NCBI GenBank assembly: GCA_963762145.1
Contig: CAVXJS010000007.1
Span: forward strand, 192,001-256,000
Direction: 5' to 3'
DNA length: 64,000 nucleotides
Source: an uncultured Candidatus Rokubacteria bacterium
GTDB lineage: Bacteria > Methylomirabilota > Methylomirabilia > Rokubacteriales > CSP1-6
Numbering within the stretch: the stretch's first letter is position 1; every line of letters starts with the position of its first letter. The notes below the pieces were generated by a model that was not told where the DNA came from, searched no databases, and saw only the letters and a program-made list of their open reading frames with translations. The translations under genes and the position numbers were made by a program. This document shows positions 1-64,000 of the stretch, one piece after another.

Positions 1-1155
1 CGGTCGCCAGCTTCTCGAGCGGCGTGCCCCGGGTCGGTGATGGCGACGAACTGCATGACCCGGCCTCGGCGATGCCGCGGTCTCGACCTGGCCGCGGAAG
101 AACGAGTAGAGCGGCCAGCGTCTCCGTGGTGGTGCCGGACTTGCTCGAGACCACGAAGAGCGTCGCGGCTCAGGTTGAGGCGTCGAGGGTCTGCTTGACC
201 GCGCCGGGATCGGTGGAGTCCAGCACGAGCATGTCCGGGAAGCCCATCTTGGAGCCGAAGGTCTCGTTGAGCACCTCGCCGGCGAGGGACGAGCCGCCCA
301 TGCCGAGGAGGACCACCTGCGAGTACTGGAGCCGTCGGATCTCGTCGGCGAAGGTCCGGATGTCCTCGGCGTGGCTCGCGCATGATGGTGGGCGAGGTGA
401 GCCAGCCGAGCCGGTTTCGCACGGTGGCCGCGTCTCCCGTTCCACAGGGTCGCGTCCTTCACCCACAGGCGATCGAGGAACTCGTGCTGCTCGAGGAAGC
501 GCAGGGTCTCCTCCACCGCGGGCAGCTTGAGCGGGTCCGGCAGCACCAGCGCAGGCGTCGTGACCGCGGGGCGCGGCGGCGCGGGCGGAGGAGCGGGCGC
601 TTCCTTCGGCTCGCGGGCGGCCGCGGGCGCTTTCGCGGCCGGCTTGGCCGTGGAGGCCTTCGGAGCCCCCTTGTCCTCGGACGGCTTCAGCGGCGCCTTG
701 TCGGCTCCGAGAAGTCCGGCCTCGAGCTGGCCGATCTTGGCCACCTGCCGCGATTGCGGGTCGCCCGCCTCGAACTGGGCGCCGATGAAGGCCTGGGCGA
801 TCTCGATCGCGGTCTTGGGCTCGAGCCCGGCCGCCGTGAGGCAGAGCACGTTGGCGTCGACCTCTCCGCGGCTCCGACGGGCGGCGTCCGCGTCCGGACA
901 CATGGCCGCACGGATGCCCCGCATCTTGTTGGCCGCGATTGCCCCGCCGGTCCCGCTCGCGCAGAGGAGCAGGCTCGCGTCCACGAAGCCCCGGAGCACG
1001 GCCTGGCCGACGGCCCGGGCGTAGTCCGGGTAGTCCACGGGGTCGGTCGAGAAGGTGCCGAGGTCGAGGACGTCGTGCCCGTCGGCCTCGAGCGCCGCCA
1101 CGAGGGGCTCTTTGAGGGCCAAACCGGTGTCATCACAGCCAATGGCGATTCGCAT
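1..1155 (-). CDS. RpiB-like domain fused via a Pro/Ala/Lys linker to a glucose-6-phosphate isomerase (Tal-Pgi type) domain; frameshifted, runs off window start
   Basis: Manual translation from ATG 1155: MRIAIGCDDTG...DYPDYA...LLCASGTGGAIAANK (RpiB); after frame changes near 435 and 375: NRLGWL and VVLLGMGGSSLA...LDSTDP (PGI). Confidence 0.8.
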   Translation of the reverse strand, partial: MRIAIGCDDTGLALKEPLVAALEADGHDVLDLGTFSTDPVDYPDYARAVGQAVLRGFVDASLLLCASGTGGAIAANKMRGIRAAMCPDADAARRSRGEVDANVLCLTAAGLEPKTAIEIAQAFIGAQFEAGDPQSRQVAKIGQLEAGLLGADKAPLKPSEDKGAPKASTAKPAAKAPAAAREPKEAPAPPPAPPRPAVTTPALVLPDPLKLPAVEETLRFLEQHEFLDRLWVKDATLWNGRRGHRAKPARLAHLAHHHARATPRTSGPSPTRSDGSSTRRWSSSAWAARPSPARCSTRPSAPRWASRTCSCWTPPIPARSSRPSTPQPEPRRSSWSRASPAPPRRRWPLYSFFRGQVETAASPRPGHAVRRHHRPGARRSRSWRP

Positions 1156-1176
1156 GATCCCGCAGCGGCTATTCTC

Positions 1177-2646
1177 TCAGGACTGGTTAAAGCCGACAAT
1201 GTCCTCGTAGAGCAGGCGCTGCCGCTCCCTCGCCGCCCGGTACCGGGCGTGCCGATCGGGGGCGGGCTTCAGGACCCGGACGGGCTCCGAAGCCTCCGGA
1301 AGGGCCACCCCCAGGGCCTCGAGGGCCAGCAGGGCCGCGCCCCGGGCCGAGGCCTCGGGGTCGCCGCCCAGGGCGACCGGCACGCCGAGGGCGTCGGTGG
1401 CGATCTGGGCCCAGGTCGGCGAGTGCGCCATGGCTCCGCCGGAGCCCACCACGACGTGATCGGGGGCGGCCAGCGGGCGCAGCCGGTCGTACACCTCGGC
1501 CAGACGGAACGCGACACTCTCGAGCAGAGCGCGCGTGATCTCGATGGCGTCGGTGTCGAGAGAGATACCCGTGACCGCGGCCCGCGCCTCCGGGCGCCAC
1601 CCCGGGCTCCGCTCGCCGGCAAGGAAGGGCAGGGCCGTGAGCCCGTGCCCATCGGGCTCGACCGCCGCGAGCGCCGCCTCGAGGGCCGCGGGATCGTCGG
1701 GCAGGGCCAGGTGCCGCCGGCACCAGGCCAGCACGTTGCCGCCCTCCGAGGTCGCGCCGCCGACCAGCGCGCGCCGGGCGTCCACCCGGTAGCGCCAGAG
1801 CCCCCACGGCGTGGGCGCGTGCGGTCCCAGCGGCTCGGGCAGGATGACGCGCAGCGCGGCGGATGTTCCGACATTGAGCGCGACCCGGCGCGCGTCCCGG
1901 CAGTCCGAGCCCACGTTCGAGCACGCGCCGTCCCCGTACGCGGGATACCAGGGCACGCGCGCGAGGGCGGGCCAGCGCGCGGCGTGGGGCGCGATCAGGC
2001 CGGGCGCGGCGCGGTCGTCGATGGGCGGGAGCTGCGCGCCCGTGATCCCGGATGCGGCGAGCATGTCGGCGTCCCAGCCGCCCGCGATCTGATCGAGCAG
2101 GCCGGTGCCGGAGGCCATCGAGAGGCTCGCGGTCAGACGGCCCGTGAGCTGGGCCTGCAGGTACTCCCCCAAGCCGCACCAGACGGCGGCGCGCGCCCAG
2201 ACCTCGGGACGGCTCTCGCGCAGCCAGCGGAGCTTGGCGGGGAAGAACGTGGAGTGCAGCGGCGCACCGGTCCGCGCGTGGATGCCGCGCTCGTCGTGCG
2301 CGCCGCGGAGCGCGGCGGCCGCGGAGGCGCTGCGGGTGTCGGCCCAGGTGATGACCGGGGTGAGCGGCCGGCCCGCGGCATCGAGGGCCAGCAGGCTGTG
2401 CCAGAACACCGAGACGCCCACCGCCGCGATCTCGGACGCGCGCGCGCCGCAGCCCGCGAGGCCGGCGTCGACCACGCGCGTCACCGCGGCGAGAAGAGCG
2501 TCGGCGTCCAGCTCGACGCCGCCGTCGGGCGTGGTGCGGGGCTCGTAGGTGGCCTGGCCTCCCGCGCCTGGCTGCGCGCGGCCCGCCTCGTCGAAGACGC
2601 GGGCGCGGGCCGAGCTGGTGCCGACGTCCAGCGCCAGGATGAGCAT
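1177..2646 (-). CDS. gntK: FGGY-family carbohydrate kinase, probable gluconokinase
   Basis: MLILALDVGTSS, ITWADTRS, GDGACSNVG, LPFLAGERSPGW motifs; adjacent to pentose-phosphate gene. Confidence 0.8.
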   Translation of the reverse strand: MLILALDVGTSSARARVFDEAGRAQPGAGGQATYEPRTTPDGGVELDADALLAAVTRVVDAGLAGCGARASEIAAVGVSVFWHSLLALDAAGRPLTPVITWADTRSASAAAALRGAHDERGIHARTGAPLHSTFFPAKLRWLRESRPEVWARAAVWCGLGEYLQAQLTGRLTASLSMASGTGLLDQIAGGWDADMLAASGITGAQLPPIDDRAAPGLIAPHAARWPALARVPWYPAYGDGACSNVGSDCRDARRVALNVGTSAALRVILPEPLGPHAPTPWGLWRYRVDARRALVGGATSEGGNVLAWCRRHLALPDDPAALEAALAAVEPDGHGLTALPFLAGERSPGWRPEARAAVTGISLDTDAIEITRALLESVAFRLAEVYDRLRPLAAPDHVVVGSGGAMAHSPTWAQIATDALGVPVALGGDPEASARGAALLALEALGVALPEASEPVRVLKPAPDRHARYRAARERQRLLYEDIVGFNQS

Positions 2647-2724
2647 GTGCGGTACTATACGACGCAATGGATCTCGGGCACGGGCCCGGTCCACGCGGTT
2701 CACCCCGACAGGCAGGAGACCGAC

Positions 2725-4308
2725 ATGTCCCTCATCACGGTGCTGAGCCCGGTGGCCGAGCTGCGTACGGCGACCACGGCGATTCCGGCGCTGCCCACCG
2801 ATCTGCGCGGCCTCACGGTGGGCTTCCTCGACAACACGAAGCACAACTTCGACCGCCTGGTCACCGGCATCGGCGAGGCGCTCAAGGAGCGTCACGGCGT
2901 GAAGCGCGTGGTGATCCGGCGGAAGGCCAACGCGGCCACCGGCGCCGCCCACTCGATCATCGAGGAGATGGCGAAGGAGTGCGACCTCGTCTTCTCCGGA
3001 TCCGCCGACTGAGGCTCCTGCACGTCGTGGAGTCTCCACGACACGCTGGAGCTGGCGAAGGCGGGAACGCCCGCGGGACTGATCACCACCACCGTGTTCC
3101 AGCGCCTGGCCCTGGGCGAGATGACCGCGCTCGGCGCCAGCGGGTTGCCGTTGCTGGTGGTCCAGCATCCGCTGGGCGGTGAGGCGCCCGAGGGCGTGAG
3201 CCGCCGCATCGCCCAGGCGGTGGAGCAGATCGAAGCCATGCTCGGCGCGAGGCCCTCGGTGAGCCAGGTGGTCGAGACGACGCTGACCCTGCCGGAGGAA
3301 GACGTCTACGCGGAGTTCTGCAAGCGGGAGTGGTGCGACGGGCTCCCGTTCGTTCCTCCCACCGCGGAGCGCGTGCGCGCGATGCTGGCGGGGGCCCGCA
3401 CGAAGCCCGCCGAATCGCTCGGGGTGATGGCGCCGCTCTGGCGCGAGTGCACGGTCGAGAAGCTGGCGGTCAACGCGGTCATGGCGGGCTGCGAGCCCGC
3501 GTACTTCCCGGTGATCGTGGCCGCGGCGCAGGCCATGATCGATCCCTCCTTCAATCTCTTCGGGGTCCAGGCCACCACGCATCCGGTGGCGCCGCTGATC
3601 GTGGTGACCGGGCCCTACGCGCACGCGATCGGGCTGCATGCAGGCTCCGGCCTCTTCGGGCCCGGCTTCCGCGCGAACGCCACCATCGGGCGCGCGATCC
3701 GTCTGGTCCTGATGAATATCGGCGGGGGCTGGCCGGGCCGGGGCGACATGGCCACCCAGGGCAGCCCGGCCAAGTTCTCCTACGCGATCACCGAGCGCGA
3801 GGACTCCCCGTGGGAGCCGCTGCACGTCGCGCTCGGCTTCAAGGCGGACCAGAGCGTGGTCACCGTGTTCGGCGGCGAAGGCCCGCACAACGTCAACGAC
3901 CACGTGTCCACCACCGCGCCCGGCATCCTCAACAACGTGGCCGACGTGGCGACCTCGCTGGGCTCCAACGTGGGCTGGTATCTGTCGCAGAGCCAGATGC
4001 TGGTCGTGCTCGGGCCCGAGCACGCGGCGACCATCGCGGCCGACGGGTTCACCCGCACGGACGTGCAGCGCTTCGTCTTCGAGAACGCGCGCATTCCGCT
4101 CGGCCGCATGAAGCTCGGCGGCATGTGGGGCATGCACGACTGGCCCACGTGGATGGCCAAGGAGACCGACGACTCCGTGCGGCTGCCGCGCGTGCCCTCG
4201 GCCGACGACATCTACGTGATGGTGGGCGGCGGCTCCGGCAAGCACTCCTGCGTCGTCCCCAACTGCACCTTCAGCCGCGCAGTCAGCCGCGTCCTCGACC
4301 GCATCTGA
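2725..4308 (+). CDS. UGSC-family selenoprotein; TGA 3010-3012 read as Sec, fused to a downstream ~400 aa conserved domain
   Basis: AGGAG RBS before ATG 2725; SGSAD-TGA-GSCTSW continues in frame into ORF 3094..4308; hairpin directly 3' of the TGA. Confidence 0.85.
3013..3052 (+). promoter_or_regulatory. Putative bacterial SECIS element
   Basis: Stem GTCGTGGA (3024-3031)/TCCACGAC (3035-3042) plus outer GCTCC/GGAGC pairing, immediately after the in-frame TGA. Confidence 0.7.
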
Positions 4309-4310
4309 TC

Positions 4311-4394
4311 GGGGTCAGGTCTTGAAATACGACATTTTCACCGCGTCAGGTGAAGCGGCGCGCGCGGAAATGTCGTATTTCAAGACCTGACCCC
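4311..4394. repeat. 27-bp perfect inverted repeat (REP/REPIN- or MITE-like) between convergent genes
   Basis: GGGGTCAGGTCTTGAAATACGACATTT (4311-4337) and its exact reverse complement (4368-4394), 30-bp spacer. Confidence 0.85.
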
Positions 4395-5300
4395 AGAGCG
4401 CGCGAGGGTCAGGACGGCGAGAGCGGTCAGGAGCAGGGCCGCGCCCGCGATGCCGACCGGGCCCAGGCGCTCGCCGAAGACGAGCAGGCCGAGGGTGGTG
4501 GCGGTCAGCGGCTCGAGCAGCGACACGATGCCGGCCGCGGTCGCGGGCACGCGACCCAGCCCCGCGGTGAACATCACGTAGGCCACCGCGGTGGGCCCGA
4601 TCCCCAGATAGAGCAGCAGCGGCCATCCCGCGGCCAGCGCGCGCGCGGGCGCCGCCTCGCCGAGCAGCGCGGGCGCGAGGAACAGCGCGGCGAGCGCGAA
4701 CGTGATCGCCGAGACCGCGAGCGGCGTCACGCGCGCCAGAAGCCCCTTGGCGGCCACCGCGTAGGCGGCGTAAGATACCCCCGCGCCGAGCGCGAGAAGC
4801 GCCCCCACCCCGAAGTGGCCCGCGATCTCGCCGAACCCGCGCGGGCCGACCACGAGTAGCGCGGTTCCGGCGGTCGCCATCCCGAGCGAGAGCCGCACGA
4901 GCGGGGTCAGCCGCTCTCCGAGGAAGAGGGCGGCCAGCACCGCGATCAGGAGCGGGGCGGAGCAGATGGCGAGGAGCGCGGCGGGGGCCACGCCGACGAG
5001 GGTGACCGCGCGGAAGTAGCAAATCTGGTACGCGGCCATGGCCAGGCCGAGCGCGGCGCAGAGCGGCAGGTCGGCGAGCGACGGCCAGGGACGCCGCGAA
5101 GGATGACGCGCCCCGAAGCGGCCGACCCCGGCGGCGGCCAGCACGAGGAGGGGGGCGGCGATGGCGAGGCGACTCCACCCGACGAGAAGCGGCGACACGG
5201 AGGCCTCGCGCGAGAGTAGAGTCATGGTGGCGCCGGTCGTCCCCCACGACGCGGCGGCGACCGCGACGAGCGCCAGACCCAGCAGCATGTCCACGAGCAT
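4380..5300 (-). CDS. EamA/DMT family transporter
   Basis: About 10 hydrophobic segments, ASWGTTG, LFLGERLT and SLLEPLTATTLGLLVFGE motifs; start could also be 5288. Confidence 0.85.
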   Translation of the reverse strand: MLVDMLLGLALVAVAAASWGTTGATMTLLSREASVSPLLVGWSRLAIAAPLLVLAAAGVGRFGARHPSRRPWPSLADLPLCAALGLAMAAYQICYFRAVTLVGVAPAALLAICSAPLLIAVLAALFLGERLTPLVRLSLGMATAGTALLVVGPRGFGEIAGHFGVGALLALGAGVSYAAYAVAAKGLLARVTPLAVSAITFALAALFLAPALLGEAAPARALAAGWPLLLYLGIGPTAVAYVMFTAGLGRVPATAAGIVSLLEPLTATTLGLLVFGERLGPVGIAGAALLLTALAVLTLARSGVRS

Positions 5301-5321
5301 ACAGGAGGCACGACGGCAGGC

Positions 5322-6230
5322 ATGAGCGAGCGCATCGGGTTCATTGGCCTCGGAAACATGGGCGTGCCGATGGCGGGCCGCCTGCTGGACGGCGGGCATT
5401 CCTTGATCGTCAACGACATTCGCCAGGAGGCGGCGCGTCCGTTGCTGGCCCGCGGGGCCACGTGGGCGGCGTCGCCGGCCGAGGTGGCGGCCGCGGCCCA
5501 GACCGTCATCACGATCCTGCCGACCTCGCGCGAGGTGCGCGAGGTGCTGCTGGGCGCCAAGGGCCTGCTGGACGCGCTTCGCCCCGGCAGCCTCGTGCTC
5601 GAGATGACCTCGGCCGATCCGTCGGTCACGCGCGAGCTCGAGCGCGAGGTGGTCGCGCGCGGCTCCGCGCTCATCGACGCGCCGGTCTCGGGCGGGGTGC
5701 GCGGCGCGGTCGAGGGCACGCTGGCCATCATGGTCGGCGGGGATCCCGCGCTCCTGGAGCGCGCGCGCCCGGTGCTGGCCTGCATGGGCAAGAACATCTT
5801 CCACGCCGGTCCGGTCGGGGCCGGGCACGCGATCAAGCTGGTGAACAACATGTGCTCCGGGGGCATCCTCGCGCTGACCATCGAGGCGGTCGCGGTGGCG
5901 GCCCGCGCGGGAGTGGATCCGACGCGCGCGGTGGAGATCCTCCAGGCCTCGAGCGGGCGCTCCAACGCGAGCGACAACAAGTTCCCCCGCTTCATCCTCA
6001 ACGGTGCCTTCGACGCCGGCTTCGCGATCCGGCTCATGATGAAGGACCTCGACGGATATGGCCGTCTCGCCCAGGAGGCGGGCGTGCCCTCGCCGGTGGC
6101 GCGCGCCGCCGCCGAGGTCTACCGCGTCGCCATGGCGCGCGGCATGGCCGAGCAGGACCACACCGCGATCACCCGCATCATCGAGGAGTGGGCCGGCGTC
6201 TCGCTCCGATCCCAGGGAGGCAAGGCATGA
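5322..6230 (+). CDS. NAD(P)-dependent 3-hydroxyisobutyrate/beta-hydroxyacid dehydrogenase family
   Basis: IGFIGLGNMG, DAPVSGG, KLVNN, MMKDL. Confidence 0.9.
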   Translation: MSERIGFIGLGNMGVPMAGRLLDGGHSLIVNDIRQEAARPLLARGATWAASPAEVAAAAQTVITILPTSREVREVLLGAKGLLDALRPGSLVLEMTSADPSVTRELEREVVARGSALIDAPVSGGVRGAVEGTLAIMVGGDPALLERARPVLACMGKNIFHAGPVGAGHAIKLVNNMCSGGILALTIEAVAVAARAGVDPTRAVEILQASSGRSNASDNKFPRFILNGAFDAGFAIRLMMKDLDGYGRLAQEAGVPSPVARAAAEVYRVAMARGMAEQDHTAITRIIEEWAGVSLRSQGGKA

Positions 6231-7133
6231 CGCGGATCGGCTTCATCGGCGTGGGCACCATGGGGCTGCCCATGGCGAAGAACCTCGTCAAGAAGGGCTT
6301 CACGGTGACCGCGTTCGACAGCAATCCGGAGGCGGTGGAGGCCGCCGCCGCGGCGGGCATGACCGCGGCCGCGTCCGCGGCCGAGGCGGTGGCCACGCGC
6401 GGACCTCGTGGTCACCATGCTGCCCTCCTCGCCCCACGTGGAGTCGGTCTACACCGGCGACGGCGGCGTGCTGGCCGCCGCGCGCAAGGGCACGCTCTGC
6501 GTCGACATGTCCACCATCGACCCCGCGGTGTCGCGGCGGATGGCGGCGGCGGCGCAGCGAGCGGGGCGTGCGCTTCATCGACGCGCCGGTCTCGGGCGGC
6601 GTCCCGCGCGCCACCGACGGCACCCTCGCGATCATGGTGGGCGGAGCCGCCGCCGATTTCGCGGAGGCGATGCCCGCGCTCGACGCGATGGGCGCCAACG
6701 TCATCCACGTGGGCCCGGTGGGCAGCGGCGAGGTCGTCAAGCTCTGCAACAATCTGATCGCCGGGGTCTGCGGCGGTCGCGGTGAGCGAGGCGTTCCGCA
6801 TCGCGGAAGGCTTCGGCGTGGATCCCAAGGTGGTCACCGACGTCATCTCCAAGTCCTCCGGCAACACGTTCCTGATGGAGCTCATGCATCCCGTGCCCGG
6901 GCATGGTCCCGCGGCGGCCTCGAGCAACGGTACAAGCCGGGGTTCATGACCGATCTCATGTGCAAGGACCTCGGCCTGGCGGTGGACGCGGCGCGGGGGC
7001 TCCGCGTCCCGTGTTCGTGGCGCCCGCCGCCCAGCAGGTGTATCGCCTCGCCTCCTCCCACGGGCTCGGGCGGCGCGACTTCACGAGCGTCTACTCGTTC
7101 CTCAAGCCGTCCTCGGGGCAGGCTCCGGTCTAG
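6227..7133 (+). CDS. Second 3-hydroxyisobutyrate dehydrogenase family protein (several frameshifts)
   Basis: ATGA overlap; IGFIGVGTMG, DMSTID, DAPVSGG, KLCNN, YKPGFMTDLMCKDL spread over three frames. Confidence 0.8.
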
Positions 7134-7149
7134 GCGGCGAGGCCGCGCG

Positions 7150-10100
7150 ATGAGCCGCCGGCTGAAGACCTGGCTGATCGTCCTGGCGCTCGGGCTGGTG
7201 CTGGGCGTCGCCTTCGTCTGGACCCTGCCCGAGATCGTGAGGTGGCAGGCGCTCAAGCAGATCCCGGTGACCACGGGACGGACAGTCGCCATCGAGGATA
7301 TCGACATCAACCTGTTCACCGGTCGGGTGGCGATCAAGAAGTTTCGCCTCGCCGAGCCGGATCCCGCCCAGGCCTTCATCGAGTTCGACCGGCTGGACGT
7401 ACGGGTGATCCCGTGGTCGCCGATCTTCGGCCACATCCGCGTCGCGGAGGTGGTGCTCACCGCGCCCACCGTGAACCTGGTGCGCCTGAGCCCGACCGAG
7501 TTCAACTTCTCCGACATCCTGGCCCGGCTCGCCGCGTCTCCGGCCCCGGCGACGGCCCCGCCGGACGACGACCCGCAGCTCAAGTCACGCGGGACCTTCG
7601 GGCTCGATCGGTTCGCGCTGATCCGGGCGAACATCTCGGTGATCGATCGCGCGGTGAAGCCGGCCGGCGAGTGGAAGGTCCGGGATCTCTCGATCGAGGC
7701 CGGCAATCTCACCACGAAGCCCTCGGGACCGGTCGGGAACCTGGCGGTGCACGCCGCGCTCAACGACTCGCCGATCGAGCTCTCCGCCCAGGACATCGAC
7801 CTCACCCCCACCTCGTTCGGCGGGAAGTTCTCGATCCAGAACTTCAACCTGCTCCAGATCCGGCCCTATCTGCCGCCCACGCTGCCCGTCGCGCTCGAGT
7901 CGGGCATCGCGGGGGTGACCATGACCGTCAAGATCGAGCTGGGGAAGGGGCCGGGCGGCCTGGCGGTCGGCCTCGTCGCCGGCGACGTGACGCTGGCCAG
8001 CCTGGCGCTGGCGCAGCCGGGGAAGCCGACCCCGTTCCTCACGGTGCCCCGCATCGCGGTGGGCCTGAAGGAAGTGAACCTGGTCTCCCGCACGGTGACG
8101 GTGTCGGGTGTCGACATCGACGGCCTCGACCTCAAGGCGGTCCGCGACAAGCAGGAGAAGATCGATCTGCTCGCGCTGGCGGGCAAGCCGGAGGCCGGTG
8201 CCACCGGGACTGCTTCTTCAGCCCCTCTGCCCTCGCCGGCGCCGGCCAAGCCCGCGGCGGAGAAGGGCGAACCGGAGTACAAGATCACGGTCGAGAAGAT
8301 CGCCCTGAAGGGCGCCGCGACGTTCACCGACGAGTCGGTCTCCGCGCCGTCGACCCAGCTCAAGCTGAGTGCCCTCGCGGTGCAGGTGGACGACGTGACG
8401 TGGCCGGCCATCCGGCCCATCGGTTTCGCGCTGAACGCGGGCCTGCCGGGCGGAGGCAGTATCGGAGCGAAGGGGACGGTCCGGATCGAGCCTCTGGATC
8501 TGACCCTCACGCTCACCACCCGTGACGCGCCGATCGAGCCGTACCGCGCGTACTTCCCGTTCCCGGCGAGCTTCTCGGGGCGATTCAACGCGGACAGTCA
8601 GAATCGGGTCCGGATCGTCAACGGCAAGCTCACCGTGCTCTCCCGCGGCAACAGCTGGGCCACCAACCTGGCGGTGACGGGGCCGGATGACAAGGAGCCG
8701 CCGCTGCGCCTCGAGCGGATGGAGATCAACGGGATCGATTTCGGCTGGCCCACCCACGCGCGGGTCAACAAGGTGCTGCTGAGAAAGCCGATGAACGAGA
8801 TCGTGCGCGCGGCGGACGGAACGCTGAACGTCCAGAAGCTGTTCACGCCGACTCCCAAGCCGGGCGCACCCGCTCCGCCGGCGGACCCGAAGCCGCCGGT
8901 GAAGCCCACCCCCGCGGGTCGGCCGGAGGCCACGGCGCCCGACCCGCTCCAGACGATGGAGCTCTCCTTCAAGGAGATCGTGATCGAGGACGGCTACACC
9001 CGCTTCCTCGACCAGACCACCCAGCCGCCCTTCTCCAACGACATCTCGAAGCTCAGCGTGTCGGTGAAGGACCTCTCCAACAAGGCGAGCCAGCGGGCCA
9101 CCGTGCGGACGCAGGCGGTGATCGGCGGGGACGCCACGCTGGACGTCCGCGGCGAGATGGCGGCCATCGGGGCGCCGACCTACGTCAACATGGCGACCGA
9201 GCTCACCAAGCTCGCGCTGCCCAGCGCCAACCCGTACGTGGACGGCGCGATCGCCTGGATCATCCGGCGCGGGCAGCTGACCGCCAAGCTCGAGTCCAAG
9301 ATCGACAAGGACCAGCTCGACCTGAAGAACGACATCCTGATCAGTAATCTCCGGGTCGCGCCGTCCCGCCCCTCGGACGAGGTCAAGAAGCGCATCGGCC
9401 TGCCCCTGGGGCTGATCGTGGCCCTGATCAAGGACGGCGACGGCAACATCCACGTCAACGTGCCCATCAGCGGGACCCTCACCGACAAGCAGTTCGACTT
9501 CAGCGACGCGATATGGACCGCGGTGAAGAACGTCATCGTCAACGTCCTGAAGGCGCCGTTCCGCGCCATCGGGGGACTCTTCACCAGCGGCGACGACAAG
9601 ATCGAGGAGGTCAAGGTGGACCCGGTGGTCTTCGCGGCCGGCAGCGCGGTGCTGGGCCCGGAGCTGGAGCGCCAGACCGTCCGCGTCGGTGATTTCCTGC
9701 GACGCGCGCCCTACGTCGGCCTCACGTTGACCTCGGTGACCACGCCGGCCGACGTGGAGGTGCTCAAGGAGCGCGCGGTCGCGGCCCGCGTCGAGAAGTT
9801 CCGGCAGGAGCAGGGGATCGCCGAGCTGCCCGCCGCCCTCCGCCGCTACTACCAGGTGATCGTCAAGGACGCCCAGCTCCCCGTCTCGGTGGAGGCGCAG
9901 ATGTTGCTGCTGCGCAGGCGCGAGCCCGAGCCGGCCGGCCCGCTCGCCGAGCTTCGGCAGCGCCGCCTGGAGGTCACGCGCGAGCGGCTGGCGAAGGTGG
10001 AGGGTATCCCGGAGGCGCGGCTCCAGGTTTTGGCCGAGGGCGCGCCGGGCGCGGCGGCGTCCGCCCCGCCGCCCGCGGGTGCCGCGCCCGCGGCACCCGC

Positions 10101-10188
10101 GCCGTCGGGCGGCGCGCCGCCCGCTGCGCCCGAGTCGCCGTCGGCGGGCGGACGCGTGGAGTTCGGCATCACGGGAGAGAGCGACTGA
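7150..10188 (+). CDS. DUF748/AsmA-like membrane-anchored beta-rich protein
   Basis: N-terminal TM, repeated beta-rich segments, LPLGLIVALIKDGDGNIHVNVPISG and VFAAGS C-terminal region typical of DUF748. Confidence 0.8.
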   Translation: MSRRLKTWLIVLALGLVLGVAFVWTLPEIVRWQALKQIPVTTGRTVAIEDIDINLFTGRVAIKKFRLAEPDPAQAFIEFDRLDVRVIPWSPIFGHIRVAEVVLTAPTVNLVRLSPTEFNFSDILARLAASPAPATAPPDDDPQLKSRGTFGLDRFALIRANISVIDRAVKPAGEWKVRDLSIEAGNLTTKPSGPVGNLAVHAALNDSPIELSAQDIDLTPTSFGGKFSIQNFNLLQIRPYLPPTLPVALESGIAGVTMTVKIELGKGPGGLAVGLVAGDVTLASLALAQPGKPTPFLTVPRIAVGLKEVNLVSRTVTVSGVDIDGLDLKAVRDKQEKIDLLALAGKPEAGATGTASSAPLPSPAPAKPAAEKGEPEYKITVEKIALKGAATFTDESVSAPSTQLKLSALAVQVDDVTWPAIRPIGFALNAGLPGGGSIGAKGTVRIEPLDLTLTLTTRDAPIEPYRAYFPFPASFSGRFNADSQNRVRIVNGKLTVLSRGNSWATNLAVTGPDDKEPPLRLERMEINGIDFGWPTHARVNKVLLRKPMNEIVRAADGTLNVQKLFTPTPKPGAPAPPADPKPPVKPTPAGRPEATAPDPLQTMELSFKEIVIEDGYTRFLDQTTQPPFSNDISKLSVSVKDLSNKASQRATVRTQAVIGGDATLDVRGEMAAIGAPTYVNMATELTKLALPSANPYVDGAIAWIIRRGQLTAKLESKIDKDQLDLKNDILISNLRVAPSRPSDEVKKRIGLPLGLIVALIKDGDGNIHVNVPISGTLTDKQFDFSDAIWTAVKNVIVNVLKAPFRAIGGLFTSGDDKIEEVKVDPVVFAAGSAVLGPELERQTVRVGDFLRRAPYVGLTLTSVTTPADVEVLKERAVAARVEKFRQEQGIAELPAALRRYYQVIVKDAQLPVSVEAQMLLLRRREPEPAGPLAELRQRRLEVTRERLAKVEGIPEARLQVLAEGAPGAAASAPPPAGAAPAAPAPSGGAPPAAPESPSAGGRVEFGITGESD

Positions 10189-10237
10189 GCGCTTTGCTAT
10201 ACTACCGGGGTCGTTCGTCGCTCCGAGGAGGTGCGCG

Positions 10238-10567
10238 GTGGCTCATTACGTCATGCTGAGTTCGCTGAGCGAGGCCGGCCGCAAGGTGATCCATGCCCGG
10301 CCCGGCTGGATCCGCAAGGTCAACCGTGAGCTGTCCCGCCGCGGCGCCCGGGTGATCGCCCAGTACGCGGTGCTCGGCCCGTACGACTTCGTGACGGTCC
10401 TGGAGGCGCCCGACAACGAGACCGTCTCGTCCATTTCCATCGAGATGGGCGCGCGCGGCTCGGTCCAGATGATGACGATGCCCGCGATTCCCCTCGACAC
10501 CTTCATCAGTCGCCTCGAGCGCAGCCGCTCCGCGCCGGGACGGAAAGGGAAGCGTCGCCGATCGTGA
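10238..10567 (+). CDS. GYD domain protein
   Basis: QYAVLGPYDFVTVLEAPD; GAGGAGG RBS before GTG. Confidence 0.8.
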   Translation: MAHYVMLSSLSEAGRKVIHARPGWIRKVNRELSRRGARVIAQYAVLGPYDFVTVLEAPDNETVSSISIEMGARGSVQMMTMPAIPLDTFISRLERSRSAPGRKGKRRRS

Positions 10568-11037
10568 AAGTCCTCGCGCTCCACCCCGAGAAGTGCACCG
10601 GCTGTCTGCGGTGCGAGCTGGCCTGCTCCTACATGCAGACCGGTCTCTTCCAGCCGTCCAAGTCGGTGATCCGGGTCTCGCCCTTCGAGGGTTACACGTC
10701 CTACGCGCCGTACACGTGCACCCAGTGCGCGGAGGGCTGGTGCATGACCGCCTGCCCGGTGGGAGCGATCCAGATCAACGCGGCGGGCGCCAAGGACGTG
10801 ATGGACGACACCTGCGTGGGGTGCAAGCTCTGTACGATCGCCTGCCCCTACGGCACCATGTTCTACGACGGCGACACCCAGAAGGCCTACAAGTGCAACC
10901 TCTGTGGCGGCGCGCCCGCGTGCGCCTCCGCCTGCCCGACCGAGGCGATCACCTTCGAGGACGTGGAGACGGCCGACTGGATCGGGGATTTCGCGGCCGA
11001 GCGCACCGCCCGCGTGCTCGCGGTGGAGGCCCGCTGA
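10564..11037 (+). CDS. 4Fe-4S polyferredoxin subunit (AorA-like)
   Basis: Four Cys clusters: CTGCLRCELAC, CTQC..CMTACP, CVGCKLCTIACP, CNLC..CASACP. Confidence 0.9.
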   Translation: MKVLALHPEKCTGCLRCELACSYMQTGLFQPSKSVIRVSPFEGYTSYAPYTCTQCAEGWCMTACPVGAIQINAAGAKDVMDDTCVGCKLCTIACPYGTMFYDGDTQKAYKCNLCGGAPACASACPTEAITFEDVETADWIGDFAAERTARVLAVEAR

Positions 11038-12390
11038 TGCCCGCCCGTCACCTGATCGTCGGCGGCGGCACCGCGGGGCTGAACGCGATCCGGACGATTA
11101 GAGAGGAAGAACGGTTGATCGGCATGGATGCCTCCGAGATCACCCTGGTCTCGGCCGAGCGGCCCTATTCCCGGATGGTCCTGCCCTATTACCTCTGGGG
11201 CACCATCTCCGAGAGCCATGTGTATACTGCGCCGCCGGCGTCACTGACCGCCTGGAAGGTGAAGGCCCTGGTCGGACGGAAGGCCAAGGCCCTCGACCCG
11301 GCCGCCCGGACCCTCACCCTGGACGACGACGCGAAGGTGGAGTTCGACGACTGTCTGATCGCCACCGGCTCGCGGGCCGCCAAGGCGCCCATCCCGGGGG
11401 CCGACGGTCCCGGGATCCACTGCTTCTGGACGCTGGACGAGGCCAAGGACGTGGTGGCCGGCATCGCGCCGGGCAGCCGCGTGGTCATGGTCGGGGCCGG
11501 GTTCATCGCGTTCACGATCCTCAACGCGATCCTGGCCCGCGGGGCCAAGCTCACGATCGTGGAGGTGGCGCCGCGCATCCTGCCGCGCATGGTCGACGAC
11601 GCGTGCGCGGGCATCGTGCAGGGATGGCTCGAGGCCCACGGCGTGGCGGTGCGTACCGGCGCCACCGTGACGAAGATCGAGCAGGCCGGCGGCAAGCGGA
11701 AGCTCTCCTTCAAGAAGGGCGAGCCGCTCACCGCGGACCTCGTGATCATGGCCACCGGCATCCGCACCAATCTCGAGTGGCTCGAAGGCTCGGGCATCGA
11801 GACGGCCCGCGAAGCCCCCGGCGGGATCATCGTGGACGACCACCTGCGCTCGAGCGTCAAGACCGTGTACGCGGCGGGCGACGTGGCGCGCGGGCGCAAC
11901 CTGATCACCGGCGCGGCCGAGGTGCACGCCATCGAGCCGACCGCCCAGGAGCACGGGCGGGTGGTCGGCGCCAACATGGCGGGCCGCGACGTGGCCTATC
12001 GCGGCAGCCTGCTCATGAACATCGTCGAGGTCGCGCATCTGGACGTGGCCTCGTTCGGCCAGTGGGAGGATCCGAAGGCCGAGGTCTACACCGCGCTGCG
12101 CGCCGGCCGCTCGGAGTACCGCAAGCTGCTCTTCCACGGCGGGCGGCTCGACCGGCGCGGTCATCTGCGGGCCCGCGGAGGCGGTGTGGACGACCAACGA
12201 CGTCGGCATGCTGAAGGGCCTCGTCTACTCGGGGGTGGATCTCTCGACCTGGAAGGCGCACCTCCAGAAGAACCCGTTCGACGTCAAGCCCGCGTTCATC
12301 GCGCTCCACACGACCTCGCGGCTGCTGCCTCAGACCATCCTGGGCCGGCCCTCTCAATCACCCCAGCTGCCCCAAACGGTGGCCCTATGA
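11037..12390 (+). CDS. FAD/NAD(P)-dependent oxidoreductase (AorC-like); one frameshift near 12150
   Basis: IVGGGTAG, LIATGS, VGAGFIA, VYAAGDVA; C-terminus continues in ORF 12184..12390. Confidence 0.85.
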
Positions 12391-14297
12391 GCCCGACCGC
12401 GACCACGACCCGCGCTGCCGCCAAGCCCGCGGCGGCGCCGATCTACGCCTACGCCGGCAAGCTCCTTCGCGTGAACCTGTCGACCGGCAAGACCTGGACC
12501 GAGGCCTGGAGCGAAGCTGACCGGCGCGAGTACCTCGGCGGCATCGGGCTCGGCGCCAAGATCCTCTACGACGAGGTCGGCCCCAAGGTGCAGTGGGACC
12601 ACCCCGACAACCGCTTCATCATGGCCACCGGTCCGCTGGCCGGCCTGCCGGTGTGGGGGACGGGCGGGCTCACCGTCATCACCCGCGGCGCGCTGACCGG
12701 CGGCGCCACGTCCACTCAGGCCAACGGCTTCTTCGGCGCCGCGCTCAAGTACTCGGGCTACGACGCGATCGTGATGCAGGGGCAGGCCAAGAAGCTCTCC
12801 TACCTCTATATCAACGACGACGTGGTCGAGGTGCGCGACGCGGCCCACCTGGCCGGCAAGGACACGTGGGAGACCCAGCAGGCGCTCGAGACCGAGCACG
12901 GGCTCTCCGGCCACCGGCTCTCGGTCTACGCCATCGGCCCCGCGGGGGAGAACCTGGTGCGCTTCGCGGCCATCCACGGCGACTACGGGCACGTGGCCTC
13001 CAAGAACGGCTGCGGCGCGGTGATGGGCAAGAAGAAGCTCAAGGCGGTGTGCATCGTGCGCGGCACCAAGGCGCTGGCCGCCCACGACGCCCGCGGGCTC
13101 ATCCAGGTGGCCGACGACATCGCGCACGACCTCAAGACGGACCCGTCGACCTCCACGCTCTACAACCTGGGTACGCTCCCGGGCGTGGTGAACCTCTCGA
13201 AGCTCGGGGCGCTGCCGATCAAGAACTACACGACCAATCTCACCGGCGACGTGGACATGAAGGAGTGGGAGGGCCGGAAGCTCCGCGAGGGCTTCGACCA
13301 CCGTGGGCATCAGTGCAACGCCTGCGGCATGCGTCACTGCCACATCCAGGTGATCCCGAGCGGCCCGCACGCGGGTGACCGCGTCGACGAGCCCGAGTAC
13401 GAGGGCTGGTCGGGCGCGGGCTGGACCATCGGCCTCACCGAGAAGGTCCCGGTCTCCTGGCTGAACACGCAGATCGACCGGGCCTGCGTCGACGTCAACG
13501 AGTTCGGCTGGGTCTGCGGCTGGGTGATGGAGTGCATGGAGAAGGGGTATCTCACCGAGAAGCAGGTGGGCTTCCGCCTCACGTGGGGCGACGTCGAGGG
13601 CGCCAACAAGCTCCTCCAGATGATCAGCCACCGGCAGGGCTTCGGCGACATCTTGGCCGAGGGGGTCAAGCGCGCCTCCGAGAAGATCGGGGGCAAGGCG
13701 GCCGAGTGTGCGGTTTACACCATGAAGGGCGCCTCCCCGCGCGGCCACGATCACCGTGGGCGGTGGGAAGAGATGCTCGACACGTGCACGTCGTCCAACG
13801 GGACGATGGAGAGCGCCAACCCCACGTTCCAGACCGAGGTCGGCGCCCCCGGCCGCATCAATCCCTTCGACGGCGAGCAGGTGGCCAAGCTGGTCGGCAT
13901 GATCCGCGGCCGGCGCCACTTCGAGGACTCGCTGGGCGGCTGCTCGTTCACCTTCCGCACCCGGATGGCCAATCTGGCGAGCGCGCTCTCCGCCGCGACC
14001 GGCTGGGACTTTCGTCTGAAGGACGCGGTGCGCTTCGGCAATCGCACCGCCGCGATCCTGCGCGCCTTCAACCTCCGCTGCGGAATCGGCACCGAGGTCG
14101 AGTACCCATCGGCCCGCTACGGCTCGCAGCCGGTCGACGGCCCGGCCAAGGAGCACGACGTTCGCAAGCACTGGGACCGGATGCTCGAGGTCTGGTACGA
14201 GACGGTCAACTACGACCGCAAGACCGGCAAGCCCAAGCGGGACCTCTTGCGCTCGCTCGACCTCGGTTGGCTCGAAAAAGACCTCTACCGGAAGTAG
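12387..14297 (+). CDS. Aldehyde:ferredoxin oxidoreductase family (tungstopterin) catalytic subunit
   Basis: GKLLRVNLS, IGPAGENLVRFAAI, GAVMGKKKLKA, CNAC..C, PEYE, DSLGGC. Confidence 0.9.
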   Translation: MSPTATTTRAAAKPAAAPIYAYAGKLLRVNLSTGKTWTEAWSEADRREYLGGIGLGAKILYDEVGPKVQWDHPDNRFIMATGPLAGLPVWGTGGLTVITRGALTGGATSTQANGFFGAALKYSGYDAIVMQGQAKKLSYLYINDDVVEVRDAAHLAGKDTWETQQALETEHGLSGHRLSVYAIGPAGENLVRFAAIHGDYGHVASKNGCGAVMGKKKLKAVCIVRGTKALAAHDARGLIQVADDIAHDLKTDPSTSTLYNLGTLPGVVNLSKLGALPIKNYTTNLTGDVDMKEWEGRKLREGFDHRGHQCNACGMRHCHIQVIPSGPHAGDRVDEPEYEGWSGAGWTIGLTEKVPVSWLNTQIDRACVDVNEFGWVCGWVMECMEKGYLTEKQVGFRLTWGDVEGANKLLQMISHRQGFGDILAEGVKRASEKIGGKAAECAVYTMKGASPRGHDHRGRWEEMLDTCTSSNGTMESANPTFQTEVGAPGRINPFDGEQVAKLVGMIRGRRHFEDSLGGCSFTFRTRMANLASALSAATGWDFRLKDAVRFGNRTAAILRAFNLRCGIGTEVEYPSARYGSQPVDGPAKEHDVRKHWDRMLEVWYETVNYDRKTGKPKRDLLRSLDLGWLEKDLYRK

Positions 14298-14320
14298 ACG
14301 GCAGAGTGCCGCAGTTGTCT

Positions 14321-14354
14321 GGCGAGGCGCAGCCGAAGGCGAGCCGAGCGAATA
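14321..14354 (+). repeat. Dispersed 34-bp repeat, copy 1 (intergenic)
   Basis: GGCGAGGCGCAGCCGAAGGCGAGCCGAGCGAATA matches the reverse complement of 40292-40325 at 32/34 positions. Confidence 0.8.
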
Positions 14355-14659
14355 TGCAATCCCGAGCGCACATAGAAGTCACCACGTGGGTGACCAAGCA
14401 CGTGGGGGGCGACGGCACCGGCAGCAAGCAGTTCGACGAGGCGATCGGGCGAGGGGATACCCCGCGGACCGTGTTGCGCCGCTTCACCCACCGCTTCCCC
14501 GAGCTCGACTCGGCCCTCTGGAGTCCCGACCACTCCGAGCTCGGCTCGCACATCGAGGTCGTCGTCAACGACGAGGTGCTGGGCGTCGCCTACGATCTGG
14601 ACACGCCCCTGACCGGCGGCGAGCGCATCACGCTGCTCGGCCAGTTCATGGGCGGCTAG
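14354..14659 (+). CDS. MoaD/ThiS sulfur-carrier protein
   Basis: About 100 aa, VVVN...LDTPL..GE, C-terminal GG; follows the AOR gene. Confidence 0.85.
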   Translation: MQSRAHIEVTTWVTKHVGGDGTGSKQFDEAIGRGDTPRTVLRRFTHRFPELDSALWSPDHSELGSHIEVVVNDEVLGVAYDLDTPLTGGERITLLGQFMGG

Positions 14660-14680
14660 GGACGCGCGGGCCGCTTCAAC

Positions 14681-15016
14681 ATGAGCGAAGCACCGCGGGG
14701 ATTCGCCTGTGACCTCGGAGCACTGAGCGCAGACGAGCGCGCTCGGCGGTCGACCCTCGCGTCTCGGGTGTTTGCTCGCTTCCGGGAGGTGCGGGAGCTG
14801 GGGGATGGCTACGCGGGCTGCCTCGATCCGGACCCCGCGATCGTCCGGGACGCGCTCGACTGGCTGCTCCTGGAGCGCCGCTGCTGTCCGTTTCTGCGGC
14901 TCGAGCTTTCCTTCGAGCCGGCCCCCGGGCCGGTCTGGATGCGGTTCGAGGGCGGCTCCGGGGTCAAGGAGTTCCTTGCCTCGGCCGGCTTGAAGGTCTC
15001 TCCTCCCACCCGCTAG
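14681..15016 (+). CDS. Small hypothetical protein with ERRCCPF motif (putative metal-binding)
   Basis: ACDL...LLERRCCPFL resembles Cys-Cys domains seen near metal-resistance regulators. Confidence 0.6.
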   Translation: MSEAPRGFACDLGALSADERARRSTLASRVFARFREVRELGDGYAGCLDPDPAIVRDALDWLLLERRCCPFLRLELSFEPAPGPVWMRFEGGSGVKEFLASAGLKVSPPTR

Positions 15017-16179
15017 CTCTCGCGGAGCACGCCCTCCAGCAGCGCGAGCATCCGGTCGATCTCCTCGCGCGAGACATTGAGCGCGGGCATGAACCGCAGC
15101 GAGTCCGGGCGCGGTGCGTTGATCAGCAGGCCGCGGTCCATCGCGCTGCGGGCCACCTTGCCCGCATCCTTACCCTTGAGCTCCAACGCCAGGAGAAGAC
15201 CCCGCCCGCGCACCTCGCCGTGCCCGAGGGCGGTCGAGAGCGCCCGCAGCCGGTCGGCCAGGTACGCGCCCTTGGCGGTGACGTCGGCGAGGAACTCGGG
15301 CCGCCGCACGGTCTCGACCACCGCGGAGCCGATGGCGGCCATCAGCGGGGAGCCGTTGAAGGTGCCGCCCTGGTCGCCGAACTCGAAGCAGCACACGGGC
15401 TCCGCCGCGACGAGGGCGGCCAGCGGCACGCCGCCGCCCAGCCCCTTGCCGAGCGTGAGGATGTCGGGCTCGACGCCGGCGTGCTCGAAGCCGAAGAAGC
15501 GGCCGGTGCGCCCGATGCCGGTCTGGATCTCGTCGAGGATCAGCAGCAGCCCTTCATGGCGGGTGAGGGCCCGCAGCCCGCGCAGGAAGACGTCCTCCGC
15601 CAGGTAGACGCCCGCCTCGCCCTGGATGGGCTCGAGCATGATCCCGACCGTCTGCGGCGTGATCGCGCGCTTCACCGCGTCGAGATCGCCGAGCGGCACC
15701 TTGGTGAAGCCCGAGACCTTGGGCTCGAAGAGCCCCTCCCACGCCGACTTGCCCGACGCGGCCATCGTGGCCAGGGTGCGGCCGTGGAAGCCGTGATCCA
15801 TCGTGATGATGTGGTAGGCCCCGTCGCGGTGGCGCGCGCCCCACTTCCGCGCGAGCTTGATCGCCCCCTCGTTGGCCTCGGCGCCCGAGTTGCAGAAGAA
15901 GACCTGGGCGAGCCCGGAGGCGTGCGTGAGCAGGGTGGCGAGCCGCGCCATCTCCGCGTTGTAGTACGCGGGGCTGCAGTTGATCAGGCGGCGCGCCTGG
16001 AAGGCGATCGTCTCCGCGATGATCTCGGGGGTGTGGCCGAGGCAGTTCACCGCCCAGCCCTGCACGAAGTCGAGGTAGCGCTTGCCCTCCTCGTCCTCGA
16101 GCCAGGAGCCGTGGCCCTCCACCATCACGACCGGGGGCCGATCCGCCACCTTCATCACCGCGGTCAGATCCGTGCTCAT
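15013..16179 (-). CDS. argD: Acetylornithine aminotransferase
   Basis: FFCNSGAEANE, FHGRT, EPIQGE, DEIQTG, GKGLGGG; in operon with argR. Confidence 0.92.
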   Translation of the reverse strand: MSTDLTAVMKVADRPPVVMVEGHGSWLEDEEGKRYLDFVQGWAVNCLGHTPEIIAETIAFQARRLINCSPAYYNAEMARLATLLTHASGLAQVFFCNSGAEANEGAIKLARKWGARHRDGAYHIITMDHGFHGRTLATMAASGKSAWEGLFEPKVSGFTKVPLGDLDAVKRAITPQTVGIMLEPIQGEAGVYLAEDVFLRGLRALTRHEGLLLILDEIQTGIGRTGRFFGFEHAGVEPDILTLGKGLGGGVPLAALVAAEPVCCFEFGDQGGTFNGSPLMAAIGSAVVETVRRPEFLADVTAKGAYLADRLRALSTALGHGEVRGRGLLLALELKGKDAGKVARSAMDRGLLINAPRPDSLRFMPALNVSREEIDRMLALLEGVLRES

Positions 16180-16664
16180 GCCATTCTCTCCAGTTGGGGT
16201 TGGCCGTTGCCGTCCGCCACGGCGGGACGCTCGGCGCGCCGCTCCATGAGCCGGTCCGGGTAACGCGCGTCGCGGAAGCCGTGCCGGCGGTACAGCCCCT
16301 GCGCGTCCCGCGTGAACAGGGTCCAGAGGCGCAGATTCTGGAGCTCGGGATGGCTCGTGATGCAGGCCATGATCCGGTTGCCCACACCCCGGCCGCGGTG
16401 GCCGTCCAGCACGAAGACGTCGCAGACGTAGGCGAACGTCGCGCGGTCGCTGATGACGCGCGCGAACCCCACCTGGCGGCCGCCGTCGAAGGCGCCGAAG
16501 CAGATCGAGTGGCGGATGGACCGCTCCATGACGTCCCGGGAAATCCCGGCGGCCCAGTAGGACGTCCCGGCGAGGAAGGCGTGGATCGTGTCCAGGTCGA
16601 GCCGCGCCGGATCCGTCGTGACCAGGATGCCGCCGTCATACCGCTCGTGGGGCACGGCGCTCAC
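16176..16664 (-). CDS. GNAT family N-acetyltransferase
   Basis: VGFARVISD..FAYVCDVFV..HRGRGVG, LYRRHGF. Confidence 0.85.
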   Translation of the reverse strand: MSAVPHERYDGGILVTTDPARLDLDTIHAFLAGTSYWAAGISRDVMERSIRHSICFGAFDGGRQVGFARVISDRATFAYVCDVFVLDGHRGRGVGNRIMACITSHPELQNLRLWTLFTRDAQGLYRRHGFRDARYPDRLMERRAERPAVADGNGQPQLERMA

Positions 16665-17152
16665 GCTCCTTTCCTCGCGCCGAGGGGAGCGCGCAGGCGC
16701 CGCTCGAGGAGCCGGGCCGCGGCGGGTCCGGAGGCGGCCACGAACACCGTGTCGTCGCCCGCGATGGTGCCGACCACCTCGGGCAGGTCGGCCTCGTCGA
16801 GGACGCGGGCGAGGGGATGGGCTCCCGCGGGCGGCGTGCGCACCACCACGAGCGAGGCGGCGGCGCGCACCGACAGCACGAACTCGCCCACCGCCCGGTC
16901 GAGCGCGCTCCGCCGCGTCTCGGGAGGCACGAAGGCGCCCGCGGGGGTGGTCACGTAGCCGGTCGGGGTCTTGGCGAGCCCGAGCGTCTTGAGGTCCCGG
17001 GAGAGGGTGGGCTGGGCGACCGCGATACCGCGGCGCCGGAGCCGGCGCTGGAGCTCCTCCTGCGAGCGGACCCCGCCCCGGTCCACGAGGGCGAGGATCT
17101 CGCGCCGCCGCCGGCCGGTCTCGCCGCCTTCCGACGCATATATATTTTTCAT
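16661..17152 (-). CDS. argR: Arginine repressor
   Basis: SQEEL, QPTLSRDL, GTIAGDDT. Confidence 0.92.
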   Translation of the reverse strand: MKNIYASEGGETGRRRREILALVDRGGVRSQEELQRRLRRRGIAVAQPTLSRDLKTLGLAKTPTGYVTTPAGAFVPPETRRSALDRAVGEFVLSVRAAASLVVVRTPPAGAHPLARVLDEADLPEVVGTIAGDDTVFVAASGPAAARLLERRLRAPLGARKGA

Positions 17153-17190
17153 GGTGAATATTAATACACCGAGGAGACGGGGAGGGTCAA
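17133..17190 (-). promoter_or_regulatory. ARG box operator overlapping a sigma70-like promoter of argR
   Basis: AT-rich near-palindrome GGTGTATTAATATTCACC (17170-17153), a weaker adjacent box over the start codon, and TTGACC at 17190-17185. Confidence 0.7.
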
Positions 17191-17249
17191 GCGCGATCTT
17201 GCGGGGCCCGGTTGCGCCGGCGGCGCGGGCGGGGTAGCGTGGCCGCGCG

Positions 17250-17822
17250 ATGTCTCGACGCGCGTGGATGTGGGGCGTGCCGGGTGCGGTGCTGGTGGTG
17301 GCCGCCCTCGGCTTCTTTTACGTCACGTCCACGCCACGCTACGCGCTGTACAGTCTCGGGATAGCCACCCAGCGCCACGACGTGGCGGCCGCCGAGCGCT
17401 ACTTCGACGTGGAGCGGATCGCGGACGCCGCCGCGGACGTGATCGTGGCCGACTACCTCGCGCGCCAGCCCGCGCCCACCACCGCCGCCGAGTCGAACGG
17501 GCGCCAGCTCCTCGGCAGCATCGTCAAGCGCCGCGTGCGGCCGCAGGTGATCACGCGGGTGCGGCAGGAGATCCGGCGCAGCGTGGAGCGGGCCGGAGTC
17601 CACGCGACCTCGCTCATGCTCCCGATCGGCGTGCTCGCGGTCCTCCGGGGCTTCGAGGTGTCGAGCGCCGGGCCCGACGTCTGGGTCACCTACCGCGACC
17701 CGGTCCAGGGCCCCGTCCGCTTCCGGATGGGCCGCCAGGCCGACGGGGGCTGGCAGATCCGCGAGTTCGATCCGGAGTGGGTGCGCCGCCGGGTGCACGA
17801 GGAGCCGGCGCGGATCCGCTAG
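17250..17822 (+). CDS. DUF2939-like membrane-anchored protein
   Basis: N-terminal TM followed by TPRYALYSL...D...YFDV pattern. Confidence 0.6.
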   Translation: MSRRAWMWGVPGAVLVVAALGFFYVTSTPRYALYSLGIATQRHDVAAAERYFDVERIADAAADVIVADYLARQPAPTTAAESNGRQLLGSIVKRRVRPQVITRVRQEIRRSVERAGVHATSLMLPIGVLAVLRGFEVSSAGPDVWVTYRDPVQGPVRFRMGRQADGGWQIREFDPEWVRRRVHEEPARIR

Positions 17823-19971
17823 GCCGCTCCGCGATCAGGGCGGTCACCACGTTCCGGAGGAGCCGGAGCCCCACGTCGCCCTCGAGCGACATGATGGACT
17901 CCGGATGGAACTGGACCGCGGCCAGCGGCAGGTGCGCGTGCTCCACCGCCATCACGATCCCGTCGTCGCTCTCCGCGGTCACCTCCAGGGCAGCGGGGAG
18001 CTTCTCGCGGAGCGCGAAGAGGGAGTGGTAGCGGCCCGCGGTGAACTCGCCGGGGAGCCCGGCGAAGAGCCGCCCCCCGCGAACCCGGATGCGCGAGGCC
18101 TTGCCGTGCATCGGGTAGTCGAGCACGCCGAGCTCGCCGCCCAGGTGCTCCACGATGCCCTGCAGCCCCAGGCAGACCCCGAAGGTGGGGATCCCGCGCT
18201 CGAGCATCGCCTTGAGCGTGCCCGACAGATCGAAGTCGCCCGGAGTGCCTGGACCGGGCGAGAGCACGACCAGATCGGGCCGCACCTCGTCGAGCACGCT
18301 CGACGGAAAGCCGGCCCGCCGCGTCGTCACCTCGGCGCCGGTCTGACGGAGATAGTTCGCCAGCGTGTGGACGAACGAGTCCTGATGGTCCACCAGGAGG
18401 ACGCGGCGTCCCGCGCCTTCGCCCCGCAGCTCCACCCGCGTGCCCGCCGCCACGCCGCGGGGCCGCCGCAGGGCGTCGAGGAACGCGGAGGCCTTGAGAC
18501 GCGTCTCCTCTTCCTCCGCGTCGGGGTCGGAGTCGTAGAGCAGGGTGGCCCCGGCGCGCACCTCGGCCGCGCCGTCCTTGACCCGGATGGTGCGGAGGGT
18601 GAGCCCGGTATTGAGGTTGCCGTCGAAGCCCAGGAGCCCGACCGCGCCGCCGTACCAGGCGCGGGGCGACCGCTCGTGGTCCTCGATGAACTGCATGGCC
18701 CAGGCCTTCGGCGCGCCGGTGACGGTGACCGCCCACGTGTGCGCGAGGAAGGCGTCGAGCGCGTCGAAGCCGGGACGCAGGCGCCCCTCCACGTGGTCCA
18801 CGGTGTGGATGAGCCGCGCGTACATCTCGATCTGGCGGCGGCCGATCACCCGCACGCTGCCCGGCACGCAGATACGCGACTTGTCGTTGCGGTCCACGTC
18901 GGTGCACATCGTGAGCTCGGACTCGTCCTTGGCCGAGTTGAGCAGCGCCTGGATCTGCGCCGCGTCGGCGATCGCGTCGAGGCCGCGCGCGATCGTGCCC
19001 GAGATCGGGCAGGTCTCGACCCGATCGCCGTCCACGCGCACGTACATCTCGGGGGACGCGCCCACCAGGTACTCCGCGTCCCCGAGGTTCATCAGGAACC
19101 CGTAGGGCGCGGGGTTGCGCTCGCGCAGGCGGCGGAAGAGCTCCGACGGGGGCGAGGGGCAGGGCTCGAAGAAGGTCTGGCCGGGCACCACCTCGAAGAG
19201 ATCGCCGCGCTTGAAGGCCTCGCGGGCCACGCGCACGACCGCCGCGTAGGCGCCGGGCTCGTGATCGCCCGCGCGCGGCACGGCGGCGGCGCCCTCGAAC
19301 GGGCGGGTGGCGGTCCCCTCGCGGGGCAGGCCGGCGGTGGCGCGGCCGCCCGCCTCGAAGTCGTAGCGGCGCCGCTGGGCCACCTCGCGGCGATGATCCA
19401 CGATGATCAGCTCGTCCGGGAGGTAGAGGACCAGGTCGCGCTGATCGGCGGGGCGCGGCAGGCGCGCGCGGATCGGCTCGAACTGGAACGCGAGATCGTA
19501 GCCGAAGGCGCCGTAGAGCCCGAGGTGCGGCTCCTCGGCGTGCCGGAAGACCTCGATCAGCGCCCGGAGCGGCGAGAACACCGAGGGCTGGCGGCTCCGG
19601 TCTTCCTCCGCGAAGACGGCCGTCGGTGGGCGCACCGTCACCGCGACCGCGTCGGCCGTCCGCTCGAAGCCCTCGATCTGATCGAGGCCCTGGAGCGCCT
19701 GGGCGACGGCGGGGAGCAGGACCAGGCCGCGGGGGTTCAGAGCCTCGGCGCGGAGCCGGCGCCCGCGGGCCACGAGGACGAGCGGCGGATCCACGAACCC
19801 CATGTCCCAGCGGGTGTAGCGGCCGGGGTACTCGTAGCTCGACGCGAGCAGCACGCCGCGGCGCGCGTCGAGGGCGTCCACGATCGGCTCGATGGCGTTC
19901 GCCATCGGGAGCGGCTCCACCGTGCGGTGGACGCGGATGCTCCCACCCGTGAGGTAGCTGTCACTGGTCAT
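17686..19971 (-). CDS. trpE: Fused anthranilate synthase TrpE(G); true 3' end probably near 17820
   Basis: SSYEYPGRYTRWD, GDLFEVVP, CTDVDRNDK, TGAPK, then GATase DSFVHTL, GVCLG, QFHPES. Confidence 0.92.
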   Translation of the reverse strand: MTSDSYLTGGSIRVHRTVEPLPMANAIEPIVDALDARRGVLLASSYEYPGRYTRWDMGFVDPPLVLVARGRRLRAEALNPRGLVLLPAVAQALQGLDQIEGFERTADAVAVTVRPPTAVFAEEDRSRQPSVFSPLRALIEVFRHAEEPHLGLYGAFGYDLAFQFEPIRARLPRPADQRDLVLYLPDELIIVDHRREVAQRRRYDFEAGGRATAGLPREGTATRPFEGAAAVPRAGDHEPGAYAAVVRVAREAFKRGDLFEVVPGQTFFEPCPSPPSELFRRLRERNPAPYGFLMNLGDAEYLVGASPEMYVRVDGDRVETCPISGTIARGLDAIADAAQIQALLNSAKDESELTMCTDVDRNDKSRICVPGSVRVIGRRQIEMYARLIHTVDHVEGRLRPGFDALDAFLAHTWAVTVTGAPKAWAMQFIEDHERSPRAWYGGAVGLLGFDGNLNTGLTLRTIRVKDGAAEVRAGATLLYDSDPDAEEEETRLKASAFLDALRRPRGVAAGTRVELRGEGAGRRVLLVDHQDSFVHTLANYLRQTGAEVTTRRAGFPSSVLDEVRPDLVVLSPGPGTPGDFDLSGTLKAMLERGIPTFGVCLGLQGIVEHLGGELGVLDYPMHGKASRIRVRGGRLFAGLPGEFTAGRYHSLFALREKLPAALEVTAESDDGIVMAVEHAHLPLAAVQFHPESIMSLEGDVGLRLLRNVVTALIAERPSGSAPAPRAPGGAPTPDRTRGSASPRRPGGPSGSGRGPGPGRGR

Positions 19972-20020
19972 GGCCGCAATCTCCTCTCTCCTGAGGAGCC
20001 GGCTCCCAGGCGGGGGCGAG

Positions 20021-20054
20021 AAAACACAGAAGCCGCCCCAGCGTGGGGGCGGCT
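20021..20054 (-). terminator. trp attenuator intrinsic terminator
   Basis: 9-bp stem AGCCGCCCC/GGGGCGGCT followed on the minus strand by TCTGTGTTTT, between the leader peptide and trpE. Confidence 0.8.
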
Positions 20055-20099
20055 CCGGTCTCGCCTAATCGCGCGCGCGCTGGCCGGCGGGCCCACCCC

Positions 20100-20147
20100 T
20101 CAGGGGCAGGGCCACCACCAGGACCAGGCCACGGCAACGCGCGTCAT
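20100..20147 (-). CDS. trpL: Trp leader peptide MTRVAVAWSWWWPCP
   Basis: 15-codon ORF with 4 Trp codons (three consecutive) upstream of the terminator and trpE. Confidence 0.88.
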   Translation of the reverse strand: MTRVAVAWSWWWPCP

Positions 20148-20296
20148 TTTCACGACCGGAAGAGTCGCAGGAACCAGGGCGCCTGTCAATGGGCGTGCCG
20201 GGGGGTGGGGAATGGCTTGACTCGCCGCGCGGGTCCGTGGTACTCCAACCTCCGGGCCGCTGCAGCTCCTCCCAATTCGGTCCCCACGAGGTCACC

Positions 20297-21188
20297 ATGG
20301 CGCAAGTCGTTGGATTCATTGGGCTTGGAATTATGGGCCGTCCCATGGCCAAGAACTTGCTGAAGGCAGGATATCCACTGGTTGTCCACAGCCGGAGCCA
20401 GGGGCCGGTCCAGGAGCTGGTCGGGGCGGGGGCCAAGGCGGCCTCCAGTCCGAGGGACGTCGCGGCCCAGGCCGACGTCGATCATCGCCATGCTGCCGAA
20501 CTCGCCGGACGTGGAGCTGGTGGCGCTCGGCAAGGACGGCCTGATCGACGGGGTCAAGCGCGGGCAGCTCTTCGCGGACATGTCCACGATCTCGCCGCTG
20601 GTCTCCCAGAAGGTCGGCAAGGCCCTCGCGGCGAAGGGCGTGCGCATGCTCGACGCGCCGGTCTCGGGCGGCGAGAAGGGCGCCATCGACGCGGCGCTGT
20701 CCATCATGGTCGGCGGCGAGAAGGCCGACTTCGACGCCGCGCTGCCGGTGTTCCAGGCGCTCGGCAAGACGATCACGCACCTCGGGCCGCTGGGCGCGGG
20801 CGGCTTCACCAAGCTCGCCAACCAGATCATCGTGGCGGTGAATCTCACCGCGCTGGGCGAGGCGCTCACGCTGGCCCGCAAGGCCGGGCTCGATCGCGCG
20901 CTCACCCTCAAGGCGCTCGGCGGCGGCCTGGCCGGCTCGAAGTGCCTCGAGCAGAAGACGGCGAACTACGTGGCGGGGACCTACAATCCCGGCTTCAAGA
21001 TCGATCTGCACTTCAAGGATCTGGGGCTCATCATGGAGTCGTCCCGCGCCCTCGGCGTGCCGCTGCCGACCACCGCGGTGGTGCAGGAGCTGTTCAACGC
21101 CATGCGGGTCAAGGGCAAGGGAGGGCTCGACCATTCCGGCGTGATCACGCTACTCGAGGAGCTGGCGGGCGTGCCGGAGAAGTCATGA
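20297..21188 (+). CDS. garR: 2-hydroxy-3-oxopropionate (tartronate semialdehyde) reductase; frameshift near 20480
   Basis: VGFIGLGIMG, MLPNSPDV, DAPVSGG, KLANQ, PGFKIDLHFKDL. Confidence 0.8.
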
Positions 21189-22215
21189 GGGCGACCGTCG
21201 ACCGTCCGGGGCTCGATTCGCAGGGCCGCTCGCCCCTCATCAAGATCCGCCGGGTCCGGAAGGGGGATCTCTCCAAGGTCCGCGACGTCATCGAGCAGGC
21301 CTTCGGCGATTTCTTCGAGCGGCAGGTGGGCACGCGGCCGCGCCAGGTGTTCGGCGGGGCCCAGTACGTGCACCATCGCTGGCTCATGGAGCCGTGGGGC
21401 TGCTTCGTGGCCGAGGAGGGCGACGGCAAGATCGTCGGCGCGGCCGTCGCGGTGATGTGGGGCACGGTGGGCGTGATCGGCCCGGTCGCGGTGCTCACCC
21501 ACTACCAGAACCAGGACATCGGCCAGCAGCTCCTCGACCGCCTGCCAGGAGTTCTTCGACGAGAACAAGGCCACGCTGCAGGGCGTGGCACCTATCCCTA
21601 CAGCCCCAAGCACCTGATCTTCTACCAGAAGTTCGGCTACAAGCCGAAGGGCCTGGTGGTGGTGACCAGCAAGGCGCTCGATCGCGCGCGATGGGCGCCC
21701 CGAAGCCCGCGGCGAAGCCCGGGGCCGGCGTGCGCCGCTACTCCACGCTCGAGGAGGCGAGCAAGAAGCAGGTGATGCAGAAGATCCGGCGCATCACCAA
21801 TCATTTCTGGCGCGGGACTCGACGTGGGCAAGGAGATCGAGATCGTCGACGGCCTCGCCCTCGGCGATACGCTCCTGCTCGAGAAGGGGCGGGAGGTCAT
21901 CGGCTTCGCGGTCTGCCACATGCCGCCCAACAGCGAGGCGCCGCACGGCAGCCGCCTACGTCAAGCTGCTCGCCATCGACGGGCGCCACAAGCAAGCCCG
22001 AGCACCTGCACGCTCTGCTGGCGGGAGTCGAGGACATGGCCGCGTCCGCCCAGCTCCAGCGCGTGGTCGTGCCCGCCTACACGTACTACTGGACCGCCTA
22101 CCAGACGCTGCTCGAGCGCGGCTATCACGTGGACTTCACCATGGTGCGCATGAAGCGGGGCAAGCAGGAGGACTACGAGGACGCCAGCGATCTCGTGCTG
22201 GACGACTGGCGCTGA
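21185..22215 (+). CDS. Double-domain GNAT acetyltransferase (multiple frameshifts)
   Basis: IGPVAV...YQNQDIGQQL, FYQKFGY; C-terminal LVLDDWR. Confidence 0.65.
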
Positions 22216-22220
22216 TCGAC

Positions 22221-22610
22221 GTGGTGTTCGCGTACCGGCCGGCCCTCGCGGCGGCTCTGCTGCTGGCCTGTCTCACGCTCGCCGCGCCCCGCGCGACCTC
22301 TCCGCACGCAATCGTCCTCGAGTCGTCCCCGCTGCCCGGCGCGGTGCTGCGGCAGCCCCCGTCTGAGGTGACGCTCCGCTTCAATAGCCGGATCGAGAAA
22401 CGCTTCACCCGGGTGTCGCTGGCCCTCGTGGACCGGGCGCCGGTGACCCTGGCGCTGCCCCCCGGCGGTGCCGAGACCACGCCCGACCGGCTCACGATCC
22501 CGCTGGAGGCGCTGGGCCCCGGCGCCTACGTCCTGCGCTATCGCGTGCTCGCGGTGGACGGCCACATCACCGAGGGTGCGCTGCGCTTCACGGTCGGCGC
22601 CGGCCGCTGA
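22221..22610 (+). CDS. copC: Copper resistance protein CopC
   Basis: Signal peptide, HAIVLESSP, YRVLAVDGH..G..RFTV. Confidence 0.85.
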   Translation: MVFAYRPALAAALLLACLTLAAPRATSPHAIVLESSPLPGAVLRQPPSEVTLRFNSRIEKRFTRVSLALVDRAPVTLALPPGGAETTPDRLTIPLEALGPGAYVLRYRVLAVDGHITEGALRFTVGAGR

Positions 22611-23694
22611 TGCCCGACGCGGCGCTGATCCGAGGCTTCGCGACGGTGGAGGGGACCGCGGGCTACCGCACCCGGCGGGCCGCCCGCGCCGGGGAGGGGC
22701 ATTTCCGGACGTGGCAGGGCCTCACCCTGTCCTCGGTCGGCCTCGGCACCTATCTGGGCGCGGAGGACGAGGCGACGGACCAGGCCTACCAGGCCGCGGT
22801 GCGTCGCGCGCTCGAGCTGGGCTTCAACGTGGTGGACTCCGCGATCAACTATCGCCACCAGCGCAGCGAGCGCAGCGTGGGCGCGGTCCTGCGCGCGCTG
22901 GCGCGAGAGGTGCGGATCGCGCGGGAGGACGTGCTGATCGCGACCAAGGGCGGCTTCATGCCGCACCCGGTGGAAGCCTACGTGAAGGCCGGGATCGTGC
23001 AAGCCCGAGGAGATCGTGGCCGACAGCCACTGCATCGCCCCGCGCTTTCTCGCCGATCAGCTCGACCGGAGCCGCGCCAACCTGGGCGTCGAGACCATCG
23101 ACGTCTACTTCGTGCACAACCCGGAGACGCAGCTCGGCGCGGTGGACCAGGCCACCTTCCTCGTGCGCATGCGGGCCGCCTTCGAGCTCCTGGAAGGTGC
23201 GGTGGGCGACGGCAAGATCCGCTGCTACGGCGCCGCGACGTGGACCGGCTTCCGTCAGCCCGCGTCGGCGGACGACTATCTCTCGCTGCCCGGGCTGAGC
23301 GCATCGCGCGGGAGATGGCGGGCGACGGCCACCACTTCCGCGTGGTCCAGCTCCCCTACAACCTCGCGATGACCGAGGCGTTCACGGTCGCCAACCAGCG
23401 CGTCGGGCGCGAGACCGTCGAGTCGATGCAGGCGGCCCAGCGGCTCGGCATCTACGTGATGACGTCGGCGTCCATCTTCCAGGGCAAGCTGGCCCGCAAC
23501 CTGCCGCCGATCATCGGCGAGTTGCTGGCCGGACTCGGACGGATGCCCAGCGGGCGCTCCAGTTCGTGCGATCCACGCCCGGGGTCGGCACCGCGCTCGT
23601 GCGGCATGCGCAGCGTGGCTCACGTCGAGGAGAACGCGGGGTTGGGCGCGGTGCCCCCGGTGCCGTCAGCGAGAAGCTCTTCTCCCCGGCCTGA
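22610..23694 (+). CDS. Aldo/keto reductase (multiple frameshifts)
   Basis: SSVGLGTY, DSAINY, IATKGG, IDVYFVHNPE, QLPYNL. Confidence 0.8.
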
Positions 23695-23707
23695 GGCGCG
23701 AAAGCCC

Positions 23708-23736
23708 TTGAAAATTCGGGCCCCGTCGGCTAGCGT
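23708..23736 (+). promoter_or_regulatory. Sigma70-like promoter
   Basis: TTGAAA-N17-TAGCGT, 18 nt before ATG 23755. Confidence 0.5.
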
Positions 23737-23754
23737 GATCGTCGTGACCACGCC

Positions 23755-24520
23755 ATGGTGACCAGCATCCATCACGTCGGCATCGCGTGAAGAACTCTAC
23801 GAGGCGTACCGCTTCTGGCGCGACACGCTGGGCCTGCCGCTCATCCGCGAGGCGACCGTCGAGGGACAGGGCGTGCGCGCCGCGTTGCTCGCCGCCGGCG
23901 ACAGCGAGATCGAGCTGCTCGAGCCGTCGGCGCGGAGAGTCCGGGTCGCGCGATTCCTCGCCAAGCGCGGGGAGGGGCTGCATCACCTCTGCTTCCGGAC
24001 CGCCGGGCGTGGATCGGGGATCTCGAGCGCGCTCGCAGTCCCAGAGCGTCCCGCTGCTCGACGCCGCGCCGCGCGAGGGGCTCGCCGGGCCGCATCGCGT
24101 TCCTCCATCCGCAGTGCCTGTCATGGCGTGCTGGTGGAGCTCGCCACCCCGCGGCCGGAGCGGCTCGCGGCGGAGTCGCCGGTGCGCTTCAAGCGCCTCG
24201 TGATCGGCTGCCCATCGCCGCAGGACACCGCCACGACCTACCAGGGTCTCTTCGGCCTGCCCGAGGTCGAGGTCAACGGCGGGCCGCGCGCCATGCTCGG
24301 CTGGTCCGGCGGCGGCACGCTCCTGATGGTGCCGGCCGGCGAGGTCGGGGGGATGGAAGGCATGGTCGCGCTGTCGATGGTGGCGCCGGACATGCCGCCG
24401 CTGATCGAGCGCCTGGAGCGCGCCCAGGCCGCGCTGCTGCTCGGGGCCGGGGAGCTCACGGTCGAGCCGGCGTCCTCGCACGGCGTCCATCTCCACATCA
24501 GCCGCTACCACTTCCCCTGA
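23755..24520 (+). CDS. VOC/glyoxalase family, methylmalonyl-CoA epimerase-like (frameshifted)
   Basis: IHHVGIA, EIELLEP, RGEGLHHLCF, HGVLVEL, plus a second VOC-like half. Confidence 0.7.
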
Positions 24521-25296
24521 TCGCGCGGCTGGCCGGCAAGATCGCGCTGGTCACCGGGGGCGCCACCGGTATCGGCCGCGCGACGGTGCTGGCGCTGGCC
24601 CGCGAAGGCGCCGCGGTGGCGGTCAATTACTCCCGGTCGAAGGAAGCGGCCCACGAGACGGCCAGGCTCGCCGAGCAGGCCGGGGGCCGGGCGCTGCCGG
24701 TCCAGGCCGACATCACGCGCGACACGGAGGTGCGGGAGATGGCCGACCTGGTCGCGCGCGAGCTGGGCGGCCTCGACTGCCTGGTCAACAACGCGGGCTG
24801 GACGCAGCGCGTGCCGCACCGGCGCTTCGAGGATCTCACCGACGAGATCTGGGATCGCGTCCTCGCGACCAACCTGCGCGGCGCCTTCTACTGCGTGCGC
24901 GCCGCGGTGCCCCACATGGAGCGCCGGGGCGGCGGGGCCATCGTCAACATCACGTCGGTGGCGACGTTCACCGGCACCGGTTCGTCCATGGCCTACGCGG
25001 CGTCCAAGGCCGGGCTCGATGCCCTGACGAAATCGCTCGCCCGCGCGCTCGCGCCGTCGCGCATCCGGGTCAACGCGGTGGCTCCGGGCCTGGTCTCGAC
25101 CGGCTTCGGCGGCGGCCTCATCACGAAGGACCTGCTCGACCAGATCGGGAGCCTCACGCCGATCGGCCGGTCCGCGACGGTGGAGGAAGTTGCGGCGGCG
25201 GTGGTGTTCCTGCTCGCCAACGATGCCGTGACCGGCTACACCACGATCGTGGACGGCGGGCTCACCGCGCTCGGCCCCACGAATCCGCTGAGCTAG
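24517..25296 (+). CDS. SDR family oxidoreductase (start uncertain)
   Basis: LVTGGATGIG lies upstream of the tracked start; NNAG, YAASK, NAVAPG. Confidence 0.85.
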   Translation: MIARLAGKIALVTGGATGIGRATVLALAREGAAVAVNYSRSKEAAHETARLAEQAGGRALPVQADITRDTEVREMADLVARELGGLDCLVNNAGWTQRVPHRRFEDLTDEIWDRVLATNLRGAFYCVRAAVPHMERRGGGAIVNITSVATFTGTGSSMAYAASKAGLDALTKSLARALAPSRIRVNAVAPGLVSTGFGGGLITKDLLDQIGSLTPIGRSATVEEVAAAVVFLLANDAVTGYTTIVDGGLTALGPTNPLS

Positions 25297-25297
25297 C

Positions 25298-25708
25298 GTG
25301 GACCCGCGCCGGCCGTTTCGCGGCCTCGGCTCGGCGCGAAAAACCCGCCGGACCCTGGAGCGTGGCGGCATCGGGCCCGCCGCGGAGCTGAACCAGACGC
25401 TCGGCAAGTGGCCCCGCGTCCGGATCACCCCGATGTTCGGGCGCTGGGGCTACTTCGTCGGCGCCCGCCTGTTCGCCTGCTTCCCGCTACGGGCCAAGGA
25501 CCACGACCTCTGGATCCGCCTCACGCCCGACGACCAGCGGCGCGCGCTCGCGGCGGGCTGCTCGCCCCACCGGCGGATGAGCGCGACGGGCTGGGTCGAG
25601 TGCCGCGTGGAGGACCCGCGCGATACCGGACGCGCGATCCGCTGGCTGCGGCGCTCCTACGAGTCGGCCAAGGAGGCCGTCGAGCGGGACGAGCGCGCGG
25701 ACTCCTGA
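25298..25708 (+). CDS. TfoX N-terminal-like small protein
   Basis: PMFGRWGYFVGARLFA...GWV...W LRRSY pattern. Confidence 0.55.
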   Translation: MDPRRPFRGLGSARKTRRTLERGGIGPAAELNQTLGKWPRVRITPMFGRWGYFVGARLFACFPLRAKDHDLWIRLTPDDQRRALAAGCSPHRRMSATGWVECRVEDPRDTGRAIRWLRRSYESAKEAVERDERADS

Positions 25709-26916
25709 GCCGCGGTCTGGATGGCGTCGATGGGCACCAGGGGCACCAGGAGCCACGCGGCGGCGGTGAACGCGGCCGAGATCAGCACCAGGGGCGTGTA
25801 GCCCACCCAGTCGTACAGGTTCGCGCCGGTCCACTCCGCGCTGCGCATGCCGAGGTTGTGGACCGACATGAGGAGCGCGAAGAACGTGGCCTCCGCGCGA
25901 CGCGGGCAGGCCTTGGCGGCCAGGTCCAGGAACGCGAGCTGGGTGGTCATGCCGACCGCGCCGAAGACCACCGTGATCACGATGCCGGACGCCGGGCCCC
26001 GGTAGACCAGATAGGCGAGGGTGCCCACCACCCCGGCGCCGATGGACCAGACGATCAGACGCTTGAGCGAGTACCGCCGCGACAGGCGCGCGTAGGCCCA
26101 GGCGCCCGCGATGCCCGCGGCGGCCCCCAGCGACGAGAGCACGCCGATGAACGTCTGGGAGAAGCCGAGCACGTCGGTCTCGTAGTAGAAGAACGCGGGT
26201 CCGAACGACGGGCTGAACGTCCAGAAGAAGGTGAAACCCGCCACCATCCACAGGTCGCGCCGCCGGAGCGCCTCGCGGACCGCGCCGGCGGTCTCGCCGA
26301 AGCCCTCGAGAGTCGGGCGCGCGGGCGCCTCCCGCACCACGAGGAGCGCCATCAGGAACGAGATCGCCGGGAAGCAGGCGACGAGCGCGAACGCGGCCGC
26401 GAAGGCCCGGCGCTCCGCGAGGTAGCCGCCGGCGACCCCGACCAGGATCGAGGCCGCGCTCAGCGCGCCCCACTGCACGGACTGGAACGCGCCGGTCAGC
26501 CCCACCCGCTGGCCGTTCTCCACCATGAGGGCGTCGGTCAGGACGTCGGTGAAGCCGACGCCCAGCCAGAGCAGGGTGATCAGGGTGGCGAGCTGGGCGT
26601 AGGACGCACCGGGCATCAGGCTCAGCGCGATCGCGGTCACGGCGGCGGTCGCGGACATGATCAGGAAGTAGCTCCGGCGCCGCGTGCCGAAGAGCGGCAC
26701 GAAGTCCGAGAGCAGGCCGTAGACCGGCTTGATGAACCACGGGATCGTGGTGATCCAGGTGAACGCGGCGAGCTGCCCGGCGGAGAGGCCGCGCTCCTTG
26801 AACACGATCGCGACGACCTGGTCGGGCAGATAGATCATGCCCTGGGCGAAGTAGACGATCGCGAAGAGCAGCGCGAGCCGTCGGGCCTCGGGGCTCTGGA
26901 AGGGGTGCTCCCGCAT
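25657..26916 (-). CDS. MFS transporter, BT1/folate-biopterin-like
   Basis: YFAQG, PWFIKPVYGLLSD..PLFGTRRRSY, DVLTDALMVE, EATFFALLMSVHN. Confidence 0.85.
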   Translation of the reverse strand: MREHPFQSPEARRLALLFAIVYFAQGMIYLPDQVVAIVFKERGLSAGQLAAFTWITTIPWFIKPVYGLLSDFVPLFGTRRRSYFLIMSATAAVTAIALSLMPGASYAQLATLITLLWLGVGFTDVLTDALMVENGQRVGLTGAFQSVQWGALSAASILVGVAGGYLAERRAFAAAFALVACFPAISFLMALLVVREAPARPTLEGFGETAGAVREALRRRDLWMVAGFTFFWTFSPSFGPAFFYYETDVLGFSQTFIGVLSSLGAAAGIAGAWAYARLSRRYSLKRLIVWSIGAGVVGTLAYLVYRGPASGIVITVVFGAVGMTTQLAFLDLAAKACPRRAEATFFALLMSVHNLGMRSAEWTGANLYDWVGYTPLVLISAAFTAAAWLLVPLVPIDAIQTAAQESARSSRSTASLADS

Positions 26917-26940
26917 GGCCCATGATAATCTAGCGTCTCG

Positions 26941-28995
26941 ATGCGAGCCACGTTGCCGTCCGTCTGCCCTCACGACTGCCCGTCGCAGTGCGCGCTCCAG
27001 GTCACGGTGGAGGCGGGGCGCATCACCGACGTCACCGGCGATGCGCGGCACCCGTTCACCCGGGGCGTGATCTGCGGCAAGGTCCACGACTACGCCGAGC
27101 GCGTCTACGGGCCGACGAGGGTGCTGACACCCCTTCGTCGCGTCGGGCCCAAGGGCGAGGGGCGCTTCGAGCCGATCGGCTGGGACGAGGCGGTGGACGA
27201 GATCGCGCACCGCTGGCGGCGCGTGATCGCCCAGTGGGGCGCGGAGGCCATCCTGCCGTACTCCTACGGCGGCACGCTTGGGCTCGTGCAGAACCGGGCG
27301 GGGCACGCGCTGTTCTACGCGCTCGGCGCGTCGCGGCTCGACCGCACCATCTGCGTCAGCACCGCCTACGCGGGCTGGCAGGGCACGCTGGGCACGGTCT
27401 CCGGCAACGACTCCGAGCAGATGGTGGACTCCGAGCTGATCGTGCTCTGGGGCATCAACGCCTCCCACACCCACATCAATGCCATGACGCTCGTCAAGCG
27501 CGCGCGGCAGCGCGGCGCGTTCGTGATCTGCGTGGATCCCTACCGCACGCCGACCGCGCGGCAGGCCGACTGGCACCTGATGCCGCGGCCGGGGACGGAC
27601 GGGGCCCTGGCCCTGGGCGTCATGCACGTGCTCATCGGCGAGGGGCGCGTGGACCAGGAGTACATCCGGCGCGCGACGCTCGGTTTCACCGCGCTGGCCC
27701 AGCACGTCAAGCAGTACGATCCCGAGCGGGTCGCCGCGATCACCGGGCTCGCCGCCGCGGACGTGGTGGCCTTCGCCCACCGCTACGGCGCCACGCGCGC
27801 CGCGTTCATCCGGGTCGGGATCGGGCTCTCCCGCCACGACAACGGCGGCATGACGTGCCGGACCATCGCGTGCCTGCCCGGGCTGACCGGGGCGTACGCG
27901 CATCCCGCGGGCGGCGCCCTGCTGGCGTCCAGCGGGGCGTTCGGCCTCTCGAACGCGGTGATCGAGCGGCCGGACCTGATGCCCCAGCCCGCGCCGCGGA
28001 TGATCAACATGATTCACCTCGGGCGCGCGCTCACCGATCCGGACCTGGCGCCGCCGGTCAAGGCGCTCTACGTGTACAACGCGAATCCGGCCTCGATCAC
28101 CCCCAACCAGGAGCTCGTGCTCCAGGGCCTCGCGCGGGAGGATCTCTTCACGGTGGTGCACGAGCAGCACCTCACCGACACCACCGACTACGCCGATCTC
28201 GTGCTCCCGGCCACCACGTCCATGGAGCACACCGACTGCTACAAGTCCTACGGCCACTTCTACGTGCAGCTCGCCCGCCCGGTGATCGCGCCGGAGGGTG
28301 AGGCGCGCTCGAACTGGGCGGTGACCCGGCTGCTCGCGCCGGCGCTGGGGCTGCGCGACCCGCACTTCCGCAAGAGCGAGGACGATCTGATCCGCGAGTC
28401 GCTCGCCTCGGGCGATCCCTCGATCGAGGGCATCACGCTCGAGCGGCTCGAGGCCGAGCGCTCGGTACGGCTCCAGGTGGGCCGGCCCTATCTCCCGTTC
28501 GCGAACGGGGCGCCGACGCCGTCCGGCAAGGTCGAGTTCTTGTCGGAGTCGCTGGCCCGGGCGGGCCTGCCCGCGCTCCCCACCTACACCCCGCTGGTGG
28601 AAGGCCCGGAGCACGCCGAGCTCACGCGGCGCTACCCGCTGCAGTGCATCGTGCCGCCCAACCGCTTCTTCCTCAACTCGTCGTTCAGCCAGTCCGAGCT
28701 CATGCGCCGGCGCCAGCGCGGGCCCGCGGTGCTGCTGCATCCGGCCGACGGCGCGGCCCGCGGGATCCGGACCGGCGACGCGGTGCTGGTGCGGAGCGCG
28801 CGCGGCGAGGCGCGGTTCACCGCCGAGCTGACCGACGACACGCGCGAGGGAGTGGCGGTGGTGGAAGGGATCTGGTGGAGCAAGCATCAGTCGGGCGGGC
28901 GCGGGGTCAACGCGCTCACCGACGACCGCACCGCGGACATGGGCGGCGGCCCGGCGCTGCACTCCAATTTGGTGCAGGTGGAGCGCCTGCGGTGA
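26941..28995 (+). CDS. Molybdopterin (bis-MGD) oxidoreductase with N-terminal 4Fe-4S site
   Basis: CPHDCPSQC...ICGK, PRPGTDGAL, ADLVLPAT, TPSGKVEF, C-terminal molydop-binding domain. Confidence 0.9.
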   Translation: MRATLPSVCPHDCPSQCALQVTVEAGRITDVTGDARHPFTRGVICGKVHDYAERVYGPTRVLTPLRRVGPKGEGRFEPIGWDEAVDEIAHRWRRVIAQWGAEAILPYSYGGTLGLVQNRAGHALFYALGASRLDRTICVSTAYAGWQGTLGTVSGNDSEQMVDSELIVLWGINASHTHINAMTLVKRARQRGAFVICVDPYRTPTARQADWHLMPRPGTDGALALGVMHVLIGEGRVDQEYIRRATLGFTALAQHVKQYDPERVAAITGLAAADVVAFAHRYGATRAAFIRVGIGLSRHDNGGMTCRTIACLPGLTGAYAHPAGGALLASSGAFGLSNAVIERPDLMPQPAPRMINMIHLGRALTDPDLAPPVKALYVYNANPASITPNQELVLQGLAREDLFTVVHEQHLTDTTDYADLVLPATTSMEHTDCYKSYGHFYVQLARPVIAPEGEARSNWAVTRLLAPALGLRDPHFRKSEDDLIRESLASGDPSIEGITLERLEAERSVRLQVGRPYLPFANGAPTPSGKVEFLSESLARAGLPALPTYTPLVEGPEHAELTRRYPLQCIVPPNRFFLNSSFSQSELMRRRQRGPAVLLHPADGAARGIRTGDAVLVRSARGEARFTAELTDDTREGVAVVEGIWWSKHQSGGRGVNALTDDRTADMGGGPALHSNLVQVERLR

Positions 28996-29046
28996 CCCCC
29001 GCGCCGCGGTGGTCCTCGAACCTCTAATACCGAACGGAGCCACGCC

Positions 29047-30750
29047 ATGCCGGCGAATCCAGGAGCCTCTCGTAACGCGGCCGACCGGGTGCAGGTCGCC
29101 CCGGTGGAGGGCGCCGCCGCCCTCTTCACGCCCGAGTTCCGCGACTATCTCGTGCGCCTGTGCGACGAGTTCACCCCGCGCGCGGACGGGCTGCGCGCCA
29201 AGCGGGACGAGCGCCTCGTGCGCGCGCTCCAGCAGGGACGGTTGCCCGCGCCGCTGCCCGCCAGCGCGGCCACCACGTCCGACTGGAAGGTGCCGCCGGT
29301 GCCGAAGGACCTCGCCACTCCCGGCATCGAGATCTCCGGGCCGTGCTCGATCACCAGCATGTTCATCAACGCGCTCAATCCCGGGCCGGAAGGGGAGCGG
29401 GCGGAGGGCGACCTCGACGACGACGAGGACTCGGCGGGGCATCGCCTGATCGACACGGTGCGCGCCTGCCACAATCGGCTCGCGGCGGTGAACCACGAGC
29501 TCCAGCACGTGGACCGCGAGCGAAACCGCGAGTACCGCATCGCGCCCGGCGAGCTGCCGTTCTTCATGCACCGCGAGCGCGGCCTGCATCTGGACGAGCC
29601 GGAGGTCACGGTGGACGGCCGGCCCGTCTCGGCCGCGATCCTCGGCACCGCGCTCACGCTGTACTACCCGGGCCGCGCCCAGGCCAGCCGCGGGCAGGGC
29701 ATCTACTTCTACCTGCCCAAGGTGGACGGCGCCGAGGAGTGCGCCTGGTATCGCGACGTCTTCGACCGGAGCCGCGCGCTCCTGCCCTTCCTGAAGGACG
29801 CGACGATCCGCGCGATCCCGCTCGTCGAGGCGCTGCCCGCGGTCTACGAGATGGAGGAGATGCTCCACGCTCTGGGGCCCTACGCGGCCGGGCTGAACGC
29901 GGCGCGCTGGGACCTGAAGGCGAGCATCTTCGAGTTCGTGATGGCCGATCCCAACTCGGTGTGGCCGGACCGCTTCGGGGTCGACATCAAGACCACGCCG
30001 TTCCTCTCCAACATCTTCCGCCGTCTGGTCGCGGTCTGCCTCAAGCACGGCGCCGTCCCGATCGGCGGCATGGCCACCGCGCTGCCCAATCCCGACCCCG
30101 AGGTGAACCGGGTGGCCGCGGAGTCCATCAAGGCCGACAAGGTGTGGGAGGCCGAGCAGGGCTTCATCCGCGCCTGGGTGGCCCACATCTTCCACATGAA
30201 GACCGCGGCCGAGCCGTTCAAGCGGCTGCACGCCGGCGGGGCCTGGAAGCCCAAGCCCGAGATGCTGAAGCCGGACAGCTACCCGGTGCGCATCGAGGTG
30301 CCGGCGGGGCCGATCACGCTCGAGGGCACGCGCCGCAACGCCCGCATGGTCATCGAGTACGTCGAGGGCTGGCTGCAGGGCCGCGGCGCGAAGGGCATCG
30401 ACAGCCTCGCGGGCAAGCCCGGCGTGCATCCGGCGCTGATGGAAGACCTGGCCACCGGCCGCATGTCGGTGGCCCAGATCGCGCAACGCATCCGACATTC
30501 GGCGAAGACGAGTCAAGGTCCCGCCGCGACCCACGACGCGGCGCTGGTGAAGCGGCTGCTCCAGGAGGAGTGCGACGACATCCTGCGCCTGATGAAGGCG
30601 CCCGACGCCTCGACCACGGACCGCTACCGCAAGGCGGTGAAGATCGCCCAGCGCTGGATCAAGAACTACGTCGACCTCGACTACCGCAGCCTCGGCTCCT
30701 ACACCCGCGCCGACCTGGAGCGGATCGCCACCGGCCCCGACGCGCTGTAG
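29047..30750 (+). CDS. aceB: Malate synthase family protein
   Basis: EISGP, RGLHLDE, YFYLPK, GLNAARWD, IGGMA, WVAH, LMEDLAT. Confidence 0.8.
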   Translation: MPANPGASRNAADRVQVAPVEGAAALFTPEFRDYLVRLCDEFTPRADGLRAKRDERLVRALQQGRLPAPLPASAATTSDWKVPPVPKDLATPGIEISGPCSITSMFINALNPGPEGERAEGDLDDDEDSAGHRLIDTVRACHNRLAAVNHELQHVDRERNREYRIAPGELPFFMHRERGLHLDEPEVTVDGRPVSAAILGTALTLYYPGRAQASRGQGIYFYLPKVDGAEECAWYRDVFDRSRALLPFLKDATIRAIPLVEALPAVYEMEEMLHALGPYAAGLNAARWDLKASIFEFVMADPNSVWPDRFGVDIKTTPFLSNIFRRLVAVCLKHGAVPIGGMATALPNPDPEVNRVAAESIKADKVWEAEQGFIRAWVAHIFHMKTAAEPFKRLHAGGAWKPKPEMLKPDSYPVRIEVPAGPITLEGTRRNARMVIEYVEGWLQGRGAKGIDSLAGKPGVHPALMEDLATGRMSVAQIAQRIRHSAKTSQGPAATHDAALVKRLLQEECDDILRLMKAPDASTTDRYRKAVKIAQRWIKNYVDLDYRSLGSYTRADLERIATGPDAL

Positions 30751-30762
30751 CGGCACTCATCT

Positions 30763-30796
30763 CCCTCTCCCCTCGGGGGAGAGGGCAGGGTGAGGG
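30763..30796. repeat. CCCTCTCCC/GGGAGAGGG..GGGTGAGGG palindromic element (BoxC-like)
   Basis: 10-bp stem CCCTCTCCCC-TCG-GGGGAGAGGG with a purine-rich tail. Confidence 0.7.
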
Positions 30797-30806
30797 GAGG
30801 AGCAGC

Positions 30807-31232
30807 ATGGCCCGTCGGATCCGCGTCGGCGATGTCATCGAGATCATCACCTCGCGCGGCTTCGCCTACGGGCACATCACACACATCCACAAGACAGAGC
30901 GCGCCTCCTACGGGCCACTTGTTCGGGTTCTTCCGGGCTTCTTCGTTAGCCGCCCTGGCCAGTTCGACGGCCTCGCGCGTCAGCGTCCCGTACCGATGAT
31001 GTTCTGTGCGTCCAAGGCGTTTCCGGTGTTCCGAACTACACAGGACTACGGCGTCCAGCCGAGTACCGATCCGAAGAGATGGTGGTTCTGGGACGGCGAG
31101 AAGGAATGGCTCGTCGGCAAGCTTAAGCCCGAACAGAGGCAGATGCCCATCCGTGAGATTGTCGATGGCGTGTTGCTTCGCGAGCGAATCGAGACAGGCT
31201 GGAGTCCAGCCACGGACCCGGTGTTGCGCTAG
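30807..31232 (+). CDS. Imm26-like putative immunity protein
   Basis: GDVIEI...GFAY...YGPLVRV, WWFWDGEKEW; GGAGG RBS; lower-GC codon usage than neighbours. Confidence 0.5.
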   Translation: MARRIRVGDVIEIITSRGFAYGHITHIHKTERASYGPLVRVLPGFFVSRPGQFDGLARQRPVPMMFCASKAFPVFRTTQDYGVQPSTDPKRWWFWDGEKEWLVGKLKPEQRQMPIREIVDGVLLRERIETGWSPATDPVLR

Positions 31233-31481
31233 CCCCTCTGCTTCTGCGGGTTGGATGCTTATGCGAGATTTTTCGCTTGACGGCTTGTCGTCTGTTGCGA
31301 TGGCGCGGCTTGGATCGGTCGAGAGAAGTGCGGCTGAGCGCTGCAGATCCAGCCTGTGCTGTGCAGTCCCAGCGTTTGGCACGAGCGATCATGGCAGGTC
31401 TCTAGTTCGCGTAACCTGAAGGCGTCCAGGGGGCCGTGAAACCGGGGTGTAGAGTCGTCCCAGCACGAAGGGAGACTCGCC

Positions 31482-32824
31482 ATGCCGCCACGTTCGTCGG
31501 ATCGGCCGTTCATCGTGCAGCCCACCCCCTCGCGCATCGCGGAGGTCGAGCGCCTGGGTGACGAAATCGCCGAGCTGTCCGTTCACCTCGACGCCGCGAC
31601 CGCTCGCCTGCTCACGCTGATCCGCGAGTTCGACGCCCGCGGAGGCTGGGCCAACGGCTTCCGCTCCTGCGCCGAATGGCTCGCGTGGCGCGTGAGCCTC
31701 GACCTGGGCGCCGCCCGTGAGCGGGTCCGGGTCGCGCGCGCCCTCGGAACGCTGCCCGCCCTGGCCGAGGCGCTGGCCCGGGGAGATCTCTCCTACCCAA
31801 GGTCCGCGCCTTGACTTGGATCGCGACCCCGGAGACGGAAGTCCGCCTGCTCGCGGTAGGGCGTGCGGGGACGGCGGCGCATGTGGAGTGGCGCCGCTTC
31901 GACGGCCAGGCCGACGCGCGCGAGGCCACGCGGCAGCACGCGGGGCGGGCCCTGCACGTCCAGCGGGATGAGGACGGCACGGTTGTCCTCCGCGGGCGCC
32001 TGACCCCGGAAGTCGGCGCGCTGCTCCTGCGCGCCCTGGACGCCGCCCGCGAGACCTTGTACCAGGGCCACCGCGCCCCCGCGTCCGCTCAGCCGGTCGC
32101 GGACCCGACCGCGGAGGTCCCGACACGCCCTCAGCAGCAGGCCGACGCGCTGGCCCTGCTGGCCGAGACGGCACTGCATCAGGAGTTCGACCCGGGCGCC
32201 CCCGGGGAGCGGTATCAGGTGGTGGTGCACGTGGACGCCGCGGTCCTGACGGACACGGCCACCCCCGGCCAATCCGTGCTGGAGGAGGAGGTCCACGTTT
32301 CCGCGGAAACGTCACGGCGGCTCGCGTGTGACGCAAGCCGGGTGGTGATGCGGCACGACGCGGACGGCCGGGTGGTGGAAGTCGGCGCGCGTACGCGGAC
32401 GATTCCACCAGCACTGCGGCGGGCGTTACAGCATCGGGACAAGAGCTGCCGCTTCCCGGGCTGTAACGTCCGGATCGCCGAGGGACATCATGTGCGCCAT
32501 TGGGCCAAGGGCGGCCCCACGAAGCTCTCCAACCTCGCGTTACTCTGCCGCCGGCATCACCGCGCGGTGCACGAGGAGGGCTTCCAGCTCGAGCGACTCC
32601 CTGATGGCGCGCTCCAGTTCCGGCGGCCGGATGGCCGGCCGCTGCCCGACGTCCTGGCACCGCCGGCGGTACCGATCGACGCAGCGGGAACGCTCCGGGC
32701 GCAGAACGCCGCGCAGGGGCTCCAACTCCATGCGCGCACGGGGCTCGCCCCGTGGTACGGAGAGCGGCTGGACGTGCGCTGGGCGATCGACGTGCTACAT
32801 CCGCGGGCGAGGCGATCTAGCTGA
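31482..32824 (+). CDS. DUF222 / HNH endonuclease domain protein (frameshift near 31797)
   Basis: FRSCAEWLAWR, ARERVRVARAL, RRLACDA, RDKSCRFPGC...HHVRHW..GG.T..NLALLCRRHH. Confidence 0.85.
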
Positions 32825-32827
32825 AAA

Positions 32828-35572
32828 CTACGCCGCGGACGGCTTCTCGATGGGCGCGACGCGGCGCGCCACCGGCTTCACCAGCAGCTTCAGCACCACC
32901 GGCAGGACGATCAGCGCCGCCACGAGGCCGCAGGCGGAGCCCAGGGTCAGCAGGAGGCCCAGGCTGAAGATGCCCTGGTGGCTGGCGATCATGAGGCTGC
33001 CGAAGCCCACCATGGTGGTGATGCCGTTGAGCGCGACGCCCAGCACCGCGCTGCGGGCGACGAGCGGCCCGCCGTGGGGGCGGCCCTCGAGGTGGCTCAG
33101 GATCACGTTGAGGCCGAACTCGGCCGCGGTGCCGATGATGAGCGGCAGGCCCCAGATGTTGGCCAGGTTGAACTTGATGCCGAAGACGTGCATGAGGCCG
33201 ACGGTCCACAGGACGCCCAGCACCATCGGCACGAGGCCGAGCATGCTCTCCCGCATGCGGCGAATCATGAGGATGCTGAGGCCGCCCACGAGGACGAAGG
33301 CGTAGACGCTCCCGGTGAGGTAGGCGCGCTCCATCAGCAGGGTCGCCTCGTAGGTGATGATGGGCGGCCCGGTGATGTCGGGATCCACCGTGCGGAGATC
33401 GCGCACGAACTCGGCCGCGCCCGCCTTCTCCCAGATGTCCACCTTGGGATGGACCTGGATGAGGAAGCGGCCGTTCTCGCCGATGAACTTGCGCCGGAGC
33501 TCCTCCGGCACGTCCTTGATGGTCACGGAGGTGGGCTTCAGGTTGCGCTGGAGGGTGTAGAACTTGTTCACGAAGTCCCGGTAGAGCTGGGCCTGCAGGT
33601 AGTTCAGCGCCGCCTCGGCCGAGTCCCGGTTGCTCCGCGTGAGCAGGCGCTGCACCTCGATGGTCTTGTCACGTACCACCCGGATCTCCGCCGGCAGCTT
33701 GGCTCCCGCCTCGACCGCGACCACGTCGAAGCGCCGCTTGATGTCGGCCAGCGCCTGCTTGAGCCGGTCGAGGTCGACCGTGCTCGAGCGCCCGACGCGG
33801 ATCGGGGCCACCAGGGGGGCGAAGCTCTTGATCAGCTCGATCTTCTCGGGCTGGTCGTCGGGGATCACGCGCAGGACCGAGTCGGTCTCGGAGACCGACG
33901 GCAGCTTCTCGAACGCCGCCTGCCTGGCCCGCAGCTCTTCCAGGGATGAAGCGGACGACAGGGCGTTGAACCCGGAGTGGCCCGTGCTCGAGAGAATGCG
34001 CCGCTCCCAGGCCACCGACTCGGTGCCCTTGGCCTGCAGGTTGAGCACGTTGTAGTCGAAGCCGACGCGGGTCACCGCCCAGAGCGAGAACGCGGTGAGG
34101 ATCCCGGCGCCGATCAGCACGGTGCGCGGGTAGCCCACCACCCGATCCAGGAGCGGCACGCGGATGCGCTCGAGCTGGTGCGCCCGCGGCCGCTGTCCCC
34201 GCGGGCGGTCCGCGTGCCGGCGGTCCACCAGGACCAGGATCGCGGGGAAGAGCGTGATCATGCCCACCCAGGCGATCAGGATCGCGATGCCCGCGATGAA
34301 GCCGAGCTCCTGGATGCCGCGGAAGTCGGTGAGCATCAGGACGAAGAACGTTCCGGCCGCGGTCAGCGCGCCCGCCAGCATGCCGGGACCGGTGCGCGCC
34401 GCGGTGTGCTCGAGAGCCTCGCGCAGGCTCCGGCCCAGGAAGATCTCCTCCTCGTAGCGGAAGAGGTAGTAGATCCCGTAGTCGATGCCGATGCCGACCA
34501 CGATGGAGATGAACATCACCGAGAACAGGGTGAGATGTCCGACCGTGAGGGTGATCACGCCCATGGACCAGGCCAGGGTCACCGCGAGCACGCCCAGCAT
34601 CAGGAGCGGCTTGCCGACCCGCACGAAGGCCAGGGCCATGACGAGCAGGGTGAGGGCGAAGGCGAGCACGTCCGCGATGCTGCTGTCGTGGAAGGCGGCC
34701 GTCATCTCGTCGTTTGAGAGCGCGGGCACGCCGGTGACTCCCGCCTGCACGTTCGGGAAGGCAGGCCGCAGCTTGGCGACCGCCTCGCGAATCGTCTCGA
34801 TGGCGGCCTGGTCGCCGATGAAGCTGCCCTTCTCGCTGGGCGGCGTCTCCACCAGGATGAAGAGCAGGCTCTTGTCATCGGAGAGGAAGTAGCCCGCGTC
34901 GTCGGGCGGGTCCTCGCCGAACGAGAAGAGGGTGCCCCAGGGCGAGCGGTAGGGCGCGGGGCGCTCGAGGCGGCTCGCCATCTGGTCGAGGAGCACGCGC
35001 AGGAACCGCGTGTCGACCGGCAGGTCCTTGTCCTGGAGGCCGATGTCGAAGAGGTTGGAGACGAAGGCGGCCGCCATCTGGGTGTTCACGCCCTCGAGCA
35101 GACGAGCGAGGCTCGGGTCACCCGCGAAGCTCTCCATGAACTCCTGGTGGTCGAAGATCTTGTCGCGGATCTCGCGCAGCTCGGGGGTCGTGAGATAGAG
35201 GAGCTGGCGCCCCTCGAACCGCTTGGGGTCGATCCGGTAGGCGACCCGCTGGAACTTGACCGGGGCCTCCCGGAGCGCCTCGGTGAGGCGGGCCGCGTAG
35301 GCGCGCGCGCCCTCGAAGGAGCCGGCCTCGACCACCACCACGATGTCCTCGAGCTCGCCGAACTCCTTCGCGTACTCGGTGTAGCGGGTCACGTAGCCCG
35401 CGCTCTGGGGCAGCAGTGCGCGGGTGGAGGTCTTGAAGGTGAGCGCGTGCGCGGTGTAGGCGATGGCGACCGCCGCGAGCAGGAGGGAGACCCCGACCGT
35501 GATCGCGGGCCGGCGGCAGGACAGACGCACTACCCGGCGGAGAACACGACCGGTGCGGGAAATCGCGATCAT
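32828..35572 (-). CDS. hpnN: Hopanoid-associated MMPL/RND transporter
   Basis: Two RND halves, GVTGVPAL..DE, GIGIDYGI, TTMVGFGSL; located in hpn cluster. Confidence 0.85.
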   Translation of the reverse strand: MIAISRTGRVLRRVVRLSCRRPAITVGVSLLLAAVAIAYTAHALTFKTSTRALLPQSAGYVTRYTEYAKEFGELEDIVVVVEAGSFEGARAYAARLTEALREAPVKFQRVAYRIDPKRFEGRQLLYLTTPELREIRDKIFDHQEFMESFAGDPSLARLLEGVNTQMAAAFVSNLFDIGLQDKDLPVDTRFLRVLLDQMASRLERPAPYRSPWGTLFSFGEDPPDDAGYFLSDDKSLLFILVETPPSEKGSFIGDQAAIETIREAVAKLRPAFPNVQAGVTGVPALSNDEMTAAFHDSSIADVLAFALTLLVMALAFVRVGKPLLMLGVLAVTLAWSMGVITLTVGHLTLFSVMFISIVVGIGIDYGIYYLFRYEEEIFLGRSLREALEHTAARTGPGMLAGALTAAGTFFVLMLTDFRGIQELGFIAGIAILIAWVGMITLFPAILVLVDRRHADRPRGQRPRAHQLERIRVPLLDRVVGYPRTVLIGAGILTAFSLWAVTRVGFDYNVLNLQAKGTESVAWERRILSSTGHSGFNALSSASSLEELRARQAAFEKLPSVSETDSVLRVIPDDQPEKIELIKSFAPLVAPIRVGRSSTVDLDRLKQALADIKRRFDVVAVEAGAKLPAEIRVVRDKTIEVQRLLTRSNRDSAEAALNYLQAQLYRDFVNKFYTLQRNLKPTSVTIKDVPEELRRKFIGENGRFLIQVHPKVDIWEKAGAAEFVRDLRTVDPDITGPPIITYEATLLMERAYLTGSVYAFVLVGGLSILMIRRMRESMLGLVPMVLGVLWTVGLMHVFGIKFNLANIWGLPLIIGTAAEFGLNVILSHLEGRPHGGPLVARSAVLGVALNGITTMVGFGSLMIASHQGIFSLGLLLTLGSACGLVAALIVLPVVLKLLVKPVARRVAPIEKPSAA

Positions 35573-35596
35573 GAAGCGAGAACGACGACGGCGCGG

Positions 35597-36670
35597 TTAG
35601 TCGGCGCCGTTGATGAACGTTTCCAGTCGCGTGTGCGCCAGCTCGTCCGACCACTGCTCGGGCGGCGACTTCATCAGGTAGGCCGAGGGCGCGAGCAGGG
35701 CCCCCTTGATGCCACGGTCCATCGCGATCTTGCAGGAGCGGATCGCGTCGATCACCACGCCCGCCGAGTTGGGCGAGTCCCACACCTCGAGCTTCAGCTC
35801 CACGTTGATGGGCTGGTCCCCGAAGCTGCGGCCCTCCAGGCGGATGTGCGCCCACTTCCGGTCCTCGAGCCACGGCACGTAGTCGCTCGGGCCGATGTGG
35901 ATGTTGTCGTCGGCCATGTCGTGGGCGACCTGGGAGCGGACCGCGTCCGTCTTCGAGATCTTCTTGGAGTGCAGGCGCTGACGCTCCAGCATGTTGTAGA
36001 AGTCGGTGTTGCCGCCCACGTTGAGCTGGCTGGTCCGCTCGAGCCGCACCCCGCGGTCCATGAAGAGCTTGGTCAGGATGCGGTGGACGATGGTGGCGCC
36101 CACCTGCGACTTCACGTCGTCGCCCACCACCGGCAGCCCGCGGTCCTCGAAGCGGCGGCGCCAGTACTCTTCCCGGGCGATGAAGACCGGGATGCAGTTG
36201 ACGAAGCCGCAGCCCGCGTCGAGCATCTGCTCGACGTACCACTTGGTGGCCATCTCGCTGCCCACCGGCAGGAAGTTGACCACCACGTCGGTGCGGGTCT
36301 CCCGCAGGATGCTCTTGATGTCGGCGGTGCTGCCGGGGGCCTTGGTGATGATCTGGGAGAGGTAGTGGCCCAGGCCGTCGTGGGTCATGCCTCGCTGCAC
36401 CGGCACTCCCAGGCGGGGGACCTCCGCGAAGCGGACCGTGTTGTTCGGCTTGGCCGCGATCGCCTCGCCCAGATCCAGGCCCACCTTGTTGGCGTCGATG
36501 TCGAAGGCGGCCACGAACTCGATGTCGCCGACGTGATAGCCGCCGAGCCGCGGGCGCATGAGGCCCGGGATGAAGCCGTCGTCGGGCACACCCTTGTAAT
36601 AGTGGACACCCTGGACCAGCGCGGATGCACAGTTACCGACCCCGACCACCGCCACGCGAACAGATCCCAC
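35597..36670 (-). CDS. ino1: myo-inositol-1(3)-phosphate synthase
   Basis: [36 protein letters not shown]. Confidence 0.95.
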
Positions 36671-36760
36671 GGCCGCCTCCTCAGCGCTTCGTCACCGCGA
36701 CATGCGGCGACGCGTCAGACCCAGAGAGTCTAGCACACGCGCCGGGCGCCGGCCCCAGAC

Positions 36761-37732
36761 CTAGGCCGCCGGGCGGTCGGCGCCCAGCACCAGGAACCCC
36801 ACGACGGCCCACGTGATCTCGCGCAGGCGCCGTACGAGCACGTAGGTGAGGCCCGCGGTCGCCCCCAGGCCGAAGGCCTCGAAGAAGACCACGTAGCCGC
36901 CCTCGAGCGCCCCGAGGGAGGCGGGCACCATGAAGCTGGCGAACTTCACGCCGCTCGCGAAGGATTCGACGATCAGGGCGATGCCTAACGGCGCCGGCGT
37001 CCCCAGCAGGCTCAGCACCAGGTAGATCTCGAGGCCGCCGGTGGCCCAGGCCACCGCGTGGACCACCGCGGAAGCGACGAGCCGTCGCCGGCGGTGACGG
37101 TAGAGCGCGGCCAGCGCACGGTCCAGGTCGCCCAGGCCCTGCTCGAAGCGGCCGGTCCCGCCCACGCCCACGCGCTTGGCGAGCCGGCCGAGCAGCCGTC
37201 CGCCGCCGCCGAGCGCGCCGCTGGCCTGCACGAGCGCGAAGCCGCCGACCGCGAGCACCTCCACCACCAGCAACCCGGACATGACCGGCAGGAGCCGGCC
37301 CTCCGGAGGCGTCGGGAGGGCTCTGGCCGCCAGGAGGCCGAGGGCGAGGAAGATCACCTGGCCGGCGACCACCGTGGTCTTGTCGGCGATCACCGAGACG
37401 AAGCCGTCGAGCAGCGGGAGCCGCGGCCGCAGGAGGTAGGCCTTGAGCGGATCGCCTCCGACCGACATCGTGGGCGTGGCCAGGCTCACCGCCTCCCCGG
37501 CGAGGCGGGCGCGGAAGAGGAGGAGAAAGGGCACCGGCGTGGGCAGGAGGAGCTGCCAGGCGAGCGTGTCCACCGCGGCGGCCAGCACGTACGGGAAGGC
37601 GAGCACGATCGGCAGCCGCCAGCCGAGCGTGACGAACGAGGACCAGATGGCGGCGGGACCGATCTGCGCGACGAGATACCCCACCAGGGCCAGGCCGGTG
37701 ACCACCAGGAACGGTCGGACCCAGCGGGACAC
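36761..37732 (-). CDS. Lysylphosphatidylglycerol-synthase/flippase-like membrane protein (HpnL-like)
   Basis: RLAGEAV..ATP..VGGDPLK, PASLGALEGG, LVRRLRE. Confidence 0.8.
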   Translation of the reverse strand: MSRWVRPFLVVTGLALVGYLVAQIGPAAIWSSFVTLGWRLPIVLAFPYVLAAAVDTLAWQLLLPTPVPFLLLFRARLAGEAVSLATPTMSVGGDPLKAYLLRPRLPLLDGFVSVIADKTTVVAGQVIFLALGLLAARALPTPPEGRLLPVMSGLLVVEVLAVGGFALVQASGALGGGGRLLGRLAKRVGVGGTGRFEQGLGDLDRALAALYRHRRRRLVASAVVHAVAWATGGLEIYLVLSLLGTPAPLGIALIVESFASGVKFASFMVPASLGALEGGYVVFFEAFGLGATAGLTYVLVRRLREITWAVVGFLVLGADRPAA

Positions 37733-38904
37733 TAGGCGCGCGGCCTCCAGGCGCGGGCGAGATAGCCCACCCAGTAGGCCTGCGAGCCGACCGCCACGAG
37801 CGCCGCGACCACGAAGACGAGCGACGGCGCCAGCCATCGCAACGCCACGAAGGACAGGAGCAGGACGTAGAAGACGTCGCGGCTGGTGACGTGCGTGAGC
37901 AGGCCGCCCGCGGGGGGCCGGGCCTCGATCCCGGCGGGAAGATAGCGCGTGACGACCGCGCTCAGCGTCACCCCGATCGCGGCCAGGAGCCCGACCACGA
38001 CCATGCCCGGCCCGCCGGAGCTGACGCCCAGGCCGAGGACGATGCCGGCCTGGATGATCGTGTCGACCGCCCAGTCGAGGGTGGCTCCCAGGCGCGACTC
38101 CTGGAACGTCAGGCGGGCGATCTCGCCGTCGGCATGGTCCACGATGCACGCGGCGGTGTAGGCCAGCACGCCCAGCAGGGCGCTCGCGGTGGTCGCGTGC
38201 CAGAAGCACCAGATGGCGAGCAGGCCGATCGCCAGGCTCACGAGGCTCACGTGATTCGGCGCCACCGGCGTGCGCGCCAGGAGCCGGCTGATCCGGCGCG
38301 AGCAGGGCCGGTGCAGGTGCCGGTCGATGCCGGTATCTACCGCGATGCCCAGCGTGGTCTCGAGCGCCGCCTCGGCGCGGGCCAGGTCCGAGATCTCGCG
38401 CACCGTGACGTGAGGTCCCGTCGCCTCGCGGGCCGGGGCGCCCGCGTCCGCCAGGCGGCGCGTGAGCTGCGCGCCGACCGGCCGCCCCGCCGCCAGCTCC
38501 GGCCAGAGCTCGGCGACGAGCGGCGCGGGGACGAGCGCCACCGGCGCGGAGCCGCCGGCCGACGGCGCCAGCACCGCGCCCCGCGGCGCGGGCGCGGCGA
38601 ACAGGCCGGCGAGGGCGCTCACGTGGATCAGCGAGGAGGCGGGCAGGAGCAGCCACGCGGCCGGCTCCTCCGCGGGGGCGGGGGCGCCCGGGGTGAGCCA
38701 GCGGACGGTGGCCGCGAGCGCGGGCATCCGGCGCAACGCGCGATCGGCCTCCGCGTCGTGCAGCGTCGACGGCACCGCGATCAGGGAGGCGCCGGCGCGG
38801 AGCGCCGCGACCATGGCGCGGACGACGAGGGGGCGCCCGGCGACGACGGCGGCGGCTAGAGGTCGCGCCGCCCCGTCCGGGAGATAGAGCAGGGCGCGGA
38901 CCAC
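37732..38904 (-). CDS. CDP-alcohol phosphotransferase with a degenerate NTP-transferase-like N-terminus
   Basis: PNHVS and DHADGEIARL...LGATLDWAVD signature; N-terminal VAGRPL. Confidence 0.85.
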   Translation of the reverse strand: MVRALLYLPDGAARPLAAAVVAGRPLVVRAMVAALRAGASLIAVPSTLHDAEADRALRRMPALAATVRWLTPGAPAPAEEPAAWLLLPASSLIHVSALAGLFAAPAPRGAVLAPSAGGSAPVALVPAPLVAELWPELAAGRPVGAQLTRRLADAGAPAREATGPHVTVREISDLARAEAALETTLGIAVDTGIDRHLHRPCSRRISRLLARTPVAPNHVSLVSLAIGLLAIWCFWHATTASALLGVLAYTAACIVDHADGEIARLTFQESRLGATLDWAVDTIIQAGIVLGLGVSSGGPGMVVVGLLAAIGVTLSAVVTRYLPAGIEARPPAGGLLTHVTSRDVFYVLLLSFVALRWLAPSLVFVVAALVAVGSQAYWVGYLARAWRPRA

Positions 38905-38905
38905 A

Positions 38906-39649
38906 TCAGCGCTCGAGCCGCTCGATGCCCGGGAGGATCTCGGTCTCGGCCCGGCGCAGGTCCTCCGCGAAGTCGACCTCCGTCCACGGCAGGCCCGTGA
39001 CGTCCACCCAGCCTACCGGCACGCGCGCGAGGAGCTCGTGCAGGGCGTCCTCGTACTCGTTCTCCCCGCCCGTCTCCTCGATGGATTCCTCCAGGAGGCG
39101 CACGTACTCCGGAGCGTGGGCCGCGTCGCACTTGAAGAATCCGACTCCCTCGCCGATCACGTCCCACCTCTGGGGCACGACCTTCGTGCCGAGCGCGATG
39201 ACCCGATCGTCCACCGTGTAGAGCTTGACCTCCTCGCCGGTGTCCTGGAAGGCGCGATCCAGCAGCAGCGCGCTCGGCGCGGGCGCGGCGATGAGCCGGG
39301 TCAGGAAGCGGGCGGGGAAGAGCACGTCCGCGTCCATGATCAGGGTACGGTCGGCGCTGCGCATCGTCTCGCGGGCGCACCAGAGCGAGAGCATCGAGCC
39401 CTTCCGATAGCCCGGGTTCTCGACGTAGCGGATCCGCATCGCGCCGCGCGCGGCGCCCGCGGCCCGGCGCACCTGATCCTGGCAGTGGCCGACCACCAGC
39501 ACCGACTCCTCCACTCCGCACGCCGCGAGCGCGTCCAGCATGCGATCGAGCAGCGAGCGGCCGCCCACCTCCAGCAGAGCCTTGTGGGTGGTGTCGCTGA
39601 TCGGCGCGAGCCGACGCGCCACCCCGGCGACGAGGATGACAGCCTTCAC
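38906..39649 (-). CDS. Phosphocholine/phosphonate/inositol-phosphate cytidylyltransferase family
   Basis: KAVILVAGVARRL...KALL, MDADV, WTEVDFAEDL. Confidence 0.85.
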   Translation of the reverse strand: MKAVILVAGVARRLAPISDTTHKALLEVGGRSLLDRMLDALAACGVEESVLVVGHCQDQVRRAAGAARGAMRIRYVENPGYRKGSMLSLWCARETMRSADRTLIMDADVLFPARFLTRLIAAPAPSALLLDRAFQDTGEEVKLYTVDDRVIALGTKVVPQRWDVIGEGVGFFKCDAAHAPEYVRLLEESIEETGGENEYEDALHELLARVPVGWVDVTGLPWTEVDFAEDLRRAETEILPGIERLER

Positions 39650-40836
39650 CGGATCGCGGGCCCGCCGAGGCCGGAGCGGAACCGATCGCGGATCTCTTCC
39701 GGGGAGTACGGGATGCGGGGTGCCGGCTGCTCCTCGCCGGTCACGCGGGCGAGGATGAAGCTCGGTCCGCCGCCCGCGACCGCGGTGGCCACCGCGGCGT
39801 GCAGCTCGTCGGCGCCCGCGACCGCGGTCACGCGCTCGTAGCCGGCGGCGCGCGCGAGGTGGTGGAGGCCGACCGCGCGCGAGGGAGAGGCCTGGCCGCC
39901 GGTCGATCCGTAGAGCGCGTTGTCGAACACCACGTGCGTCAGGTTGGCCGGGCGGGCGCGCCCCATCACCGGGCCGCCGCCGATCATCGGCAGGATGCCC
40001 AGGCTCATGAGCAGGTTGCCGTCGCCGTCCCAGACCACGGCGGGGCGCGCCGGCGCCGCGAGCGCCACGCCCAGGCCGATCGCGGAGGCCATGCCCATCG
40101 AGCCGATCATGTAGAAGTTCTCGATCCGGTCCTTGACCGCGAACGACTCGCGACAGATGTAGCCGTTGGCGTGAACCACGGGCTCGGTCGTCAGCGCGGA
40201 GACGGCGGCGCGCAGGGCCTCGAAGCGGGAGATGCGGGGGGCGGGGGTGGGGTCGGCCCACGGCGGCTCTGAGCGGCGCCCTTTATTTTTGTATTCGCTC
40301 GGCTCGCCTTCGGCTTCACCTCGCCCTGCTACTGCCCCATGATCTTCCGTGTCGAGGATCCCCGGCGGGAGGAGGAGGGCGACCGGCTGGCTCAGGCGCT
40401 CCGACTCGGACCGGCCCCACGCGATGTCATCCGCGATGGTCGTCGCGGAGAGCACGCGGTGCGGAATCCGGATCATCTCGAGCAGGCCCGGCGAGATCTC
40501 CCCCATCAACAGGTGCTCGGGCGCGTCCCGGCCCGCGTGGCCGCGCCACGTCACCAGCAGCAGCGCCGGGAGGCGGTACATGAGCGACAGCGAGACCAGC
40601 GCGTTGAGGCTCGTGCCGAGGCCCGAGTTCTGCATGAGGACCATCGGGCGCCGCCCGGCCAGCCAGGCCCCCGCGGCCAGGCCCACCGCCACGTCCTCGC
40701 GCACCGCCGGCACGTAGGGCAGGCGCGGGTGCGTCTCCAGGGTGGCGATGAGGCCCGAGATCATCGAGCACGGCACGCCGGTGAAAAAGTCGTAACCCTG
40801 CGTCTCGAGCTGCGCCGCGAACGCGGCGCCGTTCAC
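39646..40836 (-). CDS. TPP-dependent phosphonopyruvate/sulfopyruvate decarboxylase (fused alpha-beta)
   Basis: FFTGVPCS, MQNSGLG, WRG, FYMIGSMG, DGDG...N, YGSTGGQ. Confidence 0.88.
   Translation of the reverse strand: MNGAAFAAQLETQGYDFFTGVPCSMISGLIATLETHPRLPYVPAVREDVAVGLAAGAWLAGRRPMVLMQNSGLGTSLNALVSLSLMYRLPALLLVTWRGHAGRDAPEHLLMGEISPGLLEMIRIPHRVLSATTIADDIAWGRSESERLSQPVALLLPPGILDTEDHGAVAGRGEAEGEPSEYKNKGRRSEPPWADPTPAPRISRFEALRAAVSALTTEPVVHANGYICRESFAVKDRIENFYMIGSMGMASAIGLGVALAAPARPAVVWDGDGNLLMSLGILPMIGGGPVMGRARPANLTHVVFDNALYGSTGGQASPSRAVGLHHLARAAGYERVTAVAGADELHAAVATAVAGGGPSFILARVTGEEQPAPRIPYSPEEIRDRFRSGLGGPAIR
40292..40325 (-). repeat. Dispersed 34-bp repeat, copy 2, in frame inside the decarboxylase linker
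   Basis: 32/34 identical to 14321-14354; followed by an A-rich tract. Confidence 0.8.
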
Positions 40837-41465
40837 GGCTTCTTCTTCCCGCCCTTGTCCTCGGCGAGCAGCTCGTCCTGCTTGTTGCGGAGCTTCGAGA
40901 CCAGCTCGTTGTAGGACGTGGTCTGGATGATCTTGTTGAACTGGGTACGGTAGTTCGACACGAGGCTCACGCCCTCGATGCTGACGTCATAGACGAGCCA
41001 CCGGTCGGCCCGCTTGAGCAGCCGGTAGTCCACCGGGACCTCGGTGCCGTTCTTGGTCACGATGCGGGTGGACACGGTGGCGAGGTCGCCGTCCGCGCGC
41101 TCGGCGGTGTACTGGATCTTCTCGCCCCCGTACGTCTCGATCTTGGAGATGTAGGAGCGCTCGAGCAGGTCGGCGAACAGGCTCACGAACTCGGCCCGCT
41201 GGGCTTCGGAGAGGGGCTGCCAGTGCCGGGCCAGGGACCGCTTCGCGATCTCGTTGAAGTCGAAGATCTCGTTGGCGATCCGACGGACGGCCGCCCGGCG
41301 ATCGTTCTGGTTCCCCCTGAGCGCCGGATCGTCGAGGGTCTTGAGGACCCGCTCCACCGCGCCCTTGAGCTGGTCGGTGGGCACTCCCGCCGCCGCGGGC
41401 CCCGCGCCGAGCCCGATCAACAGCGCGCCCGCCAGCACCATCGCCCCCATGCGAAGCCAGTTCAT
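40833..41465 (-). CDS. mlaC: MlaC/HpnM periplasmic lipid-binding protein
   Basis: Signal peptide, FDFNEIAKRSL, VYDVSIEGVSLVSNYRTQF. Confidence 0.9.
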   Translation of the reverse strand: MNWLRMGAMVLAGALLIGLGAGPAAAGVPTDQLKGAVERVLKTLDDPALRGNQNDRRAAVRRIANEIFDFNEIAKRSLARHWQPLSEAQRAEFVSLFADLLERSYISKIETYGGEKIQYTAERADGDLATVSTRIVTKNGTEVPVDYRLLKRADRWLVYDVSIEGVSLVSNYRTQFNKIIQTTSYNELVSKLRNKQDELLAEDKGGKKKP

Positions 41466-41490
41466 CGAATACCTCCCTGGATGAGTGGGA

Positions 41491-41931
41491 CTAGACCTTG
41501 CCGAAGATGTACTTGGAGAGCAGCTCCTCGATGTCGACCGGCGGCTCCACCTCGCGGATCCGGCCGTTGGGCTCGATGATCTTGTCCGACCCGCCCGGGC
41601 TGATGCGCACGTACCGCTCGCCGATCAGCCCCTTGGTCTTGATGGAGGCGATCGAGTCGTCCTGGAGCTTGATGCCGGGCTGGATGACCATGATCACCCG
41701 CGCCTGGTAGTCCTGCAGGAGGATCTTGTCCACCCGCCCGATCTCGACGCCCGCGATCTCGATGGCGGACCCGGCCTTGAGGCCTCCCACCGACGGGAAA
41801 TCGGCGCTGATCACGTAGCCCCGGTTGCCCAGGAGGTCGACGCGCCCGAGCTTGACCGACATCCAGCCGAGCGCGAGGAGCCCGACGAGCACGAAGATGC
41901 CGACGCCCAGTTCCAGTACGGAACGCTTCAT
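41491..41931 (-). CDS. mlaD: MlaD MCE-domain protein
   Basis: ELGVGIFV, GGLK.G..IEIAGVEIGRV, IKTKGLIGERY. Confidence 0.9.
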   Translation of the reverse strand: MKRSVLELGVGIFVLVGLLALGWMSVKLGRVDLLGNRGYVISADFPSVGGLKAGSAIEIAGVEIGRVDKILLQDYQARVIMVIQPGIKLQDDSIASIKTKGLIGERYVRISPGGSDKIIEPNGRIREVEPPVDIEELLSKYIFGKV

Positions 41932-42698
41932 TCTGGTCTCCCGGCTAAGCGCCGTTGCGCCGCAGGCACCATCTCGATGTCCCCGCGGATGAACTGCTGG
42001 ACGATGGGGTTCGCCGAGGCGCGCACCGCCTCCGGCGTCCCGACCTCGACGATCGTACCCTCGTGGAGCATGGCGACCCGGTCCGCGATCTCGAAGATCT
42101 CCGGGATCTCGTGGCTGACCATGACCGCGGTGAAGCGGAACTTGCGGTGCAGCTCCACGACGAGGTGATGGATGGTATTGACCAGGATCGGATCGAGGCC
42201 GGTGGTCGGCTCGTCGAAGAAGACGATCTCGGGCTCGATGATCAGGGCCCGCGCGATGGCGACGCGCTTGCGCATGCCGCCCGAGATCTCCGCCGGGTTC
42301 TTCTGTCCCATGCCGGAGAGCCCGACCTGCGCGAGCTTCTCCTTCACCCGGCTCCGGATCTCCTTGGGCGTCAGGCGGCTCTTCTCCCGGAGCGGGAAGG
42401 CGACGTTCTCGGCCACCGACATGGAGTCGAAGAGGGCGCCCCCCTGGAAGACGACCCCGTAGCGCTCGCGCACCCGGTCCAGCTCGCTCCCGCGCAGTCG
42501 GGTGATCTCGGTTCCGTCGACCGCGACGCTGCCCGAGTCGGGGCGGAGCAGCCCGATCAGATGCTTGAGCAGGACCGACTTGCCGCCGCCGCTCCGGCCG
42601 ATGACGACCATGATCTCGCCGGTGGCGACGTCGAGATCGACGCCGCGCAGGACCGGCTGGCTGCCGAAGCTCCTGTACAGGCGCTGGATCCGGATCAC
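41928..42698 (-). CDS. mlaF: MlaF ABC ATPase
   Basis: GRSGGGKS, ISGGMRKRV, FDEPTTGLD. Confidence 0.92.
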   Translation of the reverse strand: MIRIQRLYRSFGSQPVLRGVDLDVATGEIMVVIGRSGGGKSVLLKHLIGLLRPDSGSVAVDGTEITRLRGSELDRVRERYGVVFQGGALFDSMSVAENVAFPLREKSRLTPKEIRSRVKEKLAQVGLSGMGQKNPAEISGGMRKRVAIARALIIEPEIVFFDEPTTGLDPILVNTIHHLVVELHRKFRFTAVMVSHEIPEIFEIADRVAMLHEGTIVEVGTPEAVRASANPIVQQFIRGDIEMVPAAQRRLAGRPE

Positions 42699-43501
42699 GG
42701 CAGGACGGACCCGAGGAAATAGTCCCAGACCAGGATGAGGATGGACGTCAGGACCACCGCCTGGGTGGTGGCGCGCGCGACGCCCTCGGCGCCGTGCCCG
42801 CAGTGGAAGCCCTTGTAGGTGCAGACCCAGGGCACGATGATCCCGAACGAGATCGCCTTCCAGTACCCGGTCATGAGGTCGGACATGGTGACGAAGGTCT
42901 TCATCTCGCCGAAGTACGTGCCGGGAGAGAGCCCGAGGAGCTCGACCCCGACCAGGTAGCCGCCGAAGATGCCCACCACGTCGAAGAGCGCGGTCAGCAG
43001 CGGAAAGGTGATCAGCCCCGCCACCAGGGCCGGCGACACCAGGTACCGCATGGGGTTGAGCGCCATGACCTGGAGCGCGTCGATCTGCTCCGTGATCTTC
43101 ATGATGCCGATCTCGGCGGTCAGCGCCGAGCCGGCCAGGCCGGTGACGAACACCGCGCACAGCACCGGGCCCAGCTCCCGGATCAAGGACAGGGCCACCG
43201 CGGGGCCCAGATAGGCCTCCGAGCCGAACCGCGACAGGGTGAGGAAGATCTGCAGCCCCAGCACCATGCCGGTGAACGCCCCGGTCAGGATGACGATGGT
43301 CAGCGACCGGAAGCCGATGAAGTGGATGCGGTCGACCAGCCGTCCGAGCTTGAAGGGCGGGATGAAGACGTATCCGACCGCCTGCGCGAAGAACTGGCCG
43401 AATCGGCCCAGCGCCGAGACGAGGTCGAGGACCATCCCCCCGAGTGCCGCGATCGGACGAAGCGGCGCCGGCCATAGTTCGCGCGTGGGCGACGAAAACA
43501 T
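42695..43501 (-). CDS. mlaE: MlaE ABC permease
   Basis: IRELGPVL, AEIGIMKITEQIDAL, GAEGVARATT. Confidence 0.92.
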   Translation of the reverse strand: MFSSPTRELWPAPLRPIAALGGMVLDLVSALGRFGQFFAQAVGYVFIPPFKLGRLVDRIHFIGFRSLTIVILTGAFTGMVLGLQIFLTLSRFGSEAYLGPAVALSLIRELGPVLCAVFVTGLAGSALTAEIGIMKITEQIDALQVMALNPMRYLVSPALVAGLITFPLLTALFDVVGIFGGYLVGVELLGLSPGTYFGEMKTFVTMSDLMTGYWKAISFGIIVPWVCTYKGFHCGHGAEGVARATTQAVVLTSILILVWDYFLGSVLP

Positions 43502-43543
43502 CGCCCGATACTAGCACAGAGCCCCGTCAACTCGCCGCCGTCC

Positions 43544-43572
43544 TTGAAAAAAATCGGTCAGTTCCGTATCGT
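43544..43572 (+). promoter_or_regulatory. Sigma70-like promoter for the rightward hpn operon
   Basis: TTGAAA-N17-TATCGT in the divergent intergenic region. Confidence 0.55.
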
Positions 43573-43596
43573 GAATGCGTGGCGCACCCGCACTCG

Positions 43597-44367
43597 ATGG
43601 ACACGGTCTGGTCGGTCGTGAGCCTCCTCGGCGGCACCTTCGTGCTGCGACCGTACGTGGTCGGCTTCCTGGCCTTCTTCCTGGTCGCGGCCACGCGGGA
43701 TCTCGGCCGCGCGGGGGCCCTCGGGTTCCTGGTCTGGGGCTTCCTCGTCGCGCTGGTGGCCGAGCTCTCGTCGACGCGCGTGGGGCTGCCCTTCGGCCTC
43801 TATCACTACACCGGAGCGACCGCGGGCGCGGAGCTGTTCATCCGGAACGTCCCGTTCTTCTCGCCTCTGTCGTTTCCGTTCCTGGCCTATGCCTCCTTTT
43901 GCCTGGCCCGGTGGGCCCTGGGCCCGGGCTGGGCCGGGAGCCGCGCAGCCCGTCTCCGCACGGTCGCTCTCGCGGGCCTGCTGATGACGCTGCTGGACGT
44001 CGTCATCGATCCGCTCGCGGTGCGGGGCGAGCTCTGGTTCCTCGGCCATGTCTTCATCTACCCGGAGGGCGGGCTCTACTTCGGGGTCCCGCTCTCGAAT
44101 TTCGTCGGCTGGTGTCTGGTCGGCTTGGCCACCGTCGGGGGCTACGTCAACGTGGCCGGGGACGGACGGATGGGCTCGCCCCGCCTGGGGATCGCGCTCT
44201 ACTACGGGGTCCTGGCGGTGAACCTGGCCGTGACGGTGTGGACCGGCGAATTACTCATTGCCGCCGCGGGAATAGTGGTTCAGTCGGGGGTCTTTCTGCT
44301 ACTGTACACTGTCAATCGGGTCTCGCCCGGTCGATGGTCGGCCGGGCGGCTGTCTGTCACCTCCTGA
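43597..44367 (+). CDS. CruF-like (carotenoid 1,2-hydratase family) membrane protein
   Basis: E...G.PFG.Y.Y, DVVIDP, YFGVPLSNFVGW motifs. Confidence 0.8.
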   Translation: MDTVWSVVSLLGGTFVLRPYVVGFLAFFLVAATRDLGRAGALGFLVWGFLVALVAELSSTRVGLPFGLYHYTGATAGAELFIRNVPFFSPLSFPFLAYASFCLARWALGPGWAGSRAARLRTVALAGLLMTLLDVVIDPLAVRGELWFLGHVFIYPEGGLYFGVPLSNFVGWCLVGLATVGGYVNVAGDGRMGSPRLGIALYYGVLAVNLAVTVWTGELLIAAAGIVVQSGVFLLLYTVNRVSPGRWSAGRLSVTS

Positions 44368-44388
44368 CGCTGAAAGGGTTCGCGAGAC

Positions 44389-45405
44389 ATGGGCGTTCCG
44401 GTATCTCAGATGTGGACGGTGGCGACGTACGTCCTCGGCCAGAAGCTGGCCGGGCGCAAGCGCTATCCGCTCGTTCTGATGCTCGAGCCGCTCTTCCGCT
44501 GCAATCTGGCCTGTGCCGGATGCGGGAAGATCCAGTACCCGGCCCAGATCCTCAAGAAGCACCTGAGCATCGAGAAATGCCTGGCCGCGGTGGAGGAGTG
44601 CGGCGCGCCGATGGTCAGCATTCCGGGTGGGGAGCCGCTCATGTACCCGGAGATCGACCGGCTGGTGAAGGAGCTGGTGAAGCGGAAAAAGTACGTGTAT
44701 CTGTGCACGAACGCCATCCTGCTGAAGGAGAAGCTCGACCTCTTCACCCCGTCGAAGTACCTCTCGTTCAGCGTCCACATGGACGGCCTGCGCGAGGAGC
44801 ACGACGAGGCGGTGTGCCGGGACGGCGTCTACGACCAGGCGGTGCCCGCGATCCGCGAGGCGGTGGCGCGCGGCTTCCGGGTGACGACGAACAGCACGCT
44901 GTTCGACGGGGCCTCGCCGCTGCGGATGCGCGAGTTCTTCGACGAGATGATGACGCTGGGCGTCGAGGGCATGATGATCTCCCCGGGCTACAGCTACTCG
45001 AAGGCCCCCGATCAGGAGCACTTCCTGCTGGAGGCCCGCACCCACGAGCTCTTCACCACGATGCTCTCGAAGCCGAAGAAGCGCTGGCGCTTCAACCAGT
45101 CGCCGCTCTTCCTTCGCTTCCTGATGGGCAAGAAGGACTTCGAGTGCACCCCGTGGGGCAACCCGACCTACAACATGTTCGGGTGGCAGCGCCCGTGCTA
45201 TCTGCTCCAGGAGGGCTACACCAAGACCTTCCGGGAGCTGATGGACACCACCCCCTGGGAGAACTACGGCAAGAAGAGCGGCAACGAGAAGTGCCGGGAC
45301 TGCATGGTGCACTGCGGGTACGAGGCCACGGCCGTGGACTACACGTTCAGCTCGATGAAGGGCTTCGTGGAGACGGTCGGGGTCACGCTGACCGGCAAGC
45401 TCTAG
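44389..45405 (+). CDS. hpnH: Adenosyl-hopene transferase (radical SAM)
   Basis: LMLEPLFRCNLACAGCGKI, CTPWGNPT, CMVHCGYE. Confidence 0.95.
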   Translation: MGVPVSQMWTVATYVLGQKLAGRKRYPLVLMLEPLFRCNLACAGCGKIQYPAQILKKHLSIEKCLAAVEECGAPMVSIPGGEPLMYPEIDRLVKELVKRKKYVYLCTNAILLKEKLDLFTPSKYLSFSVHMDGLREEHDEAVCRDGVYDQAVPAIREAVARGFRVTTNSTLFDGASPLRMREFFDEMMTLGVEGMMISPGYSYSKAPDQEHFLLEARTHELFTTMLSKPKKRWRFNQSPLFLRFLMGKKDFECTPWGNPTYNMFGWQRPCYLLQEGYTKTFRELMDTTPWENYGKKSGNEKCRDCMVHCGYEATAVDYTFSSMKGFVETVGVTLTGKL

Positions 45406-45415
45406 AGGGCGCGGC

Positions 45416-45775
45416 ATGAGCCTCGAGGGCTGGGTGCCCGAGGTCGGGCAGTACCTGACGCTGGCGGAAGTGGTGGAGTTCGCCTTCGACTACCGGGGCA
45501 ACACCACGATCGTCCGGACCGACGGCACCGAGGTGGTCGGCTACATCTTCAACCGCAATACCTACGGGCCCGAGCCCTACCTCGAGTACTTCGACGAGGG
45601 CGGGGAGGGTCCCTTCACGCTCCGCTACGCCGAGGTCGCCAACATCAAGTTTTCCGGCAAGGACACCGCGGCCGGGAACAGCTGGCGGGCGTGGATCGAG
45701 CGCAAGGAGCGGGAGAAGGCCGAGAAGGGCGCGGCCGCCGGGGTTGTCCGGAATTCTGATCCTCACCGCGGTTGA
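45416..45775 (+). CDS. Hypothetical protein in hpn operon
   Basis: Host-like codon usage, tight spacing; AFDYRG...DG..V.GYIFNR. Confidence 0.7.
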   Translation: MSLEGWVPEVGQYLTLAEVVEFAFDYRGNTTIVRTDGTEVVGYIFNRNTYGPEPYLEYFDEGGEGPFTLRYAEVANIKFSGKDTAAGNSWRAWIERKEREKAEKGAAAGVVRNSDPHRG

Positions 45776-46460
45776 GCTCGAGGCGCGGGTCCTGGCCCGC
45801 CGGCTCGAGCTTCCGCCTATCACCGTCCTGCCCTTTCCCGCCTTCGGGCGCGGTCTGCTCCGGGTCGCGCCGGTCGGTCTGCGGGCCGGCCTCCTCGGCT
45901 CGCGCTGGCCGCGGCTGCTCGCCGGGTTCAACTATCCGCTCGTGGTCTCGAGCGGTGTCTGCGGCGGCCTCGCGCCCGACCTGAGCGTGGGCGAGCTCGT
46001 CGTGCCCGAGAGCGTGCTCGGGCCCGGCGGCGAGCGCCTCAACGTGACGCCCACGCGGCACCGGCAGGCCACCGAGCTGGCGGGCGCCGCGCGCGGCGGC
46101 ACCCTCGTGACCTCGCGCGAGGTGGCGGCGACCGCCGAGGCCAAGGCGGCGCTCTTCGCGAGCACCGGCGCGGTGGCGGTGGACCTGGAGTCCGCCATCA
46201 TCCTGACGCACGCGGGGTCCGCGGGCTGCCCGACGCTGGTCGTGCGCGGCGTCTCGGACGCGGCGGGCGACAGCGTGCCGCTCGAGCTCATCGAGCTCAT
46301 GACGCCGGAGGGGAAGCTGCGCCCGGGGCGCGCGCTGGCCCTGACCGTCACGCGCCCGCGCCTGCTGCCGCGGGCCCTTGCCCTGAGTCGCGCCACGCGG
46401 CTCGCCCTCACCGCGGTCGCGCGGGTGATCGCGGCGATCGCGGCCTCATCGCGGCCGTGA
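45744..46460 (+). CDS. hpnG: Hopanoid-associated nucleoside phosphorylase
   Basis: TAVELE, GVCGGL.P, AVDLES, VRGVSD (PNP/MTAN fold) after hpnH. Confidence 0.85.
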   Translation: MSGILILTAVELEARVLARRLELPPITVLPFPAFGRGLLRVAPVGLRAGLLGSRWPRLLAGFNYPLVVSSGVCGGLAPDLSVGELVVPESVLGPGGERLNVTPTRHRQATELAGAARGGTLVTSREVAATAEAKAALFASTGAVAVDLESAIILTHAGSAGCPTLVVRGVSDAAGDSVPLELIELMTPEGKLRPGRALALTVTRPRLLPRALALSRATRLALTAVARVIAAIAASSRP

Positions 46461-47470
46461 ACGTCCTCGTCACCGGGGGCACCGGGTTCGTGGGGGCCAA
46501 CCTCGTACGGGAGCTCCTCGCGGACGGCCACACGGTGCGCGTGCTGGCGCGGCCCGGCGGCGACCGGCGCGCCCTCGAGGGCTGCGCGGTGGACATCGTC
46601 GAGGGCGACCTGCTGGATGCCCGGTCGCTCCGCGTGGCGGTGGCCGGGGCCCGTCACGTCTACCACGTGGCCGCCGACTACCGGCTCTGGGCGCCGGACC
46701 TCCAGGTGCTCTACCGCGCCAACGTGGATGGCACGCGGCACCTCCTGGCCGCGGCGGCCGAGGCGGGCGCGGAGCGCATCGTCTACACCTCCACGGTGGG
46801 CGCGGTCGGCATTCCCAAGGACGGCACCCCGGGGGACGAGACGACGCCGGTGTCCCTCGCCGACATGGTCGGCGCGTACAAGGCGTCGAAGTTCTTGGCC
46901 GAGCGGGTGGCCGACGAATGGGCGGCGCGCGGCGCGCCGGTGATCATCGTCAATCCGTCGGCGCCGATCGGCCCGTGGGATATCAAGCCCACGCCCACCG
47001 GGCAGATGATCGTGGACTTCCTGAACGGCAAGATGGTCGGGTCGGTGGATACCGGGCTCAACATCGTCCACGTTCGCGACGTGGCCCGCGGCCACATCCT
47101 GGCCGCCGAGAAGGGCCGGGTGGGCGAGCGCTACATCCTGGGCCACCGCGACCTGTCGCTTCTGGAGATCTTCCAGATGCTCTCTACCCTGACCGGGGTG
47201 CCCGCGCCGCGCTTCCGCGTGCCGTACGCGGTCGCGTGGATGGCGGCCGCCGCCATGGAGGGCGTCTCCCTCGTCACCCGCCGTCCCCCCGCGGTGCCCC
47301 TCACCGCGGTGCGCATGTCCCGCAAGCGCATGTACTTCAGCACGGCCAAGGCGATCCGAGAACTAGGATTGCCGCAGACGCCAGCGGAGACCGCCCTCAA
47401 GGACGCGGTGGCCTGGTTTACCGACCGCGGCTATGCGAACGCCAAACGGAATCGGGGAAGCGCGGCATGA
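46457..47470 (+). CDS. hpnA: Hopanoid-associated NAD-dependent epimerase/dehydratase
   Basis: TGGTGFVG, HVAADYRLW, YKASK, DIKPTPTG. Confidence 0.92.
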   Translation: MNVLVTGGTGFVGANLVRELLADGHTVRVLARPGGDRRALEGCAVDIVEGDLLDARSLRVAVAGARHVYHVAADYRLWAPDLQVLYRANVDGTRHLLAAAAEAGAERIVYTSTVGAVGIPKDGTPGDETTPVSLADMVGAYKASKFLAERVADEWAARGAPVIIVNPSAPIGPWDIKPTPTGQMIVDFLNGKMVGSVDTGLNIVHVRDVARGHILAAEKGRVGERYILGHRDLSLLEIFQMLSTLTGVPAPRFRVPYAVAWMAAAAMEGVSLVTRRPPAVPLTAVRMSRKRMYFSTAKAIRELGLPQTPAETALKDAVAWFTDRGYANAKRNRGSAA

Positions 47471-47690
47471 GGTGGGGTATCGAGCGCGGCGCCCACACCC
47501 AAACGGAATCGGGGAGCGCGGCATGACGTGGGGTGGAGAGCGCGGCGTGACGTGGGGTACCGAGCGCGGCGCCTACACGCCAAACGGAACTGGGGGAGTG
47601 CGGGGGCCATTTCTGGGCCCCCGCATATGAAGAGCTTTTAAGAACTAGACGGATGACAGCACAGACAGCCCAGACGACAGCACAGAAGGA
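47440..47690. repeat. Mosaic tandem repeat, GC hairpin and short direct repeats
   Basis: AGCGCGGC x5 (47459, 47483, 47515, 47539, 47563); CCAAACGGAA x3 (47442, 47499, 47580); 10-bp stem 47599-47625; GACAGC(A/C)CAGA x3 (47655-47686). Confidence 0.85.
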
Positions 47691-47699
47691 TACGACGGC

Positions 47700-48548
47700 A
47701 TGAACGCCGGACAGTTCGTCTCGCGTCTGACCCGCAAGAGCCGCTCGAACTTCTTCTACGCGTTCCTCTGCCTCCCCCGGGCCCAGCGCGAGGCGATCTA
47801 CGCGTGCTACGCCTTCTGCCGCATCGTGGACGACGCGGTGGACCTGGTGTCCGACCGCGAGAAGCAGCGCGCGGAGCTCGGACGCTGGCGCGAGGAGATC
47901 GCGCGCGTCTACGAAGGGCGGCCCGAGCATCCGGCGGGCCAGCGACTGCAGGTGGCGGTCCGGCAGTTCCCGATCCCGCGCGCCGCGCTCGAGGAGATCA
48001 TCGCGGGAGTGGAGATGGACATGGACCATCCCACCTACGAGACCTTCGACACGCTGTATCCCTACTGCTATCGGGTGGCCTCCGCGGTGGGGCTCTGCTG
48101 CATCGAGATCTTCGGCTACTCGGACCCGCGGACGCGCGAGTACGCGGTGAACCTGGGGGTCGCGCTCCAGCTCACCAACATCCTCCGAGACGTCCAGGTG
48201 GACGCGCGCATCGGGCGCGTCTACCTCCCGCAGGCCGACCTGCGGCGCTTCGGGGTGGCCGCGGAGGACCTGGCGCAGGGGCGGTACACGCCCGCCTTCG
48301 TCGAGCTCATGACCTTCGAGGCATCGCGCGCCCACGAGTACTACCAGCGCGCGTGGGCGGCGCTGCCGGCGGCCGACGCGCGGCGGCTGTTCGCGGCCGA
48401 GATCATGGGCCGTACCTACTTCGCGCTGCTGCGGGCCATCGAGGCGCGGCGCTTCGACGTCTTCACCCGTCGCGTTGCCCTGTCCACCCCCCGCCGTCTC
48501 GCCATCGCCTTCCGCTGCTGGCTCGGTGCCCGCCTGGCCGTCTCGTGA
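47700..48548 (+). CDS. hpnD: Presqualene diphosphate synthase (squalene/phytoene synthase family)
   Basis: SNFFYAF, YAFCRIVDDAVD, YCYRVAS, QLTNILRDV, GRVYLP. Confidence 0.85.
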   Translation: MNAGQFVSRLTRKSRSNFFYAFLCLPRAQREAIYACYAFCRIVDDAVDLVSDREKQRAELGRWREEIARVYEGRPEHPAGQRLQVAVRQFPIPRAALEEIIAGVEMDMDHPTYETFDTLYPYCYRVASAVGLCCIEIFGYSDPRTREYAVNLGVALQLTNILRDVQVDARIGRVYLPQADLRRFGVAAEDLAQGRYTPAFVELMTFEASRAHEYYQRAWAALPAADARRLFAAEIMGRTYFALLRAIEARRFDVFTRRVALSTPRRLAIAFRCWLGARLAVS

Positions 48549-49549
48549 AGGCCGCGGTCTGCGACGGGGGTGCCATCGAGCTGCGCGAGTGGCCCGTGCC
48601 CACCCCGGGCCCCGGCGAGCTCCTGCTGCGCGTGAGCGGCTGCGGGCTCTGCGGCTCCGACATCCTCAAGATCAACGCGGCCACACCCGGGCCGGCCGTC
48701 CTCGGCCACGAGGTGGTGGGGCAGGTCGTGGAGATCGGGGCGGGGGTGCGGCGCTTCGCGCCCGGCGACCGGCTCGTGGTCGCCCATCACGTGCCGTGCT
48801 TTCGCTGCCACTACTGCCGGCGCGGCAGCCCCTCCATGTGCCGCCACTTCAAGCGGGTCAATCTCGATCCGGGCGGCTTCGCGGAGCTGGTCCGCGTGCC
48901 CGCGCCCAACGTGGAGCACGCCGCCTTCCGCCTGCCCGCCGGGATGACCGAGGAGACCGCGTCCTTCACCGAGCCGCTGGCCTGCTGCCTGCGCGCGGTG
49001 AAGCGGAGCCAGGTGGCCGCGGGTGACACCGCGCTCGTGGTGGGCCTCGGCTCGATTGGCTGCCTGCTGGCCCAGCTCCTCGCTCTCGAGGGCGCGCGGG
49101 TCTTCGCCGCCGACCTGCTCGAGTCCCGGCGCGCGCTGGGGCGCCACCTGGGCGCGCGCGTGCTCGATGACGACGCCGCGCTGGACGCCGCGCTGGGCGA
49201 GGCGACCGACGGGCGCGGCGCCGATCTCGTGGTCATCACCGCGGGCGGTGCCGCCGCGCTGCCCGCCGCGGCCGCGCGCGTGCGCGACGGCGGGACGCTG
49301 CACTACTTCGCGGGCGGCGCGGGTGAGGGCCTGCCACTGTCGCTCGGCGCGCTCTACCATCGCGAGCTGACGCTCACCGCCACCTACTCGTCCTCCCCGG
49401 CCGAGCTCGAGGAGGCCTTCGCGCTCCTGGCGGGGGATCGGATCCGGGTGGACGGTCTCATCAGCCACCGGCTTCCGCTCGGGCGCCTGGGCGAAGGCGT
49501 GGAGCTGATGCGCCGCCACGAGGCGGTGAAGGTCTACGTGATTCCGTAG
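48545..49549 (+). CDS. Zn-dependent (sorbitol/threonine-type) alcohol dehydrogenase 1
   Basis: CGSD, GHE, CFRCHYC...C, EPLAC, GLGSIG. Confidence 0.88.
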   Translation: MKAAVCDGGAIELREWPVPTPGPGELLLRVSGCGLCGSDILKINAATPGPAVLGHEVVGQVVEIGAGVRRFAPGDRLVVAHHVPCFRCHYCRRGSPSMCRHFKRVNLDPGGFAELVRVPAPNVEHAAFRLPAGMTEETASFTEPLACCLRAVKRSQVAAGDTALVVGLGSIGCLLAQLLALEGARVFAADLLESRRALGRHLGARVLDDDAALDAALGEATDGRGADLVVITAGGAAALPAAAARVRDGGTLHYFAGGAGEGLPLSLGALYHRELTLTATYSSSPAELEEAFALLAGDRIRVDGLISHRLPLGRLGEGVELMRRHEAVKVYVIP

Positions 49550-49550
49550 C

Positions 49551-50582
49551 ATGCGTGCCCAGGTGTTCCACGGCCCGGGTGATCTGCGCCTCGAGGATCT
49601 CCCGGTGCCCGAGCCCGAGCCGGGTGGTCTCGTGATGCGCGTGGAGGCGGCGCTCACCTGCGGCACCGATGTCAAGACGCTGCGCCGCGGCCATCCCGTG
49701 ATGATCCCGCGCGTGCCGACCGTGTTCGGCCACGAGCTGGCCGGCGTGGTCACCGCGGTGGGGCGGGACGCGCCCAGCGTGAAGGAGGGCGATCGGGTCG
49801 TGGCCGCGAACTCGGCGCCCTGCGGGCGATGCCGCCTCTGCATGGCCGGACGGCCGAATCTCTGCGAGGACCTGCTCTTCGTCAACGGCGCCTACGGCCA
49901 GTACATGGCGCTGCCCCCGCGCCTGGTCGCCCGGAACGTGGTCCCGATCGGGCCGGGGCTGGCTACCTCCATCGCGGCCTTCGTCGAGCCGCTGGCCTGC
50001 GCCCTGCTGGGGATCGAGCGCGGGCGGGTCGAGCCGGGGATGACCGTGGCGATCTGGGGCCACGGCCCCCTCGGGTGCCTGCTGGCCCTGGCCGCCCGCC
50101 AGCGCGGGGCTCACGTGATCATCGTGGGCAAGACGGGCTGGCGTCTCGACCGGGTCCGCGAGCTCGAGCTGGGTACGTCCGTGGACGCCCTCACCGTCCC
50201 GGACATCCAGGAGCACCTGCGGGGGCTGACCGGGGGGCGGGGGCCCGATGTCACGGTTGACGCGACCGGCCGGCCGGAGGTCTGGGAGCAGGCCATTGAG
50301 GGGGTGGGCCGGGGAGGCACCGTGATATTGTTTGGAGGTTGCGCCCCGGGCACCTCGGTGCGGGTGGATACACGCCGGGCCCACTACGAAGAGCTCACGC
50401 TGGTGGGGGCGTTTCACCACACGCCGGGCATGATCCGACGCGCGGTGGAACTCCTTGAATCAAAGGCGATCGATCCGGCCGGACTGCTGACACATCGCAT
50501 GGGACTGGGGCAGGTGAAAGAAGCACTGGCGCTGATGGAGCGTGGTGAGACCATGAAGGTGCTGGTCGACCCCTGGCATTGA
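49551..50582 (+). CDS. Zn-dependent alcohol dehydrogenase 2
   Basis: CGTD, GHE, CGRCRLC...C, EPLAC, GHGPLG. Confidence 0.88.
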   Translation: MRAQVFHGPGDLRLEDLPVPEPEPGGLVMRVEAALTCGTDVKTLRRGHPVMIPRVPTVFGHELAGVVTAVGRDAPSVKEGDRVVAANSAPCGRCRLCMAGRPNLCEDLLFVNGAYGQYMALPPRLVARNVVPIGPGLATSIAAFVEPLACALLGIERGRVEPGMTVAIWGHGPLGCLLALAARQRGAHVIIVGKTGWRLDRVRELELGTSVDALTVPDIQEHLRGLTGGRGPDVTVDATGRPEVWEQAIEGVGRGGTVILFGGCAPGTSVRVDTRRAHYEELTLVGAFHHTPGMIRRAVELLESKAIDPAGLLTHRMGLGQVKEALALMERGETMKVLVDPWH

Positions 50583-50607
50583 GCACGCGGAGACAAGTGA
50601 GGGCCTC

Positions 50608-51612
50608 ATGACCACGTCGCTGCCGCTGCAACAGATCGTCCTGGCCGGACCCCGGGGCTTCTGCGCCGGGGTGGACCGGGCCATCGACATCGTCGAGCTC
50701 GCGCTCCAGGTGTGCCCGCCGCCCGTGTACGTGCGCAAGGAGATCGTGCACAACCGGCACGTGGTGGAGGCGCTCCGGGCCAAGGGCGCCCACTTCGTGG
50801 ACGAGCTGGACGAGGTGCCGGACGACGCCACCGTCATCTTCAGCGCCCACGGCATCTCTCCCGCGGTGCGCGCCGAGGCCCACCGGCGCGGGCTCCGGGT
50901 GATCGACGCCACGTGCCCGCTCGTCACCAAGGTGCATCTCGAAGCCGTCCGCTATGCGCGCGAGGGGTACACCATCATCCTGGTCGGCCACGCCGATCAC
51001 GACGAGGTGGTGGGGACCATGGGCGAGGCGCCGGACCGCATGTTCCTGATCGCCCACCCGGAAGACGTGGACAAGCTCGTGGTGGCCGATCCGGACAAGG
51101 TGGCGTATCTCACCCAGACCACGCTGTCGGTGGACGACACCCGGGACTGCATCGAGGCGCTGCGTCGTCGCTTCCCCAAGATCGTCGGGCCGGCCAAGGA
51201 CGACATCTGCTACGCGACCCAGAACCGGCAGGCGGCGGTGAAGACGGTGGCGGGCGCGGTGGACGTGCTGCTCGTCATCGGGGCGGCCAACAGCTCGAAC
51301 GCCAACCGCCTCGTCGAGGTCTCGACCGTCATGGGCACGCCGTCGTATCTCATCAACGACAAGAACGACATCCGTCCGGAGTGGCTCGAGGGCATGGACC
51401 GCGTCGGCGTCACCGCGGGCGCCTCGACCCCCGAGCACCTGGTGACGGAGGTGGTCGAGGAGCTGCGACGCAAGCGCGGCTCCAAGGTGCAGGAGGTCCA
51501 CGTGGTCGAGGAGGACGTGCGCTTCGGTCTGCCCCGGGAGCTCGAGGACATCGCCAAGGCCGCGGGGAAGCCGCTGCCGCCGCGCAGCGGCGCGGTGGCG
51601 GTGAGCGGGTAG
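50608..51612 (+). CDS. ispH: 4-hydroxy-3-methylbut-2-enyl diphosphate reductase
   Basis: PRGFCAGV, IVHN, DATCPLV, ICYATQNRQ, SSN, TAGAS. Confidence 0.95.
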   Translation: MTTSLPLQQIVLAGPRGFCAGVDRAIDIVELALQVCPPPVYVRKEIVHNRHVVEALRAKGAHFVDELDEVPDDATVIFSAHGISPAVRAEAHRRGLRVIDATCPLVTKVHLEAVRYAREGYTIILVGHADHDEVVGTMGEAPDRMFLIAHPEDVDKLVVADPDKVAYLTQTTLSVDDTRDCIEALRRRFPKIVGPAKDDICYATQNRQAAVKTVAGAVDVLLVIGAANSSNANRLVEVSTVMGTPSYLINDKNDIRPEWLEGMDRVGVTAGASTPEHLVTEVVEELRRKRGSKVQEVHVVEEDVRFGLPRELEDIAKAAGKPLPPRSGAVAVSG

Positions 51613-51616
51613 GGCC

Positions 51617-52558
51617 ATGCGGCTCGTCACCTTCCGGCGCGGGCGCGGCGAGCCCAAGCCGGGCGCGCTCTGGCAGGAGCACGTGCTCGACCTGACCGGC
51701 CTCGCCAAGGATCTGGCGACCCAGCGCGGCACCGCGCGCCGCGGGCGCGGCGGCTTCCCCCGCACCGTCCTCGAGATCGTCCAGGGCGGCGACGCGGTGC
51801 TGGCGCTCACCCGGGAGGCCTGGGAGTACGGCCAGCGGCTCGTGGGGCAGACCGCGGCCGAGGAGCTGGCCCAGCGGCGGCTGGCCTACCCGGCCAAGCG
51901 CGTGCGGCTGCTCGCTCCGATCCCGTCGCCGTCCCGGAACGTCTTCTGCCTCGGGCGCAACTACGCCGACCACGCGGCCGAGCGGGGAGCGGCCGCGCCC
52001 GAGCATCCGGTCTACTTCACCAAGCCCGCGACCGCGGTGGTGGGGCCGGGCGACGACGTGGTGCACCACGCGATCACCAAGGAGCTGGACTACGAGGTCG
52101 AGCTGACCGCGGTGATCGGCACCGGCGGGCGCGACATCCCGCGCGCCGAAGCGCTCAAGCACGTCTTCGGCTACACCATCATCAACGACGTGACCGCGCG
52201 CGATCTGCAGAAGCGCCACCAGCAGTGGTTCAAGGGCAAGTCGCTCGACACCTTCTGCCCGATGGGCCCGGTGCTGGTCACCGCCGACGAGATCCCGGAC
52301 CCGCAGGCCCTCGCGATCTCCCTCCGGGTGAACGGGCAGGTCCGCCAGTCGAGCAACACCGCCAAGATGATCTTCCCGGTCGCCCAGTGCATCGAGGTGC
52401 TCTCCCAGGGCATGACGCTGCTGCCCGGAGACATCATCGCCACCGGCACGCCGGAGGGGGTCGGGGCGGCGAGCGGGAATTTCCTCAAGGCGGGAGATCG
52501 CCTCGAGGCGGAAGTTGAGAGTATCGGGGTCCTCCACAGCAAAATAGTCCGCCCTTAG
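51617..52558 (+). CDS. Fumarylacetoacetate hydrolase family protein
   Basis: GRNY..H, DYEVEL, NDVTARD, GKSLDTF, TGTPEGVG. Confidence 0.9.
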   Translation: MRLVTFRRGRGEPKPGALWQEHVLDLTGLAKDLATQRGTARRGRGGFPRTVLEIVQGGDAVLALTREAWEYGQRLVGQTAAEELAQRRLAYPAKRVRLLAPIPSPSRNVFCLGRNYADHAAERGAAAPEHPVYFTKPATAVVGPGDDVVHHAITKELDYEVELTAVIGTGGRDIPRAEALKHVFGYTIINDVTARDLQKRHQQWFKGKSLDTFCPMGPVLVTADEIPDPQALAISLRVNGQVRQSSNTAKMIFPVAQCIEVLSQGMTLLPGDIIATGTPEGVGAASGNFLKAGDRLEAEVESIGVLHSKIVRP

Positions 52559-52571
52559 GCGGGCCGCCGAT

Positions 52572-52672
52572 AAGGGCCCAGCTGCTTCGTTGGCGCCCTC
52601 GGCCGCCCGCTCAACGTACAGGAGTACGCCTCGCGGGCGGCTCTTCGGGCGCCGCCTCGCATCTGGACCCTT
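52572..52672. repeat. ~100-nt long imperfect hairpin element
   Basis: Nested pairings AAGGGCCCAG/CTGGACCCTT (one mismatch), GGCGCCC/GGGCGCC, GCCGCCCGC/GCGGGCGGC, CGTAC/GTACG around an AGGA loop. Confidence 0.75.
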
Positions 52673-52757
52673 CTCGACGCCCCGGTATCTCTCTACCCCA
52701 GTCGTGATTGCGGCGCGCTGTGTAGCGGGCTAGCATGCGGGGCCGGGAGGGCGTGCC

Positions 52758-54212
52758 ATGCGAACGGTGATCGAGGGTGGGTGGGTCGTGGCGTGGGATG
52801 GGAAGAGCCACGAGGTTCATGAGCAGGGGAGCGTGGTGTTCGAGGACGACCGCGTCGTCCACGCGGGGCCCGCGTGGACGGGGACGGCCGACGCAAGGAT
52901 CGAGGCGCGTGGCAAGCTGGTCTCGCCCGGCTTCATCAACACCCACGTTCACACCGCGGGCGGCGGGGGCGACTACCTGCTGCTCGACATGGCCAAGAAC
53001 GACTACCGCACCGCGAACTACATGGCCTTCGCGGCGCCGCTCAAGGGCAAGATGGCGCCGCCTCCCGCCGAGCCCACCGCGGCGATCCGCGCCTTCACCT
53101 TCCTGCACGCACTGAAGAACGGGACCACGACCGTCATCGACGTGGGCGGTCTCCGCGGCGACTGGGAAGGCTACGCGCGCCTGGTGGACGAGCTCGGGGT
53201 GCGGGTCTACGGGGGCCCGCCGTTCCGCGATCGCGACACCTACACGGACGCGCAGGGCCGGCTCTACTACGAGGAGGACGCGGCGGCGGGGCGCGCGCGC
53301 CTGCAGGAGGCGGTGGACTTCGGGCGCAAGTTCGACGGCGCGGCCGGAGGCCGGCTGCGCGTGCTCTTCAACGCGGCCCAGGTCGAGACGTGCAGCGAGC
53401 CGCTGCTCCGGGCCGGCAAGGACGCGGCGCGCGCGCAGAACGCGCCCATCCACACTCACGCGGGCGGCAACCTCGTCGAGTTCCAGCGCATCATGGACGA
53501 GTACCGGAAGACGCCGATCCGCTTCCTGTCCGACATCGGCTTCCTCGACGATCGCACCCTGCTCGGGCACGCGGTGTTCACCACCGCGCACGACTGGGCG
53601 CGCTATCCGTTCGGCGACGACCTGGCCGTGCTGGCCGAGCGCGGCTCGACCGTCGGCCACTGCCCGTACAAGTACGCGAAGATGGCGATGACGCTCCGCT
53701 CCTTCCAGCGCTACCTGGACGCGGGGGTGACGCTGGCCCTCGGCACCGACACCTATCCGCTCGACATGGTGTCCGAGCTGCGCTGGGCGTCCATCCTGGC
53801 CAAGATCACCGACGCCAACTACCAGGCGGGCCTCGCCCGCGACGTTTTCAACGCGGCCACCATCGGTGGCTGCCGCTTCCTGGGGCGCGAGGACCTGGGG
53901 CGCCTGGCCCCGGGGGCCAAGGCCGACATCCTGCTGATCAACCTGGATCACGTCGGCGGCTCGCTCTACGCGGACCCGATCAAGGCGCTGGTGGACTCGG
54001 CCTCGGGCCGCGACGTGGACACCGCGATCGTGGACGGCCAGGTGCTGGTGCAGGGCGGGCGCGCCACCCGCGTGGACGAGGACGCGGTGTACGCGAAAGC
54101 GCGCGAGGTCACCCAGCACTACTGGAGCCGCGTGTCGGGCTGGCGCTGGGACGGCGCCACCGTGGATCAGATCGTTCCGCCCGCGTTTCCGATTCGCCGG
54201 GCGCGCGCGTGA
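52758..54212 (+). CDS. Metal-dependent amidohydrolase (deaminase/chlorohydrolase-like)
   Basis: PGFINTHVH, HTH, LGTD, GRLAPGAKAD. Confidence 0.88.
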   Translation: MRTVIEGGWVVAWDGKSHEVHEQGSVVFEDDRVVHAGPAWTGTADARIEARGKLVSPGFINTHVHTAGGGGDYLLLDMAKNDYRTANYMAFAAPLKGKMAPPPAEPTAAIRAFTFLHALKNGTTTVIDVGGLRGDWEGYARLVDELGVRVYGGPPFRDRDTYTDAQGRLYYEEDAAAGRARLQEAVDFGRKFDGAAGGRLRVLFNAAQVETCSEPLLRAGKDAARAQNAPIHTHAGGNLVEFQRIMDEYRKTPIRFLSDIGFLDDRTLLGHAVFTTAHDWARYPFGDDLAVLAERGSTVGHCPYKYAKMAMTLRSFQRYLDAGVTLALGTDTYPLDMVSELRWASILAKITDANYQAGLARDVFNAATIGGCRFLGREDLGRLAPGAKADILLINLDHVGGSLYADPIKALVDSASGRDVDTAIVDGQVLVQGGRATRVDEDAVYAKAREVTQHYWSRVSGWRWDGATVDQIVPPAFPIRRARA

Positions 54213-55744
54213 GGCGATCGCTCGCGCTCGGGCTCCTGCTGCTGCTCGCGGTCTGCGCGTACCCGGTGTCGGCTCCGGCCGCGCCGGCGGGCACCCTGAC
54301 GTGGGGCGTGCACGTGTCATTGGCGCCCACCTTCTTCGATCCCGCCGAGGCCACCGGCACCGCGCTGCCCCTGATGGTCTACTACGCGATCCACGACGCC
54401 CTCGTGCGCCCGCTGCCCGGCACCGCGATGGGGGCGGCGCTCGCCACGTCCTGGACGGTGAGCCGCGACGGCCTCGTCTACGAGTTCGCCCTGCGCAAGG
54501 GTGTCACCTTCCACAACGGCGATCCGCTGACCGCGGACGACGTGAAGTTCACCTTCGAGCGCTACCGGGGCGCCAGTGCGAGCCTGCTCAAGGCGAAGGT
54601 GGCCGCGGTGGAGGTGGTGGATCCGCACCGGGTGCGCTTCCGCCTCAAGCAGCCGTGGCCGGACTTCATGACGTTCTACGGCACGCCCGCGACCGGCGCC
54701 GCGTGGATCGTGCCCAAGAAGTACGTGGAGCGCGTGGGCGACGAGGGCTTCAAGAAGGCGCCGATGGGGGCGGGCCCCTACAAGTTCGTCTCCTTCAAGC
54801 CCGGGGTGGAGCTGGTCATGGAGGCCCACGAGGGGTACTGGCGCAAGCCGCCCATCGTGAAGACCCTGGTCTTCAAGGTCATCCCCGACGACGCCACGCG
54901 TCTGGCCGCGCTCAAGCGCGGCGAGATCGACATCGCCTACGGACTGGTCGGCGAGCTGGCCGAGGAAGTGCGCCGGACGCCGGGGCTCACGCTGAAGGCC
55001 GCGCAGATCCCGGTCACGCTCTGGCTCGTGTTCGCGGACCAGAACGATCCGAAGTCGCCCTGGGCCGACCGCCGCGTGCGCCTCGCGGCCAACCTGGCCA
55101 TCAATCGCAAGGCGGTCAACGAGGCGAGCTATCTGGGGCTCGGCAAGATCTCCGCCTCGATCATCCCGCAGAGCCTCGAGTACTACTGGGCGCCGCCGGC
55201 CTATCCTCACGATCCGGCGGGCGCGCGGCGGCTGCTGGCGGAGGCGGGATACCCGCAGGGCTTCGACGCCGGGGAGCTGTCGAGCGAGCCGTTCGCGGCG
55301 TCCGGCATCGGCGAGCCGGTGATCAACGATCTCAAGGCGGTGGGCATCCGGCTCCGGCTGCGCCCGCTCGAGCGCGCAGCGTTCCTCAAGCAGTACGGCG
55401 ACAAGAGCCTGAAACACGTGATCCTGGCTGGCTCGGGCGCCCCCGGCACCGCGGCGACGCGGCTCGAGCAGTACGTGATCAGCGGCGGGCTCTACACGTA
55501 TACCGCCATCCCGGAGGTGGACGGGCTCTACAACGCGCAGGCCAACGAGCTGAACCAGCGGACCCGCCGGGTCATCCTCGACAAGATGCAGCAGATCATC
55601 CACGATCGCGTGCTGTTCGGCCCGGTGCTCGAGTACGCGTACCTCGTCAGCATCGGGCCGCGCCTCGAGGTGGACAATCTCAACGTGCTCCCGCAGAACC
55701 CGTACACGGCTCCGTACGAGGAGCTCCGGATCCGCGCCCGATGA
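54209..55744 (+). CDS. ABC transporter family-5 substrate-binding protein
   Basis: Signal peptide, LRKGVTFHNGDPLTADDVKFT, GAGPYK, DRRVRLA. Confidence 0.9.
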   Translation: MRRSLALGLLLLLAVCAYPVSAPAAPAGTLTWGVHVSLAPTFFDPAEATGTALPLMVYYAIHDALVRPLPGTAMGAALATSWTVSRDGLVYEFALRKGVTFHNGDPLTADDVKFTFERYRGASASLLKAKVAAVEVVDPHRVRFRLKQPWPDFMTFYGTPATGAAWIVPKKYVERVGDEGFKKAPMGAGPYKFVSFKPGVELVMEAHEGYWRKPPIVKTLVFKVIPDDATRLAALKRGEIDIAYGLVGELAEEVRRTPGLTLKAAQIPVTLWLVFADQNDPKSPWADRRVRLAANLAINRKAVNEASYLGLGKISASIIPQSLEYYWAPPAYPHDPAGARRLLAEAGYPQGFDAGELSSEPFAASGIGEPVINDLKAVGIRLRLRPLERAAFLKQYGDKSLKHVILAGSGAPGTAATRLEQYVISGGLYTYTAIPEVDGLYNAQANELNQRTRRVILDKMQQIIHDRVLFGPVLEYAYLVSIGPRLEVDNLNVLPQNPYTAPYEELRIRAR

Positions 55745-56751
55745 GCCCGACCGGAACCATGACCAGGCGGCAGCGGGTGACGGCGGCGCTCGCGGGCCGG
55801 GCGGTGGACCGGATCCCGCTCGCGTTCTGGCTCCACAATTTCGCGACCGAGAACTCGGCCGAGGGACTGGCCGACGAGACGCTCCGGCTCGCGCGGACCT
55901 TCGACTGGGACTTCCTGAAGCCGCAGTCGCGTGCCCAGTGCTTCGCCGAGATGTGGGGGCTCACCTACGCCCCGTCGGGAGAGAAGGCCACGCCATACAC
56001 GGTCACCTACGCGCCGGTGGGCTCGGCGGACGACCTCGCCCGGCTGCCCGCAGTCGATCCCGGCGGGGGCGCGCTCGGCGAGCAGCTCCTGGCCCTCCGG
56101 CTCATTCGCGCCGCGGTCGGCCCCGACGTGCCGATCATCTGGACGATCTTCGCCCCGCCGATGATCCTGCCGATGCTGGCCCGGGGCGGGCGCGACCAGG
56201 CGATGCGCTTCCTCCGGGAGACCCCGCGCGAGACGGCGCGCGCGTTCGACGTGATGGCGGAGACGCTCGCGGAGTACGCGCGGCTCTGCCTGGCCGCGGG
56301 CGCGGACGGGCTCTTCTACGCGACCAACGTGGCGACGCGGGCGCTGATGAGCGCGGAGGAGTGCCGGCGGTGGCAGCGCCCGTGGGACCTGCGCATCCTG
56401 AAGGCGGTCGAGGGCGCCCCGTTCAACCTGCTCCACGTCTGCGGCACGGGCATCCAGGTCGAGGAGTTCGCCGACTACCCGGTCACCGCGTGGAGCTTCG
56501 CCGCGGTGCCGGGGAACCCGACCCTCGCGGAGGTGCGGGCGCGCACCGGCCGCGCGGTCGTGGGCGGGCTGCCGGCCAAGCCCGAGATCGCGGGGATGAC
56601 GGAGGCCGCGCTCGTGGAGCGGGCGCGCGCGGCCACGCGCGCGATCGACCGCGGGCTCCTGCTCGGGCCCGACTGCTCGATCAACCCGGACACGCCGGAA
56701 CGGCTGCTCCACGCGGTCGGCGCGGAGGTACGGCACAGCGCATCATCTTGA
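55741..56751 (+). CDS. Uroporphyrinogen decarboxylase/MtaA-CmuA-like TIM-barrel protein
   Basis: DRIP..FW.H, TIFAP, LHVCG, GPDCS. Confidence 0.75.
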   Translation: MSPTGTMTRRQRVTAALAGRAVDRIPLAFWLHNFATENSAEGLADETLRLARTFDWDFLKPQSRAQCFAEMWGLTYAPSGEKATPYTVTYAPVGSADDLARLPAVDPGGGALGEQLLALRLIRAAVGPDVPIIWTIFAPPMILPMLARGGRDQAMRFLRETPRETARAFDVMAETLAEYARLCLAAGADGLFYATNVATRALMSAEECRRWQRPWDLRILKAVEGAPFNLLHVCGTGIQVEEFADYPVTAWSFAAVPGNPTLAEVRARTGRAVVGGLPAKPEIAGMTEAALVERARAATRAIDRGLLLGPDCSINPDTPERLLHAVGAEVRHSASS

Positions 56752-56832
56752 CCGCTGGAAGGCCCCGTAACGCTGTGGTAGCATCCCCGCCACACTGACC
56801 GCATCGTCCTTCTTCCTCCCCAGGAGGCATGC

Positions 56833-58901
56833 ATGGACATCGCCAAGATTCGCAATGTCGCATTCGTCGGCCACGGCGGCGTGGGCAAGACCTCCCTGGT
56901 CGAGGCGATCCTGTTCGCGTGCGGCGCCAGCACCCGGCTCGGCCGCGTCGACGACGGGACCACCACCACCGACTTCGACCCCGACGAGATCAAGCGCAAG
57001 ATCTCGCTCAACACCGCGGTCGGCTTCGCCGATCACCAGGGTCATCGGCTGAACCTCATCGACACGCCCGGATACGGCGACTTCGTGGCCGACGCGCGCG
57101 CGGGCCTGCGGGTGGCGGGCGCCGCGGTGGTGGTGGTGGACGCGGTGGCGGGCGTGCAGGTGCAGACCGAGAAGGTCTGGAAGTTCGCCAACGACTTCGC
57201 CCTGCCGCGCGCGATCGTGGTCAACCGGCTCGACCGCGAGCGGGCCGACTTCTTCCGCACCCTCGAGTCGCTGCAGAAGCGCCTCAAGGGCCGGCTCGTC
57301 CCACTGCAGCTCCCGATCGGGAGCGAGAGCGGCCTGAGCGGGGTGGTGGACCTGATCGCGCTGCGGGCCCTCGTGCTGGCCGACGGCAAGGTCAAGGCAA
57401 CCGAGATCCCGGCCGATCTCGTCGAGACCGCCAAGTCGTACCGCGAGAAGGTGGTCGAGGCCGCCGCCGAGACCGACGACGATCTGCTCGCGAAGTACCT
57501 CGAGGAGGGCTCGATCGGCGAGCCGGAGATGCTGGCCGCGCTGCGCCGCGCGATCACGTCCGGCGACCTCGTGCCCATCCTGGCCACCTCGGCCACCGCG
57601 GAATCGGGATCGCCCCGCTGCTCGACCTGCTGGTGAAGGAGTTCCCGTCGCCCGCAGACGCGCCGGAGGTGGAGGGGACGGAGCCGCGCACCAAGGCGGC
57701 GGCCCGGCGCGCCGCCGATCCCAAGGCCCCGCTCAGCGCGGTGGTGTTCAAGACGATCTCGGACCCGCACGTGGGCAAGCTTTCCGTCTTCCGCGTCTAC
57801 TCGGGGACGCTGCGGGCCGACAGCCAGGTCTACAACCCGCGCCGCGACAGCCGCGAGCGGATCGGACACCTCGGCTGGCTCTCCGGCAAGACCCAGAAGC
57901 CGGTGGAGGCCCTCGGCCCGGGTGAGATCGGCGTGGTCGCCAAGCTCAAGGACACCCTCACCGGCGACACCCTCTGCGAGGAGGCACATCCGGTGGTGCT
58001 GCCCGGCATCTCCTTCCCGGAGCCGGCGATCTCCTTCGCGATCCAGCCGAAGACGCGCGGCGACGAGGACAAGATCTCGACCGCGCTGCACCGCATGGCC
58101 GAGGAAGATCCCACCCTGCACCACCACTACGACCCGGAGACCAAGCAGCTCCTGGTCTCGGGCATGGGGCAGCTCCACGTCGAGGTGGTGGTGGAGCGGA
58201 TGAAGCGGAAGTACAACGTGGACGTGTCCTTGCTCCCGCCGCGCATTCCCTACCGGGAGACGGTCAAGGGGCGCGCCGAGGTGCAGGGCAAGTACAAGAA
58301 GCAGACCGGCGGGCGCGGCCAGTACGGCGACACCTGGATCCGCGTGGAGCCGCTCACGCGCGGCGGCGGCTTCGAGTTCGTCGACGACATCTTCGGCGGC
58401 GCGATCCCGCGCAACTTCATCCCCTCGGTGGAGAAGGGGGTGCGCGATTGCATGAAGCGGGGGATCCTCGCCGGCTACCCGGTGGTGGACCTCAAGGTCA
58501 CCCTCTACGACGGCTCCTATCACGACGTGGACTCGTCCGACATGGCCTTCCAGATCGCGGCCTCGATGGGCCTGCAGAAGGGCTTCATGGAGGCCAAGCC
58601 GTGCCTGCTCGAGCCGGTGATGAACGTGGAGGTCACCGCGCCGGCGGAGGGCGCGGGCGACGTCATCGGCGATCTGAACGGCCGGCGCGGCCGCATCGTG
58701 GGCATGGAGCCGGATGGTGACGTGGTGGCGGTGCGCGCGCAGGTCCCGATGTCCGAGATGCTCACCTACGAGTCGAGCCTGCGCTCGATGACCGGCGGCC
58801 GCGGCGGCTACTCGATGGAGTTCTCCCACTACGAGGAAGTGCCGAACCAGCAGGCCGAGAAAGTCGTCGCCGCCCACCGGGCCGAGAAAGAGAAGCACTA
58901 A
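56833..58901 (+). CDS. fusA: Elongation factor G paralogue (EF-G2-type); frameshift near 57600
   Basis: GHGGVGKT, DTPGY, GMGQLH, KKQTGGRGQYG, YDGSYHDVDSSDMAF; not in an str operon. Confidence 0.88.
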
Positions 58902-60128
58902 CGACGAGCTTCGTCACCCACGTCGCGTGCACGGTCTGCGACCGGCGCCACGACTCCGCAGCGTCTGCTCACCGTCTGCGAGCAGTGCGGCCAGATGCTC
59001 GCGGTTCGCTACGATCTCCCGCGGGTCGCGGCCGCCCTCTCCCGGGACGACCTCGCGCGCCGTCCGCCCGGGATGTATCGCTTCCGCGAGCTGCTGCCGC
59101 TCGACGACGGCGAGGAGCCGATCACGCTCGGCGAGGGCGGCACGCCGCTGCTCGCGCTGCCCCGGCTGGCCGCGCATCTGGGCCTGCGGCATCTCTGGGC
59201 CAAGGACGAAGGGCAGAATCCGACCGGCACGTTCAAGGCGCGCGGGCTCGGGATGGCGATCACGCGCGCGCGCACGCTCGGCGTCACCGGCCTCATGATC
59301 CCCTCGGCGGGCAACGCGGGCGGCGCCGCCGCGGTCTACGGCGCCCGCGCCGGCCTCTCCGTCGCGGTGGTGGTGCCGCGCGACACGCCGGAGGCCGCGG
59401 TCGCGGAGGCGATGCTGGCCGGCGCCCACGTCTTCACGATCGACGGCACCATCGCCACCGCCGGCCGCGCCATCGCCGCGGTCGCGCCGCGGATCGGCTG
59501 GTTCGACATGGCCACGCTCAAGGAGCCGTACCGGCTCGAGGGCAAGAAGACGATGGGCCTCGAGCTCGCCGAGCAGCTGGGATGGGATGCGCCGGACTGG
59601 CTCGTGTATCCGACCGGCGGGGGCACCGGCCTCGTCGGCATCTGGAAAGCCTACGAAGAGCTCGCGGCCATGGGCTGGGTCACCGCCGCGCCGCCCCGGT
59701 TCGTCGCGGTACAGGCCGAGGGCTGCGCGCCGCTCGCGCGCGCCTGGGAAGACAAGGCCGAGACCACCACCCCGGTGGAGAACCCGTTCACGAACGCGCC
59801 GGGCCTGCGCGTGCCCGGCCCCTTCGCGGGCCGGCAGATGCTGCGCATCTTGCGCGAGACCGGCGGCTTTCCCGTGACGGTCGGCGAGCTGGCCATCGTG
59901 GAGGCCCAGCGGCTGATGGCGCGGGTCGAGGGCATCTGGACGTCCCCGGAGGGGGCCGCGACGCTGGCCGCGCTCATCCGCATGCAGGAGGAGCGTCAGG
60001 TCGACGCCGCCGCCCGGATCGTGCTCATCCTGACCGGGGCCGGGATCAAGAATCCGCCGCCGCCGCTGGCTCCGCCGGTTCACCTGGAGCGGCCCGAGGA
60101 CATGTCGCCCTGGCTTGACAGATCCTGA
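58901..60128 (+). CDS. thrC: Threonine synthase family (N-terminal CxxC..CxxC region frameshifted; start uncertain)
   Basis: TLGEGGTPL, NPTGTFKARG, SAGNAG, EGKKTM, PTGGGTG, LTGAGIK. Confidence 0.85.
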
Positions 60129-60143
60129 TCGTCTCTGTAGATT
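60115..60143 (+). promoter_or_regulatory. Near-consensus sigma70 promoter for the sulfur-oxidation module
   Basis: TTGACA-N17-TAGATT. Confidence 0.7.
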
Positions 60144-60196
60144 CTCGTCGATCCCGGTCGAGATTGAGAATTCGCGGAGTCACCAGCGGAGGCGGC

Positions 60197-61510
60197 ATGA
60201 CGATGAGCGCGGTCACGCGACGGGCATTCCTGCGGTCCTCCGGACTCGGGCTGGGCGGCCTCGGGCTGGGCGGCCTCGGTCTCGGCGTGCTGGCCGGTGG
60301 CGGCCTGGGCGGATGCGCCACCGCGATGAAGGGCGACTTCGCCCCGAAGAAGGGCCGGCGCGTCGTCGTGATCGGCGGCGGCTGGGGCGGGGCGACCGCG
60401 GCGAAGTACGTGCGGCTCGATCGACCCGAGCATCGAGGTCGTCCTGATCGAGCCCAACCGGGAGTTCATCTCCTGCCCGTTCAGCAACCTCGTGCTGGCG
60501 GCGTGCGCACGATCGGCAGCATCACGATGGGCTACGACGGCCTGCGCAAGCACGGCGTGCAGGATGATCCACGAGACGGCCAGCCGCCATCGAGCCCGAT
60601 CAGAAGCGCGTGCGGCGTCGGCGAGGGCTATCTGCGAGTACGACCGGCTCGTCGTCTCCCCGGGCATCGAGTTCCAGTGGGAGCAGGTCGAGGGGCTCGC
60701 CCAGAACCAGGACAAGGTGCTCCACGCCTGGAAGGCGGGGCCGCAGACCGTGCAGCTCGCGCAGCAGCTGGCCAGCGATGCCCGACGGCGGCGTCTTCGT
60801 GCTCACCATCCCGCCCGTGGCGTACCGGTGCCCGCCCGGCCCCTACGAGCGCATCTCCAGGTCGCCTGGTATCTCAAGACGAACAAGCCGCGAGTCCAAG
60901 CTGATCGTGCTCGACGCGAACCAGAACATCGTGTCCAAGGCCGCGCTGTTCCGCGAGGCCTGGAAGGCGTATCCGAACATCGACTACCGCGCGCTCGAAC
61001 AAGGTGATCGCCGTCGATCCCGGGACGCGCGGAGGTCCGCACCGAGTTCGACAAGGTCAAGTACGACGTGCTCAACCTGATCCCGCCCCAGCGCGCGGGC
61101 GCCATCGCGGTGCAGGCGGACCTGGTCGGCGTCGACAAGCGCTGGTGCGAGGTCGACCAGGTGACCTACGAGTCGGTGAAGCAGCAAGGGCGTCCACGTG
61201 GTCGGCGACTCGACCATCGGCCTGCCGGTGCCCAAGTCCGGCAACGTCGCCAACGCGATGGGCAAGATCATGCGCGATCGCGGTCGTCAGCCTGCTCAAC
61301 GGCCGGCCGATGCCGCCGGTGGCGCCCGGCAACACCTGCTACAGCTGGGTGAGCGACCGCGAGGCCATCGCGGTGGTGAACGCGTACAAGATCGAGAACG
61401 GCAAGGTCGTGCAGATCGAGCAGAAGCTGACGCCGGTCGCAGAGCGCGCTCGGTGGCCCAGCGCGCGCTCGGCTGGGCCGCAGAGCATCTGGGCGGACAT
61501 GCTGGCATGA
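60197..61510 (+). CDS. fccB: Flavocytochrome c sulfide dehydrogenase flavoprotein (FccB/SoxF-like), Tat lipoprotein; many frameshifts
   Basis: TRRAFL, LGGC lipobox, VVIGGGWGG, SCPFSN, HAWKAG, CPPGPYER, PKSG, NTCYS. Confidence 0.8.
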
Positions 61511-62140
61511 GCGCGATGCGGCACGACAGGAGCGCGATCGATCTGCGTAGCCTCGCGTGCTCGGCGCGTGACCGGGCGGTCGCCGCGCATCGCCGCCGGC
61601 TCCGGCCCGCTGGACGAGCGCGGCGCGTCCAAGTCGCTGACGTGCTCGGCGTGCCACGGCGCGGCGGGCAACAGCCGCTCCAGCGCCATGCCGATCATCG
61701 CCGGCCTGGACGCGGCGTACTTCAAGAAGCAGATCGACGGACTACGCGACCGGCAAGCGCCCCTCGCCCGAGATGGAGCCCTACGCCAAGCAGGTCTGCG
61801 AGCTCGGCGTGGACGACGTCGCGGCGTACTTCGCCGCCCAGCCGACGCGAGCCGACGCCGGTCGCAGCGACCGCGCGACGCGGTGGCGCGCGGGCGCGCG
61901 GCCTGCGGCCCAGTGCGCGGCCTGCCACGGCGCCGCAGGGCAAGGGCAATGCGGCCAAGCTCATCCCGAGCCTGGCCGGCCAGGCGCCGGGATATCCTGC
62001 GCGAGCAGATGGTGCTGTTCAAGCAGGACCGGCGCAATCCCGGGCGACGCCGACGCTCGACCGCGCTCAAGGCGCTGATGAAGACCATCCCCGACGCGAC
62101 GTTCGCCGACCTGGCCGCGTACTACTCGAGCCTGCGATAA
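61507..62140 (+). CDS. Diheme cytochrome c (FccA/c4-like); frameshifted
   Basis: CSACH and CAACH; P.IAG / PSLAGQ; DLAAYY. Confidence 0.8.
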
Positions 62141-62268
62141 AAATCGGAGGGGGCCTCGAGGCCGCCGCCGGCTCCGCAGGACGGGCGCGGCAAAGCCGGC
62201 GCTCGAACGGCGGACTCGCGCTATCATGGGCCCTTCATGAGCCACCTTGCGCTGGGGCAGGCGTCGGC

Positions 62269-63048
62269 GTGACGCCGACGCTGGAGATCGCGCTCTTCGT
62301 TCTCGGCTTCGTCGGCGCCTTCGTCTCCGGCCTGGTCGGCGTCGGCGGGGCCATCGTGATGATCCCGCTGCTCTACTACGTGCCGCCGCTGCTGGGCGTG
62401 GGCAGCCTGACGATCAAGGCGGTGGCCGGCCTCACCATGACCCAGGTGCTCGCGGCCGCGGCGGTGGGCGCGTGGAGGCACGGGCGGCGCGCGCTCGTTC
62501 ATCGCGGGCTGGCGCTGACCGGCGGCGCCGCGATGGCGGCGGGATCGCTCGCGGGCGCGGTCCTCGCGCTCCACGTGTCCGGGCGCGCGCTCCTCGTCGT
62601 CTTCGCGCTCATGACCACGATCGGCGCTGCCGCTCATGCTCGTGCCACCCGCCCGCGCCGCCGGCGGGGACGAGGGTCGACGACCGTTCGACCGCGCGCG
62701 CGCGATCGCATCTCCGGCGGCCATCGGCTTCATGGCCGGGCTGGTCGGGCGCGGGCGGGGCGTTCCTCGCGGTGCCGGTGCTGATGGCGTGATCTGCGTC
62801 CCGATGCGGCTGGCCATCGGGACGTCGCTGGCCATGGTGAGCGTCGTCCGCCGTGACTGGGCTTCTTGGGCAAGGTGCTCACGGGCCAGGTGCCGTTCGG
62901 GCCGGCGCTGCGCGGTGGTGCTGGGCTCGCTCGCCGGCGCGCCGGTCGGCGGCCGGCTCAGCCGGCGCGTGCCGGTGCCGGTGCTGCGCGGCGTGCTCGC
63001 GGGCTCGATCGCGCTGGTCCATGCTCGCGCGTCTGGTACGACGCCTGA
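62269..63048 (+). CDS. TauE/SafE sulfite exporter family; frameshifted
   Basis: GFVGAFVSGLVGVGGAIVMIP.L, AIGTSL. Confidence 0.8.
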
Positions 63049-63075
63049 TGCTGATCGCCGAGAGGGGACACGCGC

Positions 63076-64000
63076 GTGCGCTACGGCTTCGTGATCGACC
63101 AGCGGAAGTGCATCGGCTGCCACGCCTGCACGGTGGCCTGCAAGGAGGAGAACCAGGTCCCGCTGGGCGTCAACCGCACGTGGGTCAAGTACATCGAGAA
63201 GGGCACGTTCCCGGACACGCGGCGCTACTTCACGGTGATGCGCTGCAACCACTGCGACAACGCGCCCGTGCGTGACGATCTGCCCCACGGTGGCGCTCTA
63301 CCGCCGGGCCGACGGCATCGTGGACTTCGACGGCGACGCGCTGCATCGGCTGCAAGTCGTGCATGCAGGCGTGCCCGTACGACGCGCTCTACATCGATCC
63401 GGAGACGCACACCGCGGCCAAGTGCCACTACTGCGCCCACCGCGTGGAGGTCGGGCTCGAGCCGGCGTGCGTGGTCGTCTGCCCGGTGCAGGCGATCATG
63501 CCCGGCGACCTCGACGATCCCGGCGAGCACGATCGCGCGGCTCGTCGCCTCGCAGCAGGTCCAGGTGCGCAAGCCCGAGCAGGGGACGCGGCCGAAGCTC
63601 TTCTACCTCGGCGCGGAGGCGGCGGCGCTCACGCCGGGGATGCAGGAGCGGCGCGGCGGCTACGTGTTCGCGCAGGGCGGGAGCATCCCGAGCCCGGGCC
63701 GGCGCAACCTCGCCGCTGACGCAGCCGCTCGGCCGCCGATCACCGCCGCGACCGACGGATGGATCTGCTGCGCCTCGCGCGCACCGTCTACGACGTCGCG
63801 CATCCCGAGCGGCCCTGGGGCTGGAAGGTCGCCGCGTACCTCTGGACCAAGTCGATCGCGGCGGGCGCCTTCCTGGTCGCCGCGCTCGGCGCATCGCGGG
63901 CCGGCTTCCTGCACCGCGGACGCCCTGACCGGGCTGGCGGTGCCCGCGATCGGCCTGGCGTTCCTCGCTGCTGACGTGTCTCCTGCTCGTGTTCGACCTC
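63076..64000 (+). CDS. NrfC/PsrB-like 4Fe-4S domain apparently fused to an NrfD/PsrC membrane domain; frameshifted, truncated by window end
   Basis: YGFVIDQRKCIGCHACTVACK, CNHC, ACPYDA, KCHYC, then PWGWKVAAYLWTKSIAAG. Confidence 0.75.
   Translation, partial: MRYGFVIDQRKCIGCHACTVACKEENQVPLGVNRTWVKYIEKGTFPDTRRYFTVMRCNHCDNAPVRDDLPHGGALPPGRRHRGLRRRRAASAASRACRRARTTRSTSIRRRTPRPSATTAPTAWRSGSSRRAWSSARCRRSCPATSTIPASTIARLVASQQVQVRKPEQGTRPKLFYLGAEAAALTPGMQERRGGYVFAQGGSIPSPGRRNLAADAAARPPITAATDGWICCASRAPSTTSRIPSGPGAGRSPRTSGPSRSRRAPSWSPRSAHRGPASCTADALTGLAVPAIGLAFLAADVSPARVRP

Follow-up and report, generated by a model that had tools for sequence, protein, structure and literature searches.

A Rokubacteria lipid operon that pairs a phosphonopyruvate decarboxylase orthologue with no detected PEP mutase: a possible aminoethylphosph(on)ate head-group module

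What does a phosphonate-type decarboxylase do in a lipid operon that also carries myo-inositol-phosphate synthase? The question arises in a 64,000-nt stretch of DNA (the window) from a soil Rokubacteria (Methylomirabilota) genome, 88% complete with 5.4% contamination. A sequence-only reading had picked out five tightly joined genes, for a decarboxylase (DEC), a cytidylyltransferase (NT), a CDP-alcohol phosphotransferase (CDPOH), a flippase and Ino1. All five lie on the minus strand where that reading placed them, and their domain-level identities are correct by Pfam matches. The chain extends beyond them, with hpnM-like, mlaD, ABC ATPase and mlaE genes upstream and an hpnN-like gene downstream. 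The resulting ten-gene minus-strand chain, mlaE-mlaF-mlaD-hpnM-like-DEC-NT-CDPOH-hpnL-like-ino1-hpnN-like, sits within a cluster of hopanoid and lipid-transport genes. The features are as follows; the HpnL, HpnM and HpnN labels all fall under their curated NCBIfam cut-offs.

42695..43501, minus: MlaE-type permease, the chain's first gene (Pfam MlaE, 257.8 bits; position conserved in related loci)
41928..42722, minus: MlaF-like ABC ATPase, start codon uncertain (Pfam ABC_tran, 114.1 bits on 41931-42722)
41491..41931, minus: MlaD (TIGR04430, 141.8 bits, above the cut-off of 135; Pfam MlaD)
40833..41465, minus: MlaC/HpnM-like periplasmic lipid-binding protein (Pfam MlaC, 170.4; TIGR03481 HpnM, 95.5, below the cut-off of 160.1)
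39646..40836, minus: DEC, fused alpha+beta ThDP-dependent decarboxylase (TPP_enzyme_N and TPP_enzyme_C; TIGR03297, 284.3 bits, below the cut-off of 312.5)
38906..39649, minus: NT, PntC/LicC-like cytidylyltransferase with a GTG start (Pfam NTP_transf_3, 62.9 bits)
37732..38904, minus: CDPOH, two-domain AF2299-type CDP-alcohol phosphotransferase (Pfam CDP-OH_P_transf, 43.5 bits)
36761..37732, minus: HpnL-like, flippase-like membrane protein (Pfam LPG_synthase_TM, 81.8; TIGR03476 HpnL, 155.9, below the cut-off of 195.65)
35597..36670, minus: ino1, myo-inositol-phosphate synthase (Pfam Inos-1-P_synth, 123.6; TIGR03450, 522.5, below the cut-off of 638)
32828..35572, minus: HpnN-like RND/MMPL lipid transporter, the chain's last gene (TIGR03480 HpnN, 578.7, below the cut-off of 751.85; Pfam MMPL and sterol-sensing domain)
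44389..45405, plus: hpnH, adenosyl-hopene transferase, divergent, which anchors the hopanoid context (TIGR03470, 543 bits, above the cut-off of 225.05)
47649..48548, plus: hpnD, presqualene diphosphate synthase (TIGR03465, 327.9 bits, above the cut-off of 278.6)

The central genes are closely coupled. Read from the sequence, the hpnM-like stop and the DEC start share a 4-bp GTGA overlap, as do the DEC stop and the GTG start of NT, and a single spacer base separates NT from CDPOH (TGA T GTG). CDPOH and the hpnL-like gene overlap by 1 nt (TAGTG) if the latter starts at the GTG at 37732, though it may start at an ATG at 37837 instead. Spacers of 90 nt, with GAGGAGG inside, and 24 nt flank ino1 on its hpnL-like and hpnN-like sides. 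A terminator-like site was not found on the minus strand across 32000-44500, which is weak evidence. Gene order is maintained in related Rokubacteria loci and is thus not mere chance.

On sequence grounds, DEC is an orthologue of phosphonopyruvate decarboxylase (Ppd), not of ComDE. Motifs had left these two unseparated, and the phylogeny proposed to distinguish them places DEC with Ppd and away from ComDE. In a tree of the C-terminal domain, Ppd representatives and Rokubacteria DECs form a 98%-supported clade that excludes Methanothrix ComE, the only verified ComE in the tree (232.5 bits; cut-off 221.5). The TIGR03297 (Ppd) cut-off is passed by 43 of DEC's 44 nearest 50%-cluster representatives, among which fusions to AepZ, PepM or Fe-ADH occur. 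DEC's own ComD and ComE scores (119.8 and 159.3) sum to roughly its Ppd score. Full-length orthologues are present in 76 of 201 sampled genomes of the phylum.

PEP mutase (PepM), by contrast with its presence beside DEC in relatives, was not found in this 88%-complete genome by profile search or tblastn. The best TIGR02320 match (150.5 bits) is a protein that scores better as PrpB (303 bits), and tblastn with both PepM types returned no match above 40% identity. Nor was PepM found in the nearest relative, G205, or in G019 and G123, both 100% complete. Altogether 37 of the 76 DEC-bearing genomes, this one and 36 others, are PepM-less. The other 39 have a PepM or PepM-like match, in 35 of them on DEC's own contig and no more than about 2 kb away from it, and 11 distinct loci share the order hpnM-[PepM-like::NT1]-DEC-NT-CDPOH-hpnL-ino1-hpnN. 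In locus L029 only 81 residues of the PepM-like gene survive (96% identity), which shows that a deletion took place there. The idea of a phosphonate pathway in the sequence-only reading is supported: DEC falls among Ppd enzymes, and in sister genomes a PEP-mutase(-like)::nucleotidyltransferase fusion adjoins its orthologues at the equivalent position. Of the two outcomes named as jointly speaking against that idea, one was observed, the lack of pepM, and the other, grouping with ComDE, was not. The sister genomes' in-locus protein reads EDNVFPKKCS, not the Ppm motif EDKXXXXXNS, and scores 291.8 bits, under the cut-off of 319.55, so that C-P bond formation is only assumed even there. Because the fusion gene is absent and no PEP mutase lies elsewhere, de novo C-P bond formation is not encoded here. 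A PhnW-type AEP transaminase (545.9 bits) is encoded at C7:355321, 100 kb from the operon.

NT looks more like the AEP cytidylyltransferase PntC than like inositol-1-phosphate cytidylyltransferase (IPCT), judged by alignment. Its best PDB match is 6pd1 (Tde1415 PntC-AEPT; 53.5 bits), ahead of IPCT 2xme (41.3 bits) by a small margin. D106 and E200 align with the amine-contacting E104 and E196 of Tde-PntC and are kept in 22/22 NT-type rows; aligned to IPCT (2xme, 4mnd), a Met stands opposite D106 and the EYE segment aligns poorly. Homologues at 40-45% identity carry fusions to Aminotran_5 (3 of 13) or to a CDP-OH transferase (6 of 13), and DEC is the fusion partner of a closer one (87% identity). 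Scalinduaceae locus L043 has the order DEC(alpha/beta)-class V aminotransferase-NT-CDPOH-HAD, and hpnH and an hpnG-like gene lie 6 kb away. Among NCBIfam matches, which include no PntC family, the best is the IPCT/DIPPS model NF041135 at 80.5 bits (cut-off 580).

By sequence and structural model, CDPOH is an AF2299-type enzyme with a nucleotidyltransferase-like N-domain and a transmembrane catalytic domain. The motif D256-x2-D259-G260-x2-A263-R264...G273...D277 is invariant in 13/13 aligned sequences, and D281 is nearly so. CDPOH matches PDB 4o6m at 63.7 bits; its AlphaFold model (pLDDT 85.5) has AF2299 as best Foldseek match (TM 0.75), then IPCT-DIPPS, with 4mnd at rank 5 (TMq 0.68). Its best NCBIfam matches are archaetidylinositol-P synthase (55.9 bits; cut-off 180) and NF041135 (52.7 bits; cut-off 580).

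The inositol gene looks like a separate neighbour of the head-group genes. All 26 loci that extend far enough have ino1 beside the hpnN-like gene, and the pair is retained without NT and CDPOH in 7 variant C, 3 Cx and 1 Bxx loci. Conversely, ino1 is missing from the surroundings of NT-CDPOH modules in Scalinduaceae and Polyangiaceae. Most simply, the ino1 product would feed a PIP-synthase-like enzyme encoded elsewhere (a PIPS/AIPS-like gene at C14:197306; 163.7 and 147.2 bits), not NT and CDPOH. The proposal that one cytidylyltransferase serves both input branches fails on these observations together with the PntC/LicC-like character of NT.

With our confidence evenly poised, we propose that the operon encodes a Kennedy-type module for an aminoethylphosph(on)ate lipid head group, from which the C-P-forming step has been lost, with ino1 separate. 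We infer substrates, acceptor and direction of transport as follows. The whole region would be one minus-strand operon that builds and exports an envelope lipid in a hopanoid gene neighbourhood, with DEC as the lineage's phosphonopyruvate decarboxylase. The substrate that NT activates as a CMP conjugate would be a small aminoalkyl phosph(on)ate, with 2-aminoethylphosphonate the likeliest, and CDPOH would move the head group onto a membrane alcohol, possibly diacylglycerol, a hopanoid polyol or an inositol lipid. The LPG_synthase_TM-like protein may flip the product, and the HpnN-like, MlaC-like and MlaFED proteins may move it outward. In sister genomes, the PEP-mutase-like::nucleotidyltransferase fusion between hpnM and DEC would complete the phosphonate pathway. 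Here either the head-group precursor would have to be taken up, or DEC would have to use another 2-oxo acid.

Without PepM, DEC might be a decaying, functionless leftover of a lost phosphonate pathway. The missing mutase and the L029 remnant suit this account, partial gene sets are common among loci, and dN/dS of DEC is slightly higher in PepM-less clades (0.18-0.30, within one subclade, and 0.21-0.45, against 0.13-0.23 in PepM-linked relatives). Purifying selection nonetheless still acts on DEC where PepM is missing: all 21 of the 21 PepM-less sequences used have unbroken reading frames, dN/dS falls far short of 1 within a wholly PepM-less subclade in which dS reaches 0.39, constraint equals that on neighbouring genes (medians 0.11-0.42), and translational coupling to hpnM and NT is maintained. 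We consider decay very unlikely; a different substrate fits this retention better. One such account, in which DEC is needed without PEP mutase, has DEC, transaminase, NT and CDPOH of PepM-less genomes use an oxygen-bridged or other analogue, for example from 3-phosphohydroxypyruvate through phosphoglycolaldehyde, phosphoethanolamine and CDP-ethanolamine to an ethanolamine-phosphate lipid. To our knowledge, no enzyme of the DEC family uses 3-phosphohydroxypyruvate. The selection on DEC in 37 of 76 genomes, the like constraint on NT and CDPOH there, and NT's acidic amine-contacting residues agree with an analogue, as does the measurable phosphoethanolamine activity of the NT relative LicC (Table 1 of PMC6697681). 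It is still decidedly improbable, given that no DEC column is fixed for one residue in the PepM-linked set and for another in the PepM-less set and that 105 of 145 invariant columns remain invariant, most others varying in few of 21 sequences. Moreover, DEC is retained in variant C genomes, where NT has no orthologue, and must therefore have some role beyond the NT-CDPOH route.

Other readings give inositol a part. NT could be an inositol-1-phosphate cytidylyltransferase and CDPOH could move phosphoinositol from CDP-inositol to an acceptor, either diacylglycerol (Kennedy-type PI synthesis, the route suggested for Bacteroides vulgatus), a hopanoid polyol or inositol phosphate (DIP-like), DEC being an unrelated passenger. 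ino1 shares the operon and a flippase-like gene is adjacent; the best NCBIfam matches of NT and CDPOH, the fifth Foldseek rank of 4mnd and the same four families in the Bacteroides alternative cluster (PMC9246714) all point this way. Yet those NCBIfam scores lie far under their cut-offs, NT is closer to PntC with Met opposite D106 in IPCT alignments, class-V aminotransferase and DEC occur as fusion partners of NT homologues, and NT-CDPOH and ino1 each occur without the other beside a separate PIPS-like gene, so we hold this route unlikely. Least credible to us is the hybrid inositol-phosphonate ester raised by the sequence-only reading, in which CDPOH takes AEP from CMP-AEP and attaches it to inositol phosphate or to a PI lipid at its inositol. 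It would tie ino1 to the phosphonate genes, and the shared operon it invoked is real; DIPPS, whose acceptor by NCBIfam and PDB names is inositol phosphate, is among CDPOH's nearest solved relatives. Nothing else in the analysis points to a hybrid: the ino1-hpnN pair and NT-CDPOH modules occur apart, and no inositol-phosphonate compound was met in the literature searched, with searches not specific to it.

The proposed head-group module resembles several known systems in part. Like the hopanoid-associated HpnL/HpnM/HpnN transport candidates, treated mainly in Pseudomonadota (bioRxiv 10.1101/2025.07.29.667474), it has LPG_synthase_TM-like, MlaC-like and RND genes by true hopanoid genes, hpnH and hpnD, although all three proteins here score under NCBIfam cut-offs; phosphonate, CDP, cytidylyl, thiamine, decarboxylase and inositol are all absent from the main text of that preprint. 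AF2299 and IPCT-DIPPS of Archaeoglobus fulgidus (4o6m, 4mnd; 17-22% identity) share with CDPOH a cytoplasmic nucleotidyltransferase-like domain, a six-helix catalytic domain and the full motif. Unlike theirs, the CDPOH N-domain has no recognisable nucleotidyltransferase signature in sequence (no Pfam match), and CDPOH is preceded by an NT gene of its own that looks active. The putative CDP-inositol lipid cluster of Bacteroides vulgatus (Heaver et al. 2022, PMC9246714) groups MIPS, an NTP transferase and a CDP-alcohol phosphatidyltransferase with a nearby LPG-synthase-like gene, four families also together here; our locus differs in its PntC-like NT, its lack of a HAD hydrolase, the Ppd-type decarboxylase translationally coupled to NT, and relatives that retain ino1 without NT and CDPOH. 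The Pnt pathway comprises Ppm, Ppd, AEP transaminase and the PntC cytidylyltransferase (Rice et al. 2019, PMC6697681). In contrast to it, this genome is without Ppm and relatives' PepM-like proteins depart from its motif (EDNVFPKKCS against EDKXXXXXNS), the transaminase lies outside the operon, a membrane CDP-alcohol phosphotransferase performs the predicted transfer, and the setting is a hopanoid/Mla/RND lipid-transport cluster. As in that pathway, a Ppd-type decarboxylase adjoins an NTP_transf_3 cytidylyltransferase, NT has the two acidic residues with which Tde-PntC touches the AEP amine, and sister loci carry the PEP_mutase::NTP_transf_3 fusion, the commonest Ppm architecture in PMC6697681.

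The decarboxylase-to-ino1 chain belongs to a conserved and real operon of ten consecutive minus-strand genes, running from mlaE to a gene for an HpnN-like transporter. The window is about 71% G+C, and its source is a Rokubacteria (Methylomirabilota) metagenome-assembled genome (MAG) of 6.26 Mb on 25 contigs, with 88% completeness and 5.4% contamination.

Genes of the operon, from mlaE onward.
42695-43501, minus strand: mlaE, first of the ten genes
about 41928-42722, minus strand: ABC ATPase
41491-41931, minus strand: mlaD
40833-41465, minus strand: MlaC/HpnM-like gene
39646-40836, minus strand: DEC, fused alpha+beta ThDP decarboxylase
38906-39649, minus strand: NT, NTP_transf_3 nucleotidyltransferase
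37732-38904, minus strand: CDPOH, CDP-alcohol phosphotransferase whose N terminus bears an additional domain of about 190 residues
36761-37732, minus strand: LPG_synthase_TM/HpnL-like protein
35597-36670, minus strand: ino1
32828-35572, minus strand: HpnN-like RND transporter

The sequence-only reading had the first four genes of the chain at 35597-40836 overlapping or abutting within a few bases, which was borne out; the packing is tighter still upstream. GTGA overlaps join hpnM to DEC and DEC to NT, NT and CDPOH stand one base apart, CDPOH overlaps the hpnL-like gene by one base, and the next spacers are 90 nt and then 24 nt. Scanning for promoters and terminators was uninformative, with no terminator-like site turning up on the minus strand between 32000 and 44500. 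Divergent from the operon lie a CruF-like gene and the true hopanoid genes hpnH, hpnD and ispH; hpnH (543 bits, cut-off 225.05) and hpnD (327.9 bits, cut-off 278.6) both lie within 7 kb. We write HpnL, HpnM and HpnN as "-like" because their NCBIfam scores all fall below the curated cut-offs (155.9 vs 195.65, 95.5 vs 160.1 and 578.7 vs 751.85 bits, respectively). At the operon edge, directly downstream of the hpnN-like gene, an ORF with DUF222 and HNH endonuclease domains (31721-32824, plus strand) may be a mobile-element gene. Between hpnD and ispH sits a Zn-dependent alcohol dehydrogenase (49542-50582, plus strand), also kept near hpnD in a related locus (L053); against the model for scyllo-inosose 3-dehydrogenase IolM it reaches 154.6 bits (cut-off 450).

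DEC groups with phosphonopyruvate decarboxylase (Ppd). It carries both ThDP-binding domains, Pyr and PP (PF02776, 38.8 bits; PF02775, 45.2 bits). HMM scores by themselves leave it ambiguous between Ppd and ComDE: 284.3 bits on the Ppd model TIGR03297, under the equivalog cut-off of 312.5, vs 119.8 on ComD and 159.3 on ComE, under cut-offs of 147.95 and 221.5. An initial homologue search returned close relatives only (identity at least 76%), and DEC's cluster is isolated among 1.84 billion cluster representatives, the next full-length relatives listed being 38–47% identical. Among the nearest representatives scanned (44 of 150 listed), 43 of 44 pass the Ppd cut-off, and they include fusions with AEP (2-aminoethylphosphonate) aminotransferase, a PEP-mutase-like domain and Fe-ADH. 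The closest solved relative in the PDB, 9iz3, is only a "putative Ppd alpha/beta". In a FastTree phylogeny built on the C-terminal domain, the single ComE included, from Methanothrix, falls outside a 98%-supported clade of Ppd and DEC, which contains 11 Ppd representatives along with a 97% subclade from Rokubacteria, Scalinduaceae, Binatia and Nealsonbacteria. That ComE is over its cut-off (232.5 vs 221.5), as is its ComD partner (207.9 vs 147.95). Four more split alpha/beta Ppd/ComDE-like pairs occur in the source genome, all far under the cut-offs.

Further Ppd/ComDE-like pairs in the source genome.
C7:325438-326432, after a PotA/PhnT2-like ABC ATPase and a permease
C14:389132-390090
C21:711285-712201
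C10:183276-184233

No PEP mutase (PepM) was found in the window or the source genome with the TIGR02320 profile or by tblastn with both PepM types, which returned nothing above 40% identity. The sequence-only reading had left Ppd and ComDE undecided and had counted as refuting either a genome without pepM together with a decarboxylase that groups with ComDE, or a cytidylyltransferase that accepts only inositol-1-P; the genome yielded no pepM, but DEC did part from ComDE, as judged against one ComE. The best TIGR02320 match reaches 150.5 bits, but the methylisocitrate lyase (prpB) model gives it 303. We rejected this PrpB-like gene, at 336 kb on contig C7, as a hidden PEP mutase on those scores (303 bits prpB vs 151 PEP mutase); it carries KKCGH, which we take to be the lyase signature. 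PepM was likewise not found in the nearest relative (G205) or in two genomes with the shortest form of the locus (variant C below).

This absence recurs across the phylum. We searched 201 genomes with TIGR02320 and with DEC; the tallies take in four genomes flagged unpublished (G029, G058, G101 and G152), which were unused in later analyses. A full-length DEC orthologue is present in 76 of 201 (E ≤1e-120, identity 57–88%). Thirty-nine of the 76 have a PEP mutase or PEP-mutase-like match (182–397 bits; contig ends truncate some of them), and for 35 of the 39 it lies on DEC's contig within about 2 kb (exceptions G082, G064, G110 and G200). The remaining 37, the source genome included, have PrpB-like matches only, at about 100–165 bits. 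Genomes with DEC and no PepM include three that are 100% complete (G019, G123 and G068) and one at 99% (G032). Counts of ppd or pntC as phosphonate-biosynthesis markers would overcount in this phylum.

The locus exists in several gene orders. Twelve window proteins, with PepM-like and NT1 (the two parts of a PEP_mutase::NTP_transf_3 fusion in sister loci), were mapped on 58 loci plus two more, with seven duplicate fetches dropped.

Gene-order variants of the locus.
Variant A, 11 loci: hpnM-[PepM-like::NT1]-DEC-NT-CDPOH-hpnL-ino1-hpnN
Variant B, 9 loci, the window's among them: variant A order without PepM-like::NT1
Variant Bx, 1 locus: variant B without CDPOH
Variant Bxx, 1 locus (G019): variant B without NT and CDPOH
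Variant C, 7 loci: hpnM-DEC-ino1-hpnN
Variant Cx, 3 loci: variant C plus an LPG_synthase_TM gene that follows DEC and precedes ino1
Variant D, 3 loci: DEC-PepM::NT1 outside the hopanoid locus

All 11 loci with an in-locus PepM-like gene also have NT. One variant B locus (L029) retains an 81-residue N-terminal PepM-like remnant at 96% identity, so at least one variant B form arose by deletion. In a quick IQ-TREE of 52 DEC sequences with a midpoint root, Rokubacteria form one clade (98%) in which variants A, B and Cx interleave, a pattern that fits repeated loss. DEC was rejected as an obligatory core gene: in two variant D genomes (L122, G137:C2; L123, G144:C9) the hopanoid locus reads hpnM-NT-CDPOH-...-ino1-hpnN with no DEC, which lies elsewhere with a canonical PepM::NT. 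In L053 (G186:C17, 8900-13700) PepM-like, NT1 and CDPOH are each split over different frames and are intact in L019 and L022; the broken frames, in a long-contig MAG, are likely assembly indels, not pseudogenes. Five loci that match the Rokubacteria operon at 82–94% identity have records under other taxa (L017, L020, L023, L024 and L038, with record titles naming Dormiibacterota, Deferrimicrobiaceae, Nitrosotalea, Verrucomicrobiia and Gemmatimonadales MAGs), and these contigs are probably wrongly binned.

The PepM-like enzyme of the sister loci is itself unusual. Rice et al. characterise Ppm by the motif EDKXXXXXNS (PMC6697681). Variant D enzymes carry EDKLFPKTNS and score 372 bits. The variant A protein is a single PEP_mutase::NTP_transf_3 chain of 554 residues, and the in-locus enzymes read EDNVFPKKCS (one EDT) and score 272–298 bits, under the TIGR02320 cut-off of 319.55 (291.8 bits for the sister-locus enzyme tested). 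A Polyangiaceae homologue has EDNIFPKRCS. Fusions with EDN(V/I)FPK(K/R)CS occur in Rokubacteria and one Polyangiaceae MAG (L019:8337-10000, protein P0270; also L021, L022, L026, L030, L058, L059 and L042), always adjoining a Ppd-type gene. Going by sequence, the variant A enzyme is a putative PEP mutase with a non-canonical EDN...CS motif that may form C–P bonds.

DEC is maintained where PepM is missing. Frames are open in all 21 PepM-less DEC sequences used. Pairwise Nei-Gojobori dN/dS is 0.18–0.30 (dS 0.23–0.39) in a five-member PepM-less subclade that includes the window, 0.13–0.23 among seven variant A sequences and 0.21–0.45 in variant C; neighbour medians in B loci are 0.20 for NT, 0.25 for hpnM, 0.30 for hpnL, 0.42 for CDPOH and 0.11 for ino1. 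Fourteen PepM-linked DECs share 145 invariant columns; 105 of these stay invariant in the 21 PepM-less ones, and most of the other 40 vary in few PepM-less sequences only; this comparison gave no sign of an altered active site. Open frames, low dN/dS and kept columns together argue for a selectable role of DEC independent of PepM.

What NT activates is where the readings divide. The main rival to a phosphonate-type role is a Kennedy-type CDP-inositol route through NT and CDPOH, a route proposed, though unconfirmed, for Bacteroides vulgatus (PMC9246714). NT's top NCBIfam match is the inositol-1-phosphate cytidylyltransferase/DIPP synthase (IPCT/DIPPS) model NF041135 (80.5 bits; cut-off 580), and there is no PntC model among its NCBIfam matches. 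Its best solved match is Tde1415, the PntC–AEP transaminase of Treponema denticola (6pd1), at 53.5 bits vs 41.3 and 39.5 for Archaeoglobus fulgidus IPCT and 36.3 for LicC. In Tde-PntC the AEP amine is contacted by Glu104 and Glu196, both Asp in LicC, according to Rice et al. (PMC6697681). NT D106 (MDADVLF) and E200 (NEYEDAL) align with these two residues and are kept in 22 of 22 NT-type sequences, Scalinduaceae and Polyangiaceae included; IPCT has Met opposite D106, and four PepM-fused NT1 sequences differ (LYSDILF). Thirteen longer NT homologues include one DEC::NT fusion (P0271, 87% identical), three NT::Aminotran_5 fusions like Tde1415 (40–45%) and six NT::CDP-OH transferase fusions. Neighbourhoods point the same way: NT overlaps the Ppd-type DEC by 4 bp, a Scalinduaceae locus (L043) runs DEC-alpha, DEC-beta, class V aminotransferase, NT, CDPOH, HAD hydrolase, with hpnH and an hpnG-like phosphorylase 6 kb away and a canonical PepM elsewhere in that genome, and a Binatia locus (L045) runs hpnM-like, hpnN-like, DEC-alpha/beta, class V aminotransferase. 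From the structure match, amine-contact residues, fusions and neighbourhoods, we read NT as a predicted PntC-like enzyme, by a modest margin over IPCT.

The inositol branch appears to pass elsewhere. ino1 scores 123.6 bits on Pfam Inos-1-P_synth (cut-off 27) and 522.5 on the mycothiol-type model TIGR03450 (equivalog cut-off 638). An hpnN-like gene adjoins it in all 26 distinct loci reaching that far, including loci without NT and CDPOH, and NT-CDPOH modules of other phyla have no ino1 nearby. No NT orthologue was found in the variant C genomes G068 and G032 (0 matches), and NT matches in G052, G090 and G019 are distant only. The source genome has seven CDP-OH transferases: besides CDPOH, two PgsA-like, two PssA-like, one short match on C9 and one PIPS/AIPS-like enzyme at 163.7 bits vs 180 and 147.2 vs 170. 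The earlier proposal that inositol and phosphonate branches converge on one cytidylyltransferase was not borne out, since ino1 accompanies hpnN even without NT and CDPOH and a PIPS-like gene lies elsewhere. On the simplest reading, ino1 feeds ordinary PI synthesis and would owe its operon place to a shared envelope-lipid theme, not to sharing a cytidylyltransferase.

CDPOH has the hallmarks of its family. The motif D-x2-D-G-x2-A-R...G-x3-D-x3-D is present, with D256, D259, G260, A263, R264, G273 and D277 invariant and D281 nearly invariant in 13 sequences. It scores 52.7 bits on NF041135 (cut-off 580), and the solved structure nearest to it in sequence is AF2299 (4o6m, 63.7 bits), followed by IPCT-DIPPS (34.6 bits). 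An AlphaFold model from an alignment of 13 (pLDDT 85.5, pTM 0.81) superposes across its two domains with AF2299 (TM 0.75 by target) and with IPCT-DIPPS (TMq 0.68), and the N-terminal domain weakly matches GlmU, MurU, IspD and MobA folds (E 0.01–0.04). CDPOH-like/LPG_synthase_TM-like pairs also occur elsewhere in the variant C genome G068. One lies in a second hopanoid-type cluster (L103, G068:C43, about 5600-12150) with hpnJ, an AF2299/DIPPS-like transferase, an LPG_synthase_TM-like gene and an hpnN paralogue (50% identity), so the pair is again tied to hopanoid genes.

A head group could come from outside the cell. The same contig encodes, 100 kb downstream, a PhnW-type AEP:pyruvate transaminase (C7:355321-356379; L111:10276-11421), which scores 545.9 bits on PRK13479 and is over the TIGR02326 and TIGR03301 cut-offs. 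It is present in all five genus members tested, over cut-off in four and split over two frames in G186. AEP uptake from soil is a possible head-group source that would leave DEC unneeded. PhnW/AepZ was rejected as tracking NT-CDPOH, being present in two of four variant C genomes tested. Three kb upstream of PhnW, pieces of a PhnA-like (phosphonoacetate-hydrolase-like) gene in two frames suggest a frameshift or assembly error. A bolder scheme is that about half of DEC-bearing Rokubacteria, this one included, use a Ppd-type DEC without PepM on another phosphorylated or sulfonated 2-oxo acid. Such a DEC, a transaminase, the PntC-like NT and the AF2299-type transferase would together make up a de novo pathway, so far undescribed, that yields an aminoethyl head group activated with CDP or CMP. 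The head group would end up on a hopanoid polyol or another lipid of the outer membrane, with export through the HpnN-like/MlaC-like system. We think this scheme improbable as a whole.

Genome analyses predict bacterial lipids with phosphonate head groups; how these groups are attached is little understood. In this cluster, which belongs to an uncultured phylum from soil, a module of Ppd/PntC type is linked with a membrane CDP-alcohol phosphotransferase, a flippase-like protein and an export system associated with hopanoids; comparable neighbourhoods occur in Scalinduaceae and Binatia. Two things about it are puzzling: the Ppd orthologue is maintained where PepM is missing, and the PepM-like enzyme of sister loci has an EDN...CS motif. 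The literature we found on hopanoids/inositol/phosphonate, Rokubacteria, Ppd/ComDE structure and AF2299 does not describe the cluster, and the main text of a hopanoid microsynteny preprint (bioRxiv 10.1101/2025.07.29.667474) contains none of the terms phosphon-, CDP, cytidylyl, thiamine, decarboxylase or inositol. The cluster is a new form of the phosphonyl-tailoring/Kennedy scheme already known; it occupies a locus for hopanoids and lipid transport, and this copy has no PEP mutase.
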